Positions 1 through 64,000 of a stretch of 64,000 nucleotides of DNA are shown here, piece after piece. Numbering within the stretch: position 1 is the first letter of the stretch; every line of letters begins with the position of its first letter. Under the pieces are notes generated by a model. It ran no database searches. It was not told where the DNA came from and saw only the letters and a list, made by a program, of their open reading frames with translations. Source of the stretch: Candidatus Omnitrophota bacterium (GTDB lineage Bacteria; Omnitrophota; Gorgyraeia; Gygaellales; UBA12090); contig JAUSCZ010000007.1 of NCBI GenBank assembly GCA_030674475.1, forward strand, positions 669 to 64,668, read 5' to 3'. A program made the position numbers and the translations under genes.

Positions 1-1
1 C

Positions 2-208
2 GAAAATCAAATCAGGATTATAGCCGAGATGGAAAAAAATCCGTATGTTACGGCCGTTGAGCTTAAGGAGATAATCGGGATCTCAAGAAAAGGCATACTG
101 GAAAATATAGCAAAACTTAAGGCAAAAAAAATGATAGATAGAAAAGGGCCCAATAAAGGCGGGCATTGGCTTGTTCTGAAATTGCCAGGAGAGGCAAATG
201 AGCGATAA
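2..208 (+). CDS. 3'-partial CDS: C-terminal winged-helix of an HATPase_c_4/RecG-C-terminal-like putative transcriptional regulator (5' end is off the window)
   Basis: Frame-2 translation ...IRIIAEMEKNPYVTAVELKEIIGISRKGILENIAKLKAKKMIDRKGPNKGGHWLVL..* resembles the C-terminal HTH of 'divergent AAA/ATP-dependent DNA helicase RecG-related' regulators. Stop at 206-208 overlaps the next start. Confidence 0.4.
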   Translation, partial: ENQIRIIAEMEKNPYVTAVELKEIIGISRKGILENIAKLKAKKMIDRKGPNKGGHWLVLKLPGEANER

Positions 209-1709
209 GCCGGGGCGAAATTATCCGTGTCCTTGCGGCAGCGGAAAGAAGTTAAAAAAATGCTGCGGCTTAAATCTTGGACCGGCAGATGAAGACCTTT
301 TTGCGCCCATGCCGGATAATTTAAAAACGGGCACGAAGATTGACTTCTATTTTGATATCTTTCGGAGCGTGATGCTTTACGCCGAGATGTTGAAAACAAA
401 CCCGAAATTTGGCGGTGAACTGCGGAGACTATGCCACGACTTTGAAGAAAAGTTTAAGCCCGGAGGAGAGCACGGCCTGACGGATAGTTTCTATTTAAAC
501 TGGTTTGTTTTTGATAACCGTTTTGGCGTTGACCAGCGCACAATTATCGAACGGATGATGGAAAAGAAGGATTTTCATGCGATGCAGGATGCTGTTAAGT
601 TAGCGGCCCGCGAGCTTTCGGATAGTTATGCGACCTGTTATCAGGTTAAGGAGATACGAAAAGAGGATATTCTTTTTGAGGAGCTGGTGACCGGCCTCCG
701 GTGGATAGTGCATCGTATAGGCGATACATGCGAAGAGGAAGCAAGACCGCAAGATATATGGCATGCGCGCTTTGTCGGTCCTCAAGAAGACGCGTATTAT
801 TTCGGCCAGCCGTTTGTCTTTGGGCCGGAGGCGAAGGGTGATTTCATAAAAATTACGGACATGTTAATCAAGAATTTTAAAGAATACGCGAGTACGCGGT
901 CGCTCAAATTTGTTATCCCGCGGGACGCGTTTAAAGCCGGTATTAGCTTCTGGGCGGAATATCTTCACAGAAGCTTTCCGGGTGCGGTTGCCGAATCGGA
1001 TGTTGAACCAATAAGCGGGGCCACGGTGCCTTTCTTGAGTACAACAGACGGGGAAAAGATGCGTTTTTCTTTGGTAACCTTTAAAATTATTACCGAAGCC
1101 GGTCTTTGCGACAAATTGTCCGGGATGCGCGGCCTTGAGTGCGACGCGCGGAGAAGTTGCTGGGTCTGGCTCAAGAAGGGCAACCGTAGAATAAAGTCGT
1201 GGGATAATACGATCTTGGGCCAGATTTTCATTCGCGGTAACGAACTGGTCGGAGAGGTTAATTCGTTAGAGCGCGCGTTACGCCTCAAGAATAAGCTTTC
1301 TATCGGCCTTGGGAAAATGGTTGTTTTTGACCGTATAGATAGCAAAGACTTTGCGGCTATGCCGCAACCATCACAAGAGGAGCTTCGTAAGTTTGAGGAA
1401 GATCAGCGCCGGATTCATTCTGATCCGGAGGTCAGGAAAGTTTTGCTTCAAAGACAAGAGGAGTATTATTTGAAGGATTGGATTTCTTCCAGAATCCCGG
1501 CGCTTAACAACAAAACACCACTGCAGGCGGTCAAGTCAAAAGAGGGACGGCTTCAGCTTGAAGTTTTGATTAACCGGATGGAAGGAATGGACAGCGCCCA
1601 GCCGGATTATCTTCCCAAGATGGACATGAATTTTCTTAGACAAAAGCTTGGCCTGCCGCTGGCGGTTCGAGAGGTTAAAGGGCCTATGCCACGCCAAGCG
1701 GGAAAGTGA
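198..1709 (+). CDS. SEC-C motif domain protein (N-terminal CPCGSGKKxKKCC metal-binding motif), otherwise uncharacterized
   Basis: N-terminus MSDKPGRNYPCPCGSGKKLKKCCG is a canonical SEC-C/YecA-type zinc motif. The remaining ~480 aa have no recognisable domain. Confidence 0.55.
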   Translation: MSDKPGRNYPCPCGSGKKLKKCCGLNLGPADEDLFAPMPDNLKTGTKIDFYFDIFRSVMLYAEMLKTNPKFGGELRRLCHDFEEKFKPGGEHGLTDSFYLNWFVFDNRFGVDQRTIIERMMEKKDFHAMQDAVKLAARELSDSYATCYQVKEIRKEDILFEELVTGLRWIVHRIGDTCEEEARPQDIWHARFVGPQEDAYYFGQPFVFGPEAKGDFIKITDMLIKNFKEYASTRSLKFVIPRDAFKAGISFWAEYLHRSFPGAVAESDVEPISGATVPFLSTTDGEKMRFSLVTFKIITEAGLCDKLSGMRGLECDARRSCWVWLKKGNRRIKSWDNTILGQIFIRGNELVGEVNSLERALRLKNKLSIGLGKMVVFDRIDSKDFAAMPQPSQEELRKFEEDQRRIHSDPEVRKVLLQRQEEYYLKDWISSRIPALNNKTPLQAVKSKEGRLQLEVLINRMEGMDSAQPDYLPKMDMNFLRQKLGLPLAVREVKGPMPRQAGK

Positions 1710-1740
1710 AGGTCGAGATATTTTTACATAATGAAAATAT

Positions 1741-2210
1741 TTGGCTTACATAGGCAAAAATCGCCGAGCTTTTTGGTGTGGAGAGAAGTGCAGTTACGAA
1801 ACATCTCCAAAATATTTTCCAGGAAGGTGAGTTAGACAAAAATTCAACTTGTGTAAAAATTGCACAAGTTCAAACAGAAGGATCAAAGAAAGGAAAAACG
1901 GGGTCAGCCATCGAAATTGGAAATAGTTTGATATGCAGTTGCAAAAGCATGGAATACTGCCATGGTAAGACCATATAGGCTTCAATCAGAAGACCGTTTT
2001 TATTGTAGCCAGTAGGCAAAATGGCAGAATTACCTGAAGAATATAATTGGTCCAGCTATAAGAGATATATTGAACATAGAGCTGCATTGATAAAGATCAG
2101 GTCGATAAGGTTTTGGGTATTAAAGCTATAGAATATTGCGCGTCAGCTTGTGATGGATGAGATGGTAGAGAAAGAGGTCAATGCTCTTATTTCTAAATTC
2201 GAGGGCTGAC
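1741..2210 (+). pseudogene. Degraded RhuM-family (virulence protein RhuM/Fic-associated) gene fragment
   Basis: Translation IAELFGVERSAVTKHLQNIFQEGELDKNSTCVKIAQVQTEGSK matches the conserved RhuM N-terminal region. Downstream frames are broken by stops with no continuous ORF. Confidence 0.45.
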
Positions 2211-2386
2211 CCCTAACTCCCATCATCAATCCTGAGCTTGTCGAAAAGGATTGATTATTGGCAGGAATCGCATATAATTGAAGTAATCGTTTGATTTACC
2301 CCGCTTAGAGACTATAGAGCAATCAGCAAGCAATAAGATGTCTCTATCGGGGTTTACCCCACAGGGATACCCCAACAAGCGCTTAG

Positions 2387-3451
2387 ATGTCTAAGATACC
2401 AATAACCAAGATAATTGCTACTTTAGGGCCGGCGAGTTCTTCCGAGACGGTCATCCGCAAGATGATTCTCGCGGGTATGGATGTGGCCAGGCTTAATTTT
2501 TCGCACGGAGATATTGGCGCGCATCAAAGGCGTCTGGATATAGTCAGAAAGATTAACCTTAAATACCGCCGGGGAATCAAAATACTTCAGGATTTGGAAG
2601 GCAACCGAATCAGGGTCGGAAAACTAAAAGACGGAAAACCGATTGAACTGAAAAAACATCAGAAAATCTGGTTAGTCAAGGAAGAGATAATCGGCAGTTC
2701 CAAAGAGCTGTGTATAGATTACGACGGTTCATTTATGGATATCAAGAGCGGCTCAAGTATTTTTATAGATGATGGAAACATTAAGCTTGAGGCTAGAAAA
2801 TCCTTTAGGAATAAAATACTCGCGGAAGTGGCGGCCGGGGGATTTTTAAAAGAACATAAAGGAGTAAACATTCCGGAGGCGAATTTAAAGTTTCCCCGGA
2901 TAACCGAAAAGGACAGGCAGGATATAGAGTTTGGCATAGAAAATAAGGTGGATTATGTGGCTTTGTCTTTTGTGCGGGATAAATACGACTGCCGGGCCTT
3001 TAGGAATATTCTTAAGGATAGGCATCCGGATTGTCTCTTGGTTTCCAAAATCGAATCCCGCCCGGCCATAAGGAACATTGATAGCATTATAGAAGAGTGC
3101 GATTGTATCTTGATTGCCCGCGGCGATATGGGGATTTCGGTGCCTATCTGGGAAATACCTATGATCCAAAAGATGATAATCAGGAAGTGCAATCAAAGAA
3201 AAAAACCGGTGATTACCGCCACCCAGATGCTTGAGCATATGGTGGAGTTTCCCCAGCCGACCCGGGCTGAGGTTACCGATGTGGCTAATGCCATATTAGA
3301 CGGCACCGACTTGGTGATGCTTTCAGCCGAAAGCGCGGCGGGAAATTATCCGGTTGAGTCGGTATGGATGATGAATCGGATTATCAGGCATACCGAGAAG
3401 TTTTTGACTCTCAAGAAAATTTATGACCGCACTCTCGGAGAGAATTATTGA
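2387..3451 (+). CDS. pyk: Pyruvate kinase (short form lacking the C-terminal regulatory domain)
   Basis: MSKIPITKIIATLGPASSSETVIRKMILAGMDVARLNFSHGD is a typical PK N-terminus; 354 aa. Confidence 0.85.
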   Translation: MSKIPITKIIATLGPASSSETVIRKMILAGMDVARLNFSHGDIGAHQRRLDIVRKINLKYRRGIKILQDLEGNRIRVGKLKDGKPIELKKHQKIWLVKEEIIGSSKELCIDYDGSFMDIKSGSSIFIDDGNIKLEARKSFRNKILAEVAAGGFLKEHKGVNIPEANLKFPRITEKDRQDIEFGIENKVDYVALSFVRDKYDCRAFRNILKDRHPDCLLVSKIESRPAIRNIDSIIEECDCILIARGDMGISVPIWEIPMIQKMIIRKCNQRKKPVITATQMLEHMVEFPQPTRAEVTDVANAILDGTDLVMLSAESAAGNYPVESVWMMNRIIRHTEKFLTLKKIYDRTLGENY

Positions 3452-4178
3452 ATCCCGCCAGGGGTATTTTTTATTTGATAGCTTTAAAAAATATGGCTGT
3501 ATAGCGGGTTTTAGCCGGGGCAGGCTGAATTTAGGCTTTCAGAATAATCCTGACCTGAAGAAAAACCGGGAAAGTTTTTTAAGAGAGGTGGGCATAAAGC
3601 CGGATGAGCTTATTTGTCTTAAGCAGGTTCACGGTAATAAGATATTCCTGGCTAAAAAAGAGGATAAGGGCAAAGGGGCGTTTGATTATACTACGGCAAT
3701 CGCCGATTGCGACGGGATAATTACCCGGGAAAAGGAATTACCTTTGGCGGTGTTCAGCGCCGATTGCCTCTCGGTTTTTATGCTGGATGTCCGCAGTAAT
3801 GTCGGCGCGGTTATTCATGCCGGATGGCGGGGCAGTAGGGAAAGAATTGCCTTATCCGTCGTGAATATCTTAAAAGAAAAGTTTCTCAGTAATCCTGAAG
3901 ATATAATCTGCGGTTTTGGCCCTTGTATACGAAACTGTTGTTATGGGGTAGGTGAGGATTTCCAGGATTATTTTCCTGATTGCATAGAGGAAAGACAGGG
4001 AAAACTCTTTCTTGACCTGATTAAGATAAACTCTCAGCAGCTTTTAAGCGCGGGGGTTTTAGGAAAAAATATCAGCGATAGTCAAATCTGCACCTCTTGT
4101 CGTAATGATGAATTTTTCTCATATCGTAAAGAAGGTCAAAGCGCTGGGAGAATGATGTCGGTGATTATGGTAAAATGA
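3423..4178 (+). CDS. pgeF: Peptidoglycan editing factor PgeF / YfiH (DUF152, laccase-domain protein)
   Basis: Conserved HAGWRG and C-terminal CTSC motifs; 251 aa. Start may lie slightly downstream of the 3423 overlap. Confidence 0.75.
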   Translation: MTALSERIIESRQGYFLFDSFKKYGCIAGFSRGRLNLGFQNNPDLKKNRESFLREVGIKPDELICLKQVHGNKIFLAKKEDKGKGAFDYTTAIADCDGIITREKELPLAVFSADCLSVFMLDVRSNVGAVIHAGWRGSRERIALSVVNILKEKFLSNPEDIICGFGPCIRNCCYGVGEDFQDYFPDCIEERQGKLFLDLIKINSQQLLSAGVLGKNISDSQICTSCRNDEFFSYRKEGQSAGRMMSVIMVK

Positions 4179-4179
4179 A

Positions 4180-4207
4180 GTAGGGGCGGTTCGCGAACCG
4201 CCCCTAC
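4180..4207. repeat. Perfect 28-bp palindrome GTAGGGGCGGTTCGCGAACCGCCCCTAC (member of the TAGGG...CCCTA palindrome family)
   Basis: Seen directly. Lies immediately after the pgeF stop and could serve as a terminator-like hairpin. Confidence 0.8.
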
Positions 4208-4234
4208 AGCGATGTCTAAAACAAGGGGGTTAAT

Positions 4235-4711
4235 ATGGCGAAAATACTGCTTACTTATTATTCTTTAAGCGGGCATACCAAGAAGATGGCGGAATTGATT
4301 TTAGAGGGGATGAAGAAGGAAGAAGTAGATGTGTCTTTTAAAAGTATTGATGAGCTTAAGGTTGATGAGCTGTTGGATTATCAGGGGATTGTGATCGGCT
4401 CGCCGGTTTACTATGGCTCAATGGCCGCGCCTATCAAGAAGCTATTTGACGACTCGGTAAAATTCCACACCAAGCTGGACGGCCGCATAGGCGGAGCCTT
4501 TGCCTCCAGCGCTAATATCGGCGGCGGAAACGAAACCACCATCTTAGATATCTTGAACGCCATGCTTATTCATGGTATGATTATTCAAGGTGATCCTAAG
4601 GGCGACCATTATGGCCCGGTATCTATAGGCGCGCCTGATGAGCGTTCCCAGAAACAGTGCCTAAGATACGGGGAACGTTTTGCCAAATTGGTTAAGAAGT
4701 TATTTGTTTAG
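4235..4711 (+). CDS. Flavodoxin-like fold protein (WrbA/NAD(P)H:quinone oxidoreductase-like FMN protein)
   Basis: MAKILLTYYSLSGHTKKMAELI...GSPVYYGSMAAPIKKLFD fits the flavodoxin-like FMN-binding pattern. Confidence 0.6.
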   Translation: MAKILLTYYSLSGHTKKMAELILEGMKKEEVDVSFKSIDELKVDELLDYQGIVIGSPVYYGSMAAPIKKLFDDSVKFHTKLDGRIGGAFASSANIGGGNETTILDILNAMLIHGMIIQGDPKGDHYGPVSIGAPDERSQKQCLRYGERFAKLVKKLFV

Positions 4712-4751
4712 TTGCCGCTCTAAAAAAGTGGCAATGATTAAAGGGGGTAGT

Positions 4752-4985
4752 ATGTCACAAGTTACTGTGTATTCCACACCCAGCTGTTCTTATTGTATCC
4801 GGCTGAAAAGCTATTTGCGGCAAAAGGAGATTACTTTTACCACTATAGATGTCTCCCTTGACGCTCAAGGCTTGGAAAAGATGATTAGCCTCTCCGGGCA
4901 GATGGGGGTTCCGGTAATAGATATTGACGGAGAGGTTGTAGTGGGCTTTGATAAGGAAAAGATTGACAAATTATTAGGGCAATGA
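4752..4985 (+). CDS. Glutaredoxin-like protein (NrdH/Grx family, CSYC active site)
   Basis: MSQVTVYSTPSCSYCIRLKSYL...GVPVIDIDGEVVVGF; RBS AAGGGGG precedes the ATG at 4752. The ORF-track start at 4680 is probably too far upstream. Confidence 0.65.
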   Translation: MSQVTVYSTPSCSYCIRLKSYLRQKEITFTTIDVSLDAQGLEKMISLSGQMGVPVIDIDGEVVVGFDKEKIDKLLGQ

Positions 4986-5305
4986 GAGGGAAAGCGTATA
5001 TCGTTGTTTTTATAACCGCCAGTTCAAAAGAAGAAGCCCGAAAAATAGCCCGGGGGCTGCTGGAGGAAAAGCTGGCTGCCTGCGTAAATATTCTTCCCGG
5101 CCTTGAATCGCATTTTTGGTGGCAGGGTAAGATTGATAGCGCCAAGGAAGCGCTCTTGGTGATTAAGACTAAGAAAGAACTTTTTAATAAATTGGCCAAG
5201 AAGGTTAAGTCTCTGCATAGTTATAGCGTGCCGGAAATAATTGCCCTACCGATTGTTGCAGGGAATACAGAATATTTAAACTGGATAAATGATTCTACAA
5301 GGTAG
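4982..5305 (+). CDS. cutA: Divalent-cation tolerance protein CutA
   Basis: 107 aa. YIVVFITASSKEEARKIARGLLEEKLAACVNI...HSYSVPEIIALPI is characteristic of CutA1. Confidence 0.8.
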   Translation: MRGKAYIVVFITASSKEEARKIARGLLEEKLAACVNILPGLESHFWWQGKIDSAKEALLVIKTKKELFNKLAKKVKSLHSYSVPEIIALPIVAGNTEYLNWINDSTR

Positions 5306-5960
5306 CCCCATAGATTATCTAAGCGCGTTTTTAGGTGGAGTTTTAGTAAGTTTCTCGCCTTGCGTGTATCCTTTGGTTCCGATAACCTTAGGTTTTATCG
5401 GAGTAAAAGGCTCGGCCGGCCGCTTGCGGGGGTTTTATTTAAGCCTGGTCTATGTGTTAGGCCTGGCGGTTACTTATTCGGCGTTAGGATTAATTGCCGC
5501 CCTCAGCGGAAAACTTTTCGGTGAGATTTCTAGCCATCCCTTATCTTTTTTGATTGTAGGCAATGTCTGTATTCTGGCCGGGTTGTCTTTTTTTGAGGTA
5601 ATTAATATCCCTTTTATGGGTGTGCGCCTGCAGAATAAGATAGAGCGAAAAGGCGGATACTTATCGGTTTTTCTTTTGGGTTTGGCCTCAGGGTTAATAG
5701 CCGGCCCTTGCACCGCCCCGGCCTTGGGGGCGATATTAGTGTATGTGGCCAGCCGTCAGAATGTGGTATACGGAGCGAGCCTATTATTCAGTTTCGCCTA
5801 CGGAATGGGCTTTTTATTAATTTTAACCGGAACTTTTGGGGCGTTTTTTCTGCGTCTGCCGAAATCCGAGGCCTGGTTCGCGGGGATTAAAAAAGCCAGC
5901 GGTTTTATTTTAATAGCCGCGGGTGAATATTTCCTTATTCAGGCAGGGAGATTAATGTGA
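5289..5960 (+). CDS. ccdA: Cytochrome c-type biogenesis protein CcdA (DsbD-like thiol-disulfide transporter, membrane)
   Basis: Multi-TM protein with the SFSPCVYPLVP and GPCTAPALG cysteine motifs typical of CcdA/DsbD beta. Confidence 0.75.
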   Translation: MILQGSPIDYLSAFLGGVLVSFSPCVYPLVPITLGFIGVKGSAGRLRGFYLSLVYVLGLAVTYSALGLIAALSGKLFGEISSHPLSFLIVGNVCILAGLSFFEVINIPFMGVRLQNKIERKGGYLSVFLLGLASGLIAGPCTAPALGAILVYVASRQNVVYGASLLFSFAYGMGFLLILTGTFGAFFLRLPKSEAWFAGIKKASGFILIAAGEYFLIQAGRLM

Positions 5961-6478
5961 AAAAAGATTTAATCAAAATATGCCGTCAGATGTTTACGGT
6001 ATCGCTATTCTTGGTAATGTCATTTTCAGGAATCGGATTCCTGAGCGCGTCAGCGCGCTTACCCCAGGAACTATCTGTAGGCGAGATAGCTCCTGAATTT
6101 CAACTTTCCAGCCTTAGCGGTAATAATGTATCGCTTTCTGATTTTAAGGGAAAGCCGGTGATATTGTTTATTTGGGCCACTTGGTGTCCTTATTGCGTGC
6201 GGGAATTAGCCTATTTAGAGAAATACTACGTTGATATTAAAAAAAGCGGTGTTGAACTTTTGGCCATTGATAGCGGTGAGCCCAGAGAGCGAGTAGCCAG
6301 GTATTTAAATAACAGAAAAATAGAATTTCCTGTGTTATTGGATACCGATTCCAAGGTTTCCTACGCCTATAATGTGATTGGAATTCCTACTTTAGTTTTG
6401 GTAGATGCCCAGGGTAAGATTAAATTTCAAGGAAATAACCTGCCCGAAGATTACCTAAAGATTTTATCTCAGAAATAA
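5957..6478 (+). CDS. TlpA/ResA-like periplasmic thiol:disulfide oxidoreductase (thioredoxin fold, WATWCPYC)
   Basis: Signal/TM N-terminus plus a WCPYC active site. Sits adjacent to ccdA, the usual arrangement. Confidence 0.7.
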   Translation: MKKDLIKICRQMFTVSLFLVMSFSGIGFLSASARLPQELSVGEIAPEFQLSSLSGNNVSLSDFKGKPVILFIWATWCPYCVRELAYLEKYYVDIKKSGVELLAIDSGEPRERVARYLNNRKIEFPVLLDTDSKVSYAYNVIGIPTLVLVDAQGKIKFQGNNLPEDYLKILSQK

Positions 6479-7839
6479 TGCGCAGCGATAACAAAAGCCT
6501 TCTGCTTGATTTATACGAGCTGACCATGGCCGCGGGGTATTTTGAGCGCGAGAGAAATGTCCGGGCGGTCTTTGATCTTTTTGTCCGGCGTCTGCCTAAG
6601 AATCGCTCTTTCTTGATTGCCGCGGGCCTGGAAGAAGCGCTTAAATTCTTAAAGGATTTTTCTTTTGGCCAAGAGGATATAGATTTTCTGAAGAAGAAGG
6701 GAATCTTTAAGGATAGTTTCCTGGATTATTTAAAGGGATTAAGATTCAGCGGCGAGGTCTGGGCTATACCTGAGGGAACGGTATTTTTCCCGGGTGAGCC
6801 GGTAATAAGGGTCAGCGCCCCGATTTTAGAGGCCCAGATGGTAGAAAGCGCGCTATTGAACATAATTAATATCGCCTCGCTTATTTCTTCCAAGGCCGTC
6901 CGGGTGGTCTTGGCCGCGAAGGGGAAAGGGGTCTATGATTTCTCCCTGCGCCGCACCCAGGGGATGTCTGCCGCCCTGGCCGCGGCCCGCTCCAGTTATG
7001 TTGCCGGATGCCTGGGCACTTCCAATGTCCTGGCCGGGAAGCTCTATGGTGTGCCCACTGCCGGGACAATGGCTCATTCTTTTGTGATGTCTTTTCATTC
7101 GGAATTGGAAAGCTTCCGGGCCTATACCTCGCTTTTTCCGGATAATTCCATACTCTTGGTGGATACGTATGACTATCATAAGGGAATAGAAAATGCCATT
7201 ACCGCGGCCAGGGAATTAGAGGCGCAAGGGCATAAATTAAAGGGGGTGCGCTTAGACAGCGGGGATTTAGTCCGGATTTCCCAAATGGCCCGCCGCCTCC
7301 TGGATAAGGCCGGTTTAAATTATGTCCGGATATTTGCCAGCGGCAACCTGGATGAGTTTAAGATTGATAATTTGTTAAAAAACAGGGCTAAGATTGATAG
7401 TTTCGGGGTAGGCACTAATATGGGCACTTCTTGTGATGCCCCCTATCTGGATGTTATTTATAAGCTCAGCCGGATTGATAATTCTGATGGCTCTGTCCAG
7501 CCGGTAATGAAACTCAGCCAGGACAAGATTACTTACCCGGGAAAAAAGCAGGTATTCAGGATTCGCGCTAAAGACGGCCTCTATTTAAAAGATATTATCG
7601 GCCTGGAAGGCGAGAAGATAAAAGGTAAACCCCTGCTTGAAAAAGTGATGGAAAATGGTAAAATAACCATTCCCTACCCCTCATTGGACAAGATACGCGT
7701 CCTGGCTAAAGAGAATATCCGTTGTCTGGCTCCAAAATACAAGAAGCTAAAGGCTCAAGAGATTTATCCGGTTTCCTTAAGCCCGGGTTTAAAGCGGATG
7801 ATTGAAAAGCTAAAAAAAGATATAGCCTTAAGGAATTGA
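6478..7839 (+). CDS. pncB: Nicotinate phosphoribosyltransferase
   Basis: LLDLYELTMAAGYF N-terminus, 453 aa, NAPRTase family. Confidence 0.8.
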   Translation: MRSDNKSLLLDLYELTMAAGYFERERNVRAVFDLFVRRLPKNRSFLIAAGLEEALKFLKDFSFGQEDIDFLKKKGIFKDSFLDYLKGLRFSGEVWAIPEGTVFFPGEPVIRVSAPILEAQMVESALLNIINIASLISSKAVRVVLAAKGKGVYDFSLRRTQGMSAALAAARSSYVAGCLGTSNVLAGKLYGVPTAGTMAHSFVMSFHSELESFRAYTSLFPDNSILLVDTYDYHKGIENAITAARELEAQGHKLKGVRLDSGDLVRISQMARRLLDKAGLNYVRIFASGNLDEFKIDNLLKNRAKIDSFGVGTNMGTSCDAPYLDVIYKLSRIDNSDGSVQPVMKLSQDKITYPGKKQVFRIRAKDGLYLKDIIGLEGEKIKGKPLLEKVMENGKITIPYPSLDKIRVLAKENIRCLAPKYKKLKAQEIYPVSLSPGLKRMIEKLKKDIALRN

Positions 7840-8450
7840 TGAAAGAGATTGTCTTTATAGATATTGATACCCAGTATGACTTTATGTTCTCTAAGGGGAG
7901 GCTGTATATAAATGAGGCCGAGAAAATAATTCCTAATTTAAAACTACTGACCGAGGCCGCTTTTAAGAGAGACATCCTGATTATTTCCACGGCAGATACA
8001 CACCTAAAGAACGATCCGGAATTTAAGCAGTTTCCCGCTCATTGCGTTGAAAAAACTCACGGCCAGAAAAAGATTCCCCAGACCCTGCTGAAGAAACATA
8101 TTTTTATCCCCCGGAAGATATTAACCAGAAAAGAATTATTAGATACAACTAAAGGACACAAACAGATAATAATAGAAAAAAATACCTACGATGTATTCAC
8201 TAATTTTAATCTTTCGCGGCTATTGAAGCCTTTTAATGAGGCTTTTATTTATGGCGTGGCCGTGGATTACTGCGTTAAATACGCGGTGCTTGGGCTTTTA
8301 CAGAACGGGCTTAAGGTGAATTTGGTGATGGACGCGGTTTCGGCAGTTGAGCCAAAAGAAGGCAAAGCTCTTTTGGCTAAATTTAAAAATAATGGAGTAA
8401 AATTAGTTAAGACCAGAGAGGTTATAAATAGACTGAAAGCAGAAATATGA
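7836..8450 (+). CDS. pncA: Isochorismatase-family hydrolase, probably nicotinamidase PncA
   Basis: Cysteine-hydrolase fold hallmarks (DxQxDF, ...AVDYCV). Translationally coupled to pncB. Confidence 0.55.
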   Translation: MMKEIVFIDIDTQYDFMFSKGRLYINEAEKIIPNLKLLTEAAFKRDILIISTADTHLKNDPEFKQFPAHCVEKTHGQKKIPQTLLKKHIFIPRKILTRKELLDTTKGHKQIIIEKNTYDVFTNFNLSRLLKPFNEAFIYGVAVDYCVKYAVLGLLQNGLKVNLVMDAVSAVEPKEGKALLAKFKNNGVKLVKTREVINRLKAEI

Positions 8451-11400
8451 AACCCAAATACTATTTAAATAAAGACAACGAGTTTGTGATTGAGAATTAT
8501 CACTTGAGTAAACCTTTTGCCAGCTTTTTTCCCGGCGTCGCCGGGGTCTGGGGGGTTCCGATTTGGGCCTTTTATGTCAACCGGGGCCAGGCTATTGCCA
8601 GCTTTGGAGTCCGGGATAAAGACCATCCGATTCTGGAATTCCAGCCGGCTAATAAGGCCTATCAACTCACTTCTTTGCAGGGCTTTAGGACCCTGATTAA
8701 GGAAAATTCCCGGAATAAAACTTTTTTTTATGATGTCTTTAACAGCGGCTTGAGCGCGCCAGGCTTTGAAATTGCCAACCAGATGCGGATAAACTCCTCT
8801 GAGCTTAAATTGAGGGAGATAAACCACACCTTAGGCTTAGAGATAAACATTGAATACTTTACTATTCCTAATGATAATTACGGAGCCTTGGTCCGAAAAT
8901 TAAGCATAAAAAATCTAACCCGTAAAGTCAGAGACTTAGAAATAATTGACGGTCTTCCTCAGATTATACCCTTCGGCACCAACAATTTCTTTTTAAAGGA
9001 ACTCTCCCGAACCATTGAAGCCTGGATGCAGGTAGAAAATCTGGAGAACAGTATTCCGTTCCTGCGGCTGGTGGTTGACCCGGCGGACCGGCCTGAGGTG
9101 GTGCGTATCCGGGAAGGGAATTTTTACCTGGCTTTTGATGAGCGGGGCCTGATTAAGCCGATAGTTGACCCGGAGGCAATCTTTGGCCAGATGAGCGATT
9201 TTACTTATCCCGCGCGATTTTTAAAAGCTAAAAAATTCAGTTATCCTAAGAAACAGCTCGCCCGCGGTAAAACCCCTTGTTGTATGGGTTGTCGCGCGAT
9301 TGCCCTGCGGGCCGATGAAACTTATGAGATTTATTCCCTGGCCGGGAATATGTCTACCTTAGATAAGCTGAAGGAAAACTCAAAAAGAATAGCCAGCAAA
9401 GAGTATCTCGCGGATAAGCAGGCTGAGAATAGAAAATTGATTGAAGATTTAACCTCCGGGGTATTTACTCATTCCGGGTCTAAAAATTTTGACCTTTATT
9501 GCCGGCAAAATTTTCTGGATAATGTCTTGCGTGGCGGCTATCCTTATTCTTTAAAACATTGCTCTGGCCTTACCACTATCCAGGTTTATTCCCGTAAGCA
9601 CGGTGATTTAGAACGGGATTATAACCGCTTCCTTATCGAGCCAACCTATTTCTCCCAGGGCAACGGCAACTACCGGGATGCCAATCAGAACCGCAGGTCG
9701 GATGTCTGGTTTAATCCGCTGGTAAAAGAAGAGAATATCCTGAACTTTTTTAATCTCCTGCAGACTGACGGCTATAATCCCCTGGTTATCAAACCGGATA
9801 ATTTTACCTTTAACGGAAATTATGCCGCCCTGGATAAATTTTTAAGTAAAGATGATTTTTCAAAACTCCGGACTTATTTAGAGAAGCCTTTTACCCCGGG
9901 TGAGCTGTTATATTCATTAGAGCAGAATGAAATAAATCTTAACGGCAGGGAGGAATTCTTGAAATCCGTCTTAGCCAATTCCGCCAAATCCTTTTCCGCC
10001 GAGCACGGCGAGGGCTTCTGGAGTGACCACTGGGCCTATTGCCTTGACCTTCTGATCAGCTTTTTGGCGGTCTATCCGGAAAGCCTTAAAAATATACTCT
10101 TAGAGAAGAAAGAGTTCACTTTTTTTGATAATTCCGAGGTCTTGCGGCCAAGGACAGAAAGATATGTCTTAAAAGGCAATCGGGTATTTCAATTTCATTC
10201 CCTGGCGAATAATCATGCCAAACGCGACCTGATTAAAAAGAGGGATGCCTATGCCCATGTCTCGCGCGTTAAAGATGGTTTGGGCGATATTTATAAAACT
10301 ACCCTGATGGTTAAGATGCTGGTAGTAATTGCCAATAAATTCGCCGGCCTGGATCCTTTTGGGGTGGGAGTGGAGATGGATGCCAATAAGCCTAATTGGT
10401 TTGATTCTTTGAACGGCCTGCCCGGATTATTGGGTTCCTCTACCTGTGAGACCTTTGAGCTTAAACGTTGGATTATTTTCCTGCGCTCAAGCCTTAAGGA
10501 ATTAAACCTCCAAAACAGCTGTTCTATGGAGCTTCCTTTGGAGCTTTATGAATTGCTTGGGGGCCTAAAGGCTATAAGCAGTGAAAAAGATGATTTTACT
10601 TTTTGGGATAAGACCCACAGCTTGAGAGAAGATTATCTTAAGAAGACCCTATTGGGTTTCTCCGGGGATTTGAGACAGATTAACTTAACAGAGATAGATG
10701 AGGCCTTAAGTAAATTTTTAGACAAGCTTGATGCCGGGCTGAAAAAGGCTTATGACGCCAAACATAGACTGCATTATTCTTATTTTATCAATGAGGTCAG
10801 CCAATATCAACCTTTAGAGAATTCTGAATCCGCGCCGGGAGTAAAACCGCTTAAATTCAAGCCGGTGCCCTTACCTTTATTTTTAGAAGGTCCGATGCAT
10901 TATTTAAGGACCTTAGACAATTCCAATCAAGCCAAAGAGGTGTTTAAGGCAATCCGTAAGTCCGGGCTTTTTGATAAAAAGCTTAAGATGTATAAGGTCT
11001 GCGCTCCCTTGGAGGATATGCCTGAAGAGATCGGCCGCTGTCGTATCTTTAGCCCCGGGTGGCTGGAGAACGAATCCGTCTGGCTGCATATGGAGTATAA
11101 GTATATATTTGAACTGCTTAAAAACGGGCTCTACGCCGAGTTTTTTGAAGATTTTAAAAATGTGCTGATTCCTTTTCAGAATCCGGCTCGTTACGGAAGG
11201 AGTATCCTGGAAAATTCCTCATTCCTGGTTTCCAGCGCCTTCGCGGATGAAAATTTGCACGGCACGGGGTTTGTGGCCCGCTTAAGCGGCTCAACCGCCG
11301 AGTTTATCAGTATCTGGCTTTATATGTGCTGCGGAGCGCGGCCTTTTTATCTGGATAAACAAGGAAGGCTTAATTTAGAATTTAAGCCGGTGCTTCCTTC

Positions 11401-11659
11401 CTGGTTGTTTAGCCAAAAAGAAGAGGGCGGATTTCCTAAGAACAGTTTTGCCTTTAAGTTTCTAAGTCGTGCCCTGGTGGTATACCACAACCCCAAGAAA
11501 AAAGATACCTTCGGCAAAAATGCCGCTAAGATACAAGAAATAACCGTAGAATATCCAGATAAAACCAAAAAAACCTTTCCCTCCCGTAATTTAGACTCTC
11601 CGGTTGCTGAAGATATCCGGCAAGGTAAAGTTTCCAGAATAGACGTTATTCTATCTTAA
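8447..11659 (+). CDS. Large (1070 aa) glycoside phosphorylase/hydrolase-like protein (GH94/GH65-type six-hairpin fold suspected)
   Basis: The N-terminus (FASFFPGVAGVWGVPIWAFYVNRGQ) and an internal GNGNYRDANQNRRSD motif resemble the GH94 cellobiose/chitobiose phosphorylase GxGxRDxNQD region. No firm family assignment is possible by eye. Confidence 0.4.
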   Translation: MKPKYYLNKDNEFVIENYHLSKPFASFFPGVAGVWGVPIWAFYVNRGQAIASFGVRDKDHPILEFQPANKAYQLTSLQGFRTLIKENSRNKTFFYDVFNSGLSAPGFEIANQMRINSSELKLREINHTLGLEINIEYFTIPNDNYGALVRKLSIKNLTRKVRDLEIIDGLPQIIPFGTNNFFLKELSRTIEAWMQVENLENSIPFLRLVVDPADRPEVVRIREGNFYLAFDERGLIKPIVDPEAIFGQMSDFTYPARFLKAKKFSYPKKQLARGKTPCCMGCRAIALRADETYEIYSLAGNMSTLDKLKENSKRIASKEYLADKQAENRKLIEDLTSGVFTHSGSKNFDLYCRQNFLDNVLRGGYPYSLKHCSGLTTIQVYSRKHGDLERDYNRFLIEPTYFSQGNGNYRDANQNRRSDVWFNPLVKEENILNFFNLLQTDGYNPLVIKPDNFTFNGNYAALDKFLSKDDFSKLRTYLEKPFTPGELLYSLEQNEINLNGREEFLKSVLANSAKSFSAEHGEGFWSDHWAYCLDLLISFLAVYPESLKNILLEKKEFTFFDNSEVLRPRTERYVLKGNRVFQFHSLANNHAKRDLIKKRDAYAHVSRVKDGLGDIYKTTLMVKMLVVIANKFAGLDPFGVGVEMDANKPNWFDSLNGLPGLLGSSTCETFELKRWIIFLRSSLKELNLQNSCSMELPLELYELLGGLKAISSEKDDFTFWDKTHSLREDYLKKTLLGFSGDLRQINLTEIDEALSKFLDKLDAGLKKAYDAKHRLHYSYFINEVSQYQPLENSESAPGVKPLKFKPVPLPLFLEGPMHYLRTLDNSNQAKEVFKAIRKSGLFDKKLKMYKVCAPLEDMPEEIGRCRIFSPGWLENESVWLHMEYKYIFELLKNGLYAEFFEDFKNVLIPFQNPARYGRSILENSSFLVSSAFADENLHGTGFVARLSGSTAEFISIWLYMCCGARPFYLDKQGRLNLEFKPVLPSWLFSQKEEGGFPKNSFAFKFLSRALVVYHNPKKKDTFGKNAAKIQEITVEYPDKTKKTFPSRNLDSPVAEDIRQGKVSRIDVILS

Positions 11660-11713
11660 GCCTAAGAAGATAAAGAAGAATATCCTTCCTGATCTAAACA
11701 ATTATTTTAAGCT

Positions 11714-12931
11714 ATGGCTGAACGGATAATTTTGCATATAGATATGGATGCTTTTTTTGCTTCGGTGGAGCAAAGGGATAATCCTCAGTTGCGCGGTAAA
11801 CCGGTCGCGGTTGTGGGCAGAGGCAAGCGGACTGTTGTAGTTACCTCTTCTTATGAGGCTCGGGCCTTAGGGGTAAAAACTGGGATGAATAAGTTTGAGG
11901 CGAAAAGGATTTGTCCTGAGGTTATTTTTGTTGAGGCTGGTCATGAAAAGTATACCCAAACCTGCCGGGAAATTGTAAAAATACTCTATGCTTTCAGCCC
12001 GGATATAGAAGTGTATTCTATTGATGAATCATTCTTGGATATTACTAATGTGCGCCGCTTATTGGGTCAGCCGTTGGAAATAGGCCGGAAAATAAAACAA
12101 GCGATAAGAGAGAAATTAGATTTGAGTTGTTCGGTGGGCATCGGCCCGAATAAGTTACTGGCAAAGTTAACCAGTTCCCGGCATAAGCCGGACGGCCTAT
12201 TTCAGATAAAGGCAGAAGACGCCCAAAAGGTATTAGAAAATCTTTCGGTGGATGAGTTATGCGGCATCGGAAAAAAGACCACTCAGGTTTTAAATAGCTT
12301 AGGGATATACACCTGTTCTCAGCTGGCTAAAGCCGATCCCGGGTTACTCAGGAAAAGATTTGGAATCTGGGGAGAGCTGTTGAAGCAAATGGGGGCAGGG
12401 AAAGATGACTCAACGATAATGCCCTTTGGTTATGAGCCTAAGGCCTGCTCCATCGGCCATAGCATGACCCTGGAGCATGACATTAGCGCGTCCGCTGACA
12501 TAGCCAGGTGTATTTTAGAGCTGTCGGATATGGTCGGCCGCCGGATGCGCCGGGAAGGCCTGTCCGGAAGAACAATTTCGGTGGTATTTCGCTATAGTGA
12601 CTTTCATACCTTTAGCCGTCAGAAAAAGATTCCGGCCTCGACCGATGATACCAGGGTTATATATTCACAGGCTATGGCAATTATCGGCAATACCTCCCTG
12701 TCAAAACCCCTGCGGCTTCTGGGCGTAAGTGTGTCCGGCTTAGAAAGGAATCAGGAAGATTTTTTTCTTTTTGAAGAGGACGCGCGCAAGAAGAAGTTGA
12801 GCCGGGCGCTGGATTCTATCAATGGGCGTTTTGGGGAGGGGGTTTTAAAATTCGCCGCCTTGTTAGACGCCGATGAGCCGGATAAAGTAATTTCTCCCTC
12901 CTGGAGACCATCCGGAGCCAGGAAATATTAA
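11714..12931 (+). CDS. dinB: DNA polymerase IV (Y-family translesion polymerase)
   Basis: MAERIILHIDMDAFFASVEQRDNPQLRGKPVAVVG is the canonical DinB N-terminus. Confidence 0.85.
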   Translation: MAERIILHIDMDAFFASVEQRDNPQLRGKPVAVVGRGKRTVVVTSSYEARALGVKTGMNKFEAKRICPEVIFVEAGHEKYTQTCREIVKILYAFSPDIEVYSIDESFLDITNVRRLLGQPLEIGRKIKQAIREKLDLSCSVGIGPNKLLAKLTSSRHKPDGLFQIKAEDAQKVLENLSVDELCGIGKKTTQVLNSLGIYTCSQLAKADPGLLRKRFGIWGELLKQMGAGKDDSTIMPFGYEPKACSIGHSMTLEHDISASADIARCILELSDMVGRRMRREGLSGRTISVVFRYSDFHTFSRQKKIPASTDDTRVIYSQAMAIIGNTSLSKPLRLLGVSVSGLERNQEDFFLFEEDARKKKLSRALDSINGRFGEGVLKFAALLDADEPDKVISPSWRPSGARKY

Positions 12932-12933
12932 TT

Positions 12934-12962
12934 CTTTAAAAATCTAATATTCGTTGTATAAT
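12934..12962 (+). promoter_or_regulatory. Putative extended -10 promoter (TGtTATAAT) for ybaB
   Basis: cgTTGTATAATaat lies ~30 nt upstream of the GGAGG RBS of ybaB. The -35 element is weak. Confidence 0.4.
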
Positions 12963-12991
12963 AATATTTTGTGTGAAACGGAGGTAAGGAC

Positions 12992-13288
12992 ATGTTTGAT
13001 AAAATGAAATCCCTTTGGGATATGCAAAAGAAGATGCAGGAGTTAAAGCGGGAGTTGGATGGCGTTACCTTTGAGGTGGAGAGCCGGGATAAGATGGTTA
13101 AGGTGGTGATGAACGGCTCTCAGGAGGTAAAGGATATTAAGATTCAGGGGAATTTAGCCGATATGAAAAATTCTGTTCTGGAGGCCGCGGTAAAAGATAC
13201 CCTAAGTCAGGCGTTAAAACGTTCCCACGATATAGCCGCGGACAAGATGAAGACGATTACCGGCCTTAACATCCCCGGCTTGATGTAA
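12992..13288 (+). CDS. ybaB: Nucleoid-associated protein YbaB/EbfC
   Basis: MFDKMKSLWDMQKKMQELKRELDG... follows the YbaB family pattern; 98 aa. Confidence 0.8.
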   Translation: MFDKMKSLWDMQKKMQELKRELDGVTFEVESRDKMVKVVMNGSQEVKDIKIQGNLADMKNSVLEAAVKDTLSQALKRSHDIAADKMKTITGLNIPGLM

Positions 13289-13298
13289 CTGGGTAAAA

Positions 13299-13736
13299 AT
13301 GAATTTTGAGAAGACCGTAGAGAATATATTTTCTAAAGACAGCCGCTATAAGCCTGACGCTTATGAATTTGTGGCCGCGGCTCTGCATTTTTCCCAAAAG
13401 AAGCTTAAGCGCCAGGGCCATATTTTAGGAAGAGAGCTTTTGGAGGGCTTAAAAGAGTTCGCCATTGAACAGTTTGGGCCGATGGCCAAGACTGTTCTTA
13501 ACCACTGGGGTATTTACCGGACTGAAGATGTGGGTAATATTGTCTTTAATCTGATCGAGAAGAAATTTTTCTTTAGGACTGAGACCGATTCTCTGGATGA
13601 TTTTAAGAATGTCTACGATTTTGAATCAGCTTTTAGCGATATTTTAGAGAATATGGGAAAGAGCAATCCTTCTTCCGGTGAACCGCCGGCAGGAAAAAAA
13701 GAGAAAAAAATCTTGCAAAAGCCCCCCATTGGATGA
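13299..13736 (+). CDS. Hypothetical protein (conserved small protein, no recognised domain)
   Basis: 145-aa ORF with a good coding look. It may belong to a PVC-type conserved hypothetical family, but this is not verifiable here. Confidence 0.4.
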   Translation: MNFEKTVENIFSKDSRYKPDAYEFVAAALHFSQKKLKRQGHILGRELLEGLKEFAIEQFGPMAKTVLNHWGIYRTEDVGNIVFNLIEKKFFFRTETDSLDDFKNVYDFESAFSDILENMGKSNPSSGEPPAGKKEKKILQKPPIG

Positions 13737-13854
13737 TATAATTAAATTTCCGTGCCTTAATAAATAAAAATTCCCTTAAAAATAATTTAGACTTTTACTT
13801 TAATGCCTGCCCCGCCAACGGCTGGAGATAGGAAAGGCTATTCTTTTAAATTAA

Positions 13855-14436
13855 ATGAAAGAAATCAGAATCCATGCCCGCGCCGGCCAGGGCGCGATAA
13901 CTACCGCCAGTATTTTAGGCTTTGCCTATTTTCTGGAGGAGAAGTTTCCCTACGCCTTTCCCAATTTCGGGGCGGCCCGGATGGGAGCGCCGATGAACGC
14001 CTTTGTCCGGGTTGACGATAAGCCGGTGCGCCTGCGTTCCCAGATTTATGAGCCGGATTATCTTTTGATTTCCGACGCCACATTACTGCGCGGGTTTAAT
14101 TGCTTCAAAGGTTTTAAGGATAATGGGGTGGCCATAATTAACGCCAGGCATGACTTTGGCATTCCGGAGCATAAAAGCGGACAAAAGATTTATCTGGTGC
14201 CGGCTAACGACATAGCTATGGAGACTATTGGAAGGCCCTTAGGTAATACTGCCTTGCTGGGGGCATACGTGGCGGCAACCGATGAGATAAAATTGGATTC
14301 TTTAATTCAGGCGATTACGCATAGATTTTCCGGTAAGGCGGTAGAGCAGAATATTTCAGCCGCCCGGAAAGGCTATGAATATATAAAGAAATGCAGGTTA
14401 TCCCCGCAGAGTGAGGAAAAATGTTTGGCCCATTAA
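13855..14436 (+). CDS. porG: Pyruvate/2-oxoacid:ferredoxin oxidoreductase gamma subunit
   Basis: MKEIRIHARAGQGAITTASILG is the hallmark of the PorG/KorC family. Confidence 0.85.
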   Translation: MKEIRIHARAGQGAITTASILGFAYFLEEKFPYAFPNFGAARMGAPMNAFVRVDDKPVRLRSQIYEPDYLLISDATLLRGFNCFKGFKDNGVAIINARHDFGIPEHKSGQKIYLVPANDIAMETIGRPLGNTALLGAYVAATDEIKLDSLIQAITHRFSGKAVEQNISAARKGYEYIKKCRLSPQSEEKCLAH

Positions 14437-14678
14437 TTTCCAAGCCCTCTACATCCAAAGCGAATAAAACCGGTTCCTGGCGGGTTGAACATAAGCCTAA
14501 GTTTTTAAAAAAAGATTGCATTGCCTGCAAGATGTGTGTTTTGATCTGCCCGGAGGCCTGCATAACCGGCGAAGCCAAGAATACCTACGATTATGATTCT
14601 AACTTTTGTAAAGGCTGCGGTAATTGCGCGGCAGTTTGTCCTAAAAAAGACATTTTGATGGTAAAGGAAGAGGAGTAA
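14421..14678 (+). CDS. porD: Pyruvate:ferredoxin oxidoreductase delta subunit (2x[4Fe-4S] ferredoxin-like)
   Basis: CIACKMCVLICPEAC ... CKGCGNCAAVCP: two CxxCxxCxxxCP motifs; 85 aa. Confidence 0.8.
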   Translation: MFGPLISKPSTSKANKTGSWRVEHKPKFLKKDCIACKMCVLICPEACITGEAKNTYDYDSNFCKGCGNCAAVCPKKDILMVKEEE

Positions 14679-14680
14679 AG

Positions 14681-15898
14681 ATGCGGGAGCTGTTAGAAGG
14701 ATCCCTCGCTGTAGCTGAGGCGATAAAATTATGCAAACCGGGGGTGATTTCTGCTTACCCGATTACCCCGCAAACCCATATCGTGGAGGAGTTAGCGGCA
14801 ATAGTCGCCAACGGAAAGCTCAAGGCTGAGTTTGTGAATGTGGAATCAGAACATTCCGCGGCCAGCGTGGTTTTAGGCGCCTCCGCGGCCGGGGTACGTT
14901 CTTTTACCGCTACCAGCTCTCAGGGGCTTCTGCTTATGTTAGAGGTAGTCTTTAATATCTCCGGGATGCGCTTTCCGGTAGTAATGACCTGTGCTAATAG
15001 GTCAATTTCCGCTCCTTTAAACATCTGGAATGACCATCAGGACGCCATTACGGTGCGCGATTCCGGATGGGTGCAGTTACACGCGGAGAATGTTCAGGAG
15101 GCCATTGATTTACATATCCAGGCCTACCGGATTGCCGAAGATCCTAAGATAATGCTCCCGGTGATGGTGAATATGGATGGCTTTATCCTTACCCACGGTT
15201 TAGAGGTGGTAGAGCTTCCAAGTCAGGATCAGGTGGATAGTTTTCTGCCCGCGTATAAAGCTTTATATAAATTAGATGTGAATAATCCGCTGACCTTTGG
15301 GCCCTTGGTTGATCCGGATTATTATATGGAGGCCCGCTTTGCCGTTCATCAAACCCTTAAAGATGTTTTAAAGCTTATTCCAGCGGTAAAAGAGGAATTT
15401 CAAAAAATATTCGGCCGCGCCTCCGGCGGTTTGGTTGAGGGGTATAGATTAGATGATGCCGAAAAAGTGATTGTGGCTATGGGTTCGGTCTGTGGCACGA
15501 TTAAGGATGTAATAGACGCCTTAAGGGAGAAGGGCAAGAAAGTAGGCTTACTTAAGATTATTACTTATCGGCCTTTGCCTATTGATGAGATATATCAGGC
15601 CTTAAAAAATGTGCCCCGGGTGGCGGTATTAGAGAAGGCGGTGTCTTTGGGTTCTTATAGCCCTTTACTGAGCGAAATCCGCGCGGTATTTAGCGGTAAA
15701 AAGAAATCTCCAGTGATCAGCGGTTTTGTTATCGGACTGGGAGGAAGGGATATTACCATTGATTCCATCAAAGAGGTATACAAAAGATTAAGCGCTAAAA
15801 CCATAAGCGAAGAATATATTGATTTAAAGCCAGAGTTATTAGACCCTTCTTTTAAGGATGGGAAGGTCTATCCTTCTGGATTAGAGGAAAGCGTATGA
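14681..15898 (+). CDS. porA: Pyruvate:ferredoxin oxidoreductase alpha subunit
   Basis: [32 protein letters not shown] is typical of PorA/VorA; 405 aa. Confidence 0.85.
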
Positions 15899-17934
15899 CC
15901 ACTCCAGCCGCGGAACATCTTTTTTGCGCCGGACACACCGCTTGCGCCGGATGCGGCCAGGCGGTTGCCGCCAGATTAGTCATAGATATTGCCGGAAAAA
16001 ACACTATGATTGCCAATAATACCGGTTGTCTGGAGGTTTTCTCCACCAAATATCCGGAATCATCCTGGGGAGTTCCCTGGATACATTCCTTATTTGAGAA
16101 TGCCGCGGCAGTGGCCTCCGGCATTGAGGCGGCCTTAAAGCATCTGGGAGTCAAGGATAAGATAAACGTCATCTGCCAGGCCGGCGACGGCGGGACCGCG
16201 GATATCGGCTTGCAGGCCCTTTCCGGAATGTGGGAAAGAGGCCACGACATTCTCTCTATCTGTTATGATAATGAAGCGTACATGAATTGTTTAAGCCTCT
16301 CAGCCTTGATTTTAACCGCGGATGGGCTTAAGAAAATAACTGAGGTAAGGGTCGGCGACGGGATTTATGCCTTCGACCAGAATACCCAGCACTTAGTGAT
16401 TAAAAAATGCAGCGGTATCTTTGATAACGGCAAAAAAGAGGTATTTGAATTGCAAACTCACCACCATTCCATAAAGGCAACCGCGAATCATCCTTTTCTG
16501 GTTTTAAAAAGAAACGGCAGAGGGCGGTCAAATTCTTTGGTCTGGAAGACGCTTGAGAATGTCAAAATCGGTGATCAGGTAATATCTTTAAAAGGGATGA
16601 ACGGCGCCTGCCGGTCGTTTAAATTCAATGAGATAAATAAAGTAAAAAAAGGCGATTATAAGGTTAATAAGCTTAATGAAGTAAATTTGCCCCGGGAATC
16701 CAGTCCCGAGTTGATGAAATACCTGGGGATATTTGTCGGTGACGGCTGGAGAAGGGCAGGCCGGGCTGAGATAGGATTTGCCCTGCCCAAAGGCAAAAAA
16801 GCCAGAGAGGTTCTGGTTGGCCTGCATAAAGAAATATTTTCTAGTCCCGTATCCCAGGATGAAAACTATCTTTCAATTTACTCGGTTAACTTAACTAAAT
16901 TTATAGATACATTGGGGTTGGGACAGGGGGCGAAGAATAAAACCATCCCCGGCTGGATATTCACCCTTCCCAAGGAAGAGAAAGAAGCGTTTGTTGAGGG
17001 CCTGATGCTGGCTGACGGGTATGATCATCAAGGGAGCAAAAGATATGTCTCGGCAAGTTTTGAGCTCCTGAAACGGATGCGCTTATTGCTCCAGACGCTT
17101 AATTACCGGGTGGGAAAGATTCATACCCAAACCAAGAAAAAAGGCACTAAATGCGTAAATAGGAACTTATTGGCAGATTCAGAATATGGGTATATCTGTT
17201 TTAGCCGGAAAAAACAACGGGATATGGAAAAATATCCTTCACAATGCCGGTATCAGGATTTCCTGATGGAGAATGAATTTTTTCAGACCGAAGAAATTAT
17301 CAGTGTAGAGTCTAAAGGCATAGAACCGACCCTGGATTTGCGGGTAGAGGATGAGCATAATTTTATCGCTGACGGCATTGTGGTGCATAATACCGGTGTT
17401 CAGCGCAGCGGATTGACCCCTTTTGAAACCAGCACCTCTACTACTCCGATAGGCAGTCAATCCGCGGGCAATCCCCGGCCCAAGAAGCCGATGCCGGAGA
17501 TTGCCGTGGCTCACGGTTTGGCTTATGTGGCTACAGCTTCGGTGGGCTACTTAAGAGATATAGAGAATAAGGTTAAAAAGGCCATAGCCATTAAGGGCCC
17601 GAAATATCTCCAGATTCACGTTCCCTGCCCTTTGGGCTGGAGGCATGAGTCTCAATTTACTTATGATATCGCTAAGCTCGCGGTGGAAACCGGGCTTTAC
17701 CCTTTAATAGAATATGAAAACGGAAAACTGACCAACGCGCGTAAATTAGCCAAGATTAAGCCGGTTGAGGAATATTTAAAATGTCAGGGAAGATTTAAAC
17801 ATATTATCAGCTCGCCTGAGTTAATTAAACAGATACAGGCGGTGGCGGATAAAAATATTGAGAGATACGGCCTGAGAGCGGAGCAAACCGTTCCACAACC
17901 GCCTCAAGCCGTAAACGCTCAACCAAAAGTCTAA
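15895..17934 (+). CDS. porB: Pyruvate:ferredoxin oxidoreductase beta subunit (TPP-binding), interrupted by an in-frame intein; mature extein ~311 aa
   Basis: Extein N-part ...[12 protein letters not shown]...GDGG...CYDNEAYMN and C-part [11 protein letters not shown]... match PorB. The 679-aa ORF is ~370 aa longer than normal PorB. Confidence 0.85.
16288..17391 (+). mobile_element. Intein (368 aa) with LAGLIDADG homing-endonuclease domain inserted in porB between YMN and TGVQRSG
   Basis: Begins with Cys ([14 protein letters not shown]...). Ends with ...IVVHN followed by extein Thr. Internal LAGLIDADG motifs [10 protein letters not shown] and [11 protein letters not shown]. The insertion splits the conserved PorB block YMN|TGxQRS. 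Confidence 0.75.
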
Positions 17935-17959
17935 TACGCTAAAAAGGGAGGAATGATAA

Positions 17960-18142
17960 ATGAAGGTAAGTGTTGATGTTTCAACTTGTGTGGGATGCGG
18001 TTTATGCGAGCAGGGTTGTCCGGAGGTTTTCCAGGTGCAGGGAGACGGCCTGGCCCATGTGCTCGGCTCTAACTGCGCGGCAAATCACAATATAAAAGAG
18101 GTAGCCGAGAGTTGTCCGGTAAGCTGTATTAAGGTTGAATAA
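17960..18142 (+). CDS. Small [4Fe-4S]/[3Fe-4S] ferredoxin
   Basis: 60 aa, CVGCGLCEQGCP...C; likely electron acceptor for PFOR. Confidence 0.7.
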   Translation: MKVSVDVSTCVGCGLCEQGCPEVFQVQGDGLAHVLGSNCAANHNIKEVAESCPVSCIKVE

Positions 18143-18171
18143 GACTTAATAAAAAGTATTTTTAGCTGTTG

Positions 18172-18208
18172 ATGGCGGTTCGCGTTACGCGGGCCGCCAT
18201 TTTTGTTC
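18172..18208 (+). terminator. Rho-independent terminator (GC hairpin ATGGCGGTTCGCGttacGCGGGCCGCCAT + TTTTGTTCTT), copy 1 of a repeated terminator family
   Basis: Stem-loop plus T-run seen directly. The same hairpin core recurs at 21284, 24708, 25757 and 29091. Confidence 0.7.
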
Positions 18209-18282
18209 TTAGCCCTTTTATTCCAGGTGGCACAGGCATCCTTGCCTGTGTGTACACTGTCCTCTTATTAAAAATCTCTGTA

Positions 18283-18326
18283 ATCAAGTTCTTTCCTATC
18301 GCTGCAAACTCGGGAAAGAACTTTAT
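18283..18326. promoter_or_regulatory. Inverted-repeat operator-like site AATCAAGTTCTTTCC-N15-GGGAAAGAACTT (degenerate right arm)
   Basis: Near-identical to the perfect 16-bp inverted repeat at 24928..24974. Sits ~90 bp upstream of the 18412 promoter. Confidence 0.45.
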
Positions 18327-18339
18327 TTTTCCTTTTTTT

Positions 18340-18440
18340 ACCCCGCCTTTTCCGTTTCCCGACGACAATCCCGCCCCAGGAAAGCGCTTTCCCAAAAACC
18401 CGGTTTGGCCCTTGTTTTGGGTATTTTTTTGTGGTATATA
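18340..18440 (+). promoter_or_regulatory. Conserved ~70-bp block (TTTTACCCCGCC...CCGGTTTGGCCC) plus extended -10 promoter (TTGTTT-17-TGgTATATA), copy 1 of 3
   Basis: The block is >85% identical to 21375..21447 and 25845..25918. The -35/-10 spacing is appropriate for driving the 18488 gene. Confidence 0.55.
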
Positions 18441-18487
18441 TTAGTTAGAATTATGAATAACCCCACAAATATAAGGAGGACAAGCAA

Positions 18488-19216
18488 ATGAAGAGGATAA
18501 AAACTTTAGATTGTTTTTTAATATTTCTGGTGTTTAGTCTTGGTTTGTTTCGAAATTCTTTTGCTGGCACGGAGGAGGGTAGTTGTGGCGCGGATAAGAA
18601 TTGTGTGAAGATTTCAACAAAAGATATTGAATTCAGGTATAGAGCATTAGGGGAAGAGCCGTTTTTTAAGGAAGAAGTCAGTAAATTCACTCGTGAATCT
18701 GCGGGTGTATATTCAACATCTGAGAGTATTGAGCTTAAGGATGGGGAAAGGATGATTGACCATTTCTTTGGACTTACTTCTTTGGAAAGCAGTTGGCCCG
18801 GTGAAATGAGCTTCTTATTCTATCGCGATAATCGCGGCCTGGCGAGTCTTGTCTCGGAAGTTACCTCTTCCGAACCTACATTTGATGAGGATGGGCGTTT
18901 GAGTAAATTGGTAATTAAAGGAACTGATTTATCCGGAGATAAGATTACAATTACCAGGACGGGTTTCAAATATGATACTAACGGAAGAATAAGATCTTAC
19001 GGAGTAACACATTTCTATCCGGATGGAGGGTTGTCAGGTTCCCAAACATCGCTAGGCATATCAGAAATTACTTATAGCAAAGAAGGAAGAATAAAACAGT
19101 TTGTTTATTCATATCAGGGGTACGGAGGTTCTGCTGCGAAGAAAAAGGTGTATAATATAAAATATAATATGTATGGGGATGTAATCTCTTGTCTTAGAAA
19201 TGATGTTGTCTCCTGA
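18488..19216 (+). CDS. Secreted hypothetical protein (signal peptide MKRIKTLDCFLIFLVFSLGLFRNSFAG)
   Basis: 242 aa with a signal peptide and no recognised domain. Its 3' end abuts an out-of-frame remnant of the paralog-family C-terminus. Confidence 0.55.
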   Translation: MKRIKTLDCFLIFLVFSLGLFRNSFAGTEEGSCGADKNCVKISTKDIEFRYRALGEEPFFKEEVSKFTRESAGVYSTSESIELKDGERMIDHFFGLTSLESSWPGEMSFLFYRDNRGLASLVSEVTSSEPTFDEDGRLSKLVIKGTDLSGDKITITRTGFKYDTNGRIRSYGVTHFYPDGGLSGSQTSLGISEITYSKEGRIKQFVYSYQGYGGSAAKKKVYNIKYNMYGDVISCLRNDVVS

Positions 19217-19380
19217 TAGAATATTGGAGGAAAAGCAGGATGACCTCTTAGTCTGTCTGGCCGAGATCTACCGCCTGGCTGAGGATGAGAACTTAGAAAC
19301 CAGCCCGGAACTGCGGGAGTCCCTGGTGATTGTAGACACCGGCAAATTCGTCCTCTTGCCCAACAGTTAGAATGTGGTTT
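19200..19380 (+). pseudogene. Orphan C-terminal fragment of the large secreted paralog family (...EEKQDDLLVCLAEIYRLAEDENLETSPELRESLVIVDTGKFVLLPNS*)
   Basis: ~90% nucleotide identity to 24005..24130 and 28170..28300. Out of frame relative to the 18488 ORF. The final KVGLN* codons are displaced to 19450..19467 by an inserted hairpin element. Confidence 0.7.
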
Positions 19381-19382
19381 AG

Positions 19383-19448
19383 TCCGCCTACGCGCGCTTT
19401 GCACGCTACGGCGGGTCCGCCGTAGCGAACGAAGTGAGCGTAGGCGGA
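19383..19448. repeat. Small nested-hairpin insertion element (outer inverted repeat TCCGCCTACGC/GCGTAGGCGGA; inner CTACGGCGG/CCGCCGTAG; contains GCGAACGAAGTGAGCG)
   Basis: Absent from the corresponding position of both intact paralogs. The perfect nested inverted repeats are seen directly. Confidence 0.65.
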
Positions 19449-19633
19449 AAGGTGGGGTTGAATTAAAGTCGTTGGGTTAGTATTGTTTTTAAGCCTCACT
19501 GCATAATTATTTGCGGGTGAGGCTTTTTGTTAATTGAAAATAATTGAAAGTAAATAGCCTTGAATTTCTTCGAGAATCTGATATATTATATTTGTAAAAG
19601 ACGGATTTTGTAAGATTAAAGGAGACGAATAAT

Positions 19634-19924
19634 ATGCAGAAGAAAACAATTATAAAGATATTGGAAAGGGTTAAGGATTTTTCCCGGCAAAAGTATAAGG
19701 TGGAGATTAAGGGTATATTCGGCTCTTATGTAAGACAGGAGGCTAAAAGAAACAGCGATATAGATATCCTGGTGGATTTTTATAAGGATGCCGATTTATT
19801 AGATCTGTCCGGGTTATCTTTATTCCTGGAGAAAGAATTGAAGCGCAGGGTAGATGTTGTTCCTCTGTCTTCCCTAAGGAAAGAGATACGCCCGAATGTC
19901 TTAAGAGAGGCAATCTATCTATGA
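19634..19924 (+). CDS. Nucleotidyltransferase-domain antitoxin (MNT/MntA of HepT-MNT type II/VII TA system)
   Basis: GIFGSYVRQEAKRNSDIDILVDF is the minimal nucleotidyltransferase motif (GS...DxD). Confidence 0.7.
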   Translation: MQKKTIIKILERVKDFSRQKYKVEIKGIFGSYVRQEAKRNSDIDILVDFYKDADLLDLSGLSLFLEKELKRRVDVVPLSSLRKEIRPNVLREAIYL

Positions 19925-20268
19925 GGAATCATTCTTTGTATCTAAAAGATATAATAGAGGCACTGGATGCGATAGAAGAATTCGCGGAGGGCCTGGAATT
20001 TGAAGAATTCCGTAAAGATGACAAAACTTCCAGCGCGGTAATCAGGAAGTTTGAAATTATAGGAGAAGCATCCAAGAATATTTCAGCTAGCATAAGACGG
20101 AAATATCAGCAGGTGCCTTGGAAAGAGATGGCTGGTATGCGGGATAAACTGATTCACTTTTATTTTGGCGTAAATTATGAGCTTGTGTGGCAGACCATAA
20201 AACACAGGATTCCTCAAATAAGACCTCTTCTTAAAGAAATCCTCAAGGATACTCTTCGTTACACCTAA
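19921..20268 (+). CDS. HepT/DUF86 toxin (HEPN-family RNase partner of MNT)
   Basis: 115 aa, overlaps mnt by 4 nt (ATGA). DUF86-like, with an R(x)4HxY-type motif (MRDKLIHFY). Confidence 0.65.
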   Translation: MRNHSLYLKDIIEALDAIEEFAEGLEFEEFRKDDKTSSAVIRKFEIIGEASKNISASIRRKYQQVPWKEMAGMRDKLIHFYFGVNYELVWQTIKHRIPQIRPLLKEILKDTLRYT

Positions 20269-20530
20269 CTTAATTATGCGGCAATAAGTTAAAATATTTT
20301 ACCAAGAGACAGCATACAAAACTCGTACACGAGGGTAAATATGTCGCGGAAGTTGAGGTGGAGATTCTTGATACCGGAGATGGCTGGTCGCCGTATCTTT
20401 CTCTTGAAGATGCCCAAAAGATAGATGAGGTAAGAGAAGCTTTGCGAGAAGGCGCCCTTCAGCGAGCAACGAAGATTGCCCGTGTATTCAATCTTACCCC
20501 GGTAGCAGTATAATTAAAAATATTATTCTT

Positions 20531-20577
20531 AGGGACGGTTCTGTTTTGGATTAGAGGATCGTCCCGTTTTTATTTTC
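20531..20577 (+). terminator. Hairpin GGGACGGTTCTGTTTTGGATTAGAGGATCGTCCC + GTTTTTATTTT (TAGGGAC...GTCCC palindrome family), putative terminator
   Basis: Seen directly; a homologous copy lies at 21221..21256. Confidence 0.5.
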
Positions 20578-20582
20578 CTGGC

Positions 20583-20611
20583 TTGACAAGGAATGATGTA
20601 TAAGTTATACT
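20583..20611 (+). promoter_or_regulatory. Near-consensus sigma70-type promoter TTGACA-17-TATACT for the AbrB/RelE-like operon
   Basis: gcTTGACAaggaatgatgtataagtTATACT, ~55 nt upstream of the 20669 start. Confidence 0.6.
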
Positions 20612-20668
20612 TTGGATATAAGTAAGTAAGGAAGTAAGGAAATAAGAGAGTAAGGAGGATAAAACATA

Positions 20669-20932
20669 ATGACTATAGTGGATACCGCAAAGATTACCTC
20701 AAAAGGCCAGATTACTATTCCTAACCGGATTAGGAAGATTTTGCATCTTAGCGAAGGTTCATCTTTGGCTTTCGGAGTAGGCCGGGAAGGAGTTTTATTG
20801 ATGCCGTGCAAGGTTACGGCTGACTCGGTATATACCGAGCAGGAATGGGTTAAGATTGAGAAACTGGCCGCTGTCAAGGGTAAGGTTTATAAGAGTTCAA
20901 AGGCCGCCAAAAAACATATCCAAGGGCTATGA
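20669..20932 (+). CDS. AbrB/MazE/SpoVT-family antitoxin
   Basis: MTIVDTAKITSKGQITIPNRIRKILHLSEGSSLAF is a swapped-hairpin AbrB-type DNA-binding N-terminus. Confidence 0.7.
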   Translation: MTIVDTAKITSKGQITIPNRIRKILHLSEGSSLAFGVGREGVLLMPCKVTADSVYTEQEWVKIEKLAAVKGKVYKSSKAAKKHIQGL

Positions 20933-21207
20933 GGTTTGAATTTAAGCCTTCCTTTGACCGGTCAATTAAGGCCTTTCCGGAAAGAGAAAAGCAGGAGTTA
21001 AAGGATGCCGCTTGCCGATTGATAGATGCCTTATCCGGACAAGAGTTAATCCCTAAAGGTATGGGTTTGAAGAAGCTTAGAGGAAATTTCTGGGAGATGC
21101 GCAAAGGTTTAAAGACCAGGATACTTTTTAGGCGCGAGAAAGATTGGCTTGAGTTTATCCTGGCCGGAGATCACAACGATATCAAACGTTTCCTGAGAAG
21201 GGCTTGA
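20929..21207 (+). CDS. RelE/ParE-superfamily toxin (partner of the AbrB-type antitoxin)
   Basis: 92 aa, overlaps the antitoxin by 4 nt. Paralogous to 28777..29070. Confidence 0.6.
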   Translation: MRFEFKPSFDRSIKAFPEREKQELKDAACRLIDALSGQELIPKGMGLKKLRGNFWEMRKGLKTRILFRREKDWLEFILAGDHNDIKRFLRRA

Positions 21208-21283
21208 TTCAGATTTTAGGGACAGTTCTGTATTTAGTTTAGAGAGTCGCCCTATTTTAGTAGAGATGGATTTTAAGCTATTT

Positions 21284-21322
21284 ATGGCGGTCCGCACTAC
21301 CCGGGCCGCCATTTTTATTTTT
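21284..21322 (+). terminator. Rho-independent terminator ATGGCGGTCCGCactacCCGGGCCGCCAT + TTTTATTTTT (copy 2)
   Basis: Hairpin plus T-run immediately downstream of the RelE-like gene. Confidence 0.75.
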
Positions 21323-21374
21323 AACCCGCCCTATTCTTCGGCAATAGCCGTTTTGCGCTTATTTTTTCTCTTTT

Positions 21375-21475
21375 TTACCCCGCTTTTTCAGTTTCCCGAC
21401 GACAACCCCGCCCCAGGAAAGCGCTTTCTCAAAAACCCGGTTTGGCCCTTGAAACGGGTAAATCCTATGGTATAC
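21375..21475 (+). promoter_or_regulatory. Conserved ~70-bp block plus promoter TTGAAA-16-TGgTATACT (copy 2) driving paralog A
   Basis: -35 at 21448..21453 and extended -10 at 21467..21475. The block is >90% identical to copy 3. Confidence 0.6.
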
Positions 21476-21819
21476 TTTAGGCAAAAGATGGCCAACCCAA
21501 AAGATAACCCGGATAAAATCCCGGTAGCGCGCTGTGACAGTAATCAAGCCCTCTCCTTATTGGGAGAGGGTGGGGTGAGGGAATACATAAACCAATTAGT
21601 TCCCCCTCATCCTAACCTTCTCCCGCAGGGGGAGAAGGAAGTAATTGGCAATAACTGTCACAATCAGACTGTGTCGCAATCTCTTAAAATGACCATTTTG
21701 TCATTCTGAGGGAGCAGGGCGACCGAAGAATCTCGTCGTTAATTTAAAAGACGAGATCCTTCGCTAGCGCTCAGGATGACATTATGACACAGTCTGAATG
21801 CAAGAGAAAGGACTTTGTG

Positions 21820-24153
21820 ATGTTTAAAAAACTGATTTCTATTCTTTTGTCTTTTACTTTTATCACCACTCAGCCTGTATTCGCCCAAGGAGTGGCCCAG
21901 CTGAATATGGCCCAATACCTGGGTTCAATGCCGGCTGTTGCGGCAGACCGGTTCCGTCCTTTGCATATGCGCTATTTCTCCTATGATATAGAGAAAGATA
22001 ACTTCCAGCTACTCTTAGATAAAGGAGACAATAAGGATATAAAGGAAGTTGAACTTCAGGAAAAGACCAAGGTTCTGATGGAGTATTTCCAAATTGGCTT
22101 AGCCCTGCCTAATGATAAGTTCTGGGTAAACCTAAGGCCGGATGCCCAAGACCAGATCATTGATCCGGAATTAGAGCAGACTGATTTAGGCAAGATAATG
22201 TTAGAGGCAGACTTGCAGTTAAAGAAGGATACCGCCAGCTTTACCTCACCCCAGACCACAGAAGGCAGACAATACTGGGATAAGCTCTATAAGAAGGCCG
22301 GAGAATTATTCGGCACCGAAAACATCACTATCCCCACCATCACCCGTCCCTGGATAGTCCCGGGCGAGATAATCCTAAGGCAAGGAGAGGATTCAGCCTA
22401 TATCTTTAAGGCCAATATGAAGGTGATGTTAGAGCATGATTATTTGGTCAGTAGGGGCGGGTCGCGAACCGCCCCTACGTATCAACAATACGCCTTTTCC
22501 GACCCCCGGATGAAGGAGTTAAACGAATATTCCACCCAACTTATCAGAGAGCTGATTATCCCCAAGCTGACCAAAGAGGTAAACACCTCCAAAAGATACG
22601 CCGCTCTTCGGCAGGTATTCTTTTCTCTGGTAATGGCCAGATGGTTTAAGGACACTTTCACTGGAAAGCCCGGCCAATATGCCAGCCTGATCGACAGCCA
22701 CAACCTCAACAATCTCACCTCCAAAGAGGCCTGGAGCAAAACCTTCTACTTCAACGAATACAAGAAGTCCTTTGAACAAGGCGAATACAACCTTAAGGAG
22801 AATATCGGCACCCCTTATGGGCAAATAATCAGGAGCTATGTCAGCGGGGGCATCGTAGGCAGTAGTAGCGCAATGACTCAGCATACATACCATAATGGTA
22901 AAAATAATGATGGAAACCCAAAACATCTCGTTGCTGCTATTATTAAACGTGATAAGCGGTTCGGGAATAAAACTGGAAATCTTTATGTTACAATGCACAC
23001 AAATAATGAAATAGTTAAAATGGAAGTAAATAATTCAGGAATGGGCGAAGTAGAGATTATTCCAAAATCAAAAGATTTTAATACGGATAATAAAAAAGGC
23101 TCTTCGCCGATGGAGGCAGGGCAGAAAGATATGGATTCTTTTTCTCTTGAACAGATAGAAGAAATGCGAAAGCTTGAACAAAGATTGTGGGTTATAGTTA
23201 AGGACATTGAAAAGATACTTGATGAAGTGGAATTAAGTAAGCTCCAGAACAAGGGTGAAATTGAGATTACGAATGATGGCTTTAAAGGTATTCATAGAAT
23301 GTTAGCCTATTTAAAGACTCTTACCCGGGAGGGTACAAGAATAGAAATAAATAATGGAGCAATAGATGGAATCGCGGATATGTTTTCTATAATAGGCTTA
23401 GTAGATATTCTGCCGGAAGGATATGAGGTGCGATCAGGACCAAGATTATTAACATTAAGGGGTAGTATTTCTGAGTTAAAACAGCTTCAGGAAGATTGGG
23501 AAAAGTGGGAGGTTAACCCGGAGAATGTGGTAAAAAGAATCGTAGCTCAGATTGGCTCTGCGTCTGAGGAAGATATAAAACTTATTGTAAAAACTTTTCG
23601 GGAAGAGATTAACCGCAACCCTACCGTAGAAGAGGCGGGAGAAATCCTCGGTGATGCTTTTGTGAGTCCTAAAGGTGATGGCGTAAAGGAAATGGCAGGG
23701 GAAAAGATAGCGGAGCTGAAGCAAAAAGCTTCCTCGTCGGCAATGAAATCAAGCAAAATTCCCGAAAATACCGGCGGTATTGATTTCCGTGCCATGAACT
23801 ATATGGTTCAGCCGATGGGGAGTTTTAAGGATTTGCGGTTTGGCCTGCCTACGCTGACCAGCAGCGCGTTAGAGAGGATTGACTTGGATCAGGAGTTAGA
23901 CTCCCTGCGCAATATGGTCAAGGCCGGGCTCGTGCCTTCGGGAGAGAGGGTCAAGGAATACTTAGCCGCCTGCTTTCAGAAAGGTAAGATTGAAGAAAGG
24001 CAGGATGACCTCTTAGTTTGTCTGGCCGAGATCTACCGCCTGGCCGAGGAGGAGAATTTAGAAACCAGCCCGGAACTGCGGGAGTCCCTGGTGATTGTAG
24101 ACACCGGCAAATTCGTCCTCTTGCCTAACAACCAAAAGGTGGGGCTGAATTAA
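21820..24153 (+). CDS. Large secreted protein, paralog A (777 aa; signal peptide MFKKLISILLSFTFITTQPVFAQG; conserved N- and C-terminal domains, divergent centre)
   Basis: N-terminal ~360 aa and C-terminal ~130 aa are near-identical at nucleotide level to paralog B. No known domain recognised. RBS AAAGGA precedes the ATG at 21820, so the ORF-track start at 21784 is probably upstream of the real start. Confidence 0.7.
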   Translation: MFKKLISILLSFTFITTQPVFAQGVAQLNMAQYLGSMPAVAADRFRPLHMRYFSYDIEKDNFQLLLDKGDNKDIKEVELQEKTKVLMEYFQIGLALPNDKFWVNLRPDAQDQIIDPELEQTDLGKIMLEADLQLKKDTASFTSPQTTEGRQYWDKLYKKAGELFGTENITIPTITRPWIVPGEIILRQGEDSAYIFKANMKVMLEHDYLVSRGGSRTAPTYQQYAFSDPRMKELNEYSTQLIRELIIPKLTKEVNTSKRYAALRQVFFSLVMARWFKDTFTGKPGQYASLIDSHNLNNLTSKEAWSKTFYFNEYKKSFEQGEYNLKENIGTPYGQIIRSYVSGGIVGSSSAMTQHTYHNGKNNDGNPKHLVAAIIKRDKRFGNKTGNLYVTMHTNNEIVKMEVNNSGMGEVEIIPKSKDFNTDNKKGSSPMEAGQKDMDSFSLEQIEEMRKLEQRLWVIVKDIEKILDEVELSKLQNKGEIEITNDGFKGIHRMLAYLKTLTREGTRIEINNGAIDGIADMFSIIGLVDILPEGYEVRSGPRLLTLRGSISELKQLQEDWEKWEVNPENVVKRIVAQIGSASEEDIKLIVKTFREEINRNPTVEEAGEILGDAFVSPKGDGVKEMAGEKIAELKQKASSSAMKSSKIPENTGGIDFRAMNYMVQPMGSFKDLRFGLPTLTSSALERIDLDQELDSLRNMVKAGLVPSGERVKEYLAACFQKGKIEERQDDLLVCLAEIYRLAEEENLETSPELRESLVIVDTGKFVLLPNNQKVGLN

Positions 24154-24169
24154 GCGGAGAGAGAAAAAG

Positions 24170-24382
24170 TCAGGCAGGCTGCAGATTAACTAACTCTATG
24201 CTGGGTTGCTTGTGTTTTAAGAGGTATTTTTTGGCGTCGAGTATTTCAATTCCCACTACTGAGCCATCGGGAGCGTAATTTACGGCAATATCTTCGGTGA
24301 GCCTCTGAGTAGTAACCTGAAAACGGCCTTCTTTCAACCGTATATAGGCCGCGTCAACTTTTGGATCATAGATTATTTTCAT
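24170..24382 (-). CDS. DUF2283-family small protein (antitoxin-like partner of DUF4258)
   Basis: MKIIYDPKVDAAYIRLKEG...VGIEILDAKKYL is the typical DUF2283 pattern. Confidence 0.6.
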   Translation of the reverse strand: MKIIYDPKVDAAYIRLKEGRFQVTTQRLTEDIAVNYAPDGSVVGIEILDAKKYLLKHKQPSIELVNLQPA

Positions 24383-24450
24383 AGCTCTTTGGACGCGCCG
24401 CGTTCAAGCATTTGGAATAAGGCGTGGTCTGAGAAGATGATGGTTTTCAT
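24381..24450 (-). pseudogene. Truncated DUF4258-family gene remnant (MKTIIFSDHALFQMLERGASKEL*)
   Basis: Minus-strand 23-codon ORF with the canonical DUF4258 N-terminus, then a premature stop overlapping the DUF2283 start. Confidence 0.5.
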
Positions 24451-24707
24451 TGGTTTCTCCTGATAGTTTAATTATAGCAACAATTTAGGTTAAGGCAACC
24501 CAAAAATAAATATTATCACTCGTGTCCAAATTAGACCATGAATACCGACGACAAAGCAGTTTTAAGATTCCAAAACTGTCATGCCCGCGAAGGCGGGCAT
24601 CCAGACTCTTGAGTCAATTGCGGATTCCCGACAAAAGATTTTGGGAATGATACTGTAACAGCTAATTTGGACAGCAATGAAATATTATAATGAATTTTTT
24701 AGTTGTT

Positions 24708-24748
24708 GATGACGGTCTGGATTACTCGGGCCGCCATTTTTATTTTTG
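24708..24748 (+). terminator. Degenerate copy of the GGCGG..CGGGCCGCC terminator hairpin + TTTTTATTTTT
   Basis: gacggtctggattaCTCGGGCCGCCATTTTTATTTTT; the left arm is eroded. Confidence 0.4.
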
Positions 24749-24927
24749 AAGCTTTCCCGATTTTGTAGCAAGCCTTTTCTGTAACGCAGTATTCATCATC
24801 GGTTTAAGATAAAATTTTGCGCGCTGGGCTAAACTTTACAGGAAAGCTTCTGATTATGGCGATTAAATACAGATTCCAGAGATTTATTACCGACGTAAAA
24901 TCGCTGTAATCTTTTAAAAATCTCTGT

Positions 24928-24974
24928 AATCAAGTTCTTTCCCTTTTGCTGCAAACTTGGGAAAGAACTTGATT
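24928..24974. promoter_or_regulatory. Perfect 16-bp inverted repeat AATCAAGTTCTTTCCC-N15-GGGAAAGAACTTGATT (operator-like site) abutting a promoter
   Basis: Seen directly, 6 bp upstream of the -35 TTGATT. Preceded by tandem CTGTAATC motifs. Confidence 0.55.
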
Positions 24975-24980
24975 AAAAGA

Positions 24981-25009
24981 TTGATTAGCGTTACGGGTAT
25001 GCTATAATT
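24981..25009 (+). promoter_or_regulatory. Consensus-like promoter TTGATT-17-TATAAT for the PIN-domain gene
   Basis: TTGATTagcgttacgggtatgcTATAAT, ~10 nt upstream of the ATG at 25017. The leader is very short. Confidence 0.55.
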
Positions 25010-25016
25010 ATATTAT

Positions 25017-25484
25017 ATGCATAAACCCAAGTTATATTTGGATACAACTATACCCAGCTATGTGTTTAATAGCCATGTTCCCGATAAACAAACAGCTGCC
25101 CGGAAACTCTTTGAATACATTGATAAAGAGAAGGCGGAAGCCTATATCTCTACGGTTGTAGTCCGCGAGCTTAGTAAAACTGGAGAGGACTATCTGAAAG
25201 ATAGGTTGTTTGCTCTAATAAAAGATATGACGGTTCTAGAGGTTACTCAGGAGTGCGTAGAGCTTGCCGGTGAGTATATTCAAAGAGGAATCATACCTAA
25301 AGAAAATATAGATGATGCCTTGCATATTGCCTGCGCGAGCGTTTACGAGATTGATTTTCTAGTCAGCTATAATTTTGAACATATTGTTCGGATAAAAACT
25401 ATTGATAATGTGTCGGCAATAAACGTATTATTGGGATTTAAAACACCGCGTATCATCATTCCCGAGGAGGTAATTGATGTTTAA
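25017..25484 (+). CDS. PIN-domain protein (VapC-like putative RNase toxin)
   Basis: LYLDTTIPSY..., DALHIACASVYEIDFLVSYNFEHI: acidic residues positioned as in the PIN fold. 155 aa. Confidence 0.5.
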   Translation: MHKPKLYLDTTIPSYVFNSHVPDKQTAARKLFEYIDKEKAEAYISTVVVRELSKTGEDYLKDRLFALIKDMTVLEVTQECVELAGEYIQRGIIPKENIDDALHIACASVYEIDFLVSYNFEHIVRIKTIDNVSAINVLLGFKTPRIIIPEEVIDV

Positions 25485-25674
25485 GATGTCTGAACTTAAC
25501 CCGAAAGACAAGACCCTTGATGAAATTCACAATATCCAGAAAGAAATCTATGATGAAGACAAGGGGATAACTGTTAAAGATTTGTTAGAAAGATATAACT
25601 CAAGCGTCAGGAAAGTTGCTCAAGAATATAAGATTAATCTCAAAGTGGTTTCTTCCAAAGAAATCCATATCTAA
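25474..25674 (+). CDS. Small hypothetical protein overlapping the PIN gene (possible cognate partner)
   Basis: 66-aa ORF with an 11-nt overlap to the PIN gene; no recognised motif. Confidence 0.35.
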   Translation: MMFKMSELNPKDKTLDEIHNIQKEIYDEDKGITVKDLLERYNSSVRKVAQEYKINLKVVSSKEIHI

Positions 25675-25756
25675 AACTTCGATCTGCTTTAGCAGTGTAG
25701 TCTTATCCCGGTAGCAGTATAAATTCAATCATTAGCATACAGAAAAAGTATGGGAT

Positions 25757-25795
25757 GGCGGTCCGCACTACCCGGGCCGCCATTTTTATTTTTAA
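25757..25795 (+). terminator. Rho-independent terminator ATGGCGGTCCGCactacCCGGGCCGCCAT + TTTTATTTTT (copy 3)
   Basis: Identical to the 21284 copy. Confidence 0.75.
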
Positions 25796-25844
25796 CCCGC
25801 CCTATTCTTCGGCAATCGCCGTTTTTCGCTTATTTTTTCCTTTT

Positions 25845-25946
25845 TTTACCCCGCCTTTTCTGTCTTCCGACGACAATCCCTTCCCAGGAAAGCGCTTTCT
25901 CAAAAACCCGCCTTGGCCATTGAAACGGGTAAATTCTGTGGTATAC
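25845..25946 (+). promoter_or_regulatory. Conserved ~70-bp block plus promoter TTGAAA-16-TGgTATACT (copy 3) driving paralog B
   Basis: -35 at 25919..25924 and extended -10 at 25938..25946. Only a ~60-nt leader to the RBS GGGGGA. Confidence 0.6.
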
Positions 25947-26009
25947 TTTAGGCAAAAGATGGCCAACCCAAAAGATAAACCAAATAAAGTTCAAGTAGGG
26001 GGATATAAA

Positions 26010-28325
26010 ATGTTTAAAAAACTGATCTCTATTCTTTTGTCTTTTACTTTTATCACCACCCAGCCCGTATTCGCCCAAGGCGTAGCCCAGCTGAATATGG
26101 CCCAATACCTGGGTTCAATGCCGGCTGTTGCGGCAGACCGGTTCCGTCCTCTGCATATGCGCTATTTATCTTACGATGCGGCTACTGATAATTTCCAGCT
26201 TCTTTTAGATAAAGGGGATGATCAGGATATTAAGGTAGGGAACGGTCGCGACCGTTCCCTACAGGAAAAGACCAAGGTCCTGATGGAGTATTTCCAGATA
26301 GGATTAGCCCTGCCTAATGACAAGTTCTGGGTAAACCTAAGGCCGGATGCCGAAGACCAGATAATTGACCCGGAGTTAGAAAAGACCGATATGGGTAAGA
26401 TAATGCTGGAGTCAGACCTGCAGTTAAAGAAGGATACTGCCGGCTTCACCTCACCCCAGACCACAGAAGGCAGACAATACTGGGATAAGCTTTATAAGAA
26501 AGCCGGAGAACTCTTCGGCACCGAAAACATCACCATCCCCACCATCACCCGTCCCTGGATAGTCCCGGGTGAGATAATCCTAAGGCAAGGCGAAGACTCG
26601 GCCTATATCTTCAAGGCCAATATGAAGGTGATGCTGGAGCATGACTACTTAAGCTCTCAGCCTTCAGCTCTCAGCTCTCAGCAATATAATTTCAAAGACC
26701 CCCGGATGAAAGAGTTGAACGAATACTCCAGCCAACTGATTAGAGAGTTGATTATCCCTAAATTAACCAAAGAGGTAAACACCTCTAAAAGATACGCCGC
26801 CTTAAGACAGGTATTCTTTTCCTTAGTCATGGCCCGCTGGTTTAAGGATACTTTCAGCGGCAAACCTGGCCAATACTCCCAGTTGATTGACAGCCACAAC
26901 CTCAACAACCTCACCTCCAAGGAGGCCTGGTCCAAGACAACCTACTTCAACGAATACAAGAAGTCCTTTGAAAAAGGCGAATACAACCTTAAGGAAGACA
27001 TCTCCACCCCTACCGGCCAGGTGATCAGGAGTTATGTCAGCGGGGGGATTACTGGTTCAAGCAGCGCAATGGGTAAGAATATAACCCATAATAATGGAGA
27101 GCACCCTCTTGATGTTGTTAATATTTTTTATAAAATGCCGAAAGGACATAACTCCGGAAATCTTTTTCTTGTGAAATCCATAGGCGATAAAACAATAGTA
27201 GAAATAGTCTCCTCAAATTCTCCGGAACGCCCAGGCAAAGAAAATATTATAAAGAATGAAGCAAGGGCCGGCTCAGCGCTGATGGAGGCAAAGCCTGCGG
27301 AATTTTTCTCTTTTGAAGAAAGCGAGGAGTTAAGAAAGAATCTTGAACAGAATATGTGGGTAAGGGTGGAGGATATTAAAACAATACTTTCTAACGCCTT
27401 GAATAGCATAGATGTTAATAATGACGCTTTTCCGAATATTCGTAAAGATATTAATAGTATTTTAATGTATTTAAATATTTTTAACAATAGGGATGCAAGA
27501 ATAAAAGGAAAAGATATAGATGAGATTGTGGAAATTCTTTACAAAAAAGGCACCTCCAGCGAGAAGTCCTTGTTTGATATTCTTCCGAAAGGATATAAGG
27601 TATGGTCGGGAGGGCGATCTGTAACATTAAGTGGCAGTGTTTCAGAATTAAGACGGTTCCAGGAAGCTTGGGAAAAGCTAGAAATTGATGCGGAGGCTGT
27701 AGTAAAGAGAATCGTAGGGCAAACGGGTGCTGCGAGTGAGAAATATGTAAAATATATTGTGGAAAGATTCCGGGAAAAGATTGACCGTAACCCTACTATG
27801 CAAGAGACAGGAGAAATTATAGGCTACGTTATTCAGAATCATAAAGGAAATGAGAGCCTGCCGGAAATAGTAGATGAAAAGATAGCGGAGATTATGGCTT
27901 CTTCCTCGATGGAGACAATTTCTAAGTCTGTTCCTAAAAACGCCGGTGGTATTGATTTCCGGACTATGAACTATCTGGTCCAGCCGATGGGGAGTTTTAA
28001 GGATTTGCGGTTTGGCTTGCCTACTTTAACCAGCAGCGCGTTAGAGAGGATTGACCTGGATAAGGAATTAGACTCCCTGCGCGATATGGTCAAGGCCGGG
28101 ATGGTGCCTTCGGGGATGCGGGTCAAGGAATACCTGGCCGCCTGCTTCCAGAAAGGTAAGATTGAGGAAAAGCAGGATGACCTCTTAGTCTGTCTGGCCG
28201 AGATCTACCGCCTGGCTGAGGAGGAGAACTTAGAAACCAGCCCGGAACTGCGGGAGTCCCTGGTAATTGTAGACACCGGTAAATTCGTCCTCATGCCTAA
28301 CAACCAAAAGGTGGGGCTGAGTTAA
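26010..28325 (+). CDS. Large secreted protein, paralog B (771 aa; same signal peptide and conserved termini as paralog A)
   Basis: Nucleotide-level near-identity to paralog A over ~26010..27070 and ~27950..28325, with the centre ~40% aa identity. The ORF-track start at 25755 is a read-through of the upstream module. Confidence 0.7.
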   Translation: MFKKLISILLSFTFITTQPVFAQGVAQLNMAQYLGSMPAVAADRFRPLHMRYLSYDAATDNFQLLLDKGDDQDIKVGNGRDRSLQEKTKVLMEYFQIGLALPNDKFWVNLRPDAEDQIIDPELEKTDMGKIMLESDLQLKKDTAGFTSPQTTEGRQYWDKLYKKAGELFGTENITIPTITRPWIVPGEIILRQGEDSAYIFKANMKVMLEHDYLSSQPSALSSQQYNFKDPRMKELNEYSSQLIRELIIPKLTKEVNTSKRYAALRQVFFSLVMARWFKDTFSGKPGQYSQLIDSHNLNNLTSKEAWSKTTYFNEYKKSFEKGEYNLKEDISTPTGQVIRSYVSGGITGSSSAMGKNITHNNGEHPLDVVNIFYKMPKGHNSGNLFLVKSIGDKTIVEIVSSNSPERPGKENIIKNEARAGSALMEAKPAEFFSFEESEELRKNLEQNMWVRVEDIKTILSNALNSIDVNNDAFPNIRKDINSILMYLNIFNNRDARIKGKDIDEIVEILYKKGTSSEKSLFDILPKGYKVWSGGRSVTLSGSVSELRRFQEAWEKLEIDAEAVVKRIVGQTGAASEKYVKYIVERFREKIDRNPTMQETGEIIGYVIQNHKGNESLPEIVDEKIAEIMASSSMETISKSVPKNAGGIDFRTMNYLVQPMGSFKDLRFGLPTLTSSALERIDLDKELDSLRDMVKAGMVPSGMRVKEYLAACFQKGKIEEKQDDLLVCLAEIYRLAEEENLETSPELRESLVIVDTGKFVLMPNNQKVGLS

Positions 28326-28488
28326 GCGGATTTCTCGCTGAAAGTCATTCTTCAGGGTGGTTCTCTAAGAGAGAACCACCCTGTTTTTATTTGGTAATTG
28401 ACAAAGCTGTATTGTATGCTATACTTATATGTAGAAATGCAGTAATGCGGATAATTATTGTTAGATAACAAGGAGGATATTGTTATGA

Positions 28489-28787
28489 TTGGCATGAAGA
28501 ATATGGCTGTGGTTTCTGAAAGAGGCACGGTTACCATCCCTAATGCTGTAAGAAGGACCGCGCGCATCCGCCCCGGAGACTTGCTTGAGTTCAAGCCGCA
28601 GGGCGATAGCGTGATCTTAAGACATATGATAGTCAGAGGCGCCGGAGAAGGGGACTTTTTGAGCGATAATGAATGGATGGAATTTGATAAGCTGGTAAAT
28701 AAACAGTTAAAAGAAGGCGCGTATAAGAGCTATGGGGACATAAAACAGGCTAAATCGCATTCCCGCAGGCTGATGCGTGGCGCGTGA
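28489..28787 (+). CDS. AbrB/MazE-family antitoxin (second copy)
   Basis: MIGMKNMAVVSERGTVTIPNAVRRTARIRPGDLLEF parallels the 20669 gene. Confidence 0.65.
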
Positions 28788-29070
28788 AATAGCCGTGGTT
28801 ATAAATTATCTTAGTTCCTACGACCGCTCTTTTAAGAAGCTGGATGTCCCGGCCCAAAGAAAAACCGTATCGGCTATAAATAATTTTCTCTCTTTCTTAG
28901 GCAGCCGTCAGAAACCCGAAGGCTTGGGTCTGAAAAAGATTTATAAAAATTATTGGGAGATTCGGATAAATATTCGTAACCGGATAATCTTTCAGTTAGA
29001 AGGCGGGGTTATAAATATTTCCTTTGTCGGCGACCACAATGCCGTCAGGGTGTTTATAAGAAAACCTTAA
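28777..29070 (+). CDS. RelE/ParE-superfamily toxin (second copy, paralog of 20929..21207)
   Basis: Shares LKKL/IYKNYWEIR...ILF...GDHN motifs with the first copy. Confidence 0.6.
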   Translation: MAREIAVVINYLSSYDRSFKKLDVPAQRKTVSAINNFLSFLGSRQKPEGLGLKKIYKNYWEIRINIRNRIIFQLEGGVINISFVGDHNAVRVFIRKP

Positions 29071-29090
29071 ACCCGGAATTTGCAATAGTA

Positions 29091-29126
29091 ATGGTGGTTT
29101 GGATTACGCGGGCCGCCATTTTTATT
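29091..29126 (+). terminator. Terminator hairpin ATGGTGGTTTGGATTACGCGGGCCGCCAT + TTTTATT between convergent genes
   Basis: Fifth member of the GGCGG..CGGGCCGCC hairpin family. Sits where the RelE-like gene (+) and ppiD (-) converge. Confidence 0.55.
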
Positions 29127-30609
29127 GGTCGGCTGTTTCCGGGGAGGCGGTTGAGGAAGTGATGTATTGCTTGAGGTTGGCCTGGGTGATCAGTTCGCTC
29201 TGCAGGGTGTTAAAGATATTTTGTTTCTTTCTTTCCAGGAGATTATCGGAATAGGTTGCTTTATCCTGCTTGAATTTATCCTGGTCAATTCCGGTGAATT
29301 TATCCGGCTCAATAATAAAACTACTTTTGGCGTCTTCTAAAATCGGGCTTATTTCACCCGGCTTAAGATCAAAGGCGGAATTTAATATACTTTTGTCTAT
29401 ATCCATATCCGGAATTGTTTGATCGCGTTTAAAAGCGGGGGTGGTTTTTAACTCTACCCCTAAGAGCTCCGCGGCTTTTTTTAAGTTTATGGCAGGGTCA
29501 TTCTGGAGGTAGCCGTCAATTTTATTCTTATAATCTTCGGTTTTATTTTTTGCTTCTTCTTTAGCCTTGATTAATTTCAGCGCTTCTTCAGCTTTAGGCT
29601 TTGCCTCTGCTAATTCCGGGATATAGAAATCTTTCTTTTGGGTTACCCGCAGGATATAGACGCCTTGAGCGGTATGGATTACCGGGCTGATTTGCCCGGC
29701 TTTCAGGTTGAAGCAATATTTATAAAATTCCTCGGATTCAATATTTTCCACCGGCTCATCTACGGCAAAGAAGCCGCTTTGGCGATAGGTAATATCTCCG
29801 GAAGCAGAGCTTTTAAGATCATTTGATTTTTTGATTTTGGGATAGAGATTATTCATTTGTTCGGATATGCCTATTCTTTGGGCCTCTTTAGAGTCCGGGG
29901 GGTAGTTGATTCCTATATACTCAATTTTGACCGTGGGAGGGCGTTTAAATTGGTTTGAGTTTTTCTGGTAATAGTCTTTAAGTTCATCTTCGCTTATTTT
30001 TATATCAGAGAGAAAGTTTTTAGAGTTAGTTTGGATATAATGGACGTTTAAGGTCTCATTGTCTTTTTTGTAAGCCTCCAAGACCTCCGTGTCGGTCAGG
30101 GTAATATCTTTGGTGGCCTGGACATAGAGTTTGCGGATAATAAGGTTATTGCGGGTTTGTTCTTCAAATTCGCGGGGTTGGCTGCCCAGGAAATAACGGA
30201 TTATCCTGCCGTAGGCATCCTGATTGAATTTGCCGTCTTTAGAAAATAAAGGATTAGAGGCAATCTCATCAACTACCTCCTGGTTTGACGCGGTGATTTT
30301 TTGTTTTTTGGCCTGTTCCAGCAGGATGAGTTTTATCCAGGCCTGGTTATTCAGGTCAACAAATTGCAGGAGGACATTATAATTTTCTCCGAACCTGAAT
30401 TTGAGGTCATTCAGGCAGGAAAGCCGTATTTTTCTAAATTCCGGGTTAGAAACCCGGCGGCCAAAGACCACTCCGGCATAGTTGGATTCTTTAGAGTTTT
30501 GCTTTCCTGACCCGGCTCCCCAAAGCACAAAGGCGAAGACCATCACCCCGACCATTACAGAGAGGATTATTTTCTGGGCCCGCTTTTTTTGGCGCAATAT
30601 TTTTAACAT
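29122..30609 (-). CDS. ppiD: Membrane-anchored periplasmic peptidyl-prolyl isomerase/chaperone (PpiD/SurA-like, parvulin domain)
   Basis: N-terminal TM anchor (LSVMVGVMVFAFVLW), SurA-N-like region and a parvulin-like segment (GQISPVIHTAQGVYILRV). Confidence 0.6.
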   Translation of the reverse strand: MLKILRQKKRAQKIILSVMVGVMVFAFVLWGAGSGKQNSKESNYAGVVFGRRVSNPEFRKIRLSCLNDLKFRFGENYNVLLQFVDLNNQAWIKLILLEQAKKQKITASNQEVVDEIASNPLFSKDGKFNQDAYGRIIRYFLGSQPREFEEQTRNNLIIRKLYVQATKDITLTDTEVLEAYKKDNETLNVHYIQTNSKNFLSDIKISEDELKDYYQKNSNQFKRPPTVKIEYIGINYPPDSKEAQRIGISEQMNNLYPKIKKSNDLKSSASGDITYRQSGFFAVDEPVENIESEEFYKYCFNLKAGQISPVIHTAQGVYILRVTQKKDFYIPELAEAKPKAEEALKLIKAKEEAKNKTEDYKNKIDGYLQNDPAINLKKAAELLGVELKTTPAFKRDQTIPDMDIDKSILNSAFDLKPGEISPILEDAKSSFIIEPDKFTGIDQDKFKQDKATYSDNLLERKKQNIFNTLQSELITQANLKQYITSSTASPETADQ

Positions 30610-30854
30610 AGTTTATAATTATACCTTTTAAAGCGCCAAAAGCAACAATATTCTTTTTACTTTACATTTTGATTTATGGGTTGTATAATTGTTAAGATTT
30701 TATATTTAAGAGAAATCGGGGAAAAGATTTTAATTCAAGAAAAATCTGTCCTGCGGGCAGAGACTTTTGGCAGATTTTTCTTGATCCTGAAGCCCGAAGG
30801 GCTGAAGGATCTAATATAGGTAACTGAATATAATTTCCTATACACCAAGAAAAG

Positions 30855-31733
30855 ATGAAAAATATATTAAAACTTGGTTTGCCTAAAGGAAGCCTGCAAG
30901 AGGCTACCTTTAGTATGTTCAAGAAGGCGGGTTTTAATGTGCATGTGGGCGAAAGGTCTTATTTGCCTTCCATTGACGACCCGGAAATTGAGCCGGTTCT
31001 CTTACGGGCCCAGGAGATGTCCCGCTATGTTGAGGACGGGGCGCTGGATTGCGGGGTTACCGGAAATGACTGGATATTGGAGAACGGTTCGGATGTAGTG
31101 CGGGTAGAGGAGTTGGTATACGCCAAACAGAGCTTGAACCCGGTGCGCTGGGTGCTGGCGGTGCCGGAGAGTTCAAATATAAAGAGCGTTAAGGATTTAG
31201 AGGGAAAAATTATTGCCACGGAATTAGTTAACGCTACCAAGAAATTTTTAAAGAAAAATAAAGTCAACGCTGATGTGGAGTTTAGCTGGGGGGCAACTGA
31301 GGTGAAGGTGGCCTCCGGTTTAGTGGACGCGATTGTGGAGCTGACTGAAACCGGCAGAAGCCTGCGGGCGCATAAGCTAAGAGAAATTACCGCGATAATC
31401 TTCTCCACTACCCAGTTTATCGCTAACAAGGCTTCTTACAAAGACTCCTGGAAAAAAGCCAAGATGCGACAGATTTGTCTTTTGCTGAAAGGGGCAATCC
31501 AGGCTGAGGGCAAGGTTGGCCTGAAGATGAACGTAAGGCGGATAAACCTAAAGAAGGTAATTGGTATTTTACCAGCCCTAAAAAATCCCACGGTATCCGG
31601 CTTAGCTCAGGAAGGCTGGCTGGCGGTTGAGACTATAATTGAAGAAAAGGTTGTGCGTAATATAATTCCCCAGCTCAAGGAGGCCGGAGCCGAAGGGATT
31701 ATCGAGTATCCGCTGAATAAGCTGATATATTAA
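30855..31733 (+). CDS. hisG: ATP phosphoribosyltransferase, long form
   Basis: [27 protein letters not shown]...; 292 aa including a C-terminal regulatory domain. Confidence 0.8.
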
Positions 31734-31832
31734 AATAATAGAAAATAAAAGTGAATATTGATAACGGAGAGCAGAAGATTTTTCTGTAATTTGTTCTCTG
31801 TAATCTTCCGAGCGACTGAAAGGAGCGAGGTA

Positions 31833-31934
31833 ATGCCTTGCGGTAAAAAAAGAAAAAGACAAAAAATACGCACGCATAAAAGAAAAAAGATGCGTCGTAA
31901 GCTCAGACATTTAAAGAAGAGAGCTTGGGGTTAA
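31833..31934 (+). CDS. 33-aa highly basic small protein, bS22/AURKAIP1-like ribosomal protein candidate
   Basis: MPCGKKRKRQKIRTHKRKKMRRKLRHLKKRAWG with RBS AGGAGCGAGG. The pattern resembles mycobacterial/Bacteroidetes bS22 (KKRRKRMxKKKHRKLL). Missed by the >=60-aa ORF track. Confidence 0.5.
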   Translation: MPCGKKRKRQKIRTHKRKKMRRKLRHLKKRAWG

Positions 31935-31946
31935 AAGAAGGTTGGT

Positions 31947-31989
31947 GCCGCGTTGTCAAACCGGTTCTTAACGGTTTGACAACGCGGCA
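31947..31989 (+). terminator. 17-bp perfect stem hairpin GCCGCGTTGTCAAACCG-gttcttaa-CGGTTTGACAACGCGGC (terminator-like, no T-run)
   Basis: Seen directly, 12 nt after the small ORF stop. Confidence 0.4.
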
Positions 31990-32093
31990 ATTTGCCACGG
32001 GGATACTATACAGCTTGCTTGAGGGATAACCGGGCTTTCTAAAAAGAAATAAACTTATAGAAAAGCCTGAGTAATAGTAATGTCGCAGCCTAA

Positions 32094-32269
32094 TATACTG
32101 TAACATTAATTTTAGATGTTACAGTATATTAGGGGGGCGTGGGGGAGACCGTCCCCCACGATTGGGGGGTGCTCAGCGAACATAGTGAGCGCCGAAGGGG
32201 GGCTTGCCCCCCTAGCGGAAGTGCGACGGAACATTCCTATAATTATTAAGAATTTATGTTACGGAGCAC
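32094..32269 (+). repeat. ~175-bp GC-rich structured repeat element, copy 1 (flanking inverted-repeat hairpin, core GGGGGAGACCGTCCCCC...GGGGGGCTTGCCCCCC, tail ...TTTATGTTACGGAGCACT)
   Basis: The core ~95 bp is ~97% identical to 50425..50520. The 3' tail supplies the in-frame ATG used by the TPR ORF. Confidence 0.7.
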
Positions 32270-33272
32270 TAGGGTGGTCAGGTTTTTAATCTGGTTTTTT
32301 GTAACAGCGTGCGTTCTATCCTTGTCAGGCCGTTTATGGAATAAGGCGCTTAATGTATCTGAAGGCGCCGTTGGATTCGGCGGCTTGAAAGAAAAATCCC
32401 AAACGCAGGCTCAAGCCCATTATATGATGGGCTTATTTTATGAAAACCAGAATAAATTTGATGAGGCAATTGCCGAGTATAAACAAACCCTGGCCTTAGA
32501 AAAAGATATCCCGGCGCCGCGGGTGCGCATCGCCGCGAATCTTATCCGCAAAAACGATTTTCCTAACGCGCTCATAGAACTTCAGGAGGCAAAAAAGCTT
32601 GACCCTGATAATATAGAAACCGGGCTGCTTTTAACCCTCCTGTATACCATCCAGAATTCTTCGGATAAGGCAGTCCAGGAATATGAGGATGTTTTGAAAA
32701 AGGCCTCAAGCGCTGACCCTAAGAATGTTGATATCCTTAAGACCTTGGCCGGCTTGTATTATCAGCAGAAGAAATTCCCGGAGGCGAGTAACCTTTATAA
32801 GCTCGTCCTGGATATTGATAAAAATGATTATGAATCGGTATTTTTGCTGGGGGCTCTTTTAGAGGAGAGCGGTAAAAGAGACGAGGCAGTAGAGAAATTT
32901 AAAGAGGTTTTAAAGCTCAAGCCGGATTACGCTAACGCCCTGAATTCTTTAGGCTATCTCTATGCTGAGGATGGCCGCCAGCTTAACGAGGCTGAGGAGT
33001 TAATCAAAAAAGCCATTTTGATTGAACCGGATAACGGGGCTTATATTGACAGCCTGGGTTGGGTTTATTTTAGAAGAAATGAGCTGGATAAGGCGATTGA
33101 GCATTTGGAGAAAGCCAGCCTTTTGCTTTTCGACCCGCTGATATACGAACATCTTGGGGATGCCTATTTTAAAAAGGGAGCTCAGGATAAAGCCCAGGCC
33201 TCCTGGCAAAAGTCTTTAGAGCTTAATCCCGCGCAAGATAAGCTAAAAGAAAAGTTAGAGAAACTAAAATAA
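32256..33272 (+). CDS. TPR-repeat protein with N-terminal signal/TM segment
   Basis: Multiple 34-aa TPR-like repeats (AxxYxxLG...). The start codon lies inside the repeat-element tail. Confidence 0.65.
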   Translation: MLRSTRVVRFLIWFFVTACVLSLSGRLWNKALNVSEGAVGFGGLKEKSQTQAQAHYMMGLFYENQNKFDEAIAEYKQTLALEKDIPAPRVRIAANLIRKNDFPNALIELQEAKKLDPDNIETGLLLTLLYTIQNSSDKAVQEYEDVLKKASSADPKNVDILKTLAGLYYQQKKFPEASNLYKLVLDIDKNDYESVFLLGALLEESGKRDEAVEKFKEVLKLKPDYANALNSLGYLYAEDGRQLNEAEELIKKAILIEPDNGAYIDSLGWVYFRRNELDKAIEHLEKASLLLFDPLIYEHLGDAYFKKGAQDKAQASWQKSLELNPAQDKLKEKLEKLK

Positions 33273-33325
33273 CCCATTCTTACACCTATGCCTACGAGGC
33301 GCAGGAATGGGTTGAGAAAGCAGGA

Positions 33326-34147
33326 ATGGATATTGAGGAGAAGGAAATACGGCTTTTAGAGGATAAGGCTAAGGAAACGCGCCGGCTGATTATCAAAATG
33401 CTGGTTAAGGCCGGTTCGGGTCATCCCGGAGGAAGCCTTTCTTCCACGGACTTATTGACCTGCCTTTATTTTAAAGTCTTGCGTCATAATCCTAAGGATC
33501 CTCAGTGGCCGGATCGAGACAGGTTTCATCTTTCTAAGGGCCACTGCTGTCCGGCGCTTTACGCGGTGCTGGCGGAATTAGGATATTTTCCTCTGGAGCA
33601 TCTTTGGACTTTGCGTAAGCTGGGCTCGATACTTCAAGGGCATCCGGATCGTAAGGTTCCCGGAGTAGAGGTGGCCAGCGGTTCTTTGGGCCAGGGCTTA
33701 TCCGTGGCTTTGGGAATGAGTTTGGCCGCTAAAATGGACAAAAAATCTTACCGGGTGTATTGTTTGATGGGAGACGGCGAGACCCAGGAGGGCAATGTCT
33801 GGGAAGCGGCCATGGCGGGCGCCCACTATAAGTGTGATAATCTCTGCGCGATGATTGATTATAATGGCTTTCAGATTGACGGATGCACTAAGGAGATTAT
33901 GAATTTAGAGCCTTTGGCGGATAAGTGGCGCTCTTTTGGCTGGCATGCTATAGAGATAAACGGGCATAACATCAGAGAGATACTCAGCGCCTACGAGGAG
34001 GCCAAGACAATAAAAGGAAAGCCTTCTATTATTATTGCCCGCACCATAAAAGGCAAGGGAGTTTCTTTTATGGAAAATGTCCTGGATTTTCACGGCCGCG
34101 CCCCCACCAAGGAAGAGGCGGAGAAAGCACTGAAAGAACTTGAATAA
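33326..34147 (+). CDS. tktA: Transketolase, N-terminal (TPP-binding) subunit
   Basis: GHPGGSLSSTDLL...GDGETQEG motifs; split-type transketolase. Confidence 0.85.
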   Translation: MDIEEKEIRLLEDKAKETRRLIIKMLVKAGSGHPGGSLSSTDLLTCLYFKVLRHNPKDPQWPDRDRFHLSKGHCCPALYAVLAELGYFPLEHLWTLRKLGSILQGHPDRKVPGVEVASGSLGQGLSVALGMSLAAKMDKKSYRVYCLMGDGETQEGNVWEAAMAGAHYKCDNLCAMIDYNGFQIDGCTKEIMNLEPLADKWRSFGWHAIEINGHNIREILSAYEEAKTIKGKPSIIIARTIKGKGVSFMENVLDFHGRAPTKEEAEKALKELE

Positions 34148-34302
34148 AAATGTCGAATGACGAAATCCGAATGACGAATGGATGTCTAATTCCTAAATGA
34201 CTAAGGTCCATACTTATGCCTTTTGAAATAATTTTTAGGCATTAGGACATTTATAGAATCGGGCATTAGTTCGGTATTCGTCATTAGGAATTCGACATTA
34301 AA
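34148..34302. repeat. Intergenic inverted/direct-repeat region (CGAATGACGAA direct repeats; TGTCGAATGACGAA...TTCGTCATTAGGAATTCGACA inverted)
   Basis: Seen directly between the two transketolase subunit genes. Confidence 0.5.
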
Positions 34303-34319
34303 CTGTTATAATCAATACT

Positions 34320-35243
34320 ATGGAAATGCTTTATCAGCGCGATGTGTACGGACAGACCTTAATTGAGCTGGGTAAGAAAGATTCTAATATTGTGGTTTTG
34401 GATGCTGACCTTTCCGGCTCAACCCGCACCTGTCTTTTTGCCAAAGAATTTAAGGACAGGTTTGTTAATTTCGGGGTGGCAGAACAGAATATGGTGGCCG
34501 CCTCCGCCGGCCTGGCCAGCTGCGGAAAAATAGTGTTTCTCTCAACCTTTGCCATATTTGCCACCGGGAGGGCCTGGGATCAGGTAAGAAATACCGTTGC
34601 CTATAATAACTTTAACATTAAGATTGTGGCTACTCACGCCGGGGTGAGCGTGGGTCCGGATGGGGCATCGCATCAGGCTTTAGAGGACATTGCCCTGATG
34701 CGTATAGTCCCGACCATGAAGATTATTGTCCCGGCTGACGGGCCCCAGACCCGCGACGCGGTAATCGCGGCTTATACTACTCCGGGCCCGGTATACGTCC
34801 GATTAGGCCGGCCCAAGGTTCCCACGATAACCGCGGATAAAACCTTTGAATTCGGTAAAGCCCAAATTTTGACCCCGGGAAATGATCTGACTATAATCGC
34901 CTGCGGAATAATGGTAAAATCCGCTCTTGAGGCGGCAGGCCGTCTCAAAGAAAAAGGCCTCAGTTGCCGGGTGATTAATATGCATACCGTAAAGCCTGTT
35001 GATTCTCAGGCAATAATAGAAGCGGCGAGGGAAACCAAAGGCATTGTGGTTTGTGAAGAACATACGGTGATGGGCGGGTTGGCGTCAGCGGTAGATGAAA
35101 TCGTGGCTGAGAATTTGCCGGTCAAGGTTATACGCGTAGGGGTAAAGAACCGCTATGGACAGTCCGGAGAACCGGATGAGCTGATTAAGGAATACGGGCT
35201 TTCGGTTGAGGATATCATTAGTGCCTGTGGAAAGATTGTTTGA
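34320..35243 (+). CDS. tktB: Transketolase, C-terminal (pyrimidine-binding) subunit
   Basis: 307 aa with the typical transketolase C-terminal half. Confidence 0.85.
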   Translation: MEMLYQRDVYGQTLIELGKKDSNIVVLDADLSGSTRTCLFAKEFKDRFVNFGVAEQNMVAASAGLASCGKIVFLSTFAIFATGRAWDQVRNTVAYNNFNIKIVATHAGVSVGPDGASHQALEDIALMRIVPTMKIIVPADGPQTRDAVIAAYTTPGPVYVRLGRPKVPTITADKTFEFGKAQILTPGNDLTIIACGIMVKSALEAAGRLKEKGLSCRVINMHTVKPVDSQAIIEAARETKGIVVCEEHTVMGGLASAVDEIVAENLPVKVIRVGVKNRYGQSGEPDELIKEYGLSVEDIISACGKIV

Positions 35244-36190
35244 TCCTTGAAATGATTAAGAAAAAATCGCCGGTGAGCCTTAAAGCGGATAAAAGAATAC
35301 AAAAAATCCCCGGCGGGGTCCAGGTTTTATCTTACGCTAAATTAAATCTTTACTTAGAGATTTTAGATAAACGTCCGGATGGTTACCATAACCTGGAGAC
35401 AATTTTTGAACGCGTATCCTTAGCGGATGAAATAGTTATAAAAAGGGCTCCCGGTAATTCCATAAGAATAGAAACCGATTCTCCGGATATACCTAAAGGC
35501 TCAGGAAATTTAGCGCATCAGGCCGCGGAGCTTTTAAAGAAAGACCTTGGTATCTCTGCCGGCTTGGTGATTAAGATAAAAAAGCGTATTCCGGTAGGCG
35601 CGGGTTTAGGCGGTGGTTCAAGTAATGCCGCCAGTACTCTTTTAGGATTAAATTACTTCTGGAATTTAGGTTTAAGCGCTGAAGAATTAAAAGAGTATGC
35701 CTCGCGCCTGGGTAGCGATGTAGCTTTTTTTGTCTATAATTATCCTTTGGCAATCGGACGCGCAAGGGGAGAGCGGATAGAACCCTGGAGTGGTTTTAAA
35801 AAGAAGCTCTGGCACGTGATAGCCGTTCCTAAATTAAATGTCTCTACCGCTCTAATATACCGGGATTTAGATGTATCGCGCGAACAGACAGGAAATAAAA
35901 AAGCCTTTGGCTCATCAAGGATAAAAAATCTAGGGACGAACGGTAGTTCGTCCCTACGCGTCAAAGATATTTTATTCAATCGCCTTGAGGAAGTAACTTT
36001 TAAAAGATATCCTCAAGTAGGCAGGCTTAAGCGGAATTTAGAAGCGCGAGGACTCAAAAACGCGCTGATGTCCGGCTCCGGCTCCGCGGTCTTTGGGATG
36101 GTGGGAAGCAGAAAGGGGGGGTTGAGAATAGCTAAAATTTTGAAGCGTTCTAAGAATCTCAAGGTCTTTGTCGCGGAAACCGCCGTTTAA
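35240..36190 (+). CDS. ispE: 4-diphosphocytidyl-2-C-methyl-D-erythritol kinase (GHMP kinase)
   Basis: GHMP motif PVGAGLGGGSSNAA. Contains an in-frame palindromic insertion at 35931..35957. Confidence 0.75.
   Translation: MILEMIKKKSPVSLKADKRIQKIPGGVQVLSYAKLNLYLEILDKRPDGYHNLETIFERVSLADEIVIKRAPGNSIRIETDSPDIPKGSGNLAHQAAELLKKDLGISAGLVIKIKKRIPVGAGLGGGSSNAASTLLGLNYFWNLGLSAEELKEYASRLGSDVAFFVYNYPLAIGRARGERIEPWSGFKKKLWHVIAVPKLNVSTALIYRDLDVSREQTGNKKAFGSSRIKNLGTNGSSSLRVKDILFNRLEEVTFKRYPQVGRLKRNLEARGLKNALMSGSGSAVFGMVGSRKGGLRIAKILKRSKNLKVFVAETAV
35931..35957. repeat. Palindrome TAGGGACGAAC-ggta-GTTCGTCCCTA inside the ispE coding sequence (in frame; encodes ...GTNGSSSLR...)
   Basis: Seen directly; a member of the TAGGG...CCCTA family. 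Confidence 0.6.
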
Positions 36191-36236
36191 CGTGTGTTAA
36201 GAAAGTAAAAAAGCTTAAAACTGGAGGGATACAGCT

Positions 36237-36644
36237 ATGGAAATAACCGAAGTAAGAATATTTTTAAAAGATTCAGTGGATAAAAAACTTAAGGCCTACG
36301 CCACGGTTACATTTGATGATGCTTTTGTGGTAAGGAATATAAAAGTTATCGAGGGCTCCAGCGGTCTATTCATCGCTATGCCTTCGCGTAAAATAAAACA
36401 GCCCTGTCCGAAGTGCGGCTACCGTAATGAAATCCGCAGTAAATACTGTAACCAGTGCGCGGCTCAACTTCCTTTGGTTTCGGAGCCGATTACAGGTGAG
36501 TCTCAGGCCTCGGATATGCAGGCTGAACATAAGGATATCGCTCATCCCATAACCCAGATTTTCCGGGAACAGCTTCAAAAGAAGGTCATTGAGGCCTACG
36601 AGCAGGAAAAGAAAAAGGGACCCCGCGTAGCGGTTAAAGAGTAG
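36237..36644 (+). CDS. spoVG: SpoVG-family protein with an inserted C4 zinc-ribbon (CPKCG...CNQC)
   Basis: MEITEVRIFL...FVVRNIKVIEGSSGLFIAMPSRK ... DIAHPIT match SpoVG. A ~45-aa insert with CxxC-x14-CxxC replaces the usual short loop. Confidence 0.7.
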   Translation: MEITEVRIFLKDSVDKKLKAYATVTFDDAFVVRNIKVIEGSSGLFIAMPSRKIKQPCPKCGYRNEIRSKYCNQCAAQLPLVSEPITGESQASDMQAEHKDIAHPITQIFREQLQKKVIEAYEQEKKKGPRVAVKE

Positions 36645-36672
36645 TTAATAGTTTATGGTTTATAGTTTATCC

Positions 36673-36701
36673 GTAGGGGCAGGTTCCGAACCTGCCCCTA
36701 C
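36673..36701. repeat. Palindrome GTAGGGGCAGGTTCCGAACCTGCCCCTAC, flanked by GTTTATGGTT.../...AACCATAAAC inverted repeats
   Basis: Seen directly downstream of spoVG. Confidence 0.7.
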
Positions 36702-36732
36702 CATCAACCATAAACTGTTATCGTGAAAAATC

Positions 36733-36803
36733 TGCCCGGTAGTGTAATGGTAGCACACGAGAATTTGGATCTCGGCGTTGAGGTTCGAGCCCTCACCGGG
36801 CAA
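36733..36803 (+). tRNA. tRNA-Gln (anticodon UUG)
   Basis: Folded by hand: 7-bp acceptor TGCCCGG/CCGGGCA, U8, D-stem GTGT/GCAC, anticodon stem CGAGA/TCTCG with loop AUUUGGA, T-arm TGAGG-TTCGAGC-CCTCA, discriminator A. CCA is not encoded. Confidence 0.75.
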
Positions 36804-36810
36804 TGGTTCG

Positions 36811-36906
36811 ACGCGCTCCGACGGCATTTGCCGTCGGAGCTTGCTCACCATTTGTAAGCGGCGAACCATCCCGAGCAAGCGACGAACGTAGTGAGGAGCG
36901 CGTCGA
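36811..36906. repeat. Nested-hairpin element (outer inverted repeat CGACGCGCTC/GAGCGCGTCG; inner CTCCGACGGCA/TGCCGTCGGAG; GCTTGCTC/GAGCAAGC) carrying a CGAACGTAGTGAGG motif
   Basis: Seen directly between tRNA-Gln and the GIY-YIG gene. Related in architecture and motif to the 19383 element. Confidence 0.6.
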
Positions 36907-36913
36907 GGGATAT

Positions 36914-37192
36914 ATGTGGTATGTTTATATGTTAAAATGTCAAGACGGTGCAATTTATACAGGTATTACCGATGACATCGCAAGACGCTTTAAGGAACAC
37001 GCGCAAGGTAAAGGCGGACATTACACGAATTGCAACAGGCCAAGAGAAGTTTTGTATAAAGAGCCTTTTGAGGATAGATTGGACGCAGAGCAACGTGAAC
37101 AACAGATTAAACGTTGGAGCAAGGTAAAGAAGCTGGCTTTAATCGGGGGCGATAAGAGTGAATTGATAAACTTGAGTAAATCTCGAGATTAG
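36914..37192 (+). CDS. GIY-YIG nuclease-domain protein (UPF0213/YhbQ-like)
   Basis: MWYVYMLKCQDGAIYTGITDDIARRFKEHAQGKG is a canonical GIY-YIG motif. The start at 36914 is preferred over the 36803 ORF start, which overlaps the tRNA. Confidence 0.75.
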   Translation: MWYVYMLKCQDGAIYTGITDDIARRFKEHAQGKGGHYTNCNRPREVLYKEPFEDRLDAEQREQQIKRWSKVKKLALIGGDKSELINLSKSRD

Positions 37193-37204
37193 CCAATCAA
37201 AAAA

Positions 37205-38503
37205 ATGAAACATAAATTCGCGGGGATAATTTTAGCGGCGGGTAAAGGGACGCGGATGAAGTCGGAAATTCCCAAGGTGATGCATCCTCTCTGCGGCCGG
37301 CCGATGCTGGCCTATGTTTTGGATTTGGCTAAAACCCTTAAATTGGACCGGACCATTGTTATCACCGGACACGGTAGAGAACTATTGCAAGGCCTTCTGG
37401 CTGAGTATAGAGCCAAGAGCGTATATCAGGATAGGCTGGTGGGCACTGCTGATGCCGTCCGAAGAACAGAGAGCGCCCTGAAAGATTTCTCCGGAAATTT
37501 ATTGATCCTTTACGGGGACCAGCCGCTTTTAAAAGCCGAAACCTTAAAGAAGCTTATCCAGACGCATATTTCCAGCAATGCCTCGGCTACTATTTTGACC
37601 GCCCGCATGGATAATCCCTTTGGATACGGAAGGATTATCCGGGATAATCACGGCCGAGTCCGGGCTATTATGGAAGAAAAAGACGCCTCCGAGGAGCAAA
37701 AAAGGGTCAAAGAAATAAATACCGGGATAATTTGTTTTAGAAAGGATATTCTTTTTAACGCCATAGCCAGGATAAAACCGGATAACGCCAAGAAGGAATA
37801 TTATCTCACCGATGCCATAAAAATAATGGCGGCCAAGGGGCTGACTATTGAGTCTTTATGTCTAAGCGAAGATGTCCGGGAGGCCCAGGGGATAAATTCG
37901 CGGATAGATTTAGCTCAGGCTCAAAAGATTATGCGCCAGCGGATCTTAGACAATTTTATGGCCTCCGGGGTTAGTATTATTGACCCGGACACTACCTATA
38001 TAGAAGCAGGGTGTAAAATAGGCCAGGATACCGTAATTTATCCCTTTACAGTTATTGAAAAGGATGTTATAATTAAAAAATTCTGCTCAATCGGGCCTTT
38101 TTGTCATTTAAGGCCGGGCACCAGGATTGAAGATAAAGCGGTGATTGGCAATTTTACCGAGATAGTCCGTTCGCGTATTGGCCAGGATACCCTGATGAAG
38201 CATTTCAGTTATCTGGGTGATGCCGTGGTGGGAAGAGCGGTGAATATCGGCTGTGGCACAGTTTCGGCCAATTTTGACGGCAAGAATAAGCAGAAGACGA
38301 TTATAGGAGAGGGCGCCTTTATCGGCTCTGATACGATATTAAGAGCTCCGGTTAAAATCGGGAAAAAGGCGGTTACGGGGTGTGGTTCGGTGATAATCAA
38401 GGATGTTTTGGCCGGAGAAGTGGTGGCAGGTGTGCCGGCCAGACCGTTAAAATTTAAAATCCTAAATCCTAAACAAATTCAAAACCCTCAACTCAAAACA
38501 TAG
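37205..38503 (+). CDS. glmU: Bifunctional N-acetylglucosamine-1-phosphate uridyltransferase / glucosamine-1-phosphate acetyltransferase
   Basis: N-terminal nucleotidyltransferase (GIILAAGKGTRM) plus C-terminal left-handed beta-helix hexapeptide repeats. Confidence 0.85.
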   Translation: MKHKFAGIILAAGKGTRMKSEIPKVMHPLCGRPMLAYVLDLAKTLKLDRTIVITGHGRELLQGLLAEYRAKSVYQDRLVGTADAVRRTESALKDFSGNLLILYGDQPLLKAETLKKLIQTHISSNASATILTARMDNPFGYGRIIRDNHGRVRAIMEEKDASEEQKRVKEINTGIICFRKDILFNAIARIKPDNAKKEYYLTDAIKIMAAKGLTIESLCLSEDVREAQGINSRIDLAQAQKIMRQRILDNFMASGVSIIDPDTTYIEAGCKIGQDTVIYPFTVIEKDVIIKKFCSIGPFCHLRPGTRIEDKAVIGNFTEIVRSRIGQDTLMKHFSYLGDAVVGRAVNIGCGTVSANFDGKNKQKTIIGEGAFIGSDTILRAPVKIGKKAVTGCGSVIIKDVLAGEVVAGVPARPLKFKILNPKQIQNPQLKT

Positions 38504-38612
38504 AAAATTTCATATTCTACTTTTTCTGTTTTGGATTTTGAGTTTTAAACATTTGAGTTTGTTTAGAGTTTAGAGTTTCGGGTTTAGAGTTTTGATATTT
38601 TAATTTATTATT

Positions 38613-39551
38613 ATGGATAAATTAGCCGTAGTTACCGGTAATGCCAATCCGGAATTAGCCAGAAAAATCTGCAGGTATCTTAAGATCAAGCTCTCTGAAT
38701 GTTTGGTGGGAAAGTTCAGCGAAGGAGAAATCAGGGTTAAGATAGAAGAAAATATCCGTGGTAAGGATGTATTTGTGGTCCAGCCGACCTGCACTCCGGT
38801 TAATGACAACTTGATGGAACTCCTGATTATTATTGATGCCCTAAAAAGGGCCTCCGGGAAACGGATCACCGCGGTCATGCCGTATTACGGCTATGCCCGC
38901 CAGGACCGCAAGGATCAGCCCAGAGTTCCTATTACGGCAAAGCTGGTAGCTAATCTGATTACTGTGGCCGGGGCAGACCGGGTTTTAACCATGGATCTGC
39001 ATGCCGGTCAGATTCAGGGTTTCTTTGATATACCCTTAGACCATCTTTTTGCCGTGGGCGTGATGGTGGAGTATTTTAAAAAGTTGAAGCTTAGCGATTT
39101 GGTGGTGGTTTCTCCTGATGTAGGCGGTATTAAAATGGCCAGGGCTTATGCCAAGAGGCTGGAGGCCGGGCTGGCTATCGTGGATAAACGCCGGATTTCC
39201 CCGGAGTCCACCGAGGCAGTGCATATCTTAGGTGATGTTGAAGGCAAAAATGTCCTTTTGGTTGATGACCTTATTTCTACCGGTTCTTCTCTGATTGAGG
39301 CGGTAGAGATTCTCAGCCAGCGGGGGGCCAAGGAAATCCGGGCGGCAATTACTCACGGCGTGCTTTGCGGTTCGGCCCTTGAGCGGATAGAGAAATGCAA
39401 AAAACTTAAAGAGTTGGTGATTACTGACAGCATTCCTTTGGATGATGCTAAGAAAAATATCCGGATAAAGGTTTTATCGGCAGCCGAACTTTTTGGCGAG
39501 GCAATCAAGAGGATTCACGGTGAGGAATCAGTCAGTTCATTATTTGATTAG
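38613..39551 (+). CDS. prs: Ribose-phosphate pyrophosphokinase
   Basis: 312 aa with the PRPP synthetase signature (DLHAGQIQGFFDIP, VDDLISTG). Confidence 0.85.
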   Translation: MDKLAVVTGNANPELARKICRYLKIKLSECLVGKFSEGEIRVKIEENIRGKDVFVVQPTCTPVNDNLMELLIIIDALKRASGKRITAVMPYYGYARQDRKDQPRVPITAKLVANLITVAGADRVLTMDLHAGQIQGFFDIPLDHLFAVGVMVEYFKKLKLSDLVVVSPDVGGIKMARAYAKRLEAGLAIVDKRRISPESTEAVHILGDVEGKNVLLVDDLISTGSSLIEAVEILSQRGAKEIRAAITHGVLCGSALERIEKCKKLKELVITDSIPLDDAKKNIRIKVLSAAELFGEAIKRIHGEESVSSLFD

Positions 39552-39637
39552 TGATAAATATTAGTAACCAGTAACCAGTAACCAGTTGTTAGTAACTAGA
39601 AAAATTTTCTGGTTTCTCCCGAACGAAGTGAGGGTAT

Positions 39638-40345
39638 ATGGAAGAGATAATTTTGGAAGCGCAAATAAGAAAAGATAGGGGCACAGGCAGGGTTAATCGT
39701 CTGCGTAAGCAGGCAATTATCCCGGCAGTGGTTTACGGCGAGGGACGAAAAACGCTTACCATACAGGTGCGTTCAAAGGATTTTGTGAATTTGATGTCGG
39801 CGCATCATGGTGAGTCTTTTGTTTTGAACCTGAGGATAAAAGAAGACCTGAAAAATGAAGACAAGGCGGTTTTGATCAAGCAGATCCAGCATAATCCGGT
39901 CACCGACGATATAGTGCATATTGATTTTAATGAGATTTCTCTGACTAAAAAAATAAGGGTAAAGGTTCCGGTTGCCGCCAAGGGTGAGTCTGTCGGGGTT
40001 AAGCAGGACGGCGGGGTATTAGACCATGTCCTCTGGGAGATTGAGGTTGAGTGTTTGCCTACCCAGATACCCAAATCAGTTGAGGTGGATGTTACCGCTT
40101 TAAAAGTGGGTGATTCTATTCATGTCCGGAATCTGGTTATCCCTCAAGGCTTGAAGGTGTTTAATGACCCTGAAGCGACAGTATTGGCGGTGGTCGCTCC
40201 GACCAAGGAAGAAGCCGCGCCAACAGCTGAAGAAGCATTGGCAGCAGGGGCAAAGGCTGAGCCTGAAGTGATTAAGGAGAAGAAGGAAAAGGCCGAAGGC
40301 GCGGAGGGTGCCTCTACCAAGACAGCTCCGGGAGAGAAGAAGTAG
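39638..40345 (+). CDS. rplY: 50S ribosomal protein L25 / general stress protein Ctc
   Basis: 235 aa bL25/Ctc family with an acidic/Lys-rich C-terminal tail. Confidence 0.8.
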   Translation: MEEIILEAQIRKDRGTGRVNRLRKQAIIPAVVYGEGRKTLTIQVRSKDFVNLMSAHHGESFVLNLRIKEDLKNEDKAVLIKQIQHNPVTDDIVHIDFNEISLTKKIRVKVPVAAKGESVGVKQDGGVLDHVLWEIEVECLPTQIPKSVEVDVTALKVGDSIHVRNLVIPQGLKVFNDPEATVLAVVAPTKEEAAPTAEEALAAGAKAEPEVIKEKKEKAEGAEGASTKTAPGEKK

Positions 40346-40370
40346 TGACAGCACATTGTGCTGTCACTAC

Positions 40371-40943
40371 ATGAGGCTTCAGGTGAAGCTGGTTGTAGGT
40401 TTAGGGAATCCCGGCCCGGAATATAGAAACAGCCGGCATAATTTGGGTTTTATGGCCCTTGACGGTCTGGTCAAAGATTTATTGCTTGAGTTTAAGCTTG
40501 ACAAAGAGAGCCGCTCAATGCGGACAACAACTTTTTTTAATAAAGAAGATGTTATCTTATGCAAGCCTCTTACCTATATGAATCTTTCCGGTGAGAGCGT
40601 CTTGAAGCTGAAAACAATAAATAAGCTCACCGCGCGGGATATCCTGGTTGTCTGCGATGATATAAGTTTAGAACTGGGCAGGTTAAGAATCAGGGCCAAG
40701 GGAAGCTCCGGAGGCCATAAAGGGTTGAATTCCATTATTAAGGTTTTAGGTTCAAATGAATTCAGCCGCCTGCGCATCGGGGTATCTTTACCAAAAAAAA
40801 ATCAGGATGTAAGCGATTATGTATTGACTGATTTCTCTTCCTCTGAAAAAAAGACAATCCGTCAGGCCCTGGATACGGCGAAAGAGGCGGTTGTATGCTG
40901 GCTGAAAGAGGGGATAGAAACAGCGATGAATAAGTATAACTGA
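40371..40943 (+). CDS. pth: Peptidyl-tRNA hydrolase
   Basis: MRLQVKLVVGLGNPGPEYRNSRHNLGF is the canonical Pth N-terminus. The ATG at 40371 is preferred to the ORF-track 40308. Confidence 0.85.
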   Translation: MRLQVKLVVGLGNPGPEYRNSRHNLGFMALDGLVKDLLLEFKLDKESRSMRTTTFFNKEDVILCKPLTYMNLSGESVLKLKTINKLTARDILVVCDDISLELGRLRIRAKGSSGGHKGLNSIIKVLGSNEFSRLRIGVSLPKKNQDVSDYVLTDFSSSEKKTIRQALDTAKEAVVCWLKEGIETAMNKYN

Positions 40944-40961
40944 TAATAAGAGGAGAAAGTA

Positions 40962-41252
40962 ATGATTAATAATTATGAGGCAATGTTTATATTGCAGCCG
41001 AACCTAAATGAGGCGCAAGGTAAAGAAGCTTTCGCTCAGTTGGATGAAGCGATAATTAAAAATGAAGGCCAGATAGTAACCTCCGGGATTTGGTCGGAGA
41101 AGAGGAAACTTGGTTATCCTATAAAAAAGTTTCAGGAAGGCCTTTACTATCTGATAACCTTTAAGGCTAAAGCTTCCGCTATCTTGAAGTTAAAGCAGAT
41201 TTATAAGCTTAATGAGAATATCCTCAGGATATTAATTACCAGGGCCGCGTAA
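40962..41252 (+). CDS. rpsF: 30S ribosomal protein S6
   Basis: MINNYEAMFILQPNL...; 96 aa. Confidence 0.8.
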   Translation: MINNYEAMFILQPNLNEAQGKEAFAQLDEAIIKNEGQIVTSGIWSEKRKLGYPIKKFQEGLYYLITFKAKASAILKLKQIYKLNENILRILITRAA

Positions 41253-41309
41253 GGAACGGTTTAAAACCGTTCCCTGTTAATCACGGTTTTCAGCCGGAGG
41301 GAGCAAGTA

Positions 41310-41750
41310 ATGGCTAATTTTAACAAGGTGTTATTAATGGGAAATCTTACTAAGGATCCCGAACTGCGTTATACTCCCCAGGGCACCGCGGTGGTTAATT
41401 TAAGGATGGCGGTAAACCGGCGCTGGAAGGATAAAACAGGGGAGTCTAAAGAAGAGGTCTGTTTTATTACCGTGGTAGCCTGGGATAAACAGGCGGAAGT
41501 CTGCAACCAGTATCTGCGTAAAGGCGCTCCGGTATTTGTTGAGGGAAGGCTGCAGTCGCGTTCCTGGGAAGATGCTACCGGAGGCAAGCGCAGTGTGGTT
41601 GAGGTCCGGGCGGAGAGGGTGCAGTTTTTAAGTTCGTCTCAAGGCGCCTCAGGAGCAAGGGAGCAATCCCAGCCTGACGCGGATGTTATATCAGAAGTAA
41701 GTCCTCAGCAGATAGATTCTGATTCTTTACAGGAAGACAATATTTCGTAG
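41310..41750 (+). CDS. ssb: Single-stranded DNA-binding protein
   Basis: MANFNKVLLMGNLTKDPELRYTPQGTAVVNLRMAVNRRWKDK... OB-fold SSB. Confidence 0.85.
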   Translation: MANFNKVLLMGNLTKDPELRYTPQGTAVVNLRMAVNRRWKDKTGESKEEVCFITVVAWDKQAEVCNQYLRKGAPVFVEGRLQSRSWEDATGGKRSVVEVRAERVQFLSSSQGASGAREQSQPDADVISEVSPQQIDSDSLQEDNIS

Positions 41751-41770
41751 ACGTAGATGGAGGGAGTGTA

Positions 41771-42115
41771 ATGATTAAAAAAAGTTTTGCCGGTAGAAGC
41801 ACCGGCTCAGGCGCGGGCCGCGGCGCGGGACGCGGCGCGGGACGCGGCGGCGGCAGGAATGTCAAAGGCAAGGTATTTACGCTAAAGAAAGAAAATGAAT
41901 TCGGTTTACCCAGAAAGAAAGTATGCCGTTTTTGTATTGAGAATGTTAAAGCAATTGATTATAAGGATACTAAAAGGCTGGAAAAGTTTATTAACGAAAG
42001 AGGTAAGATGATTTCCCGCCGGGCAACTGGCGCCTGCACTAAGCATCAAAGAGGATTAGGCCGGGCAATTAAACTTACCAGGTATATGGCTTTATTGCCG
42101 TATGTAAGGACTTAG
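41771..42115 (+). CDS. rpsR: 30S ribosomal protein S18 with N-terminal Gly/Arg-repeat extension (GAGRGAGRGAGRGGG)
   Basis: C-terminal ...CRFCIENVKAIDYKDTKRLEKFINERGKMISRRATGACTKHQR matches bS18. The N-terminal RG repeats come from GGCGCGGGACGC tandem repeats. Confidence 0.8.
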   Translation: MIKKSFAGRSTGSGAGRGAGRGAGRGGGRNVKGKVFTLKKENEFGLPRKKVCRFCIENVKAIDYKDTKRLEKFINERGKMISRRATGACTKHQRGLGRAIKLTRYMALLPYVRT

Positions 42116-42151
42116 CGCGGTAGTATTTAAAATCAAAGAAGTGGAGAATAT

Positions 42152-42595
42152 ATGAAAGTTATATTAAAGCAGGATGTGGAAAAATTAGGAAAGGCCTGGG
42201 ATGTGGTTAATATCAAAGACGGCTATGCCAGGAATTTTTTGTTTCCCCGGGGGCTTATTCTCGCGGTAACCAAAGAAAACTTAAAGCTTAAGGAAAAATT
42301 AGAGGCCTCTAAGGCTGTCTTGGAAGAAAAGAATAAAAAAGAGGCCCAGGGCCTGGCTAAGAAACTTCTGACTGAGTCTTTTACCCTTACCCGGGAGGCA
42401 ACGGCCGAGGATAAACTCTATGGAAGCATTGACGCTCAAGAGCTTGAGAAATTATTAAAGAGCGAAGGGTATGATATTGACAAGAAAAACATCCTCCTGG
42501 CTGAACCGATAAAGTCTTTAGGCGCCTATACTGTGGATTTAAAACTGCATCCTGAGGTCACCGCTGCAATCAAGGTTTGGATAGTCAGGAAGTAA
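42152..42595 (+). CDS. rplI: 50S ribosomal protein L9
   Basis: MKVILKQDVEKLGKAWDVVNIKDGYARNFLFPRGLI is canonical bL9. Confidence 0.85.
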   Translation: MKVILKQDVEKLGKAWDVVNIKDGYARNFLFPRGLILAVTKENLKLKEKLEASKAVLEEKNKKEAQGLAKKLLTESFTLTREATAEDKLYGSIDAQELEKLLKSEGYDIDKKNILLAEPIKSLGAYTVDLKLHPEVTAAIKVWIVRK

Positions 42596-42723
42596 ATTTA
42601 ATGACAAATGACAAAATCCAAAGCTCAAAATAAATCCAAAACCTAAATATCCGAAACTCTTGTTTTGGTATTGGTGTTTAGAAATTATTTTGGATTTTGT
42701 GCTTTGTTATTTGAATTTAATCG

Positions 42724-44067
42724 ATGCCTCAGGAACTTATCTTAGAAAAACTCCCGCCCCAGAATCTCGAAGCTGAAATGGCTGTTTTAGGTTCGATGCT
42801 TATTGACGAAGAAGCCATTGCCCAGGCAATTGAGATTTTATCTCCGGAATTATTCTACAAAGACAGCCACCGCCGCATCTATAACTGCATACTGGGGTTG
42901 TTTAATCAGAATAAGGCCATTGATATTATTACCATCTGTGAGGAATTGAAGAAGCAGAATATCCTGGATAAGGTTGAAGGGCCCAGCTATATAGCCTCAT
43001 TGGTTAATACCGTCCCTACCGCGGCCAATATTCAGCATTACGCCCATATCGTCAGGGAAAAGGCAACCTTGCGGGCTTTAATCAGTAATTCTACCCGGAT
43101 AATCAGCGATGCCTATACCGCTGAAGGGAATACTGATGTGGTTTTGGATGACGCCGAGCGGCTTATCTTTGAAATCAGGGATCAGCGCAAATCAGGCCAG
43201 GTTGTCCCCCTGAAGGAAATAATCAAGGATTCTATTGAGGCAATTGATAAGCTTTATCAGAGGAAGGTTCATGTTACCGGAATAGCCAGCGGATACACCG
43301 ATTTTGACATCAAGACCGCCGGCCTTCAGCCTTCAGACCTGATTATTGTCGCCGGCCGGCCTTCGATGGGTAAAAGCGCGCTGGCTTTAGGGATGGTGGA
43401 ATATGCCGCGGTTATCGAAAAAGTGCCTACCGCGTTTTTTAGCTTGGAAATGTCTAAAGAGCAGCTGGTTCAGCGTCTTCTTTGCTCTCATGCCAGGGTT
43501 GACGCCCATAAGGTGCGCACGGGTTTTTTATCGCTTTCCGATTGGCCGAAATTAACCGCCGCCGCCGGTAAACTTTCCGAGGCCCCTATTTTTATTGATG
43601 ATACTCCGTCTATTTCAGCAATGGAATTAAGGGCCAAGGCCAGGAGGTTGAAATCTCAGTACGATATTAAGATGATTGTTTTGGATTATCTTCAGCTTAT
43701 GCGCGGCTCAAATAAGATTGAGAACAGACAACAGGAAATTTCCGATATATCGCGTTCGTTGAAAGCTTTGGCCAGAGAGTTGAATGTTCCGGTGATTGCC
43801 ATAAGCCAGCTCTCCCGGGCGGTAGAAAGCCGCACCGACCATAAGCCGCAGTTATCCGACCTCAGGGAATCGGGGGCGATTGAGCAGGACGCGGATGTGG
43901 TGGTTTTGCTTATGCGCGAAGAATATTATAATCCCACCGAAGAGAATAAGGGCCTGGCCGAGATAAACATTGCCAAACAGCGTAACGGCCCGGTAGGAGC
44001 CTTTAATCTGGTTTTTGTTAAGGAGTACGCCCGATTTGAGAATATGGCCCGGCCGGGAGAGGAATAA
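42724..44067 (+). CDS. dnaB: Replicative DNA helicase DnaB (no intein)
   Basis: PPQNLEAEMAVLGSMLID..., Walker A GRPSMGKSA, 447 aa. Confidence 0.85.
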   Translation: MPQELILEKLPPQNLEAEMAVLGSMLIDEEAIAQAIEILSPELFYKDSHRRIYNCILGLFNQNKAIDIITICEELKKQNILDKVEGPSYIASLVNTVPTAANIQHYAHIVREKATLRALISNSTRIISDAYTAEGNTDVVLDDAERLIFEIRDQRKSGQVVPLKEIIKDSIEAIDKLYQRKVHVTGIASGYTDFDIKTAGLQPSDLIIVAGRPSMGKSALALGMVEYAAVIEKVPTAFFSLEMSKEQLVQRLLCSHARVDAHKVRTGFLSLSDWPKLTAAAGKLSEAPIFIDDTPSISAMELRAKARRLKSQYDIKMIVLDYLQLMRGSNKIENRQQEISDISRSLKALARELNVPVIAISQLSRAVESRTDHKPQLSDLRESGAIEQDADVVVLLMREEYYNPTEENKGLAEINIAKQRNGPVGAFNLVFVKEYARFENMARPGEE

Positions 44068-44108
44068 TTTAATTGCTTTTTGAAGTGTAATTCACTATAA
44101 TAAAATAT

Positions 44109-46541
44109 ATGAGAATAAAGAGTTTATTGGTTTTTATCATCGGCGTCTTAGGTTTATTGTCCGGAACAGCTTATTCGCAAGGCTCGGCTAATCAGACAGC
44201 CGAAGAAAGATCTGTCTTGGGGGCCGCTGTAGACCCGGGCGCGCCTGAAGCAGCTTTAAAATCAGCCCAAAGCCTGCCTGCGGTGAGCAGAGTCGAACCG
44301 CCTGTCGAGAAGAAGGTTACGGCTATTGAGGTTCAAGGCAACAGGTTCATTAGTTCAGCGGTTATTCTTTCCAAAATTAAGACCCGTCCGGGTTCGCTGT
44401 ATTCCACTAATATTATCAGTGAGGATATTAAACGGGTCAATGAATTGGGTTATTTCAGCGACATCAAGATAGATACCCAAAATTTTGAGGAAGGGCTTAA
44501 GGTGTTCATAATTGTTACCGAGAAATTGCTTATCGGAAAAATTGTTTTCAAGGGTTATTTTTCCCGGATAATCCGTGAAGAGAAATTAAGAGAAACTATT
44601 AAGCTTAAGGAGGGTCAGTATCTGGATGAGGTTCAATTAAGAGAGGACCTTCAGACAATCAAGGATGCCTGTGTTAAGAAAGGCTATCCTGAGGCCCGGA
44701 TAACTCAAGCCCAGGTTATCAGCCCTGAGACCAACAAGGTAATTCTTACCATTACCATTGATTCCGGCGCCCGGATGAAGATAAAAAAATTCGATATCCG
44801 CGGCAATAAAAATTTAAAAACCAAAAGGTTGATTAAGCTGATGAAAAGCCGCCGGGCGGGTTTTTTTAGTTCGGGTTTTTACAAAGAGGATCTTTTAAAG
44901 GATGACATTGAAAGATTAAAGTCTTTTTACCGCCGGGAAGGCTACACCGACGCCAAAATTGATTACGAAACCGGTTACGGGGCAAAAAAAGGCTGGATGT
45001 TCGTGGTGATCAGGATTGAAGAGGGAAGAAGATATACCATCGGCCGCGTGCGCGCCAAAGGTAACACGGTTTTTAGCGAGGATGAGATAATTAAATCCCT
45101 GAAGGCCTTAGGCGCGGGTAAGGTTTTCAGCCCGGAGAGCATGCACGAAGGCGCTTCTGATATCCAGAGCCTCTATTTTGATCAGGGCTATATTTTTGCC
45201 CAGGCTTCTGAGAGTTCTTATCTAAATCCGGAGACTGACCGGGTGGATGTTACCTATTCTATAGATGAGGGAATAATCGGCTATGTGGACAAGGTTAAGA
45301 TACGGGGGAATATAAAAACTAAAGATAAGGTTATCAGGAGGGAGCTGAGGATATACCCGGGTGAGCGTTTTGACGGGGATAAGCTTAAACGCAGTAAGGA
45401 GCGCCTGCGGAATCTGGGTTTCTTTGAGGAGGTAGGGTATGATATTGAGCCTTCGGATTCTCCCGACCAAAGTAAGAGGAATCTGGTCGTGGATGTAAAA
45501 GAGTCCAAGACCGGAGAGTTCAGTTTCGGCGGCGGATACAGCTCGGTAGACAGCCTGATAGGTTTTGTAGAGATAGCCCAGAAGAATTTTGACTGGAAGA
45601 ATTTTCCTTATTTTACCGGCGGCGGCCAGGATCTGCGTTTTCGGGCGGAACTCGGTTCAATTACCTCTAATTTCGAGATGAGTTTTACCGAACCCTGGAT
45701 GTGGGATTATCCGGTGTCTTTTGGTTTTGACGCTTATCGCAGGGCCCGCGTCAGGCAAACCGATGTGGGTTACGGTTACGGCGAAAAAAGAACCGGAGGC
45801 GACCTGCGCCTGGGAAAAGAGTTAAATGAATATCTTAGGGCCGATACGATGTATAAGATAGAAGAGGTGGATATTTCCAACGCCTCCAGCGATGCCACAG
45901 CCGATCTGATAAAAGAGGTAGGAACAAATATCATAAGCTCAATGCAGTTTGGCTTAACCAGGGATACCCGGGATAATATCTTTAGCCCTTCCAAGGGCTA
46001 TGTCTTAGCCGGGACATTTGAACTTGCCGGCGGGCCTTTCGGAGGCGATAAGGATTTTGTCAAGTTTACCACCGCCAACAGTAAATATTTTGGTTTATTT
46101 AATTCTTCGGTCTTGGAATTGAGGCTGCGCGCCGGATTAACCGATGCCTACGCTAATTCCGGCACCGTTCCTATTTATGAGCGTTTTTACGCCGGAGGCG
46201 CCTATAGCATCCGCGGATATCACGAAAGAAAAATCGGGCCTATAGACCCGGTGTCCAAGGATCCTATTGGAGGCGATTCAATGCTGGTGGGCAACATTGA
46301 ATATCTTTATCCCATTGTTGATTTCATTAAGGGGGCGGTATTCTACGATACGGGTAATGTCTGGAGAAAAATGTCTGATTTTGCTTCCGGAGATTTTAAA
46401 TCAGGTTTTGGTTTTGGGGTGAGGGTTAAAACTCCGATTGGGCCGATGAGATTGGATTATGGCTGGCCCTTAAACAAAGAACCGGGTGAGCCCGCCAAGG
46501 GAAAAGGCAGGTTTCATTTCAGCTTAAGCCACGGCTTTTAA
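44109..46541 (+). CDS. bamA: Outer-membrane protein assembly factor BamA (POTRA domains + C-terminal beta-barrel)
   Basis: 810 aa with signal peptide, POTRA-like repeats and a C-terminal barrel ending ...HFSLSHGF (aromatic terminal residue). Confidence 0.8.
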   Translation: MRIKSLLVFIIGVLGLLSGTAYSQGSANQTAEERSVLGAAVDPGAPEAALKSAQSLPAVSRVEPPVEKKVTAIEVQGNRFISSAVILSKIKTRPGSLYSTNIISEDIKRVNELGYFSDIKIDTQNFEEGLKVFIIVTEKLLIGKIVFKGYFSRIIREEKLRETIKLKEGQYLDEVQLREDLQTIKDACVKKGYPEARITQAQVISPETNKVILTITIDSGARMKIKKFDIRGNKNLKTKRLIKLMKSRRAGFFSSGFYKEDLLKDDIERLKSFYRREGYTDAKIDYETGYGAKKGWMFVVIRIEEGRRYTIGRVRAKGNTVFSEDEIIKSLKALGAGKVFSPESMHEGASDIQSLYFDQGYIFAQASESSYLNPETDRVDVTYSIDEGIIGYVDKVKIRGNIKTKDKVIRRELRIYPGERFDGDKLKRSKERLRNLGFFEEVGYDIEPSDSPDQSKRNLVVDVKESKTGEFSFGGGYSSVDSLIGFVEIAQKNFDWKNFPYFTGGGQDLRFRAELGSITSNFEMSFTEPWMWDYPVSFGFDAYRRARVRQTDVGYGYGEKRTGGDLRLGKELNEYLRADTMYKIEEVDISNASSDATADLIKEVGTNIISSMQFGLTRDTRDNIFSPSKGYVLAGTFELAGGPFGGDKDFVKFTTANSKYFGLFNSSVLELRLRAGLTDAYANSGTVPIYERFYAGGAYSIRGYHERKIGPIDPVSKDPIGGDSMLVGNIEYLYPIVDFIKGAVFYDTGNVWRKMSDFASGDFKSGFGFGVRVKTPIGPMRLDYGWPLNKEPGEPAKGKGRFHFSLSHGF

Positions 46542-46633
46542 GACGCCAAGGCGCAAAAATATTTTTAAATAAATCTTACACCGCGGAGGACGCAAAGTTA
46601 ACAACAATTATTGATAAAAGGAGATAAGAAAAG

Positions 46634-47161
46634 ATGAGAAAAGTGCTTGTAGCGGTTATTATAACGGTGTTTAGTTTTTTATCTTTAGGCCAGGCTCATG
46701 CCGCGGGGGAGAAGACCGGTTCGGTGGATGTGGGGAAGCTTTTTGATGAATACGAAAAGACCAAGGAATATTCCAAAGGCCTTGAGCAGAAAGCCAGTTC
46801 TTATGAAAAAGAGCGGGATGTCAAGATTTCCGAGATAAAACAGCTTCAGGATAAGCTTAATCTTCTTACCGAAGCCGAGAAGGAAAAACAACAGAAGGAT
46901 CTGGAGGATAAGGTTAAGGCGGCGCGTGATTTTACTTTAACCAAAGAAACCGGCCTGAAGAAAGAGGGCGATGACCGGCTTAAAGAGGTAGCTAAAGATA
47001 TAGAAGAGGCCACAGCCCAGTTTGCCAAAAAAGAAGGTTATATCATGATTTTTAACGACCGGGTATTTGCCTATACCAATAAGGCTAATGATGTTACCGA
47101 TAAGGTCTTAGAAATGCTCCAGGCGAATTATAAAAAGGTCAAGGCGCCTTCCGGGAAATAA
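46634..47161 (+). CDS. skp: Periplasmic chaperone Skp/OmpH
   Basis: 175 aa, signal peptide and coiled-coil-rich; canonical position between bamA and lpxD. Confidence 0.75.
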   Translation: MRKVLVAVIITVFSFLSLGQAHAAGEKTGSVDVGKLFDEYEKTKEYSKGLEQKASSYEKERDVKISEIKQLQDKLNLLTEAEKEKQQKDLEDKVKAARDFTLTKETGLKKEGDDRLKEVAKDIEEATAQFAKKEGYIMIFNDRVFAYTNKANDVTDKVLEMLQANYKKVKAPSGK

Positions 47162-47202
47162 TTTTAATAATCATTAAGTGTAATTGAAGTATTGAAATAA
47201 AC

Positions 47203-48225
47203 ATGCAAAGTACTTTATCTGAAATAGCCAAGCTTATTGACGGGGAGATAGTGGGGGATCCGGATACCGTCATAACCGGAGTCAGCGGAATAAAAGAGGC
47301 TCGGCCGGGAGATATCACTTTCTTGGCTAATTCCCGCTACGGCAGCCTGGTAGATGAGACTAATGCCTCGGCTATCATTACCTCCAAGGATGTTGGTTCG
47401 CTCCCTAAGCCGATAATCAAGACCGATAATCCCTCGCTTGCCTTTACCAGGGTAGTTTCTCATATCTGTCCATCCCAGGCGTGTCATCCCGCGGGAATTC
47501 ATCCCAGCGCTATCATCGGCAAGAAGGTATCTTTAGGCAAAGACGCGGCTTTAGGCGCCTATGTGGTAATAGATGATAACGCGGTAATAGGAGACCGGAC
47601 GGTTATTTATCCCGGATGTTTTATCGGCTGCGGTAGTTCTATAGGCAATGATTGTGTTATATATCCTCATGTCTCAATAAGGGAGAAGATAACTATCGGC
47701 AGCCGGGTAATAATTCACAGCGGAACAGTTGTCGGCTCAGACGGGTTTGGTTTTATCAATGTTAACGGCACGCATCAAAAAATCCCTCAGATAGGTACCG
47801 TAGAAATACAGGACGATGTGGAGATAGGAGCCAATGTTACCATTGACCGGGCGCGTTTTGATAAGACAATTGTGGGCAAAGGCACCAAGATTGATAACTT
47901 GGTTCAAATTGCCCATAATGTGATTATCGGTGAAAACACATTAATTATATCTCAGGTAGGTATTTCAGGAAGCACGGTTATCGGAAATAACGCCATCTTA
48001 GCCGGTCAAGCCGGTTTAGTCGGGCATATTACAATCGGGGATGGCGCCACAATCGCCGCCCAGGCCGGGGTTACCAAATCTGTTCCCGCGAATACCTTTG
48101 TTTCCGGGTATCCGGCCAGGCCGCACAGTGAGGCCAAAAAAGTAAATGCCTGCCTTCAGAGACTGCCGCGGCTTTATGAGGAAGTTTCAGCCCTGAAGAA
48201 GCGCCTGGAGGAGTTGGAGAAGTAA
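47203..48225 (+). CDS. lpxD: UDP-3-O-(3-hydroxyacyl)glucosamine N-acyltransferase
   Basis: 340 aa with left-handed beta-helix hexapeptide repeats and an LpxD-type N-terminus. Confidence 0.8.
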
Positions 48226-49545
48226 ATGGAACTTATGCAGAAGACAATTAAGAGTCCGGTTAAAATTTCAGGAGTAGGCTTACACACCGGCAATAAGGTT
48301 AACCTGACATTTAAGCCGGCTGAGGTAAATACCGGAACAAATTTTATACGTTTAGATTTGGTCCAGAAGCCGGTAATAAAGGTAGATTGCCGGAATCTTT
48401 TAGAGTCTATGAGCAGTATGCGCCGCACTTCCTTAGGGGCAAATGATTCTGAGGCGCATACGGTTGAGCATCTTCTGGCGGTTTTATCCGGATTGCAGTT
48501 AGATAACCTTTTGATAGAACTTGATAATAACGAGATACCCGGGATGGACGGTTCCGGGCTTGATTTCTTAGAGGCGCTTAAAAAAGCGGGCATAATAGAA
48601 CAGGACGCGCCGAAAAAATTTTACACCCTGAAAGAACCGATAAGCGTCCAGGATGAAAACGGGACGATTGTAGCCCTTCCCGATAATGATTACAAAATTT
48701 CCTATACCTTAAATTATAATCACTCTTTTCTTAGGTCCCAATATATGGATTTAACCCTGAACCCGGAAGCCTTTGAGAGTGAGCTTGCCCGGGCCAGGAC
48801 ATTTTGTCTTAAAGAAGAAGCGGATGACCTGCAGGGGAAAGGCTTGGGCCGGGGGGCTAATTATCAGAATACCCTGGTGGTCGGCGAGAATGAGGTTATC
48901 AATAATACATTACGTTTTGGCGATGAATTCGTGCGCCACAAAATATTGGACTTGATGGGAGACCTTTATGTGTTAGGTGTGCCGCTTAAAGCCAGGATAA
49001 TCGCCATCAGGAGCGGGCATTCCCTTAATCTAAAACTAGTTAAGAAAATTTGGCAGCAAAAGGCGCGCTTTGAGCTTGGGGGGATATCCGCCGGTTATAT
49101 TCCTAAGAGCGATGAAGTAATTGACACCTCAATGATTATGAAGATACTTCCTCACCGTTATCCCTTTCTTCTGGTGGATAAAATTATTTCTATGGAGAAG
49201 GGGAAGCGGGCGGTGGGAATCAAGAATGTAACTATGAATGAGAATTTTTTCGTTGGGCATTTTCCCGGCCGGCCGGTTATGCCCGGAGTCTTAATCGTTG
49301 AGGCCATGGCTCAGGTGGGAGGAGTAATGATGCTTTCTTCCGAAGAAAACCAGGGGAAATTGGCCTTTTTTATGGCAGTGGACCGGGTAAAATTCAGAAA
49401 GACGGTTTTGCCGGGAGACCAGCTGGTGATTGAGGTTATCGCCGGTAGAATTAAATCCAAGACCGGCCGGGTTTACGGTAAGGCTTATGTGGATGGTAAA
49501 GTAGCCGCTGAAGGCGAGCTGATGTTTGCCCTGGTGGATAATTAA
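48226..49545 (+). CDS. lpxC-fabZ: Fused UDP-3-O-acyl-GlcNAc deacetylase / 3-hydroxyacyl-ACP dehydratase (LpxC-FabZ fusion)
   Basis: The N-terminal ~280 aa match LpxC (HTxEH, ...GHSLN). The C-terminal ~150 aa match the FabZ hotdog ([14 protein letters not shown]...[16 protein letters not shown]). Confidence 0.8.
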
Positions 49546-49547
49546 AA

Positions 49548-50345
49548 ATGATACATAAAACAGCGATAGTTGCTCCAGAAGCTCAGGTTTCCGGCGATGT
49601 AGAAATCGGGCCGTGGACCGTTATCGGGCCCAAGGTTAAAATCGGCTCCGGGGTGAAAATCGGTAATTCTTGTCTGATTGACGGCAGTACCGTTATCGGA
49701 GCCGGATGCCAGATTTTTAATGGGGCGGTTATAGGAAGCGTTCCTCAGGATTTAAAATATAAAGGCGAAGACACTAAATTAATAATCGGCGAGAATAACA
49801 TTATCCGGGAATATACTACCATTAATTTAGGGACAGTAGAAAAAGGATTGACTCAGGTGGGCAGTAACAACCTGATTATGGCCTATTCGCATATTGCCCA
49901 TGATTGTGTGGTGGGGGATAATTGTGTTCTGGCAAATTGCGCTACCTTGGCCGGCCATGTTACCATAGAAGACCGGGCTGTTATCGGAGGTTTGGTGGCC
50001 ATACACCAATTTACCCGGGTGGGTAAGATGTCTATTATCGGCGGCTGTTCCAAAGTGGTTCAGGATATTCCGCCTTTCTCTACTTGTGACGGCCATCCGG
50101 CTAAGGTTTACGGTTTGAATCTGGTTGGACTTCGCCGGGCCCAGATTTCCTCCAAGATTATCTCGGAGTTAAAAATCGCGTTCAAAATACTTTTCTTCCT
50201 TGGCCTGAACAAGGCCAGCGCTGTAGAAAAAGCCAGGCAGGACATTCCCCAAAGTCCTGAAGCCGCTTATTTATTAGATTTCATAAAGTCTTCTTCGCGG
50301 GGAGTTGCCAAGGCAAACCGCGCGCCACAGGAAGAATCTCAATAA
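49548..50345 (+). CDS. lpxA: Acyl-ACP:UDP-GlcNAc O-acyltransferase
   Basis: MIHKTAIVAPEAQVSGDVEIGPWTVIGP... hexapeptide repeats; 265 aa. Confidence 0.85.
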   Translation: MIHKTAIVAPEAQVSGDVEIGPWTVIGPKVKIGSGVKIGNSCLIDGSTVIGAGCQIFNGAVIGSVPQDLKYKGEDTKLIIGENNIIREYTTINLGTVEKGLTQVGSNNLIMAYSHIAHDCVVGDNCVLANCATLAGHVTIEDRAVIGGLVAIHQFTRVGKMSIIGGCSKVVQDIPPFSTCDGHPAKVYGLNLVGLRRAQISSKIISELKIAFKILFFLGLNKASAVEKARQDIPQSPEAAYLLDFIKSSSRGVAKANRAPQEESQ

Positions 50346-50386
50346 TTTCTCGCCAAATTTAAAATAGGCTTTCCTTTCCTGTGCTA

Positions 50387-50561
50387 CTACATTGTGACAT
50401 TAGTTTATGTCACAATGTAGTAAGGGGGTGTGGGGGAGACCGTCCCCCACGATTGGGGGGTGCTCAGCGAACGAAGTGAGCGCCGAAGGGGGGCTTGCCC
50501 CCCTAGCGGAAGTGCGAAGTGACATTCATTCGATTATCAAGTATTTATGTCACGGAGCACT
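50387..50561 (+). repeat. ~175-bp GC-rich structured repeat element, copy 2 (flanking inverted repeat TACATTGTGACAT/ATGTCACAATGTA; same core as copy 1; tail ...TTTATGTCACGGAGCACT)
   Basis: Core nearly identical to 32135..32230. The tail again supplies an in-frame ATG (ORF-track start 50547) upstream of lpxI. Confidence 0.7.
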
Positions 50562-50605
50562 ATTGATGGGATAGCGCGGGGCAGGCAATCAAGGAAAGGC
50601 CAAAG

Positions 50606-51419
50606 CATGGAAAAAATAGGTCTTATTGCCGGAAGGGGCAATTTTCCGATTCTATTCTCTCAGGAAGCCGCTCATTTAGGTTATTCGGTTATCGCTATTG
50701 CCGTTAAGGGAAATACCCGAAGGTGCCTGAAAAAATACGCGGCTAAGCTCTTTTGGATTAAGGTTACTGAATTTAAGGATATAGCCGCTAAGTTTAAACA
50801 GGAAGGCGTATCCAAAGCGGCGATGGCCGGCCAGATTAATCCTTATTTTCTCTTTAATCCTAAGATTATGTCTAATCCCGATGTCCGGGATTTTTTCGGT
50901 AAAATAGAGGACCGGCGCGCGGATACCATTTTTAACGCCTTTACCAGGAGACTACAGGAAGCGGGATTAGAGCTTATCGCCTCAACCGCGTTTCTGGCTA
51001 AATATATGCCTAAGGAAGGGGTCTTGAGCAAAAGGAAACCAACAGAAACAGAGGGTAAGGATATCTCTTTCGGCTTTACAATAGCCAGGCACTTAGGGGT
51101 TAGGGATATCGGCCAGAGTGTCTGTGTTAAAAACGGAGTAATTTTAGCGGTTGAATCAATAGAGGGAACGGATAATACTATTCTCCGGGCAAAATCTTTA
51201 GCCCGGTCCTCGGTAGTTTTGGTTAAGACCGCCAAGCCCAATCAGGATATGCGTTTTGATGTCCCGGTGGTGGGCCTCAGGACAGTCAGGAATTTACCTC
51301 GCGGCAGTTGTTTGGCCTTTGAGGCGGAGAAGACTATTTTTCTGGATCAGAAGGAGGCCTTCGCCCTGGCCGATAAAAAAGATATAACAATAGTCGCGCG
51401 AAAGCTCCCGATAGCGTAG
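50606..51419 (+). CDS. lpxI: UDP-2,3-diacylglucosamine hydrolase LpxI (DUF1009)
   Basis: MEKIGLIAGRGNFPILF is the typical LpxI N-terminus. RBS AAGGAAAGG precedes the ATG at 50606. Confidence 0.7.
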
Positions 51420-51446
51420 GTGGCGGCGCGCCCCGCGCGAGGAATA

Positions 51447-51818
51447 ATGGAAAAGAAAATATTGGTTGTGGATGATAATCGTTTAAGCCGGGAGATAAAT
51501 TGTTCTACCCTGGAGGGCGCCGGCTATAAAACAATTATGGCCTCAGACGGAAATGAGGGATTGAGCCTGCTTAAGACCGGAAAAATAGACCTGATTATAT
51601 TGGATCTGATTATGCCCGGACTGGACGGTTTTGGTTTTTTGAGCGTCTGTAAAACAGACCCCCTTTATAAAGATATTCCGGTTATAGTGATAACCGGAAG
51701 GGATTCTCCGGAAGAAGTAAAAATGGTTAAGGATCTGGGCGCCAGCGAGTGTTTAGTGAAGCATAGGATGCCCCCGGTAGTTTTTTTAAAATCCGTAAAG
51801 ACAGCGCTGGGCGGTTAA
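51447..51818 (+). CDS. Stand-alone response-regulator receiver domain (CheY-like)
   Basis: KILVVDDN...DLIILDLIMPGLDGF...K: canonical receiver Asp/Lys residues, 123 aa. Confidence 0.7.
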   Translation: MEKKILVVDDNRLSREINCSTLEGAGYKTIMASDGNEGLSLLKTGKIDLIILDLIMPGLDGFGFLSVCKTDPLYKDIPVIVITGRDSPEEVKMVKDLGASECLVKHRMPPVVFLKSVKTALGG

Positions 51819-52025
51819 ACCCCATTTTGGGTTATCCTTGAAAAGATAAAAAGGTTTGTTATAATAGGTTCTGCTCATTGTTACCCCGCCTCGCAAGATG
51901 AGGTAAAATTCTCTTCGATAATTTTACCTCGCTCTGGCGGGATTAATTCGCAGACGCTTCGCTATAACTTATATCGCACTTTTTGTGCGATATAAGTTAT
52001 CTGCTCATTAAGGAGGTAGATTAAT

Positions 52026-53000
52026 ATGTCGTTATTTGGGTTAAAATTCAGGATGTGGTTTCTGGTTACTACTCTCTTTGCTATTCTCTACGGAATTATT
52101 TCAGCCGTAGCCGCGGGGATGGGGATAGGTAATTTCTGGTTTTATCTGGCAATATCGCTGGTTATGCTCTTTATCCAGTATATGATCGGCCCGAAGATTA
52201 TTGAGTGGAGTATGCGGGTGAAGTATGTGGGAAAATCTGAATACCCTAAGCTTTACGAGATGGTGGAAGATTTGTCCCGTTCAGCCAAGATACCTATGCC
52301 CAGAGTCGCCCTTGCCGATATCGGCATCCCCAATGCCTTTGCCTTTGGCCGCTGGAGCAGTGACGGAAGGGTCTGTGTTACCCGCGGGATTATGAACTTA
52401 CTCAGTGAAGAAGAGCTTAAGGCGGTATTAGCCCATGAGGTGTCCCATCTTAAAAATCGGGATGTGTTAACCATAACCCTGCTTTCAGTTATACCGATAA
52501 TTTTATACCGCGTAGCCTTTAGTCTTTTGTGGTCCGGCGGAAATCGCCGCCGGGAAAGCGGAGCCAACTCGGCTTTAATCGGATTAGCGGCGATGGTTTT
52601 TTACTTTATTACTAATCTTTTAGTGCTGTATGCCTCAAGGATACGGGAATATTTTGCCGACCGGGGAGCCCTTGATTTGGGTGCCGCTCCTAACCATTTA
52701 GCTTCAGCTTTATATAAGCTGGTTTACGGCTCGGCCCGGGCAAGCAAAGAAAGCCTCAAAGAGGTTGAAGGGCTTAAGGCCTTTTTTGCCAATGACCCCT
52801 CCTGCGCTCTTAATGAACTTAAAGAGCTTCGCCAGTTAGATTTAGATAAATCCGGAACCATTGATTCTTACGAATTATCCGCTTTAAGCGCGAAACAGCT
52901 TAATCTTGGCTTCGGGGAGAGGCTTTTAGAGGTAATGAGCACCCATCCTAATATGCTTAAACGGATTAAACAGTTATCAACCTACAAAATAGGTAGTTAG
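52026..53000 (+). CDS. htpX: Zinc metalloprotease HtpX (M48) with C-terminal EF-hand-like calcium-binding loop
   Basis: HEVSHL zinc motif and multiple TM segments. The C-terminal DLDKSGTIDSYE fits the 12-residue EF-hand loop consensus. Confidence 0.75.
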   Translation: MSLFGLKFRMWFLVTTLFAILYGIISAVAAGMGIGNFWFYLAISLVMLFIQYMIGPKIIEWSMRVKYVGKSEYPKLYEMVEDLSRSAKIPMPRVALADIGIPNAFAFGRWSSDGRVCVTRGIMNLLSEEELKAVLAHEVSHLKNRDVLTITLLSVIPIILYRVAFSLLWSGGNRRRESGANSALIGLAAMVFYFITNLLVLYASRIREYFADRGALDLGAAPNHLASALYKLVYGSARASKESLKEVEGLKAFFANDPSCALNELKELRQLDLDKSGTIDSYELSALSAKQLNLGFGERLLEVMSTHPNMLKRIKQLSTYKIGS

Positions 53001-53026
53001 AGGTTGGAAGTTGGTAGTTTGGGGAA

Positions 53027-53087
53027 CTTCCAGTTTCCAGTTTCCAGTTTCCAGCTTCCAGCTTCCAGCTTTCAGCTTCCAGCTTCT
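53027..53087. repeat. Tandem heptamer repeat (C/T)TTCCAG x ~8, with an upstream complementary GGAAG-rich arm
   Basis: Seen directly between htpX and trpB (cttccagtttccagtttccagtttccagcttccagcttccagctttcagcttccag). Confidence 0.8.
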
Positions 53088-53092
53088 ACTCT

Positions 53093-54277
53093 ATGTTACC
53101 TGACAAACACGGACATTTTAACGGATTTGGGGGCAGGTTTGTGCCTGAGGTATTGATTTCAGCTTTGGATGCCCTGGAGAAGGAATACCGCAGGGCAAAA
53201 AAAGACCGGGCCTTTAGAGAAAAACTAAATTATTATTTAAAGCGATACTGCGGCCGGCCAACCTCTTTATACCGGGCCGAAAATTTAACTAAGTATTTAG
53301 GCGGTAAGCTTACAATCTACCTTAAACGCGAAGATCTCCTGCATACCGGAGCCCATAAAATCAACAATACCATCGGCCAGGCCCTGCTGGCTTTGCGCAT
53401 GGGTAAGAGCCGCCTTATTGCTGAGACCGGAGCCGGCCAGCACGGCGTGGCCACGGCTACGGTGGCGGCGATGTTTGGCCTGGAGTGCGATATCTTTATG
53501 GGCGAGGAGGATATTCACCGGCAGGAGCTGAATGTCTTTCGGATGAAACTGCTTAGGGCCAGGGTAATTCCGGTTGAGAGCGGAAGCAAGACTCTTAAAG
53601 ACGCGATGAATGAGGCTATCCGGGATTGGGCGGCCAATATCCGGCATACCCATTATGTGATCGGCTCAGTAGCCGGGCCGCATCCTTACCCGATGATAGT
53701 CAGGGATTTTCAGGCCGTAATCGGACAAGAAGCCCGAAGACAAATTTTAGAAGCAGAAGGCCGTCTGCCGGATTATCTGGTTGCCTGCGTCGGCGGGGGA
53801 AGCAATGCCATGGGCCTGTTTCATTGTTTCTTTAAAGATAAGCCGGTGGAGTTTATCGGGGTGGAGGCCGCGGGACTGGGCTTAAATACCTCAAGCTATG
53901 CCGCTACTTTAAATAAGGGAAGAGTGGGGGTATTACACGGTTCAAAAAGTAAGGTCTTGCAGGATAAAGAGGGACAAATCGCCATTGCCCATTCCATTGC
54001 CGCCGGCCTTGACTATCCCGGGGTAGGCCCGGAACACAGTTATTACCAGAAAATTCACCGGGCCAGTTACGCGGCCGTTACTGATAACCAGGCCTTAGAA
54101 GGTCTTCAGCTAATGTCAGAAACCGAAGGGATTATCCCGGCCCTGGAAACAGCCCACGCCATATATTACCTTAAAGTATTAGCCGCAAAGATAAAGACTA
54201 AGAAAACAGCCATACTTTGTTTATCCGGAAGAGGCGATAAGGATATCGGAATAATCAGAGAACATCTTAAGTTATAA
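53093..54277 (+). CDS. trpB: Tryptophan synthase beta chain
   Basis: FGGRFVPE...[12 protein letters not shown] lysine motif; 394 aa. Confidence 0.85.
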
Positions 54278-54278
54278 A

Positions 54279-55070
54279 ATGAATAGGATTGATCAGAAAT
54301 TTAAAGAGCTGAAAGCAAAAAACAAAAAGGCGCTGATTATCTATCTCACCTGCGGCTATCCGGACTTAAAGACCACCGAGAAATTAGTTCTGGAATTGGA
54401 AAGCCGCGGCGCGGATATTATTGAGTTGGGGGTGCCCTTTTCTGATCCTCTGGCCGACGGCCCGGTAATCCAGGAATCTTCATCTTACGCCCTCAAAAAA
54501 GGAATTAATCTTAAGCGGATATTTTCCTTAGTCAGGTCTTTGAGAAAAAATACCCAAATACCTATTTGTCTGATGGGTTATTATAATCCAGTATTATCTT
54601 TTGGGCCGGTGAAGTTTGTCCGGGAGGCCTTAAAATCGGGAGTTGACGGGATAATTATCCCTGACCTTCCCCCTGAAGAAGACCGGGAGTTGGTTTCTTT
54701 ATCTAAAGAACGCGGCCTGAAGACCATATTCTTTTTGTCTCCTACCAGCTCAAAGGAAAGGATGAGATATATCGCTGGAGTATCCAGCGGTTTTATTTAT
54801 TATGTTTCCTTGACCGGGGTTACCGGAGCAAGGCAAAGCCTGCCTTCGGATTTAAAAGAGAATATCCGGATTATTAAAAGCTGTACCGAAAAACCGGTCT
54901 GCGTTGGTTTTGGAATATCCCGGCCGGAACATATCGCCGAGGTTTTTAGGATTGCTGACGGCGCGATTGTGGGAAGCGCGTTGATTAAGCTGATTAAGGA
55001 TAATTTAGGCCAGTCGGATTTAATAAAAAAGGCCGGCAGGTTTATTCAGGGGTTAGTAAGCTCTGTATAA
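54279..55070 (+). CDS. trpA: Tryptophan synthase alpha chain
   Basis: 263 aa, ELGVPFSDPLADGPVIQ motif. Confidence 0.85.
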   Translation: MNRIDQKFKELKAKNKKALIIYLTCGYPDLKTTEKLVLELESRGADIIELGVPFSDPLADGPVIQESSSYALKKGINLKRIFSLVRSLRKNTQIPICLMGYYNPVLSFGPVKFVREALKSGVDGIIIPDLPPEEDRELVSLSKERGLKTIFFLSPTSSKERMRYIAGVSSGFIYYVSLTGVTGARQSLPSDLKENIRIIKSCTEKPVCVGFGISRPEHIAEVFRIADGAIVGSALIKLIKDNLGQSDLIKKAGRFIQGLVSSV

Positions 55071-55150
55071 TTGAGAGCAGAAAGAGTAACCGGCTTTCAG
55101 CTGTCAGCACACAGCTGAAAGCCGATAGCGGATAGCCGATAGCTGATAAA

Positions 55151-56416
55151 ATGTACGAAAAATCTAAATTAGATAACGGCCTAAGGCTGGTTACCTATAA
55201 GATGCCGCAAAGAAACTCCGCGGCCTTAGGGATTTGGATAGGCGCGGGCGGAAGGTATGAGGATGGGTCAAATAAGGGCATTGCCCATTTGTTGGAGCAT
55301 CTTTGTTTCAAGGGCACCGGGAAATATTCCGCCACTCAAATCAAGGAAAAAATAGAAGGCGTAGGCGGTTCGCTCAATGCCTTTACCTCCGAGGAATTTA
55401 CCTGTTACCTGACCAAGATTATCGCCAAGCATCTGCCTTTGGCATTGGATGTTCTTTCGGATATGGTTTTAGATCCGCTTTTGGCCCTCAAAGACCTGGA
55501 AAAAGAGAAATCGGTTATTTTAGAAGAAATTAAGATGTATCGCGACCTTCCCCAGGCATACGTAAATGAACTTCTGGATGAATTGCTCTGGCCGGGGCAC
55601 CCTTTGGGAATGAACCTTGCCGGGACACTAGAATCAGTAAGCGCGATGCGCCGGAATCAATTGACTGATTTTCACGGCAAACTGTATCATCCTAAAAATA
55701 TTGTCCTCTCGGTGGGAGGTGATATTGAACATAAGAAAGTGCTTGGGCTTATTACCAAAATATTTTCCAAGGCCAAGCCAAAACCGCCGGTAAATTTCAA
55801 AAAAGTAAGCTTAAGTCAGAACAATTCCCGGTCAAAATTCTTTTACAAGCAGACTGAACAAAGTCATTTGGCGATGGGGTATATTTCTTGTCCGCGCGAG
55901 CACCCGGATAAGCATGCCGTGGGGCTGTTACATATCATATTGGGGGCGAATATGTCCAGCCGCCTGTTTAACGAAGTGAGAGAGAAAAAAGGCCTGGCCT
56001 ATGAAATAGGCACCCAGCACCGGCATTTTTATGACACCGGGGCATTTTTTATCCACGCCGGTGTGGATAATCGTAAGGTATTTTCCGCGGTTTCCACCAT
56101 ACTTAAAGAGATGAATAAAATAGCTCAATACCCTGTTTCCCGGAACGAATTTACCCGGGCCAAGGAATATTATACCGGCCAGCTCCTGATGAGCCTGGAG
56201 GATACCCTTGACCATATGTTTTGGATGGGAGAGCAGGAAAGCGCCTTACGCCGGATAAAAAGCGCCCAGGATATTTTAGCTGAGATACATAAGGTAACTA
56301 TTGAGGATTTATTGAGAGTAGCCCGGGATATTTTTAAGAATAACAATTTAAGCCTTGCCCTGATTGGCCCGCAGTCTGAGGAAGAAAAGAACAAAATTTC
56401 TTCTTTATTAAAATAA
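55151..56416 (+). CDS. M16-family zinc peptidase (insulinase-like, HxxEH)
   Basis: GIAHLLEHLCFKGT is an inverted zincin motif; 421 aa. Confidence 0.75.
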   Translation: MYEKSKLDNGLRLVTYKMPQRNSAALGIWIGAGGRYEDGSNKGIAHLLEHLCFKGTGKYSATQIKEKIEGVGGSLNAFTSEEFTCYLTKIIAKHLPLALDVLSDMVLDPLLALKDLEKEKSVILEEIKMYRDLPQAYVNELLDELLWPGHPLGMNLAGTLESVSAMRRNQLTDFHGKLYHPKNIVLSVGGDIEHKKVLGLITKIFSKAKPKPPVNFKKVSLSQNNSRSKFFYKQTEQSHLAMGYISCPREHPDKHAVGLLHIILGANMSSRLFNEVREKKGLAYEIGTQHRHFYDTGAFFIHAGVDNRKVFSAVSTILKEMNKIAQYPVSRNEFTRAKEYYTGQLLMSLEDTLDHMFWMGEQESALRRIKSAQDILAEIHKVTIEDLLRVARDIFKNNNLSLALIGPQSEEEKNKISSLLK

Positions 56417-56444
56417 TTCTTATTACTACCGACCAAACTAAATA

Positions 56445-57431
56445 ATGCACATACTCTTTTCCATGCCTATGGTTATTATCCTGATCGCGCTGGCGGTCAT
56501 TTCTTTCTTTTTCTCCGCGGCTGAGGCTTCCCATATTTCCCTGAATAAGATTCGGGCCAGGCATTTAGCGGATAAAGGAGTAAAAGGCGCGAATTCGGTT
56601 TTGCGCCTTGTTACTAAGCTCGATCGGGTGGTAGCGGCCATATTAATCGGCAATAATTTTGTGAATGTGGCTATCTCCAGCTTAGTTACGGTTATGCTCG
56701 TGAGCGTATTCGGCCCTAATTGGGGAGCGGCGCTGTCTACCTTTTTAGTGACAATGTTTATCCTGGTTTTTTGTGAAATTACCCCCAAGACCATAGCTAT
56801 TCGCTATTCAGAGAAGACGGCTCTGTATACCGCCCCGTTCTTAGAAGTTTTTATCCGGGCCTTTGATTCTCTGATAAACTTTTTTATCGGGACCAGCAAT
56901 TTAATCTTAAGACTCTTCGGAGAAAAGCCGCAGGCGCGTTCTCCGCTTATCACCGAAGAGGAGCTCAGGTTAATGATTGAGATCGGAAAAGAAGAAGGGG
57001 TCTTATCGGATGAGGAAAGGAAGATGCTGCATAGGATATTTGAATTCGGGGATACCAAGGTGGGTTCGGTAATGGTGGCTAAGGAAAGAATCACTGCCAT
57101 TGATAAGAATTCTAATCCTGAACAACTTTTAGATATCCTGGTTGAAGAAGGCCATGCCCGGATTCCGGTATACGAGGGTTCGGTGGATACTATTGTGGGG
57201 ATAATTTACGCCCGGGACCTGCTGTATGTCTGGAAGAATAAAGGTTTAGTGGTTACGACGGATTTAATTCATCCGGCTTATTATGTTTCGGCCAATAAGC
57301 GGGTGAATGAGCTCCTGCGTGAATTCCAGCTGAAACATATCCAGATGGCCATAGTAAGGGATGATAATCAGAAGACCTTAGGCCTGGTTACCTTGGAGGA
57401 TTTAATTGAGGAGATTGTGGGTGAAATATAA
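56445..57431 (+). CDS. DUF21/CNNM + CBS-pair domain membrane protein (HlyC/CorC-family transporter, lacks CorC C-terminal domain)
   Basis: Four N-terminal TM helices followed by tandem CBS domains; 328 aa. Confidence 0.7.
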   Translation: MHILFSMPMVIILIALAVISFFFSAAEASHISLNKIRARHLADKGVKGANSVLRLVTKLDRVVAAILIGNNFVNVAISSLVTVMLVSVFGPNWGAALSTFLVTMFILVFCEITPKTIAIRYSEKTALYTAPFLEVFIRAFDSLINFFIGTSNLILRLFGEKPQARSPLITEEELRLMIEIGKEEGVLSDEERKMLHRIFEFGDTKVGSVMVAKERITAIDKNSNPEQLLDILVEEGHARIPVYEGSVDTIVGIIYARDLLYVWKNKGLVVTTDLIHPAYYVSANKRVNELLREFQLKHIQMAIVRDDNQKTLGLVTLEDLIEEIVGEI

Positions 57432-57528
57432 GAAACAATTGACAGATAAATGCGGTTATGTTACGATTATGAGTCGTTGGTTTTAGGGTTAATAATTTTA
57501 AGATTTTTAAATCGAGGAGGGGTTAAAA

Positions 57529-57678
57529 ATGGCCGAAAAAGGATATTGCATGAAGTGTAAGGCTTCTAAGGAAATTGCCGATGCCAAAGAAGTAACCATG
57601 AAGAATGGCCGCAAGGCAATGAAGGGAAAATGCGTGGATTGCTCAACCGGAATGTATAAGATTTTGGGTAAGAAATAG
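57529..57678 (+). CDS. 49-aa zinc-ribbon small protein (CxxC...CxxC)
   Basis: MAEKGYCMKCKASKEIADAKEVTMKNGRKAMKGKCVDCSTGMYKILGKK with strong RBS GAGGAGG. Below the ORF-track size cutoff. Confidence 0.5.
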   Translation: MAEKGYCMKCKASKEIADAKEVTMKNGRKAMKGKCVDCSTGMYKILGKK

Positions 57679-57966
57679 CGCGCTGTCAAACTAATAAAAA
57701 CTAATTTGACAAAGTAGTGGGTTGTTGCTGTAGTTCTATGCATTCAACCTATAGGGATCAACCTGTAGCGGTCAGCGTCCGCTGACCCTATAATATCCGT
57801 TGCCTTACGGCAACCGCTACAAATTACTTTATAAGGGTATCCGAAATTAAGGTAACAGAACAGTAGTAGTAAAAATCAGGAGAGAAAAATAGATTCATTA
57901 GAGAAGGCGTATATAGTTGCCCGGACCGCTTTAGACAATAAGGCCGAGGATTTAAAAATCCTGGAT

Positions 57967-58371
57967 ATGTCTAAATCAGATTCTACCGATGTCGCGGCGC
58001 TTGCGGGCCGGGATGAGGTCTGTAATTTTTGTGATTATTTTGTTATCCTTACGGCATCTTCCGGGGTTCGGGCCGGGGCAATAGCGGATAAAATCCGTCA
58101 GGCCCTGGAAGAAAGGCATGCCGTGGTAAAGGCTCAGGAAGGCCGGGAAGATTCCGGGTGGATACTTCTTGACCTTTACGATGTGATAGCGCATATATTT
58201 GTAGGCCAGGAAATCAGAGAATTCTATAATCTAGACCGGCTTTGGGGCTTTTGCCCGGCGGTGGAATTTCCCAAAAAAGATGTCAAGAGACTTACTCGAA
58301 GGGCTCCTGGCTCAACTGTTAGAAAAAGTACTGCGCGAAAGGCTAAGGCTTCCCAGCGAAGCCCTAGCTAA
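57967..58371 (+). CDS. rsfS: Ribosomal silencing factor RsfS (Iojap); the true N-terminus probably extends upstream to ~57889 via a non-canonical start
   Basis: ...CDYFVILTASSGVRAGAIADKI...GWILLDLYDVIAHIF...REFYNLDRLW matches RsfS. The upstream in-frame SLEKAYIVARTALDNKAEDLKILD also looks RsfS-like but has no ATG/GTG/TTG. Confidence 0.7.
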   Translation: MSKSDSTDVAALAGRDEVCNFCDYFVILTASSGVRAGAIADKIRQALEERHAVVKAQEGREDSGWILLDLYDVIAHIFVGQEIREFYNLDRLWGFCPAVEFPKKDVKRLTRRAPGSTVRKSTARKAKASQRSPS

Positions 58372-59968
58372 AATAAAGCCCTGCCTCTTAGAGGTTCCCA
58401 AAGAAGAAGCCTTCGGCGACATCTCTACTTCCGTGGCCTTAAAGCTGGCCTCTATTTTAAAGAGGGCGCCGCGGGAAATCGCCCAGGAATTAGCAGCCTG
58501 CCTTAACCAGGAAATACCCCGTTCCGATTTAAGTGATTTAATTGAGAAGATTGATATTGCCGGAGCCGGTTTTGTCAATTTTCATTTTTCCCGGGAATAT
58601 CTCTATTCGCTTTTAAAAGAAATAACCCGCCCCAAAGATTCTCCTTTATCATATCCTAAGAAACAGAAGAAAGTTCTGGTTGAGTTTGTCAGCGCTAATC
58701 CCACCGGTCCGCTTTCCGTGGCCCATGGCCGCCAGGCTGTGGTGGGGGATGCCCTCTCTAACATCTTAGAGTTTTTAGGCTATGATGTCACCAGAGAATA
58801 TTATCTCAACGACTGGGGAAACCAGATTAATATCCTGGGTAATTCTATTTATCTGCGCCTTAAGGAGCTTCAGGGCGAAAAGATTGAATTTCCTGAAGAT
58901 CATTATCAGGGGGAATACATTATTGATTTAGCCAGAGAATTATTGGGAGCGCCGGAGGCCGGAGTAGCGGCGCGATTTATCGCGCCAACAGCGCTGGAAG
59001 ATTGCCGGCAACACGGGGTAAAAAGGATTTTAGAGATAATCCGCGCGGAGCTTAAGGATTTTAGGGTCCGTTTTGACTCCTGGTTCAGCCAGGCCGAATT
59101 GGAGAAGTCCGGGGACATAGATACGGCAATCTCATTTTTAAAAGAAAAAGGCTTTATTTACCAGCAAGAAGGGGCAACTTGGTTTAGCTCGACTAAATTC
59201 GGGGATGATAAGGACCGGGTAGTGGTTAAATCTGACGGCTCCTACACCTATTTGGCCCCTGATATCGCGTATCATCAGGATAAGTTTAAGCGCGGATATG
59301 ATTGGCTGATTAATCTCTGGGGGCCGGATCACCACGGCTATATTCCCCGGCTCAAGGCGGCGGTTGAGGCCCTGGGCAGGCCCAGGTCGGCCTTAGATGT
59401 CATTATAGTCCAGTTGGCCACTCTGCATAAAGAAGGCCAGGTGGTGTCAATGTCCACCCGTAAAGGTGAATATATTACCTTAAGAGAGGTAATGGATGAG
59501 GTGGGGGTGGATGCCGCCAGATATTTTTTTGTGATGCGTAAAACCGACAGCCATCTGGACTTTGATTTGGAATTAGCCAAGAAGCAGAGTTCGGAAAATC
59601 CGGTTTATTATATTCAATACGCCCATGCCCGTATTTCTAATATCCTGGCTAACTCCGGCGTTCCCTTAGACCAGCTGCCGGAGGCGGATGCAACCCTGCT
59701 TAAAGAGAAAGAAGAGCTGGAATTGCTCAAAAGAATAGCTAAATTTGAGCATAATCTCAAGGTGGTCGAGCTTCAGCTTGACCCCTATTGCTTAACTGTC
59801 TACCTCCAGGAATTAGCCGAGAGTTTCCATCGTTTTTATGACGTTCACCGGGTTTTGGTGGATGATACCTGCCTGAAAAATTCCCGCCTTTATCTTATCC
59901 TAGGCTGTAAGAATATAATTTCCTTAGGGTTAAAACTATTGGGGGTCCAAGCTCCCGAGAAGATGTAA
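58280..59968 (+). CDS. argS: Arginine--tRNA ligase
   Basis: 562 aa with a class I HIGH-like motif (PTGPLSVAHGR) and a DALR anticodon-binding C-terminus. The start may be downstream of 58280, which overlaps rsfS by 92 nt. Confidence 0.8.
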   Translation: MSRDLLEGLLAQLLEKVLRERLRLPSEALAKIKPCLLEVPKEEAFGDISTSVALKLASILKRAPREIAQELAACLNQEIPRSDLSDLIEKIDIAGAGFVNFHFSREYLYSLLKEITRPKDSPLSYPKKQKKVLVEFVSANPTGPLSVAHGRQAVVGDALSNILEFLGYDVTREYYLNDWGNQINILGNSIYLRLKELQGEKIEFPEDHYQGEYIIDLARELLGAPEAGVAARFIAPTALEDCRQHGVKRILEIIRAELKDFRVRFDSWFSQAELEKSGDIDTAISFLKEKGFIYQQEGATWFSSTKFGDDKDRVVVKSDGSYTYLAPDIAYHQDKFKRGYDWLINLWGPDHHGYIPRLKAAVEALGRPRSALDVIIVQLATLHKEGQVVSMSTRKGEYITLREVMDEVGVDAARYFFVMRKTDSHLDFDLELAKKQSSENPVYYIQYAHARISNILANSGVPLDQLPEADATLLKEKEELELLKRIAKFEHNLKVVELQLDPYCLTVYLQELAESFHRFYDVHRVLVDDTCLKNSRLYLILGCKNIISLGLKLLGVQAPEKM

Positions 59969-60007
59969 GACACGGATGAACACGGATTAAGAAGACCAGA
60001 AAACATA

Positions 60008-61726
60008 ATGCAGAAAGTTTGGAAAATAAAAGAAGCGAATATACCTTTACAGAATAAATTGAGTCAGGAGTTAGGAATATCTTTATTTCTGGCCCAGCTT
60101 CTGATAAACCGCGGCATAAGCACAGCACAAAAGGCGGGTGAATTTCTTAAACCGGATGCCTCCTGCCTGGGTAATTTTACCGGCCTGACCGATATAGATA
60201 AAGCTAAGAGCCGGATACAAAAGGCCAAGGATAATAAAGAAAAGGTTTTGCTGTTTTCCGACTACGATGCTGACGGCCTCACCGCGCTGGCCATAGCAAA
60301 GAATGCTTTTAATAAGTTTGGCCTTAAGGCTGAATATTATATTCCTCACCGCCTAAAAGAGGGCTATGGTTTAGGCAAGGATTCGGTTCGTTATATCCGG
60401 GATAATCGTTTTGATTTGGTGGTTACCTTAGACTGCGGCATCAGCAATTTCCGGGAAATAGCAGAGTTGAAAAACCAGGGTATCGAGACGATAGTTATTG
60501 ATCATCATCATTTATCAGGAGATGAAATACCTTGCGCCTCGGCGGTGATTAACCCCAAGCGCCGGGATTCTTCGTATGCCCATCCGGATTTAGCCGGGGT
60601 AGGCCTAACGTATAAGTTTGCCAGGTATCTCCTGGATGAAAATCTGGAGGAAGAGCTGGATTTGGCGGCTATAGGAACAATAGCGGATATGGTTCCTTTG
60701 ACCGGAGAAAACCGGGTAATAGCCAGGGAAGGGTTAAAGAAGTTAAATAATACCCGGCGCCCCGGATTAAGGTCGTTGATTGATACAGCCGGAATAAAAA
60801 ATAAATTAATCAATGCTCAAACAGTAGGTTATATTTTAGCCCCCAGGATTAATGCCTGCGGCAGACTGGGTGAGGCCGAGTTAGCCTTTAGGCTTTTGAT
60901 TTCCAATTCAAATGATGAGGCGGACGCGTTAGCCAAAGAGCTCAATTTAAAGAATCGCCAGCGTCAGGGCATTGAAGGCAGGATTTTAGATGAGGCGCTA
61001 ATCCTGATGGATACTGAGATAGACCTTGCTCGGGAGAGGGTGATTGTTCTGCATCAGGATGGCTGGCATCAGGGGGTTTTAGGGATTGTGGCGGCTAAGA
61101 TTTCGGCAAAATTCCATCGGCCGGCAATAATTGTTTCTTTTAATGACGGCCTGGGTAAAGGTTCCGGCCGTTCCATTGATACCTTTCATCTTTTTGAGGG
61201 ATTAGCCGAATGTAGTCTCCACTTGGAGGGTTTTGGCGGGCATAAGAAGGCCTGCGGCTTAAGTGTCTTAAAGGAAAAAATCGGGGATTTCCGTGAGAGC
61301 ATCAATAGAATTGCCTGGAAGACCCTTAGGCCTGAGGATTTGCTACCCAGTTTATCCGTAGAGGCATGCCTGAATTTATCCGGATTAAATTTAGGGTTAT
61401 TAGAGGAGATTGATTCTTTAGAGCCTTTTGGCCAGGGTAATCCCAAGCCCATTTTTGCCAGTCTTAATCTTAAGGTCCAATCTAAGCCGGAAGTTTTAGG
61501 CCGGGGGACATTGAAATTCTGGGTGAGTGACGGCTCGCCTCGCGGCGAAGCCGAGGGCCGGAGCGTTTATCCTGCCGTAGGTTTTAGGATGGGAAATTAT
61601 TTTGATTTGGTTAATTCCGCGCGGAACTTAGATATCGCCTATCGTCTGTCTTTAGACACCTGGAATGGGAATAACCAGCTTCAACTGGAGATAGAAGACC
61701 TGCGCATCACGCCCCCGGCAAAATAG
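60008..61726 (+). CDS. recJ: Single-stranded-DNA-specific exonuclease RecJ
   Basis: DHH motifs (LFSDYDADGLT, VIDHHH) and a DHHA1 domain; 572 aa. Confidence 0.8.
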   Translation: MQKVWKIKEANIPLQNKLSQELGISLFLAQLLINRGISTAQKAGEFLKPDASCLGNFTGLTDIDKAKSRIQKAKDNKEKVLLFSDYDADGLTALAIAKNAFNKFGLKAEYYIPHRLKEGYGLGKDSVRYIRDNRFDLVVTLDCGISNFREIAELKNQGIETIVIDHHHLSGDEIPCASAVINPKRRDSSYAHPDLAGVGLTYKFARYLLDENLEEELDLAAIGTIADMVPLTGENRVIAREGLKKLNNTRRPGLRSLIDTAGIKNKLINAQTVGYILAPRINACGRLGEAELAFRLLISNSNDEADALAKELNLKNRQRQGIEGRILDEALILMDTEIDLARERVIVLHQDGWHQGVLGIVAAKISAKFHRPAIIVSFNDGLGKGSGRSIDTFHLFEGLAECSLHLEGFGGHKKACGLSVLKEKIGDFRESINRIAWKTLRPEDLLPSLSVEACLNLSGLNLGLLEEIDSLEPFGQGNPKPIFASLNLKVQSKPEVLGRGTLKFWVSDGSPRGEAEGRSVYPAVGFRMGNYFDLVNSARNLDIAYRLSLDTWNGNNQLQLEIEDLRITPPAK

Positions 61727-61816
61727 TTTATAGTTAATGGTGTATAGTTTATAGCTGTTATTTTAAAGCCATAAACCATAAGTTATCAACTATAAACTGA
61801 TTATTTTACTATTCGC

Positions 61817-62044
61817 TTAGGCCTTCGTGACCTTGCCGGCCTTAAGGCATCTGGTGCAGGAAAATACGGATTGAACTTTTCCCTCTATAATAGCGCGCAC
61901 CTTCTGCAGATTGGGTAGGATTATGCGGTTGTTCATCCGGGAGACCTTGCTTCCGGTCCCGCCCTTGGCCTTGTATTGGCCCTTGCGGGACATCGTCCTG
62001 CCGGCTATAGGTTTTTTACCGCAATAAAAACATATTTTACGCAT
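61817..62044 (-). CDS. rpmB: 50S ribosomal protein L28
   Basis: MRKICFYCGKKPIAGRTMSRKG...RIILPNLQKV follows the bL28 pattern with a Cys pair. Confidence 0.7.
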   Translation of the reverse strand: MRKICFYCGKKPIAGRTMSRKGQYKAKGGTGSKVSRMNNRIILPNLQKVRAIIEGKVQSVFSCTRCLKAGKVTKA

Positions 62045-62061
62045 ATAATTTCCTTTAGTTA

Positions 62062-62790
62062 TCAGCGATCATTCTTATCGTCATCACCAGGATCATCTTT
62101 TTCACGTTTTGTTTTTTTTAGTTCTGCTTTGCACTTTGAGTCACATTCGCTATTTTCTAATTCACCATCTTCGTCGTCATCCTCCTCCGCAACTTTTCTT
62201 ACTTGTTTTGTGATTTCCGCAGCAGATTGATTGTCTCTAATATCTCCGGAATATCCATCTGGGGTAATGCCATTGGCATAGGTTATATGCCAAGGTTGGT
62301 CATCATAGATAATCGCGCCGGTATTTTTAGTGGTTAATTCAGTAGTATTAGTAAATGTTTTTCCTGATCCCACGGATCCCGCGTCTAAAGCATAGGAACT
62401 AATACCTGTTGCTGAAGTTTTGTCCGCCGGACATCGGCGCACTTTGGGGTCGTTTCCGTAATATTTGCCTAAATCCGCGAACAGAGGTTTTATCCCTATC
62501 AGGTTATTGAAATATCCGGCTAAGCGATTTTCTTTGGGCTTTCCGATTACTTTTTCATGCGCCAAATAGATTTGTTTCGGAGTCAGCAAGCTGAGTGTGG
62601 CGGGAAGGGCGTTATTTTCAATGGTGTAAATTTCAATGGCGCCTTGGAGCACTTTAAGGTTTTGGCGGCAGATCTTGTCGTTATTGGCTTCAATAGTCTT
62701 TTGAAAGGTAACAATAGAAAGTGATACCACGACGCTTACGATAATCAGGGCGATCATAATTTCAACCAGAGTAAAAGCCTTTTTTTTCAT
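62062..62790 (-). CDS. Type IV pilin / T2SS pseudopilin-like protein (prepilin N-terminal methylation motif) with acidic Asp/Glu-rich C-terminal tail
   Basis: MKKKAFTLVEIMIALIIVSVVVSL matches the class III signal peptide / N-methylation site (G/A-FTLVE). The C-terminus is EEDDDEDGELENSECDSKCK...DDPGDDDKNDR. Confidence 0.65.
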   Translation of the reverse strand: MKKKAFTLVEIMIALIIVSVVVSLSIVTFQKTIEANNDKICRQNLKVLQGAIEIYTIENNALPATLSLLTPKQIYLAHEKVIGKPKENRLAGYFNNLIGIKPLFADLGKYYGNDPKVRRCPADKTSATGISSYALDAGSVGSGKTFTNTTELTTKNTGAIIYDDQPWHITYANGITPDGYSGDIRDNQSAAEITKQVRKVAEEDDDEDGELENSECDSKCKAELKKTKREKDDPGDDDKNDR

Positions 62791-63000
62791 CTTTATCCTT
62801 TCCCCCTAATCAGGTGCCTTTGATTGCTTTTTTTTGAGTCTGTTTTTCCTTATAATTACAGATAGCACAGCTCTTGTCAAGAAATATTCTTAGCTTTCCT
62901 TCCACACCAACAAATATACCATAAAAACAGTAAGTTTTCAAGGGTGGCCAAAAAGAAAATATTCTTGTAAGTTGGAAACATATATGTTAAATTTAATCTA

Positions 63001-64000
63001 TGCCCAACAATAGAAACGAAGAATCGCTGAAGGCCATTTTTTTGTTAATCGCCTTCGCCTGCATTCTTTACACTATTTTGCAATATTTTGGTTTTCTGGG
63101 GGCTCCTGCCTTACGGCTGAACGATTTTTTCTCCAATATCAGCCTGGCTCAAAAAGTCTTACCTGAAGAAATTAAAGATATTGTGGTTATCGCGGTTGAT
63201 AATGATTCGCTTAAAAAGGCGGACCTGCGCTGGCCCTGGAGCCGCAGGCGTTTTGCTGAAGTTTTAAAGACGGTAAATGCCGGCGGGGCTAAGGCGGTAT
63301 TTTTTGATCATGCCTTTCTGGGCAAATCTGATGAAGGGGCGGATTCCCTTTTCGCTGAGGAGATTAAAAGATCCGGGAAGGTAATCTTGGCCGGTTATAT
63401 GGAAAACGACGAATATGTCCAGCCCTTGGATATCCTGGCTTTGGCCTCAGCGGGAATCGGCCTGGTGAATAAAGGCATACTTAATTCCCAGGATTTAAGG
63501 GTGCGGGAAGTCCGCCTGGTTTTTGATGTAAACCGGGCAGGCAGGAAGTATGATTACGGGGCTGAGGTTAAGACCCTGGCTATGGCTCGGGGCGCTTCAC
63601 CTGTTGACATCCGCTATGAGACAGGGCGGGTTATCTTTTCGGACGGCTTCAGTATCCCGGTAAGCGAGTATGGAACTTTACCCATAAATTACCTGGCCGC
63701 GGCAGGCGATTTTAATACTGTCTCTGTTTCCCGGTTTTTTGATTCCTCAGCACCCTTGGATTCATCCCTGTTTAAGGACAAGATTGTGTTGATGGGGGCC
63801 ACCGCGGATATAATCCACGATATTCATCCTACGCCCTTAGGTAAAATTCCCGGGATTTATATCAATGCCAACTGCCTGCTTATGTTTTTGTCCGGTAAAT
63901 TCTTAAAGGTAATGCCCTATTGGCCCGAGAGATTTATTCTCCTGGCTTTGAGCATAGCCATCGGGTTCATTTCTTTGCGCCTGAAGGTTATATACTCTTT
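63001..64000 (+). CDS. CHASE2 sensor-domain protein (5' part; continues beyond window end)
   Basis: N-terminal TM then a CHASE2-like periplasmic region (...VVIAVDNDSL...WPWSRRRFAEVL...). The ORF runs off the contig end. Confidence 0.55.

Follow-up and report, generated by a model that had tools for sequence, protein, structure and literature searches.

A predicted class-1 intein with a nested LAGLIDADG homing endonuclease in the beta subunit of pyruvate:ferredoxin oxidoreductase from an Omnitrophota bacterium

Known inteins are concentrated in proteins of replication, recombination and repair, usually at ATP-binding sites. The solved DnaB inteins are mini-inteins without an endonuclease domain and reside in a replicative helicase, and the hosts of the solved endonuclease-bearing inteins are an ATPase, a polymerase and a ribonucleotide reductase. 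The host of the element described here is instead a metabolic oxidoreductase dependent on thiamine pyrophosphate (TPP) and iron-sulfur clusters, the pyruvate:ferredoxin oxidoreductase (PFOR). Its porB gene lies in the window, by which we mean the whole 64,000-nucleotide stretch of Candidatus Omnitrophota DNA that was analysed. We put at roughly 0.93 the probability that positions 16288–17391 encode a canonical class-1 intein in which a LAGLIDADG homing endonuclease is nested, in frame in porB and predicted both to splice and to home. The features are listed in Table 1.

Table 1. Features of the por operon and of the porB intein in the window.
Feature	Coordinates	Strand	Basis
porG (gamma subunit, POR domain), first gene of the porGDAB operon	13855..14436	+	ORF; syntenic L001, L003 and L004 genes with PF01558 POR
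porD (delta subunit, 2x[4Fe-4S] ferredoxin-like)	14421..14678	+	ORF; syntenic genes with Fer4 families
porA (alpha subunit)	14681..15898	+	ORF; syntenic genes with POR_N and PFOR_II
porB precursor, 679 aa (N-extein, intein, C-extein)	15895..17934, stop included	+	ORF
N-extein, 131 aa, ends ...GDGGTADIG...CYDNEAYMN	15895..16287	+	Aligns with 9bt4 chain C and 1b0p up to Asn996
Intein (predicted), 368 aa, Cys1 to Asn368	16288..17391	+	Intein profiles; AF2 model; precise absence from the L003 allele
Hint N-terminal lobe (intein aa 1–129; block A Cys1, Cys41)	16288..16674	+	Boundary from mini-intein homolog alignment; match to Ssp DnaB mini-intein 1mi8
Block B, T65-A-N-H68 (TxxH)	16480..16491	+	T65, N67 and H68 invariant in 58 sequences
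LAGLIDADG homing-endonuclease domain (intein aa 130–318)	16675..17241	+	phmmer PI-PkoII; Foldseek I-DmoI; absent in mini-inteins
LAGLIDADG motif 1, LGIFVGDGW (intein aa 146–154, acidic D152 kept)	16723..16749	+	Translation
LAGLIDADG motif 2 (intein aa 235–245, acidic D243 kept)	16990..17022	+	Translation; LAGLIDADG_3 region
Hint C-terminal lobe (intein aa 319–368; blocks F and G)	17242..17391	+	Invariant residues; NCBIfam intein_Cterm; Ssp DnaB/NpuDnaB alignment
C-extein, 180 aa + stop, begins with +1 Thr (TGVQRSG...)	17392..17934	+	Aligns with 9bt4 chain C and 1b0p from Thr997 on
60-aa single-cluster [4Fe-4S] ferredoxin	17960..18142	+	Pfam Fer4_13 and Fer4_15

A first, sequence-only reading of this DNA had set the 679 residues of PorB against a typical length of about 300–310 and had assigned the excess to one contiguous block. 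The translation gives the same block at the same coordinates, and the usual length is borne out by the solved PFOR beta subunit (9bt4 chain C, 296 residues) and by the NCBIfam PorB model (300 positions). The extein-only protein of 311 residues is contiguous with both, matching the PorB model in one stretch (positions 11–298 of 300) and aligning with 9bt4 chain C (1–293 on 1–296, 361 bits) uninterrupted across the junction. Once the intein is removed, Pfam TPP_enzyme_C scores 72.4 bits over 2–150 of its 151 positions, and the GDG...N motif, the cluster cysteines and the neighbouring porG, porD and porA genes are all present. The best family for the extein-only protein is PorB (388.8 bits, versus 331 for VorB-type proteins and 297 for oxalate oxidoreductase). 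Because the score for this equivalog, NF008819, is below the curated cut-off of 405, pyruvate is proposed as the substrate from the best family matches and the operon structure. In this four-subunit PFOR (porGDAB) the product of porB appears to be the beta subunit, which binds TPP and [4Fe-4S]. The ferredoxin gene 3' of porB is conserved in the related loci L001, L002 and L004, and its product is the probable electron acceptor of the enzyme. An independent Logan assembly contains exactly the same 679-residue PorB protein.

The insert begins with Cys (codon TGT, 16288–16290), ends in ...DGIVVHN and is followed by Thr, as the sequence-only reading had stated, with CYDNEAYMN preceding it and TGVQRSG following it. 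Profile searches returned Pfam Intein_splicing at 53.8 bits (cut-off 35.8), NCBIfam intein_Nterm at 30.3 bits (cut-off 24.5) and intein_Cterm at 26.7 (cut-off 15.6), so that the likeness to inteins is not due to chance, and blocks A, B, F and G are present. Cys1, the TxNH motif, the block-F Asp and His, the terminal HN and Thr+1 are kept in all 57 homologs where the position is present, and residues D350, H357, N358, F359, H367 and N368 of the C-terminal lobe are invariant in the homolog alignment. The HN/T junction (here and below a slash marks the intein boundary) is found in 57/57 homologs and at 80/80 retained genome loci, the +1 residue being Thr in every one of the 57. Every one of the 58 PorB inteins has Cys at position 41, a column in which related inteins of other hosts have Val or Ile. 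A family HMM run against the six-frame translation of the window revealed no second intein, and the dnaB gene (42724–44067, 447 residues), said earlier to be free of one, indeed encodes an uninterrupted DnaB_C domain.

Both LAGLIDADG motifs that had been pointed out in the insert are found in the translation, at intein residues 146–154 and 235–245, each with its acidic residue (D152 and D243) and about 90 residues apart. The intein aligns with the endonuclease domain of PI-PkoII in phmmer (E=7.5e-8), and its sequence matches to solved inteins span blocks B, F and G as well as the endonuclease domain. The AF2 model of the intein has a pLDDT of 92.3 and a pTM of 0.90. Its top Foldseek matches are TliVMA (E=1e-22, TM 0.72), PhoVMA, PI-PkoII, PI-SceI and PI-PfuI, followed after these endonuclease-associated inteins by mini-inteins and I-DmoI-DNA complexes; the Hint fold is matched with probability 1.00 to solved inteins and to Hedgehog Hint domains.

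Alignment with 9bt4 chain C and 1b0p agrees with the earlier statement that the insert splits the near-invariant block CYDNEAYMN/TGxQRSG, and places the intein between the equivalents of Asn996 and Thr997 of Desulfovibrio africanus PFOR. Asn996, the equivalent of the −1 Asn, lines the pyruvate pocket (PMC5020499), so that the intein lies at the substrate pocket and at the end of the TPP motif, inside the invariant DNEAYMN/TG(V/I)QRS block. The TPP motif begins, with GDG, in the N-extein, which also carries three of the cluster-ligand cysteines; the fourth (VPCP) is in the C-extein. The intein parts the TPP motif in two at the substrate-pocket Asn and keeps three of the four proximal-cluster ligands apart from the remaining one. 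Activity of the PFOR very probably depends obligatorily on splicing.

The conserved residues, together with selection on the exteins, suggest that PorB undergoes protein splicing by the class-1 route. The 679-residue precursor would be translated, Cys1 would carry out an N-S acyl shift, and the resulting thioester would be attacked by Thr+1 to give a branched intermediate. Cyclisation of Asn368 with the help of His367 would then free the 368-residue intein, and an O-N shift would leave a normal peptide bond (...DNEAYMN-TGVQRS...) in a 311-residue PorB. The freed endonuclease is predicted to cleave intein-free porB at the conserved site, and repair would copy the intein in. Homing of this kind could account for the spread of the element over bacterial and archaeal phyla, for the intein-plus and intein-free alleles of close relatives, and for mini-intein and dead-endonuclease variants, which would represent later stages of the homing cycle.

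A precisely empty site is available for comparison in the syntenic por operon of the close relative L003, whose intein-free porB (311 residues, 936 nucleotides) has the same length as the extein-only gene and is 98% identical to the window exteins at the amino acid level and 93% at the nucleotide level. The blastn alignment with L003 stops at window position 16287 and restarts at about 17389, the insert being precisely absent. This empty site is the candidate endonuclease target: GACAACGAGGCCTATATGAAT, then the insertion point, then ACTGGCGTCCAACGCAGTGGG. Of 65 synonymous differences between the window and the empty allele, 23 fall within 102 nucleotides at the junction (Fisher p=4e-8, for an interval chosen post hoc). 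Intein-plus and intein-free alleles are found together in one groundwater assembly. At this site relatives have the same splicing element or a precisely empty position, and the fused domain that would speak for something other than an intein was never seen among them.

In a scan of GTDB species-representative genomes the best 80 of at least 486 genome matches were classified, and all 80 retained matches have the same allele at the same site, the element lying in one in-frame HSP at N/C...HN/T. The PorB intein is thus carried by at least 80 GTDB species representatives, and it is found in more than 200 protein clusters; carriers include Omnitrophota, Patescibacteria, Cloacimonadota, DPANN, Asgard, Bathyarchaeia and ANME archaea. 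Its identity to the window intein is 55–65% where the C-extein of the same protein has only 40–50%, which points to horizontal spread of an intein whose conservation often exceeds that of its host gene. Intein length at the site ranges from 201 to 371 residues and includes mini-inteins without the endonuclease domain, and in the P0243 intein the LAGLIDADG motifs are degenerate. A viral vector was considered and rejected, as IMG/VR contained no PorB allele and only distant inteins (identity at most 30%).

The sequence-only reading had also called PFOR an unusual intein host and allele. This stands as far as the literature is concerned: no paper on a PFOR or PorB intein was found in a full-text search (an absence that does not prove there is none), publications that contain both intein and PFOR terms treat them separately, and the main text of a 2016 intein survey (PMC4760082) names neither PFOR nor pyruvate. 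It does not stand for the distribution of the allele in genomes, and the PorB intein appears to be undescribed in the literature yet widespread in uncultured anaerobic bacteria and archaea. The JGI pipeline already names some proteins 'PFOR beta subunit/intein/homing endonuclease', and in many NCBI annotations of metagenome-assembled genomes the gene starts at 'MNC', with the N-extein lost and the product called 'hypothetical' or 'LAGLIDADG endonuclease'. A split or N-terminally truncated porB, suggested by many proteins of about 540 residues starting with 'MNC', was rejected, since L004 has the N-extein upstream in the same frame, its true ORF comprising 666 residues. Because the NCBI annotations cut porB short, metabolic reconstructions can wrongly score PFOR as missing or incomplete.

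Comparison with the relative L012 gave dN/dS values of 0.054 (exteins), 0.066 (endonuclease domain) and 0.094 (intein); exteins and intein, endonuclease domain included, are under purifying selection. These values bear on the reading that the intein splices and its endonuclease is inactive, making it an immobile, vertically inherited passenger in the window lineage. The Pfam LAGLIDADG_3 score over the motif-2 region (21.0–21.6 bits) lies just under the gathering score of 22.5, although many homologs have PF14528 in their precomputed annotation. Degenerate or deleted endonuclease variants exist at the same porB site, and between the window and L012 the divergence of the inteins (dS 0.31) is close to that of the host genes (0.39), which is explained equally well by vertical descent with precise loss of the intein in the L003 lineage and by recent homing. 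However, both LAGLIDADG acidic residues are kept, the dN/dS of the endonuclease domain is as low as that of the exteins, the endonuclease part of the model is of high confidence and resembles solved active enzymes, and both alleles occur in a single groundwater assembly; we consider a dead endonuclease unlikely, though the strongest competitor to a homing-competent intein. That the insert is a non-splicing Hint/LAGLIDADG insertion in a porB pseudogene, or an assembly chimera, is barely credible. Three frameshifts within the L001 intein are what speaks for it, but they are single-base indels in homopolymers, and L012, 99.8% identical over 7.1 kb, has an intact ORF that lacks them, so that they are long-read errors; a decaying intein in L001 was rejected on the same grounds. 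In the window the ORF shows no disruption, and exactly its protein is found again in an independent assembly; purifying selection on the exteins is strong, every splicing residue is present, and the junctions are identical in 80 independent genomes.

It is also conceivable, if distinctly improbable, that the intein acts as a redox- or oxygen-responsive conditional splicing switch that keeps PFOR inactive until conditions are reducing, perhaps via a Cys1-Cys41 disulfide. PFOR is an oxygen-sensitive enzyme of anaerobes whose cofactor sites the intein splits, Cys41 is invariant in PorB inteins in place of the Val or Ile of related inteins elsewhere, and redox-controlled splicing is documented for other inteins (PMC6195587). 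A Cys replacing Val or Ile can nevertheless be neutral in a hydrophobic core, close relatives thrive without the intein, and the mini and degenerate forms suggest that the life cycle is a selfish one. It is with little confidence, then, that we mention a reversible disulfide that would hold the oxygen-labile enzyme unassembled, its TPP motif and proximal [4Fe-4S] ligands divided over the two exteins, until the cell is reduced; if true, it could explain the persistence of the allele over many anaerobic lineages of both prokaryotic domains.

The predicted intein lies in an enzyme of central carbon and energy metabolism, at the thiamine-pyrophosphate and substrate site, and with it the preference of inteins for the most highly conserved catalytic motifs reaches another cofactor chemistry. 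Full, dead-endonuclease, mini and empty alleles are all on record at the porB site, so that no stage of the homing cycle is missing. For tracing gene flow between domains in anoxic habitats the allele provides a ready-made marker, and, coming from mesophilic groundwater bacteria, this Thr+1 intein could also serve in protein engineering.

The modelled PorB intein resembles TliVMA and PhoVMA (7qsu, 7qss, 7qst), PI-PkoII (2cw7), PI-PfuI (1dq3) and PI-SceI (1vde) in its Hint horseshoe with the LAGLIDADG domain between the N- and C-terminal lobes. It superimposes on the VMA inteins with Foldseek TM scores of 0.64–0.73, while sequence identity to the solved endonuclease-bearing inteins is only 12–20%. 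The catalytic set of Cys1, TxxH, block-F Asp/His and terminal His-Asn is common to the PorB intein and the solved endonuclease-associated class-1 inteins, from which it differs in its +1 nucleophile, Thr. With the Ssp and Npu DnaB mini-inteins (1mi8, 4o1r) the splicing lobes align at blocks B, F and G, the block B partner being IKATANHRFL. The nearest non-PorB relatives by sequence are inteins of SufB and of T4-like phage portal proteins, with 30–36% identity over 368 residues and the same domain order; SufB is, like PorB, a non-replicative host protein linked to FeS metabolism. These inteins nevertheless occupy other host proteins at other insertion sites and have Val or Ile in place of the PorB-invariant Cys41, and identity falls from about 58% within the PorB allele to at most 36% for them. 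On the host side, 9bt4 chain C and domain VI of D. africanus PFOR (1b0p) have in common with the predicted spliced PorB the GDG...DNEAYMNTG(I/V)QRS sequence and the cluster cysteines; both solved enzymes are intein-free, a form that the window porB needs protein splicing to attain.

Translation of the porB ORF gives an intein block, [14 protein letters not shown]...DGIVVHN, whose boundaries agree to the base with those proposed in the sequence-only reading. The residues preceding it are ...[11 protein letters not shown] and those following it TGVQRSG. Directly 3' of porB lies a gene for a ferredoxin with a single [4Fe-4S] cluster (Fer4_13/Fer4_15), which is conserved in relatives and is likely the electron acceptor of PFOR.

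Coordinates of the por operon, its intein and other loci in the window
Feature	Coordinates	Strand	Length	Remarks
ORF	8447-11659	+	1070 aa	no Pfam match at E≤1e-5
porG	13855-14436			operon porG, porD, porA, porB
porD	14421-14678			operon porG, porD, porA, porB
porA	14681-15898			operon porG, porD, porA, porB
porB	15895-17934	+	679 aa	last in operon
N-extein	15895-16287
Intein block	16288-17391		368 aa
C-extein	17392-17934
Ferredoxin	17960-18142	+	60 aa
Small gene pair	19634-20268	+		toxin-antitoxin-like; nucleotidyltransferase (MNT-like) and HepT-like RNase
Small gene pair	20669-21207	+		toxin-antitoxin-like; MazE/AbrB-type antitoxin and 92-aa ORF
ORF	21784-24153	+	789 aa	no Pfam match at E≤1e-5
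ORF	25755-28325	+	856 aa	no Pfam match at E≤1e-5

The block matched the Pfam Intein_splicing model end to end (2–155 of 155) at 53.8 bits (gathering score 35.8), and also scored above the cut-offs of the NCBIfam models intein_Nterm (30.3 vs 24.5) and intein_Cterm (26.7 vs 15.6). In phmmer comparisons with PDB sequences, intein blocks B, F and G aligned with the Ssp DnaB mini-intein, and residues 123–271, which include both LAGLIDADG motifs, aligned with the endonuclease domain of PI-PkoII. An AlphaFold2 model built from 58 homologs was confident (pLDDT 92.3, pTM 0.90), and its best Foldseek matches in the PDB were endonuclease-associated inteins, namely TliVMA (E=1e-22, TM 0.72), PhoVMA, PI-PkoII, PI-SceI and PI-PfuI, followed at lower rank by matches of the Hint lobes to mini-inteins and of the endonuclease domain to I-DmoI. 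The class-1 catalytic set is complete (Cys1, T65-x-N-H68, D350 and H357 of block F, H367-N368 and Thr+1), and the acidic residues D152 and D243 are kept in the two LAGLIDADG motifs. The sole soft spot is the Pfam LAGLIDADG_3 score of 21.0–21.6 bits, slightly below the cut-off of 22.5. In its mechanism the element conforms to the standard class-1 inteins, with a LAGLIDADG endonuclease nested within it.

With the block removed, the 311-residue extein-only protein matched the NCBIfam PorB model in a single stretch (11–298 of 300, 388.8 bits), by a wide margin its best family yet below the 405-bit equivalog cut-off, and its residues 1–293 aligned with the solved PFOR beta subunit 9bt4_C (361 bits), unbroken across DNEAYMN-TG(V/I)QRS. 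A natural counterpart exists in P0121, a protein of 311 residues that is 98% identical to the predicted spliced PorB. Its gene has a length of exactly 936 nt, is 93.1% identical to the window exteins and belongs to a porGDAB operon syntenic with that of the window, in locus L003 of a relative (ENA Hainich H52 groundwater assembly). When the window is aligned with L003 by blastn, the alignment stops at window position 16287 and restarts at ~17389. L003 is a precise empty site for the intein, and none of the findings that had been set against an intein beforehand, such as a relative carrying the insert as a separate fused domain, was encountered in it.

The CAGC and TGC cysteines of the N-extein and the VPCP cysteine of the C-extein align with Cys812, Cys815, Cys840 and Cys1071 of the D. 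africanus PFOR (DaPFOR, structure 1b0p), which we take to be the ligands of the proximal cluster. The junction falls between DaPFOR Asn996 and Thr997 (counted along the 1b0p alignment; chain index +1), five residues past the Thr991/Val993 region of the GDG...N TPP motif in the same alignment. Asn996 lines the pyruvate pocket and rotates upon substrate binding, and the equivalent residue of a Sulfolobus OFOR influences substrate specificity (PMC5020499). We infer that in the unspliced precursor both the TPP site and the proximal cluster would stay incomplete, and that splicing would therefore be obligatory. Purifying selection on the exteins is strong (dN/dS = 0.054 vs the 95%-identical, intein-bearing relative L012), which argues for production of a functional PorB and, in turn, for splicing of the intein.

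The exact 679-residue protein was also found in an independent Logan assembly. At the related locus L001 (444-kb contig; ENA ERZ1286166 contig_3842, 5165–7203), three single-base homopolymer indels inside the intein break porB into two called genes. Decay of the intein was rejected here in favor of long-read assembly errors, because the short-read contig L012, which shares 99.8% identity with L001 over 7.1 kb, is intact. Many NCBI proteins of ~540 residues, named 'hypothetical' or 'LAGLIDADG family homing endonuclease', begin with 'MNC...' at the Met of YMN/C (the slash marks the junction) and leave an in-frame N-extein unannotated. They are truncated gene calls, since at L004 (NCBI GCA_043808405.1) the N-extein lies in frame upstream and the true ORF spans 3623–5623 (666 aa). 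Mis-annotation of this systematic kind can cause metabolic reconstructions to overlook PFOR.

The intein variants at this site can be read as stages of the homing cycle: full-length inteins of ~366–371 residues, partly deleted forms of 302–349, mini-inteins of 201–224, and one intein, P0243, with the degenerate LAGLIDADG motifs LGIFIASGQ and LIKGMTNTNGV. For the endonuclease domain in the window dN/dS is 0.066, consistent with an enzyme that is still functional. The genes flanking the intein gene in the window are 93–96% identical in nucleotides to those of intein-free L003 versus 88–92% to those of intein-bearing L012, and both loci come from one source assembly, 'Hain_H52_02um_R3'; intein presence is therefore polymorphic among near relatives within one aquifer. 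Synonymous changes that separate the window from the empty allele cluster at the junction, with 23 of 65 in 102 nt (Fisher p=4e-8, for a test window chosen post hoc), from ~70 nt before the insertion point to ~30 nt after it (window exteins vs L003 3001–3936); porA never has more than 12 per 102 nt. Within 18 nt after the junction, four synonymous states are common to both intein-bearing alleles, against the empty one. This post hoc cluster resembles a co-conversion tract. Between the window and L012 the intein has diverged about as much as its host, so recent gain and vertical descent followed by precise loss along the L003 lineage are equally possible.

Cys41 (window 16408–16410) is invariant in 58/58 PorB inteins, whereas the related inteins of other hosts carry Val (133) or Ile (14) at this column. 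Redox-controlled inteins are described elsewhere (PMC6195587), and by that analogy a Cys1-Cys41 redox trap is conceivable, if very improbable, through which PFOR maturation would require reducing conditions; Cys41 may instead be a neutral core substitution.

An intein-only search retrieved 204 protein clusters at E≤1e-5; among the matches listed, TPP_enzyme_C adjoined Intein_splicing or the gene calls were truncated, the sources were Omnitrophota, Aerophobetes, Patescibacteria, DPANN archaea and Nitrososphaerota, and some clusters had already been named 'PFOR beta subunit/intein/homing endonuclease' by JGI. Public metagenome data contain the allele in abundance, and automatic annotation recognises it in part. 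When one genome per GTDB species was scanned, at least 486 stretches were found to encode a relative, and in all 80 of the best loci examined out of these the element lay in PorB as a single in-frame HSP with junctions N/C...HN/T. Hosts, named by the titles of the records themselves, include among bacteria Omnitrophota, Aerophobetes, Cloacimonadota, Poribacteria, Parcubacteria/Patescibacteria, Vermiphilus and MAGs labelled Planctomycetia and Clostridia, and among archaea Woese-, Nano-, Micr- and Aenigmatarchaeota, Ca. Forterrea, Bathyarchaeia, Heimdallarchaeota, ANME-1/Methanophagales and Methanosarcinales. Across hosts the intein is 55–65% identical to that of the window, whereas for the C-extein of these proteins the figure is often just 40–50%, as would be expected from horizontal movement of the intein between diverged porB genes. 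The allele was not found on IMG/VR viral contigs.

A partial Nanoarchaeota MAG protein of 633 residues, P0120, has an extra endonuclease-containing intein at a second PorB site. It splits the GDG motif (FAGDGG/CYSED...LNGN/SYDIG) ~30 residues upstream of the YMN/C site, so that two inteins bracket the TPP motif.

Intein surveys are dominated by ATP-binding replication and repair proteins as hosts. The sequence-only reading had called PFOR an unusual host, and we concur: both host and site, in a central-metabolism oxidoreductase that depends on TPP and FeS, are unusual. Our literature search found no description of a PFOR intein, and the main text of a 2016 survey does not mention pyruvate (PMC4760082). 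In an exhaustive search of 1.84 billion representatives, intein identity dropped abruptly from ~58% among members of the PorB allele to at most 36% outside it, where the nearest relatives are the SufB inteins and the portal-protein inteins of T4-like phages.

Follow-up and report, generated by a model that had tools for sequence, protein, structure and literature searches.

Why should a terminator hairpin, a block of about 70 bp and a promoter recur together three times at a single locus of an Omnitrophota genome? The locus lies in the 64,000-nt stretch of DNA that was analyzed here (hereafter the window). A sequence-only reading had described three near-identical modules of about 250 bp, each in front of a gene for a secreted paralog, and had proposed that the block immediately upstream of the -35 is too conserved for a neutral spacer, being either an activator or UP-like site or part of a mobile promoter cassette that seeds new family members.

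The recurrence itself is real. The block core CCCAGGAAAGCGCTTTCnCAAAAACCCG is found at 18375, 21412 and 25883, always on the + strand and ahead of a promoter in three cases out of three, with 0 matches in 100 shuffles, and the terminator and promoter anatomy is borne out by the core search, by folding and by promoter matches. Near-identity over some 250 bp, however, holds only for modules 2 and 3 (91.9% across ~234 nt). Module 1 shares with these two the hairpin (45-58 nt, 83-84%) and the block with its promoter (93-119 nt, 84-94%), but in module 1 the two parts are split by an insert of ~130 nt that is present in no other module. The degenerate pieces previously placed at 24708 and 29091 do exist (24711 and 29093), but they consist of the hairpin alone, without the block. 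The features concerned are the following, in window coordinates:

17960-18142, + strand: ferredoxin gene.
18171-18208, + strand: hairpin H1 and T-run, predicted terminator 29 nt past the ferredoxin gene (-24.6 kcal/mol, z -4.5).
18209-18332, + strand: insert of module 1 only, including a 72-nt element at 18257-18327.
18333-18378, + strand: distal block of module 1, containing T-tracts, ACCCCGCC and, at 18359-18368, CCGACGACAA; not conserved outside the closest gene clade.
18379-18392, no strand: palindrome of module 1, perfect over 14 bp (GGAAAGC/GCTTTCC), putative operator centred at about -61.5 for a start site predicted 7 nt past the -10.
18393-18440, + strand: promoter region of module 1, with a 19-nt spacer, the -35 TTGTTT at 18412-18417 and a 17-nt spacer.
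18432-18433 and 18435-18440, + strand: TG and TATATA, the extended -10 of module 1.
18488-19216, + strand: gene A, 242-aa protein carrying a signal peptide; no relation to genes B and C.
19227-19366, + strand: 3' remnant of a family gene, 140 nt, out of frame, 95-96% identical to genes B and C.
21284-21322, + strand: hairpin H2 and T-run, 3' of an AbrB/RelE-like toxin-antitoxin pair (20669-21207).
21323-21415, + strand: spacer and distal block of module 2, CCGACGACAA at 21396-21405.
21416-21429, no strand: palindrome GGAAAGCGCTTTCT of module 2, centred at about -60.5 for the same predicted start site.
21430-21476, + strand: promoter region of module 2, with a 19-nt spacer and the -35 TTGAAA at 21449-21454.
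21471-21476, + strand: -10 TATACT of module 2, after a 16-nt spacer with TG.
21527-21805, no strand: nested MITE-like insertion, ~279 nt, within the 5' UTR of gene B; the orthologous L002 locus does not have it.
21820-24153, + strand: gene B, secreted family member, 777 aa (Q7J72_00695).
24711-24747, + strand: hairpin H3 and T-run, no block.
25752-25797, + strand: hairpin H4 and T-run, 3' of a PIN toxin-antitoxin pair (25017-25674).
25887-25900, no strand: palindrome GGAAAGCGCTTTCT of module 3, again centred at about -60.5 for the predicted start site.
25901-25947, + strand: promoter region of module 3, with a 19-nt spacer and the -35 TTGAAA at 25920-25925.
25942-25947, + strand: -10 TATACT of module 3, after a 16-nt spacer with TG.
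26010-28325, + strand: gene C, secreted family member, 771 aa (Q7J72_00715).
29090-29126, + strand: hairpin H5 and T-run, between a toxin-antitoxin pair and the convergent ppiD, no block.

Read from 5' to 3', each module comprises a terminator, a pyrimidine-rich stretch ending in RGAAARCGYTTTCY, 19 nt, and a sigma-70 promoter with a TG-extended -10. The 72-nt element in the insert of module 1 is 89% identical to 24904-24974 (the shared stretch extends to ~24982) and contains the inverted repeat aatcaagttctttcc-N16-ggaaagaacttgatt. In the copy at 24928-24975 this inverted repeat adjoins the -35 of the PIN toxin-antitoxin promoter (24981-25008), and the element is therefore probably a toxin-antitoxin operator; its truncated copy inside module 1 is likely a recombination scar. 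Apart from the insertion in the 5' UTR of gene B, a second small palindromic MITE-like element lies at 24555-24665, before H3.

The pattern GGCGG...CGGGCCGCCATTTTT locates five hairpins (18174, 21286, 24711, 25757 and 29093; 0 in shuffles), which have stems of 8-14 bp followed by the T-run TTTTTATTTTT and are terminator-like by prediction, with folding energies from -13.5 to -24.6 kcal/mol; a single A/C mismatch leaves H3 weaker than the rest. Four of them stand 20-78 nt past a + strand stop codon (18142, 21207, 25674 and 29070), H3 at 24711 being an orphan. An alignment of nine copies taken from the window and from relatives has 95.9% of its stem cells paired and an invariant 3' arm, and every stem change puts a C or U opposite G. 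Pairing, G-U wobbles included, is therefore kept only in the + strand RNA. With these features the hairpin looks like an intrinsic (Rho-independent) terminator, which would stop transcription arriving from the upstream gene and insulate each unit. Two other identities of the hairpin, judged by eye, were rejected: an integron attC site (the stems are perfect, there is no GTTRRRY core and no integrase among the housekeeping neighbours) and a REP or MITE element, whose defining features are absent. Hairpin and block are separable, the block being found with a different terminator or none in L001, L011 and L013a (related loci are given L numbers throughout), and the hairpin without a block in H3, H5 and the downstream hairpin of L004.

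Behind the block, module 1 carries TTGTTT-17-TGgTATATA (18412-18440), and modules 2 and 3 carry TTGAAA-16-TGgTATACT (21449-21476 and 25920-25947). The TG together with hexamers 16 or 17 nt apart identifies, on sequence, a sigma-70 promoter with an extended -10; 10 of 12 positions agree with the consensus in addition to the TG, and TTG and G-ATA are invariant across the 12 promoter sequences aligned. Neither a sigma-54 promoter nor an IHF site fits by eye. An UP element is A/T-rich between -38 and -59, with its proximal subsite at -46 to -38. The region from -46 to -38 in the modules is GGTTTGGCC, which is GC-rich and therefore does not fit an UP element, the sole A-rich stretch in the vicinity being a short CAAAAAC near -54 to -48; the UP-like interpretation had to be dropped. 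On the downstream side, an ATG is conserved 11-12 nt past the -10 (28 nt in L011) and opens a short upstream ORF or N-terminal extension of the form MxNP(K/T/N)(D/N)... (18453-18491, from 21484, and 25955-26009 in the window). This ATG shares the reading frame of the main ORF in module 3, L001 and L011. In module 1, L002, L004 and L013b it is out of frame or overlapping; the upstream ORF of module 1, MNNPTNIRRTSK followed by a stop, overlaps the ATG of gene A.

What lies behind the promoters is a secreted paralog only for modules 2 and 3, which precede genes B and C (69% identical). Module 1 departs from the earlier description in that its gene A is unrelated to either, and a search for homologs of gene A found only three near-identical ORFans. 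The 3' remnant of a family gene that follows it indicates that the body of the ancestral module 1 gene was replaced, and the unrelated ORF would have taken its place after the gene unit had been copied. Genes B and C belong to a family that is very large in Omnitrophota (more than 600 homologs found) and is laid out as a conserved N domain of ~350 aa that includes a signal peptide, followed by a variable middle and a conserved C domain of ~130 aa. The family has no Pfam match, and a Foldseek search of the PDB with an AlphaFold model of the N domain (pLDDT 78) returned nothing with E<0.2. The hypervariable middle sometimes contains enzyme-like domains (PGK, GAPDH, guanylate kinase, DnaJ, HEAT), and the C domain carries the motif GGIDFR...QPMGSF. 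Between B and C, synonymous identity is 0.81-0.90 at the ends and 0.43-0.57 in the middle, and this combination of similar ends and a divergent middle points to a mosaic or gene-conversion history.

Such a history makes it necessary to ask whether the block is anything more than a neutral by-product, that is a spacer kept similar by recent duplication or gene conversion, with the promoter hexamers as the only functional part. Inside the window and against the closest ortholog this explanation accounts for what is seen. Modules 2 and 3 are 92% identical versus 85-90% third-position identity in the first 50 downstream codons, so that module and silent sites form one continuous high-identity tract, and the 81% identity of module 1 with its L004 ortholog equals the genome-wide 4-fold identity of 82%. 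Module identity is no higher than silent-site identity, and at this depth the claim that the block is too conserved for a neutral spacer finds no support. Deeper comparisons give a different result for one part of the block. In pairs with L009 or L015, where 4-fold-site identity has fallen to 0.41-0.59 and synonymous sites are near saturation, the distal 40 nt to the left of the palindrome have decayed to random (0.20-0.33), as expected of neutral sequence, but the palindrome itself retains 0.79-0.93. The constrained core is thus the 14-bp palindrome RGAAARCGYTTTCY, with GAAA-CG-TTTC invariant in 12 of 12 aligned instances. Moreover, exactly 19 nt separate the palindrome from the -35 TTG in all 12, across three promoter spacer types, and both palindrome and spacing are also kept in L011, in another genome and context. 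This argument, which rests on about five independent lineages, sustains the conservation claim for the proximal palindrome, the spacer and the -35, not for the whole 70 bp, and renders the neutral explanation unlikely. A second motif, CCGACGAYAA, located 10 nt upstream of the palindrome, is kept within the full-block clade. Elsewhere in the 64-kb window and in ~150 kb of relatives the palindrome is absent except from sites upstream of promoters; an nhmmer profile run against the window and all relative loci recovered no further module copies, and genome and metagenome collections scanned with the block core yielded only three distinct loci.

The block might instead act at the RNA level, by forming a small RNA or structured leader or by loading Rho onto read-through transcripts (a rut site), or it might contain a short coding region. 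Its + strand is C-rich, G-poor and unstructured (z +1.3, +2.7 and -0.4), a rut-like composition, and an open frame runs through it in all three window copies. This composition is nevertheless absent from L009 and L015, which still keep the palindrome, and the block is placed between terminator and promoter. RNAalifold gave neither covariation nor a consensus structure beyond the 5-bp stem of the palindrome, and the block has no Rfam match at the gathering threshold or at E<=1 (for the window and its relatives together, Rfam matched only a tRNA). Two specific candidates were discarded: a structured RNA, since the block folds no better than shuffled sequence on either strand, and a coding block, since indels of 1, 2 and 4 nt occur in it and L004 has a stop in the frame that the ATG of the hairpin opens. 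We regard a function at the RNA level as highly improbable.

The distribution of the block across the gene family is more informative. It tracks the gene tree: the closest clade has the full block, the next two branches keep only the proximal half, and paralogs beyond these have none. The block is hence passed on together with the gene. Only the proximal half can be recognized in L009 and L015, where the N domains are ~69-78% identical to those of the full-block genes. The paralogs L008, L016 and L017 (N domains 62-66% identical to that of gene B in a protein search) have no block; their promoters are near-consensus TTGACA/TATAmT and are followed by structured leaders. The sequence-only reading had held that absence of the block from other family copies in the rest of the genome would speak against it, and for sister genomes this outcome applies in part: the block is absent from these members and complete in the closest clade. 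L011 has it in a different genome, beside CODH/ACS genes and behind a different terminator. To judge from what persists across these branches, the old, constrained core of the block is the palindrome with the promoter. In L016 (2875-2990 and 8596-8775) and L017 (2784-2925), the structured leader behind TTGACA-17-TATAmT measures 120-150 nt and closes with a terminator-like hairpin and T-run; these leaders have no Rfam match and may be riboswitches or attenuators.

Inheritance with the gene is not what would be expected of a portable promoter cassette, in which hairpin, block and promoter move independently of genes and seed or activate new ones. There are nonetheless two cases of the promoter without a family gene. 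The first is module 1, which precedes the unrelated gene A. The second is a 74-nt homolog of palindrome and promoter that L009 carries on its minus strand and that no family gene follows. There is precedent for such promoter reuse (PMC3575422). On the other hand, homology runs on into the family gene save where the 3' remnant shows replacement, the hairpin is not obligate, no terminal repeats, target duplications or transposase accompany the modules, and there are no extra copies in the 64 kb and ~150 kb examined. The two exceptions look like gene replacement or promoter reuse; such cases are so few here, and local events account for them so well, that they do not support an autonomous cassette. 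A mobile cassette that seeds family members, as proposed earlier, is thus not borne out and appears very unlikely, the block following gene phylogeny and sitting with a family gene bar these two cases. The minus-strand copy of L009 (757-540, between atpC and pyrG; 74-nt homolog at ~757-681) reads AGAAAACGCTTTCT-19-TTGTTT-16-TGgCATACT, and ~125 nt follow its promoter, ending in a strong terminator hairpin; a relic promoter and an sRNA-like transcript are both conceivable.

How the module came to be present three times is best seen by comparing the interval between ferredoxin and ppiD, which holds one copy in L004, one in L001, two in L013 and three in this window. In L004 (Hainich groundwater), whose flanks are 89.5% identical to those of the window, the order is ferredoxin, hairpin, block and promoter, one family gene, a 71-aa gene, hairpin, and ppiD on the opposite strand; H5 is the ortholog of the downstream hairpin. 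Relative to L004 the window contains ~9.5 kb extra, made up of two gene units, four toxin-antitoxin pairs, a DUF2283 gene and MITE-like insertions. L001 (Rifle WOR_2) has its single copy without the ATGGCGG-type hairpin. The second copy of L013 is preceded by a PIN toxin-antitoxin pair and the hairpin, which is precisely the arrangement of module 3, and in L002, at a different genomic site, an AbrB toxin-antitoxin pair, hairpin, block and B-like gene follow one another as in module 2. Since the hairpin forms a direct repeat flanking the single-copy unit in L004, it is a plausible substrate for unequal recombination that would change copy number. The toxin-antitoxin pairs interleaved with the gene copies (19634-21207, 24170-24382, 25017-25674 and 28458-29070, the DUF2283 gene included) are one MNT/HepT, two AbrB with RelE/YoeB-like toxins and one PIN, and the pairings of toxin-antitoxin genes, hairpin and module recur in L002 and L013.

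The neighbourhood otherwise consists of housekeeping genes. Within it, a 182-nt direct repeat with G-rich hairpins (32090-32271 and 50384-50562, 86% identical) lies just upstream of two unrelated genes, for a TPR protein and LpxI, and looks like a small dispersed element. The gene for the beta subunit of pyruvate:ferredoxin oxidoreductase (15895-17934) apparently contains an intein, and its L004 ortholog has Hint, Intein_splicing and LAGLIDADG Pfam matches.

On this evidence we consider it probable (roughly 0.7) that the modules belong natively to one clade of the secreted family as its 5' control region, multiplied together with the gene unit, and that the palindrome serves as an operator. 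The whole unit of terminator, control region and gene would have been multiplied and reshuffled between ferredoxin and ppiD, and the module would be present three times because the gene unit multiplied at this rearrangement-prone locus. The palindrome combines the two sequence properties sought in an operator: its dyad is conserved above the neutral rate, and its spacing to the promoter does not vary. A conserved dyad whose distance to the -35 is constant and in phase with the helix marks a dimeric regulator acting with RNA polymerase, and the palindrome would accordingly be a putative operator for a dimeric DNA-binding protein. This retains one half of the earlier proposal of an activator or UP-like site, in that the constrained part is best read as a regulator-binding site. 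As to the direction of control, we tentatively prefer a class-I-type activator or modulator that would touch RNA polymerase. A repressor is nearly as likely: a promoter with 10 of 12 consensus positions and a TG may not need an activator, so that repression stays plausible. Pfam found no DNA-binding regulator among the ~45 neighbouring ORFs scanned, and the Pfam list of L004 contains none.

A bolder version, to which we attach little weight, would make the interval between ferredoxin and ppiD a hot spot of hairpin-delimited cassettes combined with a portable palindrome-promoter platform under one regulator. The hairpin, with its invariant 3' arm and T-run, would recombine, and units of toxin-antitoxin pair, control region and gene would be amplified, swapped and deleted; the platform would capture unrelated sequence, such as gene A or the sRNA-like transcript in L009. 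If this were true, one regulator would govern a fast-diversifying secreted repertoire in Omnitrophota.

To our knowledge, next to nothing has been learned so far of how members of the uncultivated phylum Omnitrophota control transcription. The native control region preferred here is of an ordinary kind, and the binding motif itself is previously undescribed. It offers a testable cis-element (RGAAARCGYTTTCY, 19 nt, -35) and a promoter consensus for the phylum, along with a locus whose copy number differs among close relatives, and a shared operator would define a regulon and provide a route to the regulator. Beyond the cis-element and the locus, this is a routine case of a promoter duplicated with its gene.

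Comparison with known systems places these features as follows. As in tandem arrays with homogenized ends, the ends of B and C are similar and their middles divergent, and copy number varies among close relatives; unlike in such arrays, toxin-antitoxin pairs stand between the units, a shared terminator hairpin marks the boundaries of the units, and no recombinase is associated. Putative mobile promoters and promoter reuse have been described (PMC3575422), and the modules resemble them in that nearly the same promoter stands before non-homologous sequence (gene A and the minus strand of L009). They differ in being mostly inherited with the gene, the case of gene A being a replacement of the gene body. 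The core of the palindrome, GnAAnCGnTTnC, matches what we take to be the generic LacI-type pattern. LacI/GalR operators are even palindromes of 16-22 nt, with a central CG for 1173 of 1303 regulators (PMC4052901), and the palindrome of the modules is likewise even, with an invariant central CG. However, its core measures only 14 bp, the site does not overlap the promoter but is placed far upstream of the -35, and the genes behind the modules are not sugar genes. Local regulators of this family usually regulate themselves; among the neighbouring ORFs scanned there was no LacI or PBP-type gene, so the likeness to a LacI-family operator is only a lead. The CRP site at -61.5 of lac P1 exemplifies class I activator-dependent promoters and has the motif TGTGA-N6-TCACA. 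The motif of the modules is unrelated to this one, and their promoter, unlike lac P1, has a TG-extended -10 and may be active alone. As at class I promoters, on the other hand, the -35 is imperfect (3-4 of 6 positions), and the dyad lies near -61 relative to the predicted start, on the same helical face and at a strictly fixed distance from the -35.

What the first reader, a model, noticed from the sequence alone, without database searches (positions are those of the whole stretch)
21820..28325. Two ~775-aa secreted paralogs with homogenised termini and a divergent centre, plus an orphan third C-terminal fragment
Paralog A (21820..24153) and paralog B (26010..28325) share a near-identical signal peptide plus ~360-aa N-terminal domain and a ~130-aa C-terminal domain. 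Identity is near-complete at nucleotide level. Their central ~280 aa are only ~40% identical, and GC content drops in the variable centre. A third copy of the C-terminal ~55 codons sits out of frame behind an unrelated secreted gene (19200..19380). Each paralog is driven by a copy of the same promoter module. The pattern suggests ongoing gene conversion at the ends with diversifying selection or cassette exchange in the middle. That would fit a variable surface/secreted protein system or a polymorphic effector family. No known domain is recognisable, so this is a candidate novel family.
Basis: seen in the sequence. Interest (0 to 1): 0.7.

Follow-up and report, generated by a model that had tools for sequence, protein, structure and literature searches.

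The report
Swappable-cargo exported protein family in Omnitrophota
The two look-alike genes are real, and they belong to a very large unnamed protein family of Omnitrophota bacteria in which the same front and back modules, behind an export signal, frame an exchangeable middle part that in other members is a complete metabolic enzyme or a string of glycolysis enzymes.

Summary
A (21820..24153) and B (26010..28325) are about 90% identical in protein over the first ~345 and last ~130 residues and 44% identical in the centre. A decayed third 3' end lies at 19221..19466, and one promoter module occurs three times. The ends are not near-identical in DNA (74-95%). Synonymous divergence in the N module (dS ~0.8) equals that of the centre, so the ends are conserved mainly by purifying selection. 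Only promoter plus signal peptide and the last ~50 codons look recently homogenised (pS 0.15-0.19). The centre is a recombination mosaic relative to single-copy genes in the same genomic slot of sister genomes (runs test z = -13; breakpoint p = 3e-26). Conserved ends with a variable centre is the architecture of a whole family: at least 6,400 clusters at 50% identity, seen almost only in Omnitrophota, with no Pfam or NCBIfam model. The N module has no solved structural relative; the C module matches only generic helical bundles. Inserts range from 70 to about 6,000 residues and include full-length PGK, GAPDH, TIM, enolase, iPGM, GPI, PPDK and transketolase, sometimes fused in one protein. The function of the scaffold is inferred, not shown.

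The parts
18171..18201 (+). G+C-rich hairpin followed by a T run (terminator-like). It is the first of five related copies (18158, 21270, 24695, 25741, 29077) and precedes module copy 1.
   Evidence: (family D8)
18321..18440 (+). Promoter/leader module, copy 1 (85-88% identical to the copies in front of A and B).
   Evidence: (D7)
18488..19216 (+). 242-aa ORF with an N-terminal hydrophobic signal-like segment. It occupies the place of the body of a former third family gene. It is an orphan: only 3 close homologues and no domain hit.
19221..19366 (+). Remnant of the family C module (49 codons, open, 92-93% nt identity to A and B). It is out of frame with the 242-aa ORF and lies behind its stop.
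   Evidence: (D1)
19367..19448 (.). ~82-nt palindromic insertion (GTCCGCCTACGC...GCGTAGGCGGA) that splits the remnant.
19449..19466 (+). End of the remnant: AAGGTGGGGTTGAATTAA, which encodes K V G L N and the stop, as at the end of A.
21284..21527 (+). Hairpin plus promoter module, copy 2 (91% identical to 25755-25998). The sigma-70-like site TTGAAA-16-TATACT with TG lies at 21449-21476.
   Evidence: (D5)
21528..21808 (+). Insertion in the leader of A that is absent from B, with inverted repeats (REP/MITE-like). Coordinates are approximate.
21820..24153 (+). Paralog A, 777 aa. Signal peptide 21820-21885 (MFKKLISILLSFTFITTQPVFA|QG), N module 21886-22854, centre 22855-23769, C module 23770-24150. 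Mosaic boundaries lie at about 23086, 23509 and 23800.
25755..25998 (+). Hairpin (25752-25786) plus promoter module, copy 3. The sigma-70-like site lies at 25920-25947.
26010..28325 (+). Paralog B, 771 aa. Signal peptide 26010-26075, N module to 27050, centre 27051-27941, C module 27942-28322. Mosaic boundaries lie at about 27258, 27681 and 27972.
28353..28383 (+). Terminator-like hairpin after B.

Best explanation
A and B are tandem duplicates of one ancestral gene, and a third copy survives only as a stump. The ancestral gene sits in a conserved slot, pyruvate:ferredoxin oxidoreductase / ferredoxin ... ppiD - hisG, in related Omnitrophota genomes.

They belong to a very large, unnamed, apparently Omnitrophota-restricted family built in four parts:
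- a Sec-type signal peptide;
- a constant N module of ~320 aa, an alpha/beta fold without a solved relative;
- an exchangeable insert of 70 to about 6,000 aa, delimited by a short x-S-S-(P/A)-(I/L/V/M) punctuation motif and by invariant SGG and GGIDFR junctions;
- a constant C module of ~115-130 aa, a beta-hairpin plus a small helical bundle.

The N and C modules are predicted to pack into one unit, so the insert behaves as a domain inserted into a bipartite scaffold.

Shown:
- The ends of A and B are alike mainly because the scaffold is under strong purifying selection.
- Only promoter plus signal peptide and the last ~50 codons were recently homogenised between A and B.
- The centre is cargo that evolves under weaker constraint with AT-rich codons, and homologous recombination between allelic types reshuffles it.

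Inferred:
- The scaffold supplies a shared step, either export plus localisation or assembly at the envelope, or hand-over to a secretion machine.
- The insert supplies the specific activity. In A and B the insert is a ~90-aa disordered linker plus a ~200-aa helical domain of unknown function. In other members it is full-length enzymes.
For: Architecture:
- 109 of the 120 best homologues carry both the N and the C module at their termini, with inserts of 70-904 aa. The other 11 look truncated.
- A profile search finds 8,294 clusters at 50% identity with E<=1e-3 and 6,438 with E<=1e-30, with lengths up to 6,439 aa.
- 79 unrelated insert clusters occur among the 109 members. Of 116 pairs with at least 80% N-module identity, only 23 have related inserts.
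- Inserts verified by Pfam are PGK (full length), GPI, GAPDH, GDH, guanylate kinase, DnaJ, a methyltransferase, iPGM, enolase, PPDK, transketolase, transaldolase, PGM, GH94 and TIM. Some proteins string GAPDH-PGK-TIM-enolase together.
- The SSP tripeptide is 10-fold enriched (151 against 14.9 expected) and sits at domain borders.

Structure:
- In the AlphaFold models the N and C modules have pLDDT >90.
- The minimal member P0050 (537 aa with a 76-aa disordered linker) has pTM 0.76, more than the N module alone could give.
- There is no Pfam, NCBIfam, PADLOC or PDB-sequence match for either module. By fold, the N module has no match and the C module aligns only with generic helical bundles.

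Selection:
- N module dN 0.076, dS 0.74; centre dN 0.42, dS 0.83; C module dN 0.078, dS 0.35.

Recombination:
- Segment-wise nearest neighbours flip between A, B and the sister-genome gene O (L002). Columns 1-37 and 761-807 have A=B (95% nt).
- Columns 439-592 have A~O (83%), and columns 593-690 have B~O (92%).
- The runs test gives z = -13.4 and the Fisher test at the breakpoint gives p = 3e-26.
- L001 carries a B-type centre plus an extra 280-aa segment.

Synteny:
- The same slot holds one gene in L001 and L002, and a PGK-bearing family gene in L017, L022 and L052.

Composition:
- GC3 of the frames is 0.54-0.56 against 0.36 for the inserts, and the N module exceeds the insert in 15 of 15 genes from other genomes.
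Against: - No experiment or localisation data exist, so the scaffold's function is pure inference.
- Packing of N against C is inferred from pTM only; no PAE map or coordinates were seen.
- At least 9 of 109 members have a hydrophobic, TM-like helix 20-30 aa after the N module. That would put N and C on opposite sides of a membrane and conflicts with a single packed, fully exported unit.
- Cargo such as PGK, GAPDH or DnaJ needs ATP/NAD(H) or cytoplasmic partners, so an extracytoplasmic location is puzzling.
- The signal peptide was judged by eye (MFKK, 13 hydrophobic residues, P, V-F-A|Q), not with a predictor.
- Restriction to Omnitrophota rests on 47 genome loci found with A-derived patterns and on source names. 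The large profile search carries no taxonomy.
- NG86 estimates in the poorly aligned, AT-rich centre are rough.
Confidence: 0.7

Rival explanations
1. One reading: a contingency or antigenic-variation-type system. Ongoing gene conversion keeps the termini of the paralogs identical, while the centre is driven apart by diversifying selection or swapped from cassettes to vary a surface protein.
For: - Promoter plus first 37 codons and the last ~50 codons of A and B are 95% identical with pS 0.15-0.19, while both differ from the sister-genome gene by pS 0.5-0.7.
- The centre is mosaic.
- An orphan 3' fragment is present.
- GC3 is elevated in the frames, as GC-biased conversion would give.
Against: - Most of the N module has pS 0.38-0.63, like the centre.
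- The modules are conserved across thousands of proteins in other genomes.
- dN/dS in the centre is about 0.2-1.06 by window, about 0.5 overall.
- There are only two expressed copies, both with promoters. There are no silent cassette arrays, and the orphan holds only the constant part.
- The divergence levels imply exchange on evolutionary time scales, not programmed switching.
Confidence: 0.15
2. A membrane-tethered cytoplasmic scaffold. The N-terminal hydrophobic helix is an uncleaved anchor, or the N module alone is outside. Cargo and C module work in the cytoplasm, so the family organises cytoplasmic enzymes such as glycolysis at the membrane as a metabolon.
For: - The cargo is of typical cytoplasmic type and catalytically intact. 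The PGK motifs RVDFNV, SHxGRP, GGxKVSxK, VVGGGDT and STGGGASL are all kept.
- Strings of GAPDH-PGK-TIM-enolase resemble a fused operon.
- At least 9 of 109 members have a TM-like helix just after the N module.
Against: - The N terminus has the canonical cleavable design (two lysines, a short 13-residue h-region, a proline, V-x-A|Q), conserved family-wide as ...FAQ.
- About 90% of members have no second hydrophobic helix, so cargo would follow the N module out.
- The models suggest that N and C pack together.
Confidence: 0.15
3. A polymorphic toxin/effector locus. The variable centres would be toxins or effectors delivered to competitors or prey, and the small neighbouring genes would be immunity or antitoxin partners.
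For: - The proteins combine constant trafficking-like modules with a variable payload.
- An orphan remnant is present.
- Small toxin-antitoxin genes flank A and B and another paralog.
- Omnitrophota are proposed predators or episymbionts (papers 10.1101/2023.11.21.568195 and 10.64898/2026.06.07.730766).
Against: - The variable part is internal, not C-terminal.
- No known toxin, Rhs, PAAR, LXG or TPS domain is present, and PADLOC gives nothing.
- The neighbours are ordinary type II TA pairs (MNT/HepT, MazE-like, PIN, DUF2283), each with its own partner, and they differ between genomes.
- Family cargo is dominated by housekeeping-type enzymes and repeat domains.
Confidence: 0.05
4. An assembly or binning artefact, in which a collapsed or chimeric repeat creates apparent paralogs.
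For: The sequence is a metagenome-assembled genome, and repeats are error-prone in assembly.
Against: - The copies differ at 5-45% of positions, with indels.
- They are separated by unique genes.
- Independent assemblies carry A-like, B-like and mosaic alleles in the same synteny.
Confidence: 0.01

Closest known systems
Flagellin (FliC) architecture, including flagellins with enzymatic hypervariable domains (flagellinolysins) [from general knowledge]
   Same: - Conserved N- and C-terminal parts come together.
- A central region varies from almost nothing to hundreds of residues and can be an enzyme.
- Recombination in the conserved ends yields mosaic centres.
   Different: - There is no sequence or fold relation: no Flagellin_N/C hit, and the N module is alpha/beta, not a coiled coil.
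- These proteins carry a Sec signal peptide.
- There is no evidence of polymerisation.
- Inserts reach thousands of residues and several enzymes in a row.
Polymorphic toxin / effector systems (Rhs, CDI, MafB, LXG; Zhang & Aravind concept) [from general knowledge]
   Same: - Constant trafficking part plus swappable payload.
- Many paralogs per genome.
- Orphan fragments next to full genes.
- Recombination-driven exchange.
   Different: - The payload is internal, between two constant modules.
- There are no known trafficking or toxin domains and no dedicated immunity gene.
- The payloads are mostly metabolic enzymes and repeat domains.
Dockerin-bearing cellulosomal enzymes and the dockerin-type / multi-enzyme giant proteins of Omnitrophota (10.1101/2023.11.21.568195; 10.64898/2026.06.07.730766)
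   Same: - One constant module is attached to many different catalytic domains.
- In Omnitrophota, signal-peptide-bearing proteins carry cytoplasm-type metabolic domains.
   Different: - There is no dockerin or cohesin hit.
- The constant part is bipartite and flanks the cargo.
- In the passages retrieved by term searches of these two papers, this N/C frame is not mentioned.
Gene-conversion antigenic variation loci (pilE/pilS, vlsE) [from general knowledge]
   Same: - Conserved flanks with a variable centre.
- Mosaic alleles.
- A promoterless fragment nearby.
   Different: - There is no silent cassette array.
- The flanks are only 74-95% identical.
- The fragment holds only the constant end.
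- Exchange is seen between genomes, not as programmed switching.
Natural glycolytic enzyme fusions (the PGK-TIM fusion of Thermotoga maritima; TPI-GAPDH fusions targeted to stramenopile mitochondria, 10.1101/257790; glycosomal targeting in kinetoplastids, PMC7729029)
   Same: - Consecutive glycolytic enzymes are fused or given a common targeting device.
   Different: - Here up to four or five enzymes (GAPDH, PGK, TIM, iPGM or enolase) sit in one bacterial protein, between a Sec signal plus N module and a C module.
- A and B themselves carry no enzyme.

Membership tests
Unnamed Omnitrophota N/C-framed family (defined here from the homologues) | N-terminal Sec-type signal peptide ending ...F-A-Q | tested here: met
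   A and B begin MFKKLISILLSFTFITTQPVFA|QG. The family consensus is ...FQQxxFAQ. 105 of 109 members have an N-terminal hydrophobic segment. The peptide was judged by sequence features, not by a predictor.
Unnamed Omnitrophota N/C-framed family (defined here from the homologues) | N module of ~320 aa with invariant motifs (FWVNLRPD, TRPWIVPGE, ...SGG at its end) | tested here: met
   61 invariant columns (59 of them in the N module), all present in A and, by the pairwise alignment, in B. E-values are 0 to 1e-145.
Unnamed Omnitrophota N/C-framed family (defined here from the homologues) | C module of ~115-130 aa at the very C terminus, starting GGIDFR | tested here: met
   109 of 120 homologues, always terminal. 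A has it at residues 646-777 and B at 641-770.
Unnamed Omnitrophota N/C-framed family (defined here from the homologues) | Insert bounded by x-S-S-(P/A)-(I/L/V/M) punctuation | tested here: met
   A has GSSSAM, GSSPME and ASSSAM; B has GSSSAM, GSALME and SSSME. For the family, SSP occurs 151 times against 14.9 expected and lies at domain borders.
Polymorphic toxin systems | Recognised N-terminal trafficking domain (TPS, PAAR/Rhs, LXG, MafB-N and the like) | tested here: not met
   No Pfam or NCBIfam hit at E<1 in the constant modules.
Polymorphic toxin systems | Variable toxin domain at the extreme C terminus, followed by a cognate immunity gene | tested here: not met
   The variable part is internal and the C terminus is constant. 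The downstream genes are DUF2283 (opposite strand) after A and a MazE-like/YoeB-like pair after B.
Flagellin | Flagellin_N and Flagellin_C domains; export without a Sec signal peptide | tested here: not met
   No Pfam hit, and a signal peptide is present.
Flagellin | N and C conserved regions associate and the centre is displayed | tested here: inconclusive
   A pTM of 0.76 for the minimal member suggests a fixed N-C arrangement. No coordinates or PAE were seen, and polymerisation was not tested.
Programmed gene-conversion antigenic variation | One expression site plus several promoterless silent cassettes that hold variable sequence | tested here: not met
   There are three copies of the promoter module, and both full genes have one. 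The only fragment holds constant sequence.
Programmed gene-conversion antigenic variation | Mosaic variable region produced by segmental exchange | tested here: met
   Searches show it, but between genomes and at pS 0.16-0.26, which is not recent switching.
Autotransporter / inverse autotransporter | Membrane beta-barrel translocator domain | tested here: not met
   The model's secondary structure is mostly helices with a few hairpins, and there is no Pfam hit.
C-terminal sorting domains (T9SS CTD, PEP-CTERM, LPXTG, GlyGly-CTERM) | Recognised CTD model, or motif plus hydrophobic tail plus basic end | tested here: not met
   No Pfam or NCBIfam hit. The C terminus ...VIVDTGKFVLLPNNQKVGLN has no hydrophobic tail, and the C module is a helical bundle.

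The most novel reading that the evidence does not exclude
The N/C scaffold would be a phylum-specific targeting or assembly device. It would take cytoplasm-type proteins, including whole strings of lower glycolysis (GAPDH-PGK-TIM-iPGM/enolase), GPI, PPDK, transketolase and transaldolase, across the inner membrane by Sec. It would then hold them together at the envelope, or hand them on to prey or host cells. That would amount to an extracytoplasmic or scaffold-organised central metabolism, 'glycosome-like', in ultra-small bacteria. The x-SS(P/A)-(ILVM) punctuation and the SGG / GGIDFR junctions could be processing sites that release cargo from a polyprotein. A and B would be non-enzymatic, fast-evolving adaptor or binding members of this system.
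Probability: 0.25. Interest if true: 0.95.

Novelty: new variant of a known kind. Interest (0 to 1): 0.8.

Why it matters
- **Dark matter.** A family of thousands of sequence clusters, with many copies per genome, in a widespread phylum of ultra-small, probably predatory or episymbiotic bacteria has no name and no model. Its N module has no structural relative.
- **Metabolic reconstructions.** The family puts full-length, apparently active glycolytic and pentose-phosphate enzymes behind an export signal, inside a common frame. Reconstructions that count KO hits as cytoplasmic enzymes may therefore be misreading Omnitrophota. Where these cells run their core metabolism, or what they deliver to hosts, becomes a testable question.
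- **Modular evolution.** Constant frames, punctuated joints, cargo replaced in the same genomic slot and GC3-rich frames against AT-rich inserts make this a clear natural example.
- **Engineering.** It is also a possible natural domain-insertion scaffold.

For the window itself, it explains the A/B pattern without invoking an antigenic-variation machine.

Tried and rejected
- **Assembly artefact:** rejected. The copies are divergent, unique genes lie between them, and independent alleles exist.
- **Structured RNA or riboswitch in the repeated upstream module:** Rfam at E<=0.1 gives only two sub-threshold miRNA-model hits on the two strands of one spot, 24920-24981, outside the module.
- **Defence system:** PADLOC finds nothing.
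- **Known fold for the constant modules:**
  - Foldseek against the PDB finds nothing below E = 0.3.
  - A PDB sequence profile gives only coiled-coil noise in the insert columns.
  - AFDB50 was not available.
- **Homologue search with the centre of A (window:23137-23769):** it returned nothing, not even the parent protein, so it is uninformative.
- **Metagenome scan with the A/B/O/L001 centre profile:** it found only the source contig of L001, so the A/B-type centre is rare.
- **The 242-aa protein as cargo of other family members:** no match among the 120 homologues, and only 3 near-identical homologues anywhere.
- **A/B helical domain as the remainder of the PGK-type slot gene:** hhalign probability 0.04.
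- **Conserved partner genes next to family genes:** only the syntenic PFOR, ppiD and hisG neighbours recur, with no dedicated secretion or processing gene within 4 kb.
- **Phage carriage:** 2 hits in 2.9 million viral contigs.
- **Literature:** four full-text searches and two Omnitrophota papers queried by term search turned up no description of this frame.
Full report
**What is there**

ORF listing and repeat finding confirm two intact genes on the + strand: A at 21820..24153 (777 aa) and B at 26010..28325 (771 aa). BLASTP gives 69% identity over the full length. A codon alignment shows about 90% amino-acid identity over residues 1-345, 44% over ~346-650 and 90-95% over the last ~127 residues.

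GC falls in the centre. GC3 is 0.33-0.35 there, against 0.59-0.61 in the N part and 0.685 in the C part. Housekeeping ORFs of the window have GC3 of about 0.50.

A third copy of the 3' end lies at 19221-19366, 92-93% identical to A and B, with 49 open codons. It is behind the stop of a 242-aa ORF (18488..19216) and in another frame. After an ~82-nt palindromic insertion it resumes at 19449-19466 with the last codons KVGLN and the stop. It is therefore the decayed end of a third family gene.

A ~240-nt upstream module occurs exactly three times in the window, in front of the 242-aa ORF, A and B. It consists of a terminator-like hairpin, a T-rich tract and a sigma-70-like TTGAAA-16-TG-TATACT site. 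A's leader carries an extra ~280-nt insertion with inverted repeats. The window is a Candidatus Omnitrophota MAG, with A = Q7J72_00695 and B = Q7J72_00715.

**Are the ends 'homogenised'?**

Only at the extremes. By Nei-Gojobori estimates the three parts compare as follows:

| Part | dN | dS |
|---|---|---|
| N module | 0.076 | 0.74 |
| Centre | 0.42 | 0.83 |
| C module | 0.078 | 0.35 |

Synonymous sites in the N module are thus as diverged as in the centre. Nucleotide identity there is 74-93%, not 'near-complete'. The conserved N module reflects purifying selection (dN/dS ~0.1).

Low synonymous divergence is confined to two places. The first 37 codons are 95% identical in nucleotides with pS 0.19, contiguous with the 91%-identical non-coding promoter module. 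The last ~50 codons are also 95% identical, with pS 0.15.

In the centre, dN/dS is 0.17-1.06 by window and ~0.5 overall. This fits relaxed constraint, and positive selection is not demonstrated.

**Comparison with sister genomes**

The locus is syntenic with L002 (Omnitrophica GWA2_41_15, Hainich bin) and L001 (RIFCSPHIGHO2_02_FULL_45_21). In both, the order is PFOR alpha/beta - ferredoxin - one family gene - ppiD - hisG. The window therefore holds a local expansion, with three promoter-plus-gene units and toxin-antitoxin pairs between them: MNT/HepT, a MazE-like pair, DUF2283, PIN and a MazE/YoeB-like pair.

Aligning A, B and the L002 gene 'O' shows that the nearest neighbour flips segment by segment:

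| Alignment columns | Closest pair | Numbers |
|---|---|---|
| 1-37 | A = B | O is 68% nt identical |
| 211-232 | B = O | 91% nt; A is 56% |
| 439-592 | A ~ O | 83% nt, pS 0.26; B is 64-67% |
| 593-690 | B ~ O | 92% nt, pS 0.16; A is 67% |
| 761-807 | A = B | 95% nt; O is 84% |

The 648 informative sites form 272 runs, against 432 +/- 12 expected (z = -13.4). The switch at column 592 gives Fisher p = 3e-26.

L001's single gene has a B-type centre (87% aa, 92% nt over 1 kb) plus an additional ~280-aa segment. The centre therefore exists as allelic segment types that recombination reshuffles.

A contig from the Hainich metagenome (L048) carries the promoter, the 243-aa gene and a more decayed remnant next to ppiD. 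The replacement of the third gene's body is therefore old.

**The pattern is a family architecture**

Of the 120 best homologues, all have the N module at residues ~1-345. In 109 the C module is also present at the very end, and the other 11 look truncated. The insert between the modules is 70-904 aa, with a median of 531.

A profile search of 1.84 billion cluster representatives finds 8,294 proteins at E<=1e-3 and 6,438 at E<=1e-30, with lengths up to 6,439 aa. A scan of one genome per species finds 47 loci. Nearly all are in Omnitrophota MAGs, with several copies per genome and some tandem arrays. This genome has at least 9 members.

The inserts are highly diverse:
- There are 79 unrelated insert clusters among the 109 members.
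- Of 116 pairs with at least 80% N-module identity, only 23 share a related insert.
- N- and C-module identities co-vary (r = 0.65), so the two frames travel together.
- Frames are GC3-rich (0.54 and 0.56) and inserts GC3-poor (0.36). The N module exceeds the insert in 15 of 15 genes from other genomes, and the C module does so in 14.

A short motif, x-S-S-(P/A)-(I/L/V/M), is about 10-fold enriched and sits at domain borders. In A these are GSSSAM, GSSPME and ASSSAM. The junctions SGG (end of N) and GGIDFR (start of C) are invariant.

**What the inserts are**

Pfam verifies the following inserts:
- full-length PGK (309 bits, profile positions 5-379 of 379);
- GPI, GAPDH, GDH, guanylate kinase, DnaJ and a methyltransferase;
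- among longer members, iPGM, enolase, pyruvate phosphate dikinase, transketolase, transaldolase, phosphoglucomutase, GH94, an aminotransferase and TPR domains.

The PGK insert keeps the hallmark PGK motifs when compared with T. maritima 1vpe.

Some members string consecutive glycolytic enzymes in one frame:
- P0147 (3,600 aa) carries GAPDH-PGK-TIM-enolase.
- P0198 carries GAPDH-PGK-enolase.
- On contig SCRK01000074.1, one gene of ~3,100 aa carries GAPDH...TIM-PGK-iPGM next to a TIM-bearing one, assuming the 307-nt gap between the two loci is open.

The same PFOR-hisG slot that holds A and B holds a PGK-bearing family gene in other Omnitrophota (L017, L022, L052). That gene's frames are 55-59% (N) and 38-41% (C) identical to those of the window clade's slot genes (L001, L002), and its insert is unrelated to the A/B centre.

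The insert of A and B is not an enzyme. It is a ~90-aa disordered stretch followed by a ~200-aa helical domain (pLDDT 40-79). Relatives exist only in this small clade.

**The constant modules**

There is no Pfam, NCBIfam or PADLOC hit. AlphaFold2 with an 80-sequence alignment gives pLDDT >90 for N (45-343; mixed alpha/beta with three beta-hairpins) and for C (650-770; a hairpin plus a helical bundle with two mostly conserved cysteines).

The minimal member P0050 is 537 aa with a 76-residue disordered linker and has pTM 0.76. The N module alone could give at most ~0.58. I therefore infer that N and C are placed in a fixed mutual arrangement, which would make the insert a domain insertion into a bipartite scaffold. 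This inference rests on pTM alone.

Fold and sequence searches against solved structures were negative:
- Foldseek against the PDB finds nothing.
- The PDB sequence profile gives only noise.

The N terminus has the design of a cleavable Sec signal peptide: MFKK, 13 hydrophobic residues, a proline and V-F-A|Q. It is conserved family-wide. The organism encodes LpxC and LpxD and is thus diderm.

**Mechanism**

Shown:
- modular architecture;
- purifying selection on the frames;
- local A-B conversion at the extremes;
- segmental recombination and in-slot cargo replacement.

Inferred: the scaffold provides a common export, localisation or assembly step, and the insert provides the specific activity.

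Two facts do not fit. At least 9 of 109 members have a TM-like helix right after the N module, which is hard to reconcile with a packed N-C unit on one side of the membrane. ATP- or NAD-dependent cargo outside the cytoplasm is also puzzling.

The rivals are a membrane-tethered cytoplasmic scaffold, an antigenic-variation system, a polymorphic toxin locus and an assembly artefact. They are weighed in the rival explanations above.

**Comparison with the known**

The architecture works like flagellin's conserved ends with a hypervariable centre. It also resembles polymorphic effectors or dockerin enzymes, which combine a constant module with swappable cargo. It fails the membership tests for all of them (see the membership test above).

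Full-text searches and term searches within two Omnitrophota genomics papers found no description of this frame. Those papers do report signal-peptide-bearing giant proteins with metabolic domains in the phylum. The library is incomplete, so prior description cannot be excluded.

**Verdict**

- The finding opens onto a large, undescribed, modular exported family whose cargo includes central metabolism.
- Interest is 0.8.
- Novelty: a new variant of the 'constant carrier with swappable cargo' kind. There is a ~25% chance that it is something categorically new, namely relocation of core metabolic enzymes by a common scaffold.

Noticed in passing
L010/L014 (contig SCRK01000074.1); proteins P0147, P0198, P0206: Single family proteins with a signal peptide string together consecutive glycolytic enzymes between the N and C modules: GAPDH, PGK, TIM, and iPGM or enolase. 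It looks like a gap-pgk-tpi-eno operon fused into one ORF.
   Followed up: partly
L001 2011-2013, L004 5840-5842, L006 1666-1668 (L054 reproduces L001): Three family genes in other genomes each carry one in-frame TAA between the N and C modules, followed by more than 600 open codons up to an intact C module. The sequence contexts differ. These could be very recent pseudogenes, read-through, or an on/off switch.
   Followed up: no
window 15895..17934: The TPP-binding subunit of pyruvate:ferredoxin oxidoreductase carries an intein (Pfam Intein_splicing 1.7e-13, Hint). The L002 homologue is also 679 aa.
   Followed up: partly
window 18158, 21270, 24695, 25741, 29077: There are five copies of a 58-nt element, ATGGCGG..CGGGCCGCCAT plus a T run. 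It is a terminator-like hairpin re-used between genes of this island.
   Followed up: partly
window 19367-19448 and ~21528-21808: Two palindromic, REP/MITE-like insertions. One lies inside the orphan C-module remnant and one in the 5' leader of A (TGTCATTCTGAGGGAGC...GCGCTCAGGATGACA).
   Followed up: no
window 19634-21207, 24170-25674, 28458-29070; L049 5610-6862: Toxin-antitoxin modules sit between and beside the family genes: MNT/HepT, a MazE-like pair, DUF2283, PIN, and MazE plus a YoeB-like toxin. Another paralog of the same genome is followed by ParE and PIN genes. The sister genome L002 lacks them at this locus.
   Followed up: partly
family-wide (window A/B; L002-L037): The constant modules have GC3 well above the genome level (0.54-0.69) and the inserts well below it (0.31-0.45). 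The N module exceeds the insert in 15 of 15 genes and the C module in 14. Possible causes are GC-biased gene conversion in the frames or foreign, fast-evolving inserts.
   Followed up: partly
L037 (CAYHWL010000109.1), L009/L025 (CAZPNW01...): Family genes occur on contigs of MAGs labelled 'Methanosarcinales archaeon' and 'Planctomycetales'. This is probably mis-binning. The Methanosarcinales case is notable because a cultured Omnitrophota member preys on Methanosaeta, according to paper 10.1101/2023.11.21.568195.
   Followed up: no
about 9-12 of 109 family members (e.g. P0005, P0014, P0016, P0019, P0036): A TM-like hydrophobic helix lies 20-30 residues after the N module, including in the closest relatives of A and B, but not in A, B or O. 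This implies a different topology for a subset of the family.
   Followed up: no
window:23137-23769 as query: The word-indexed homologue search returned no hit at all for the centre of A, not even the parent protein found. Negative results of that tool for this AT-rich, low-complexity-like segment should not be trusted.
   Followed up: partly
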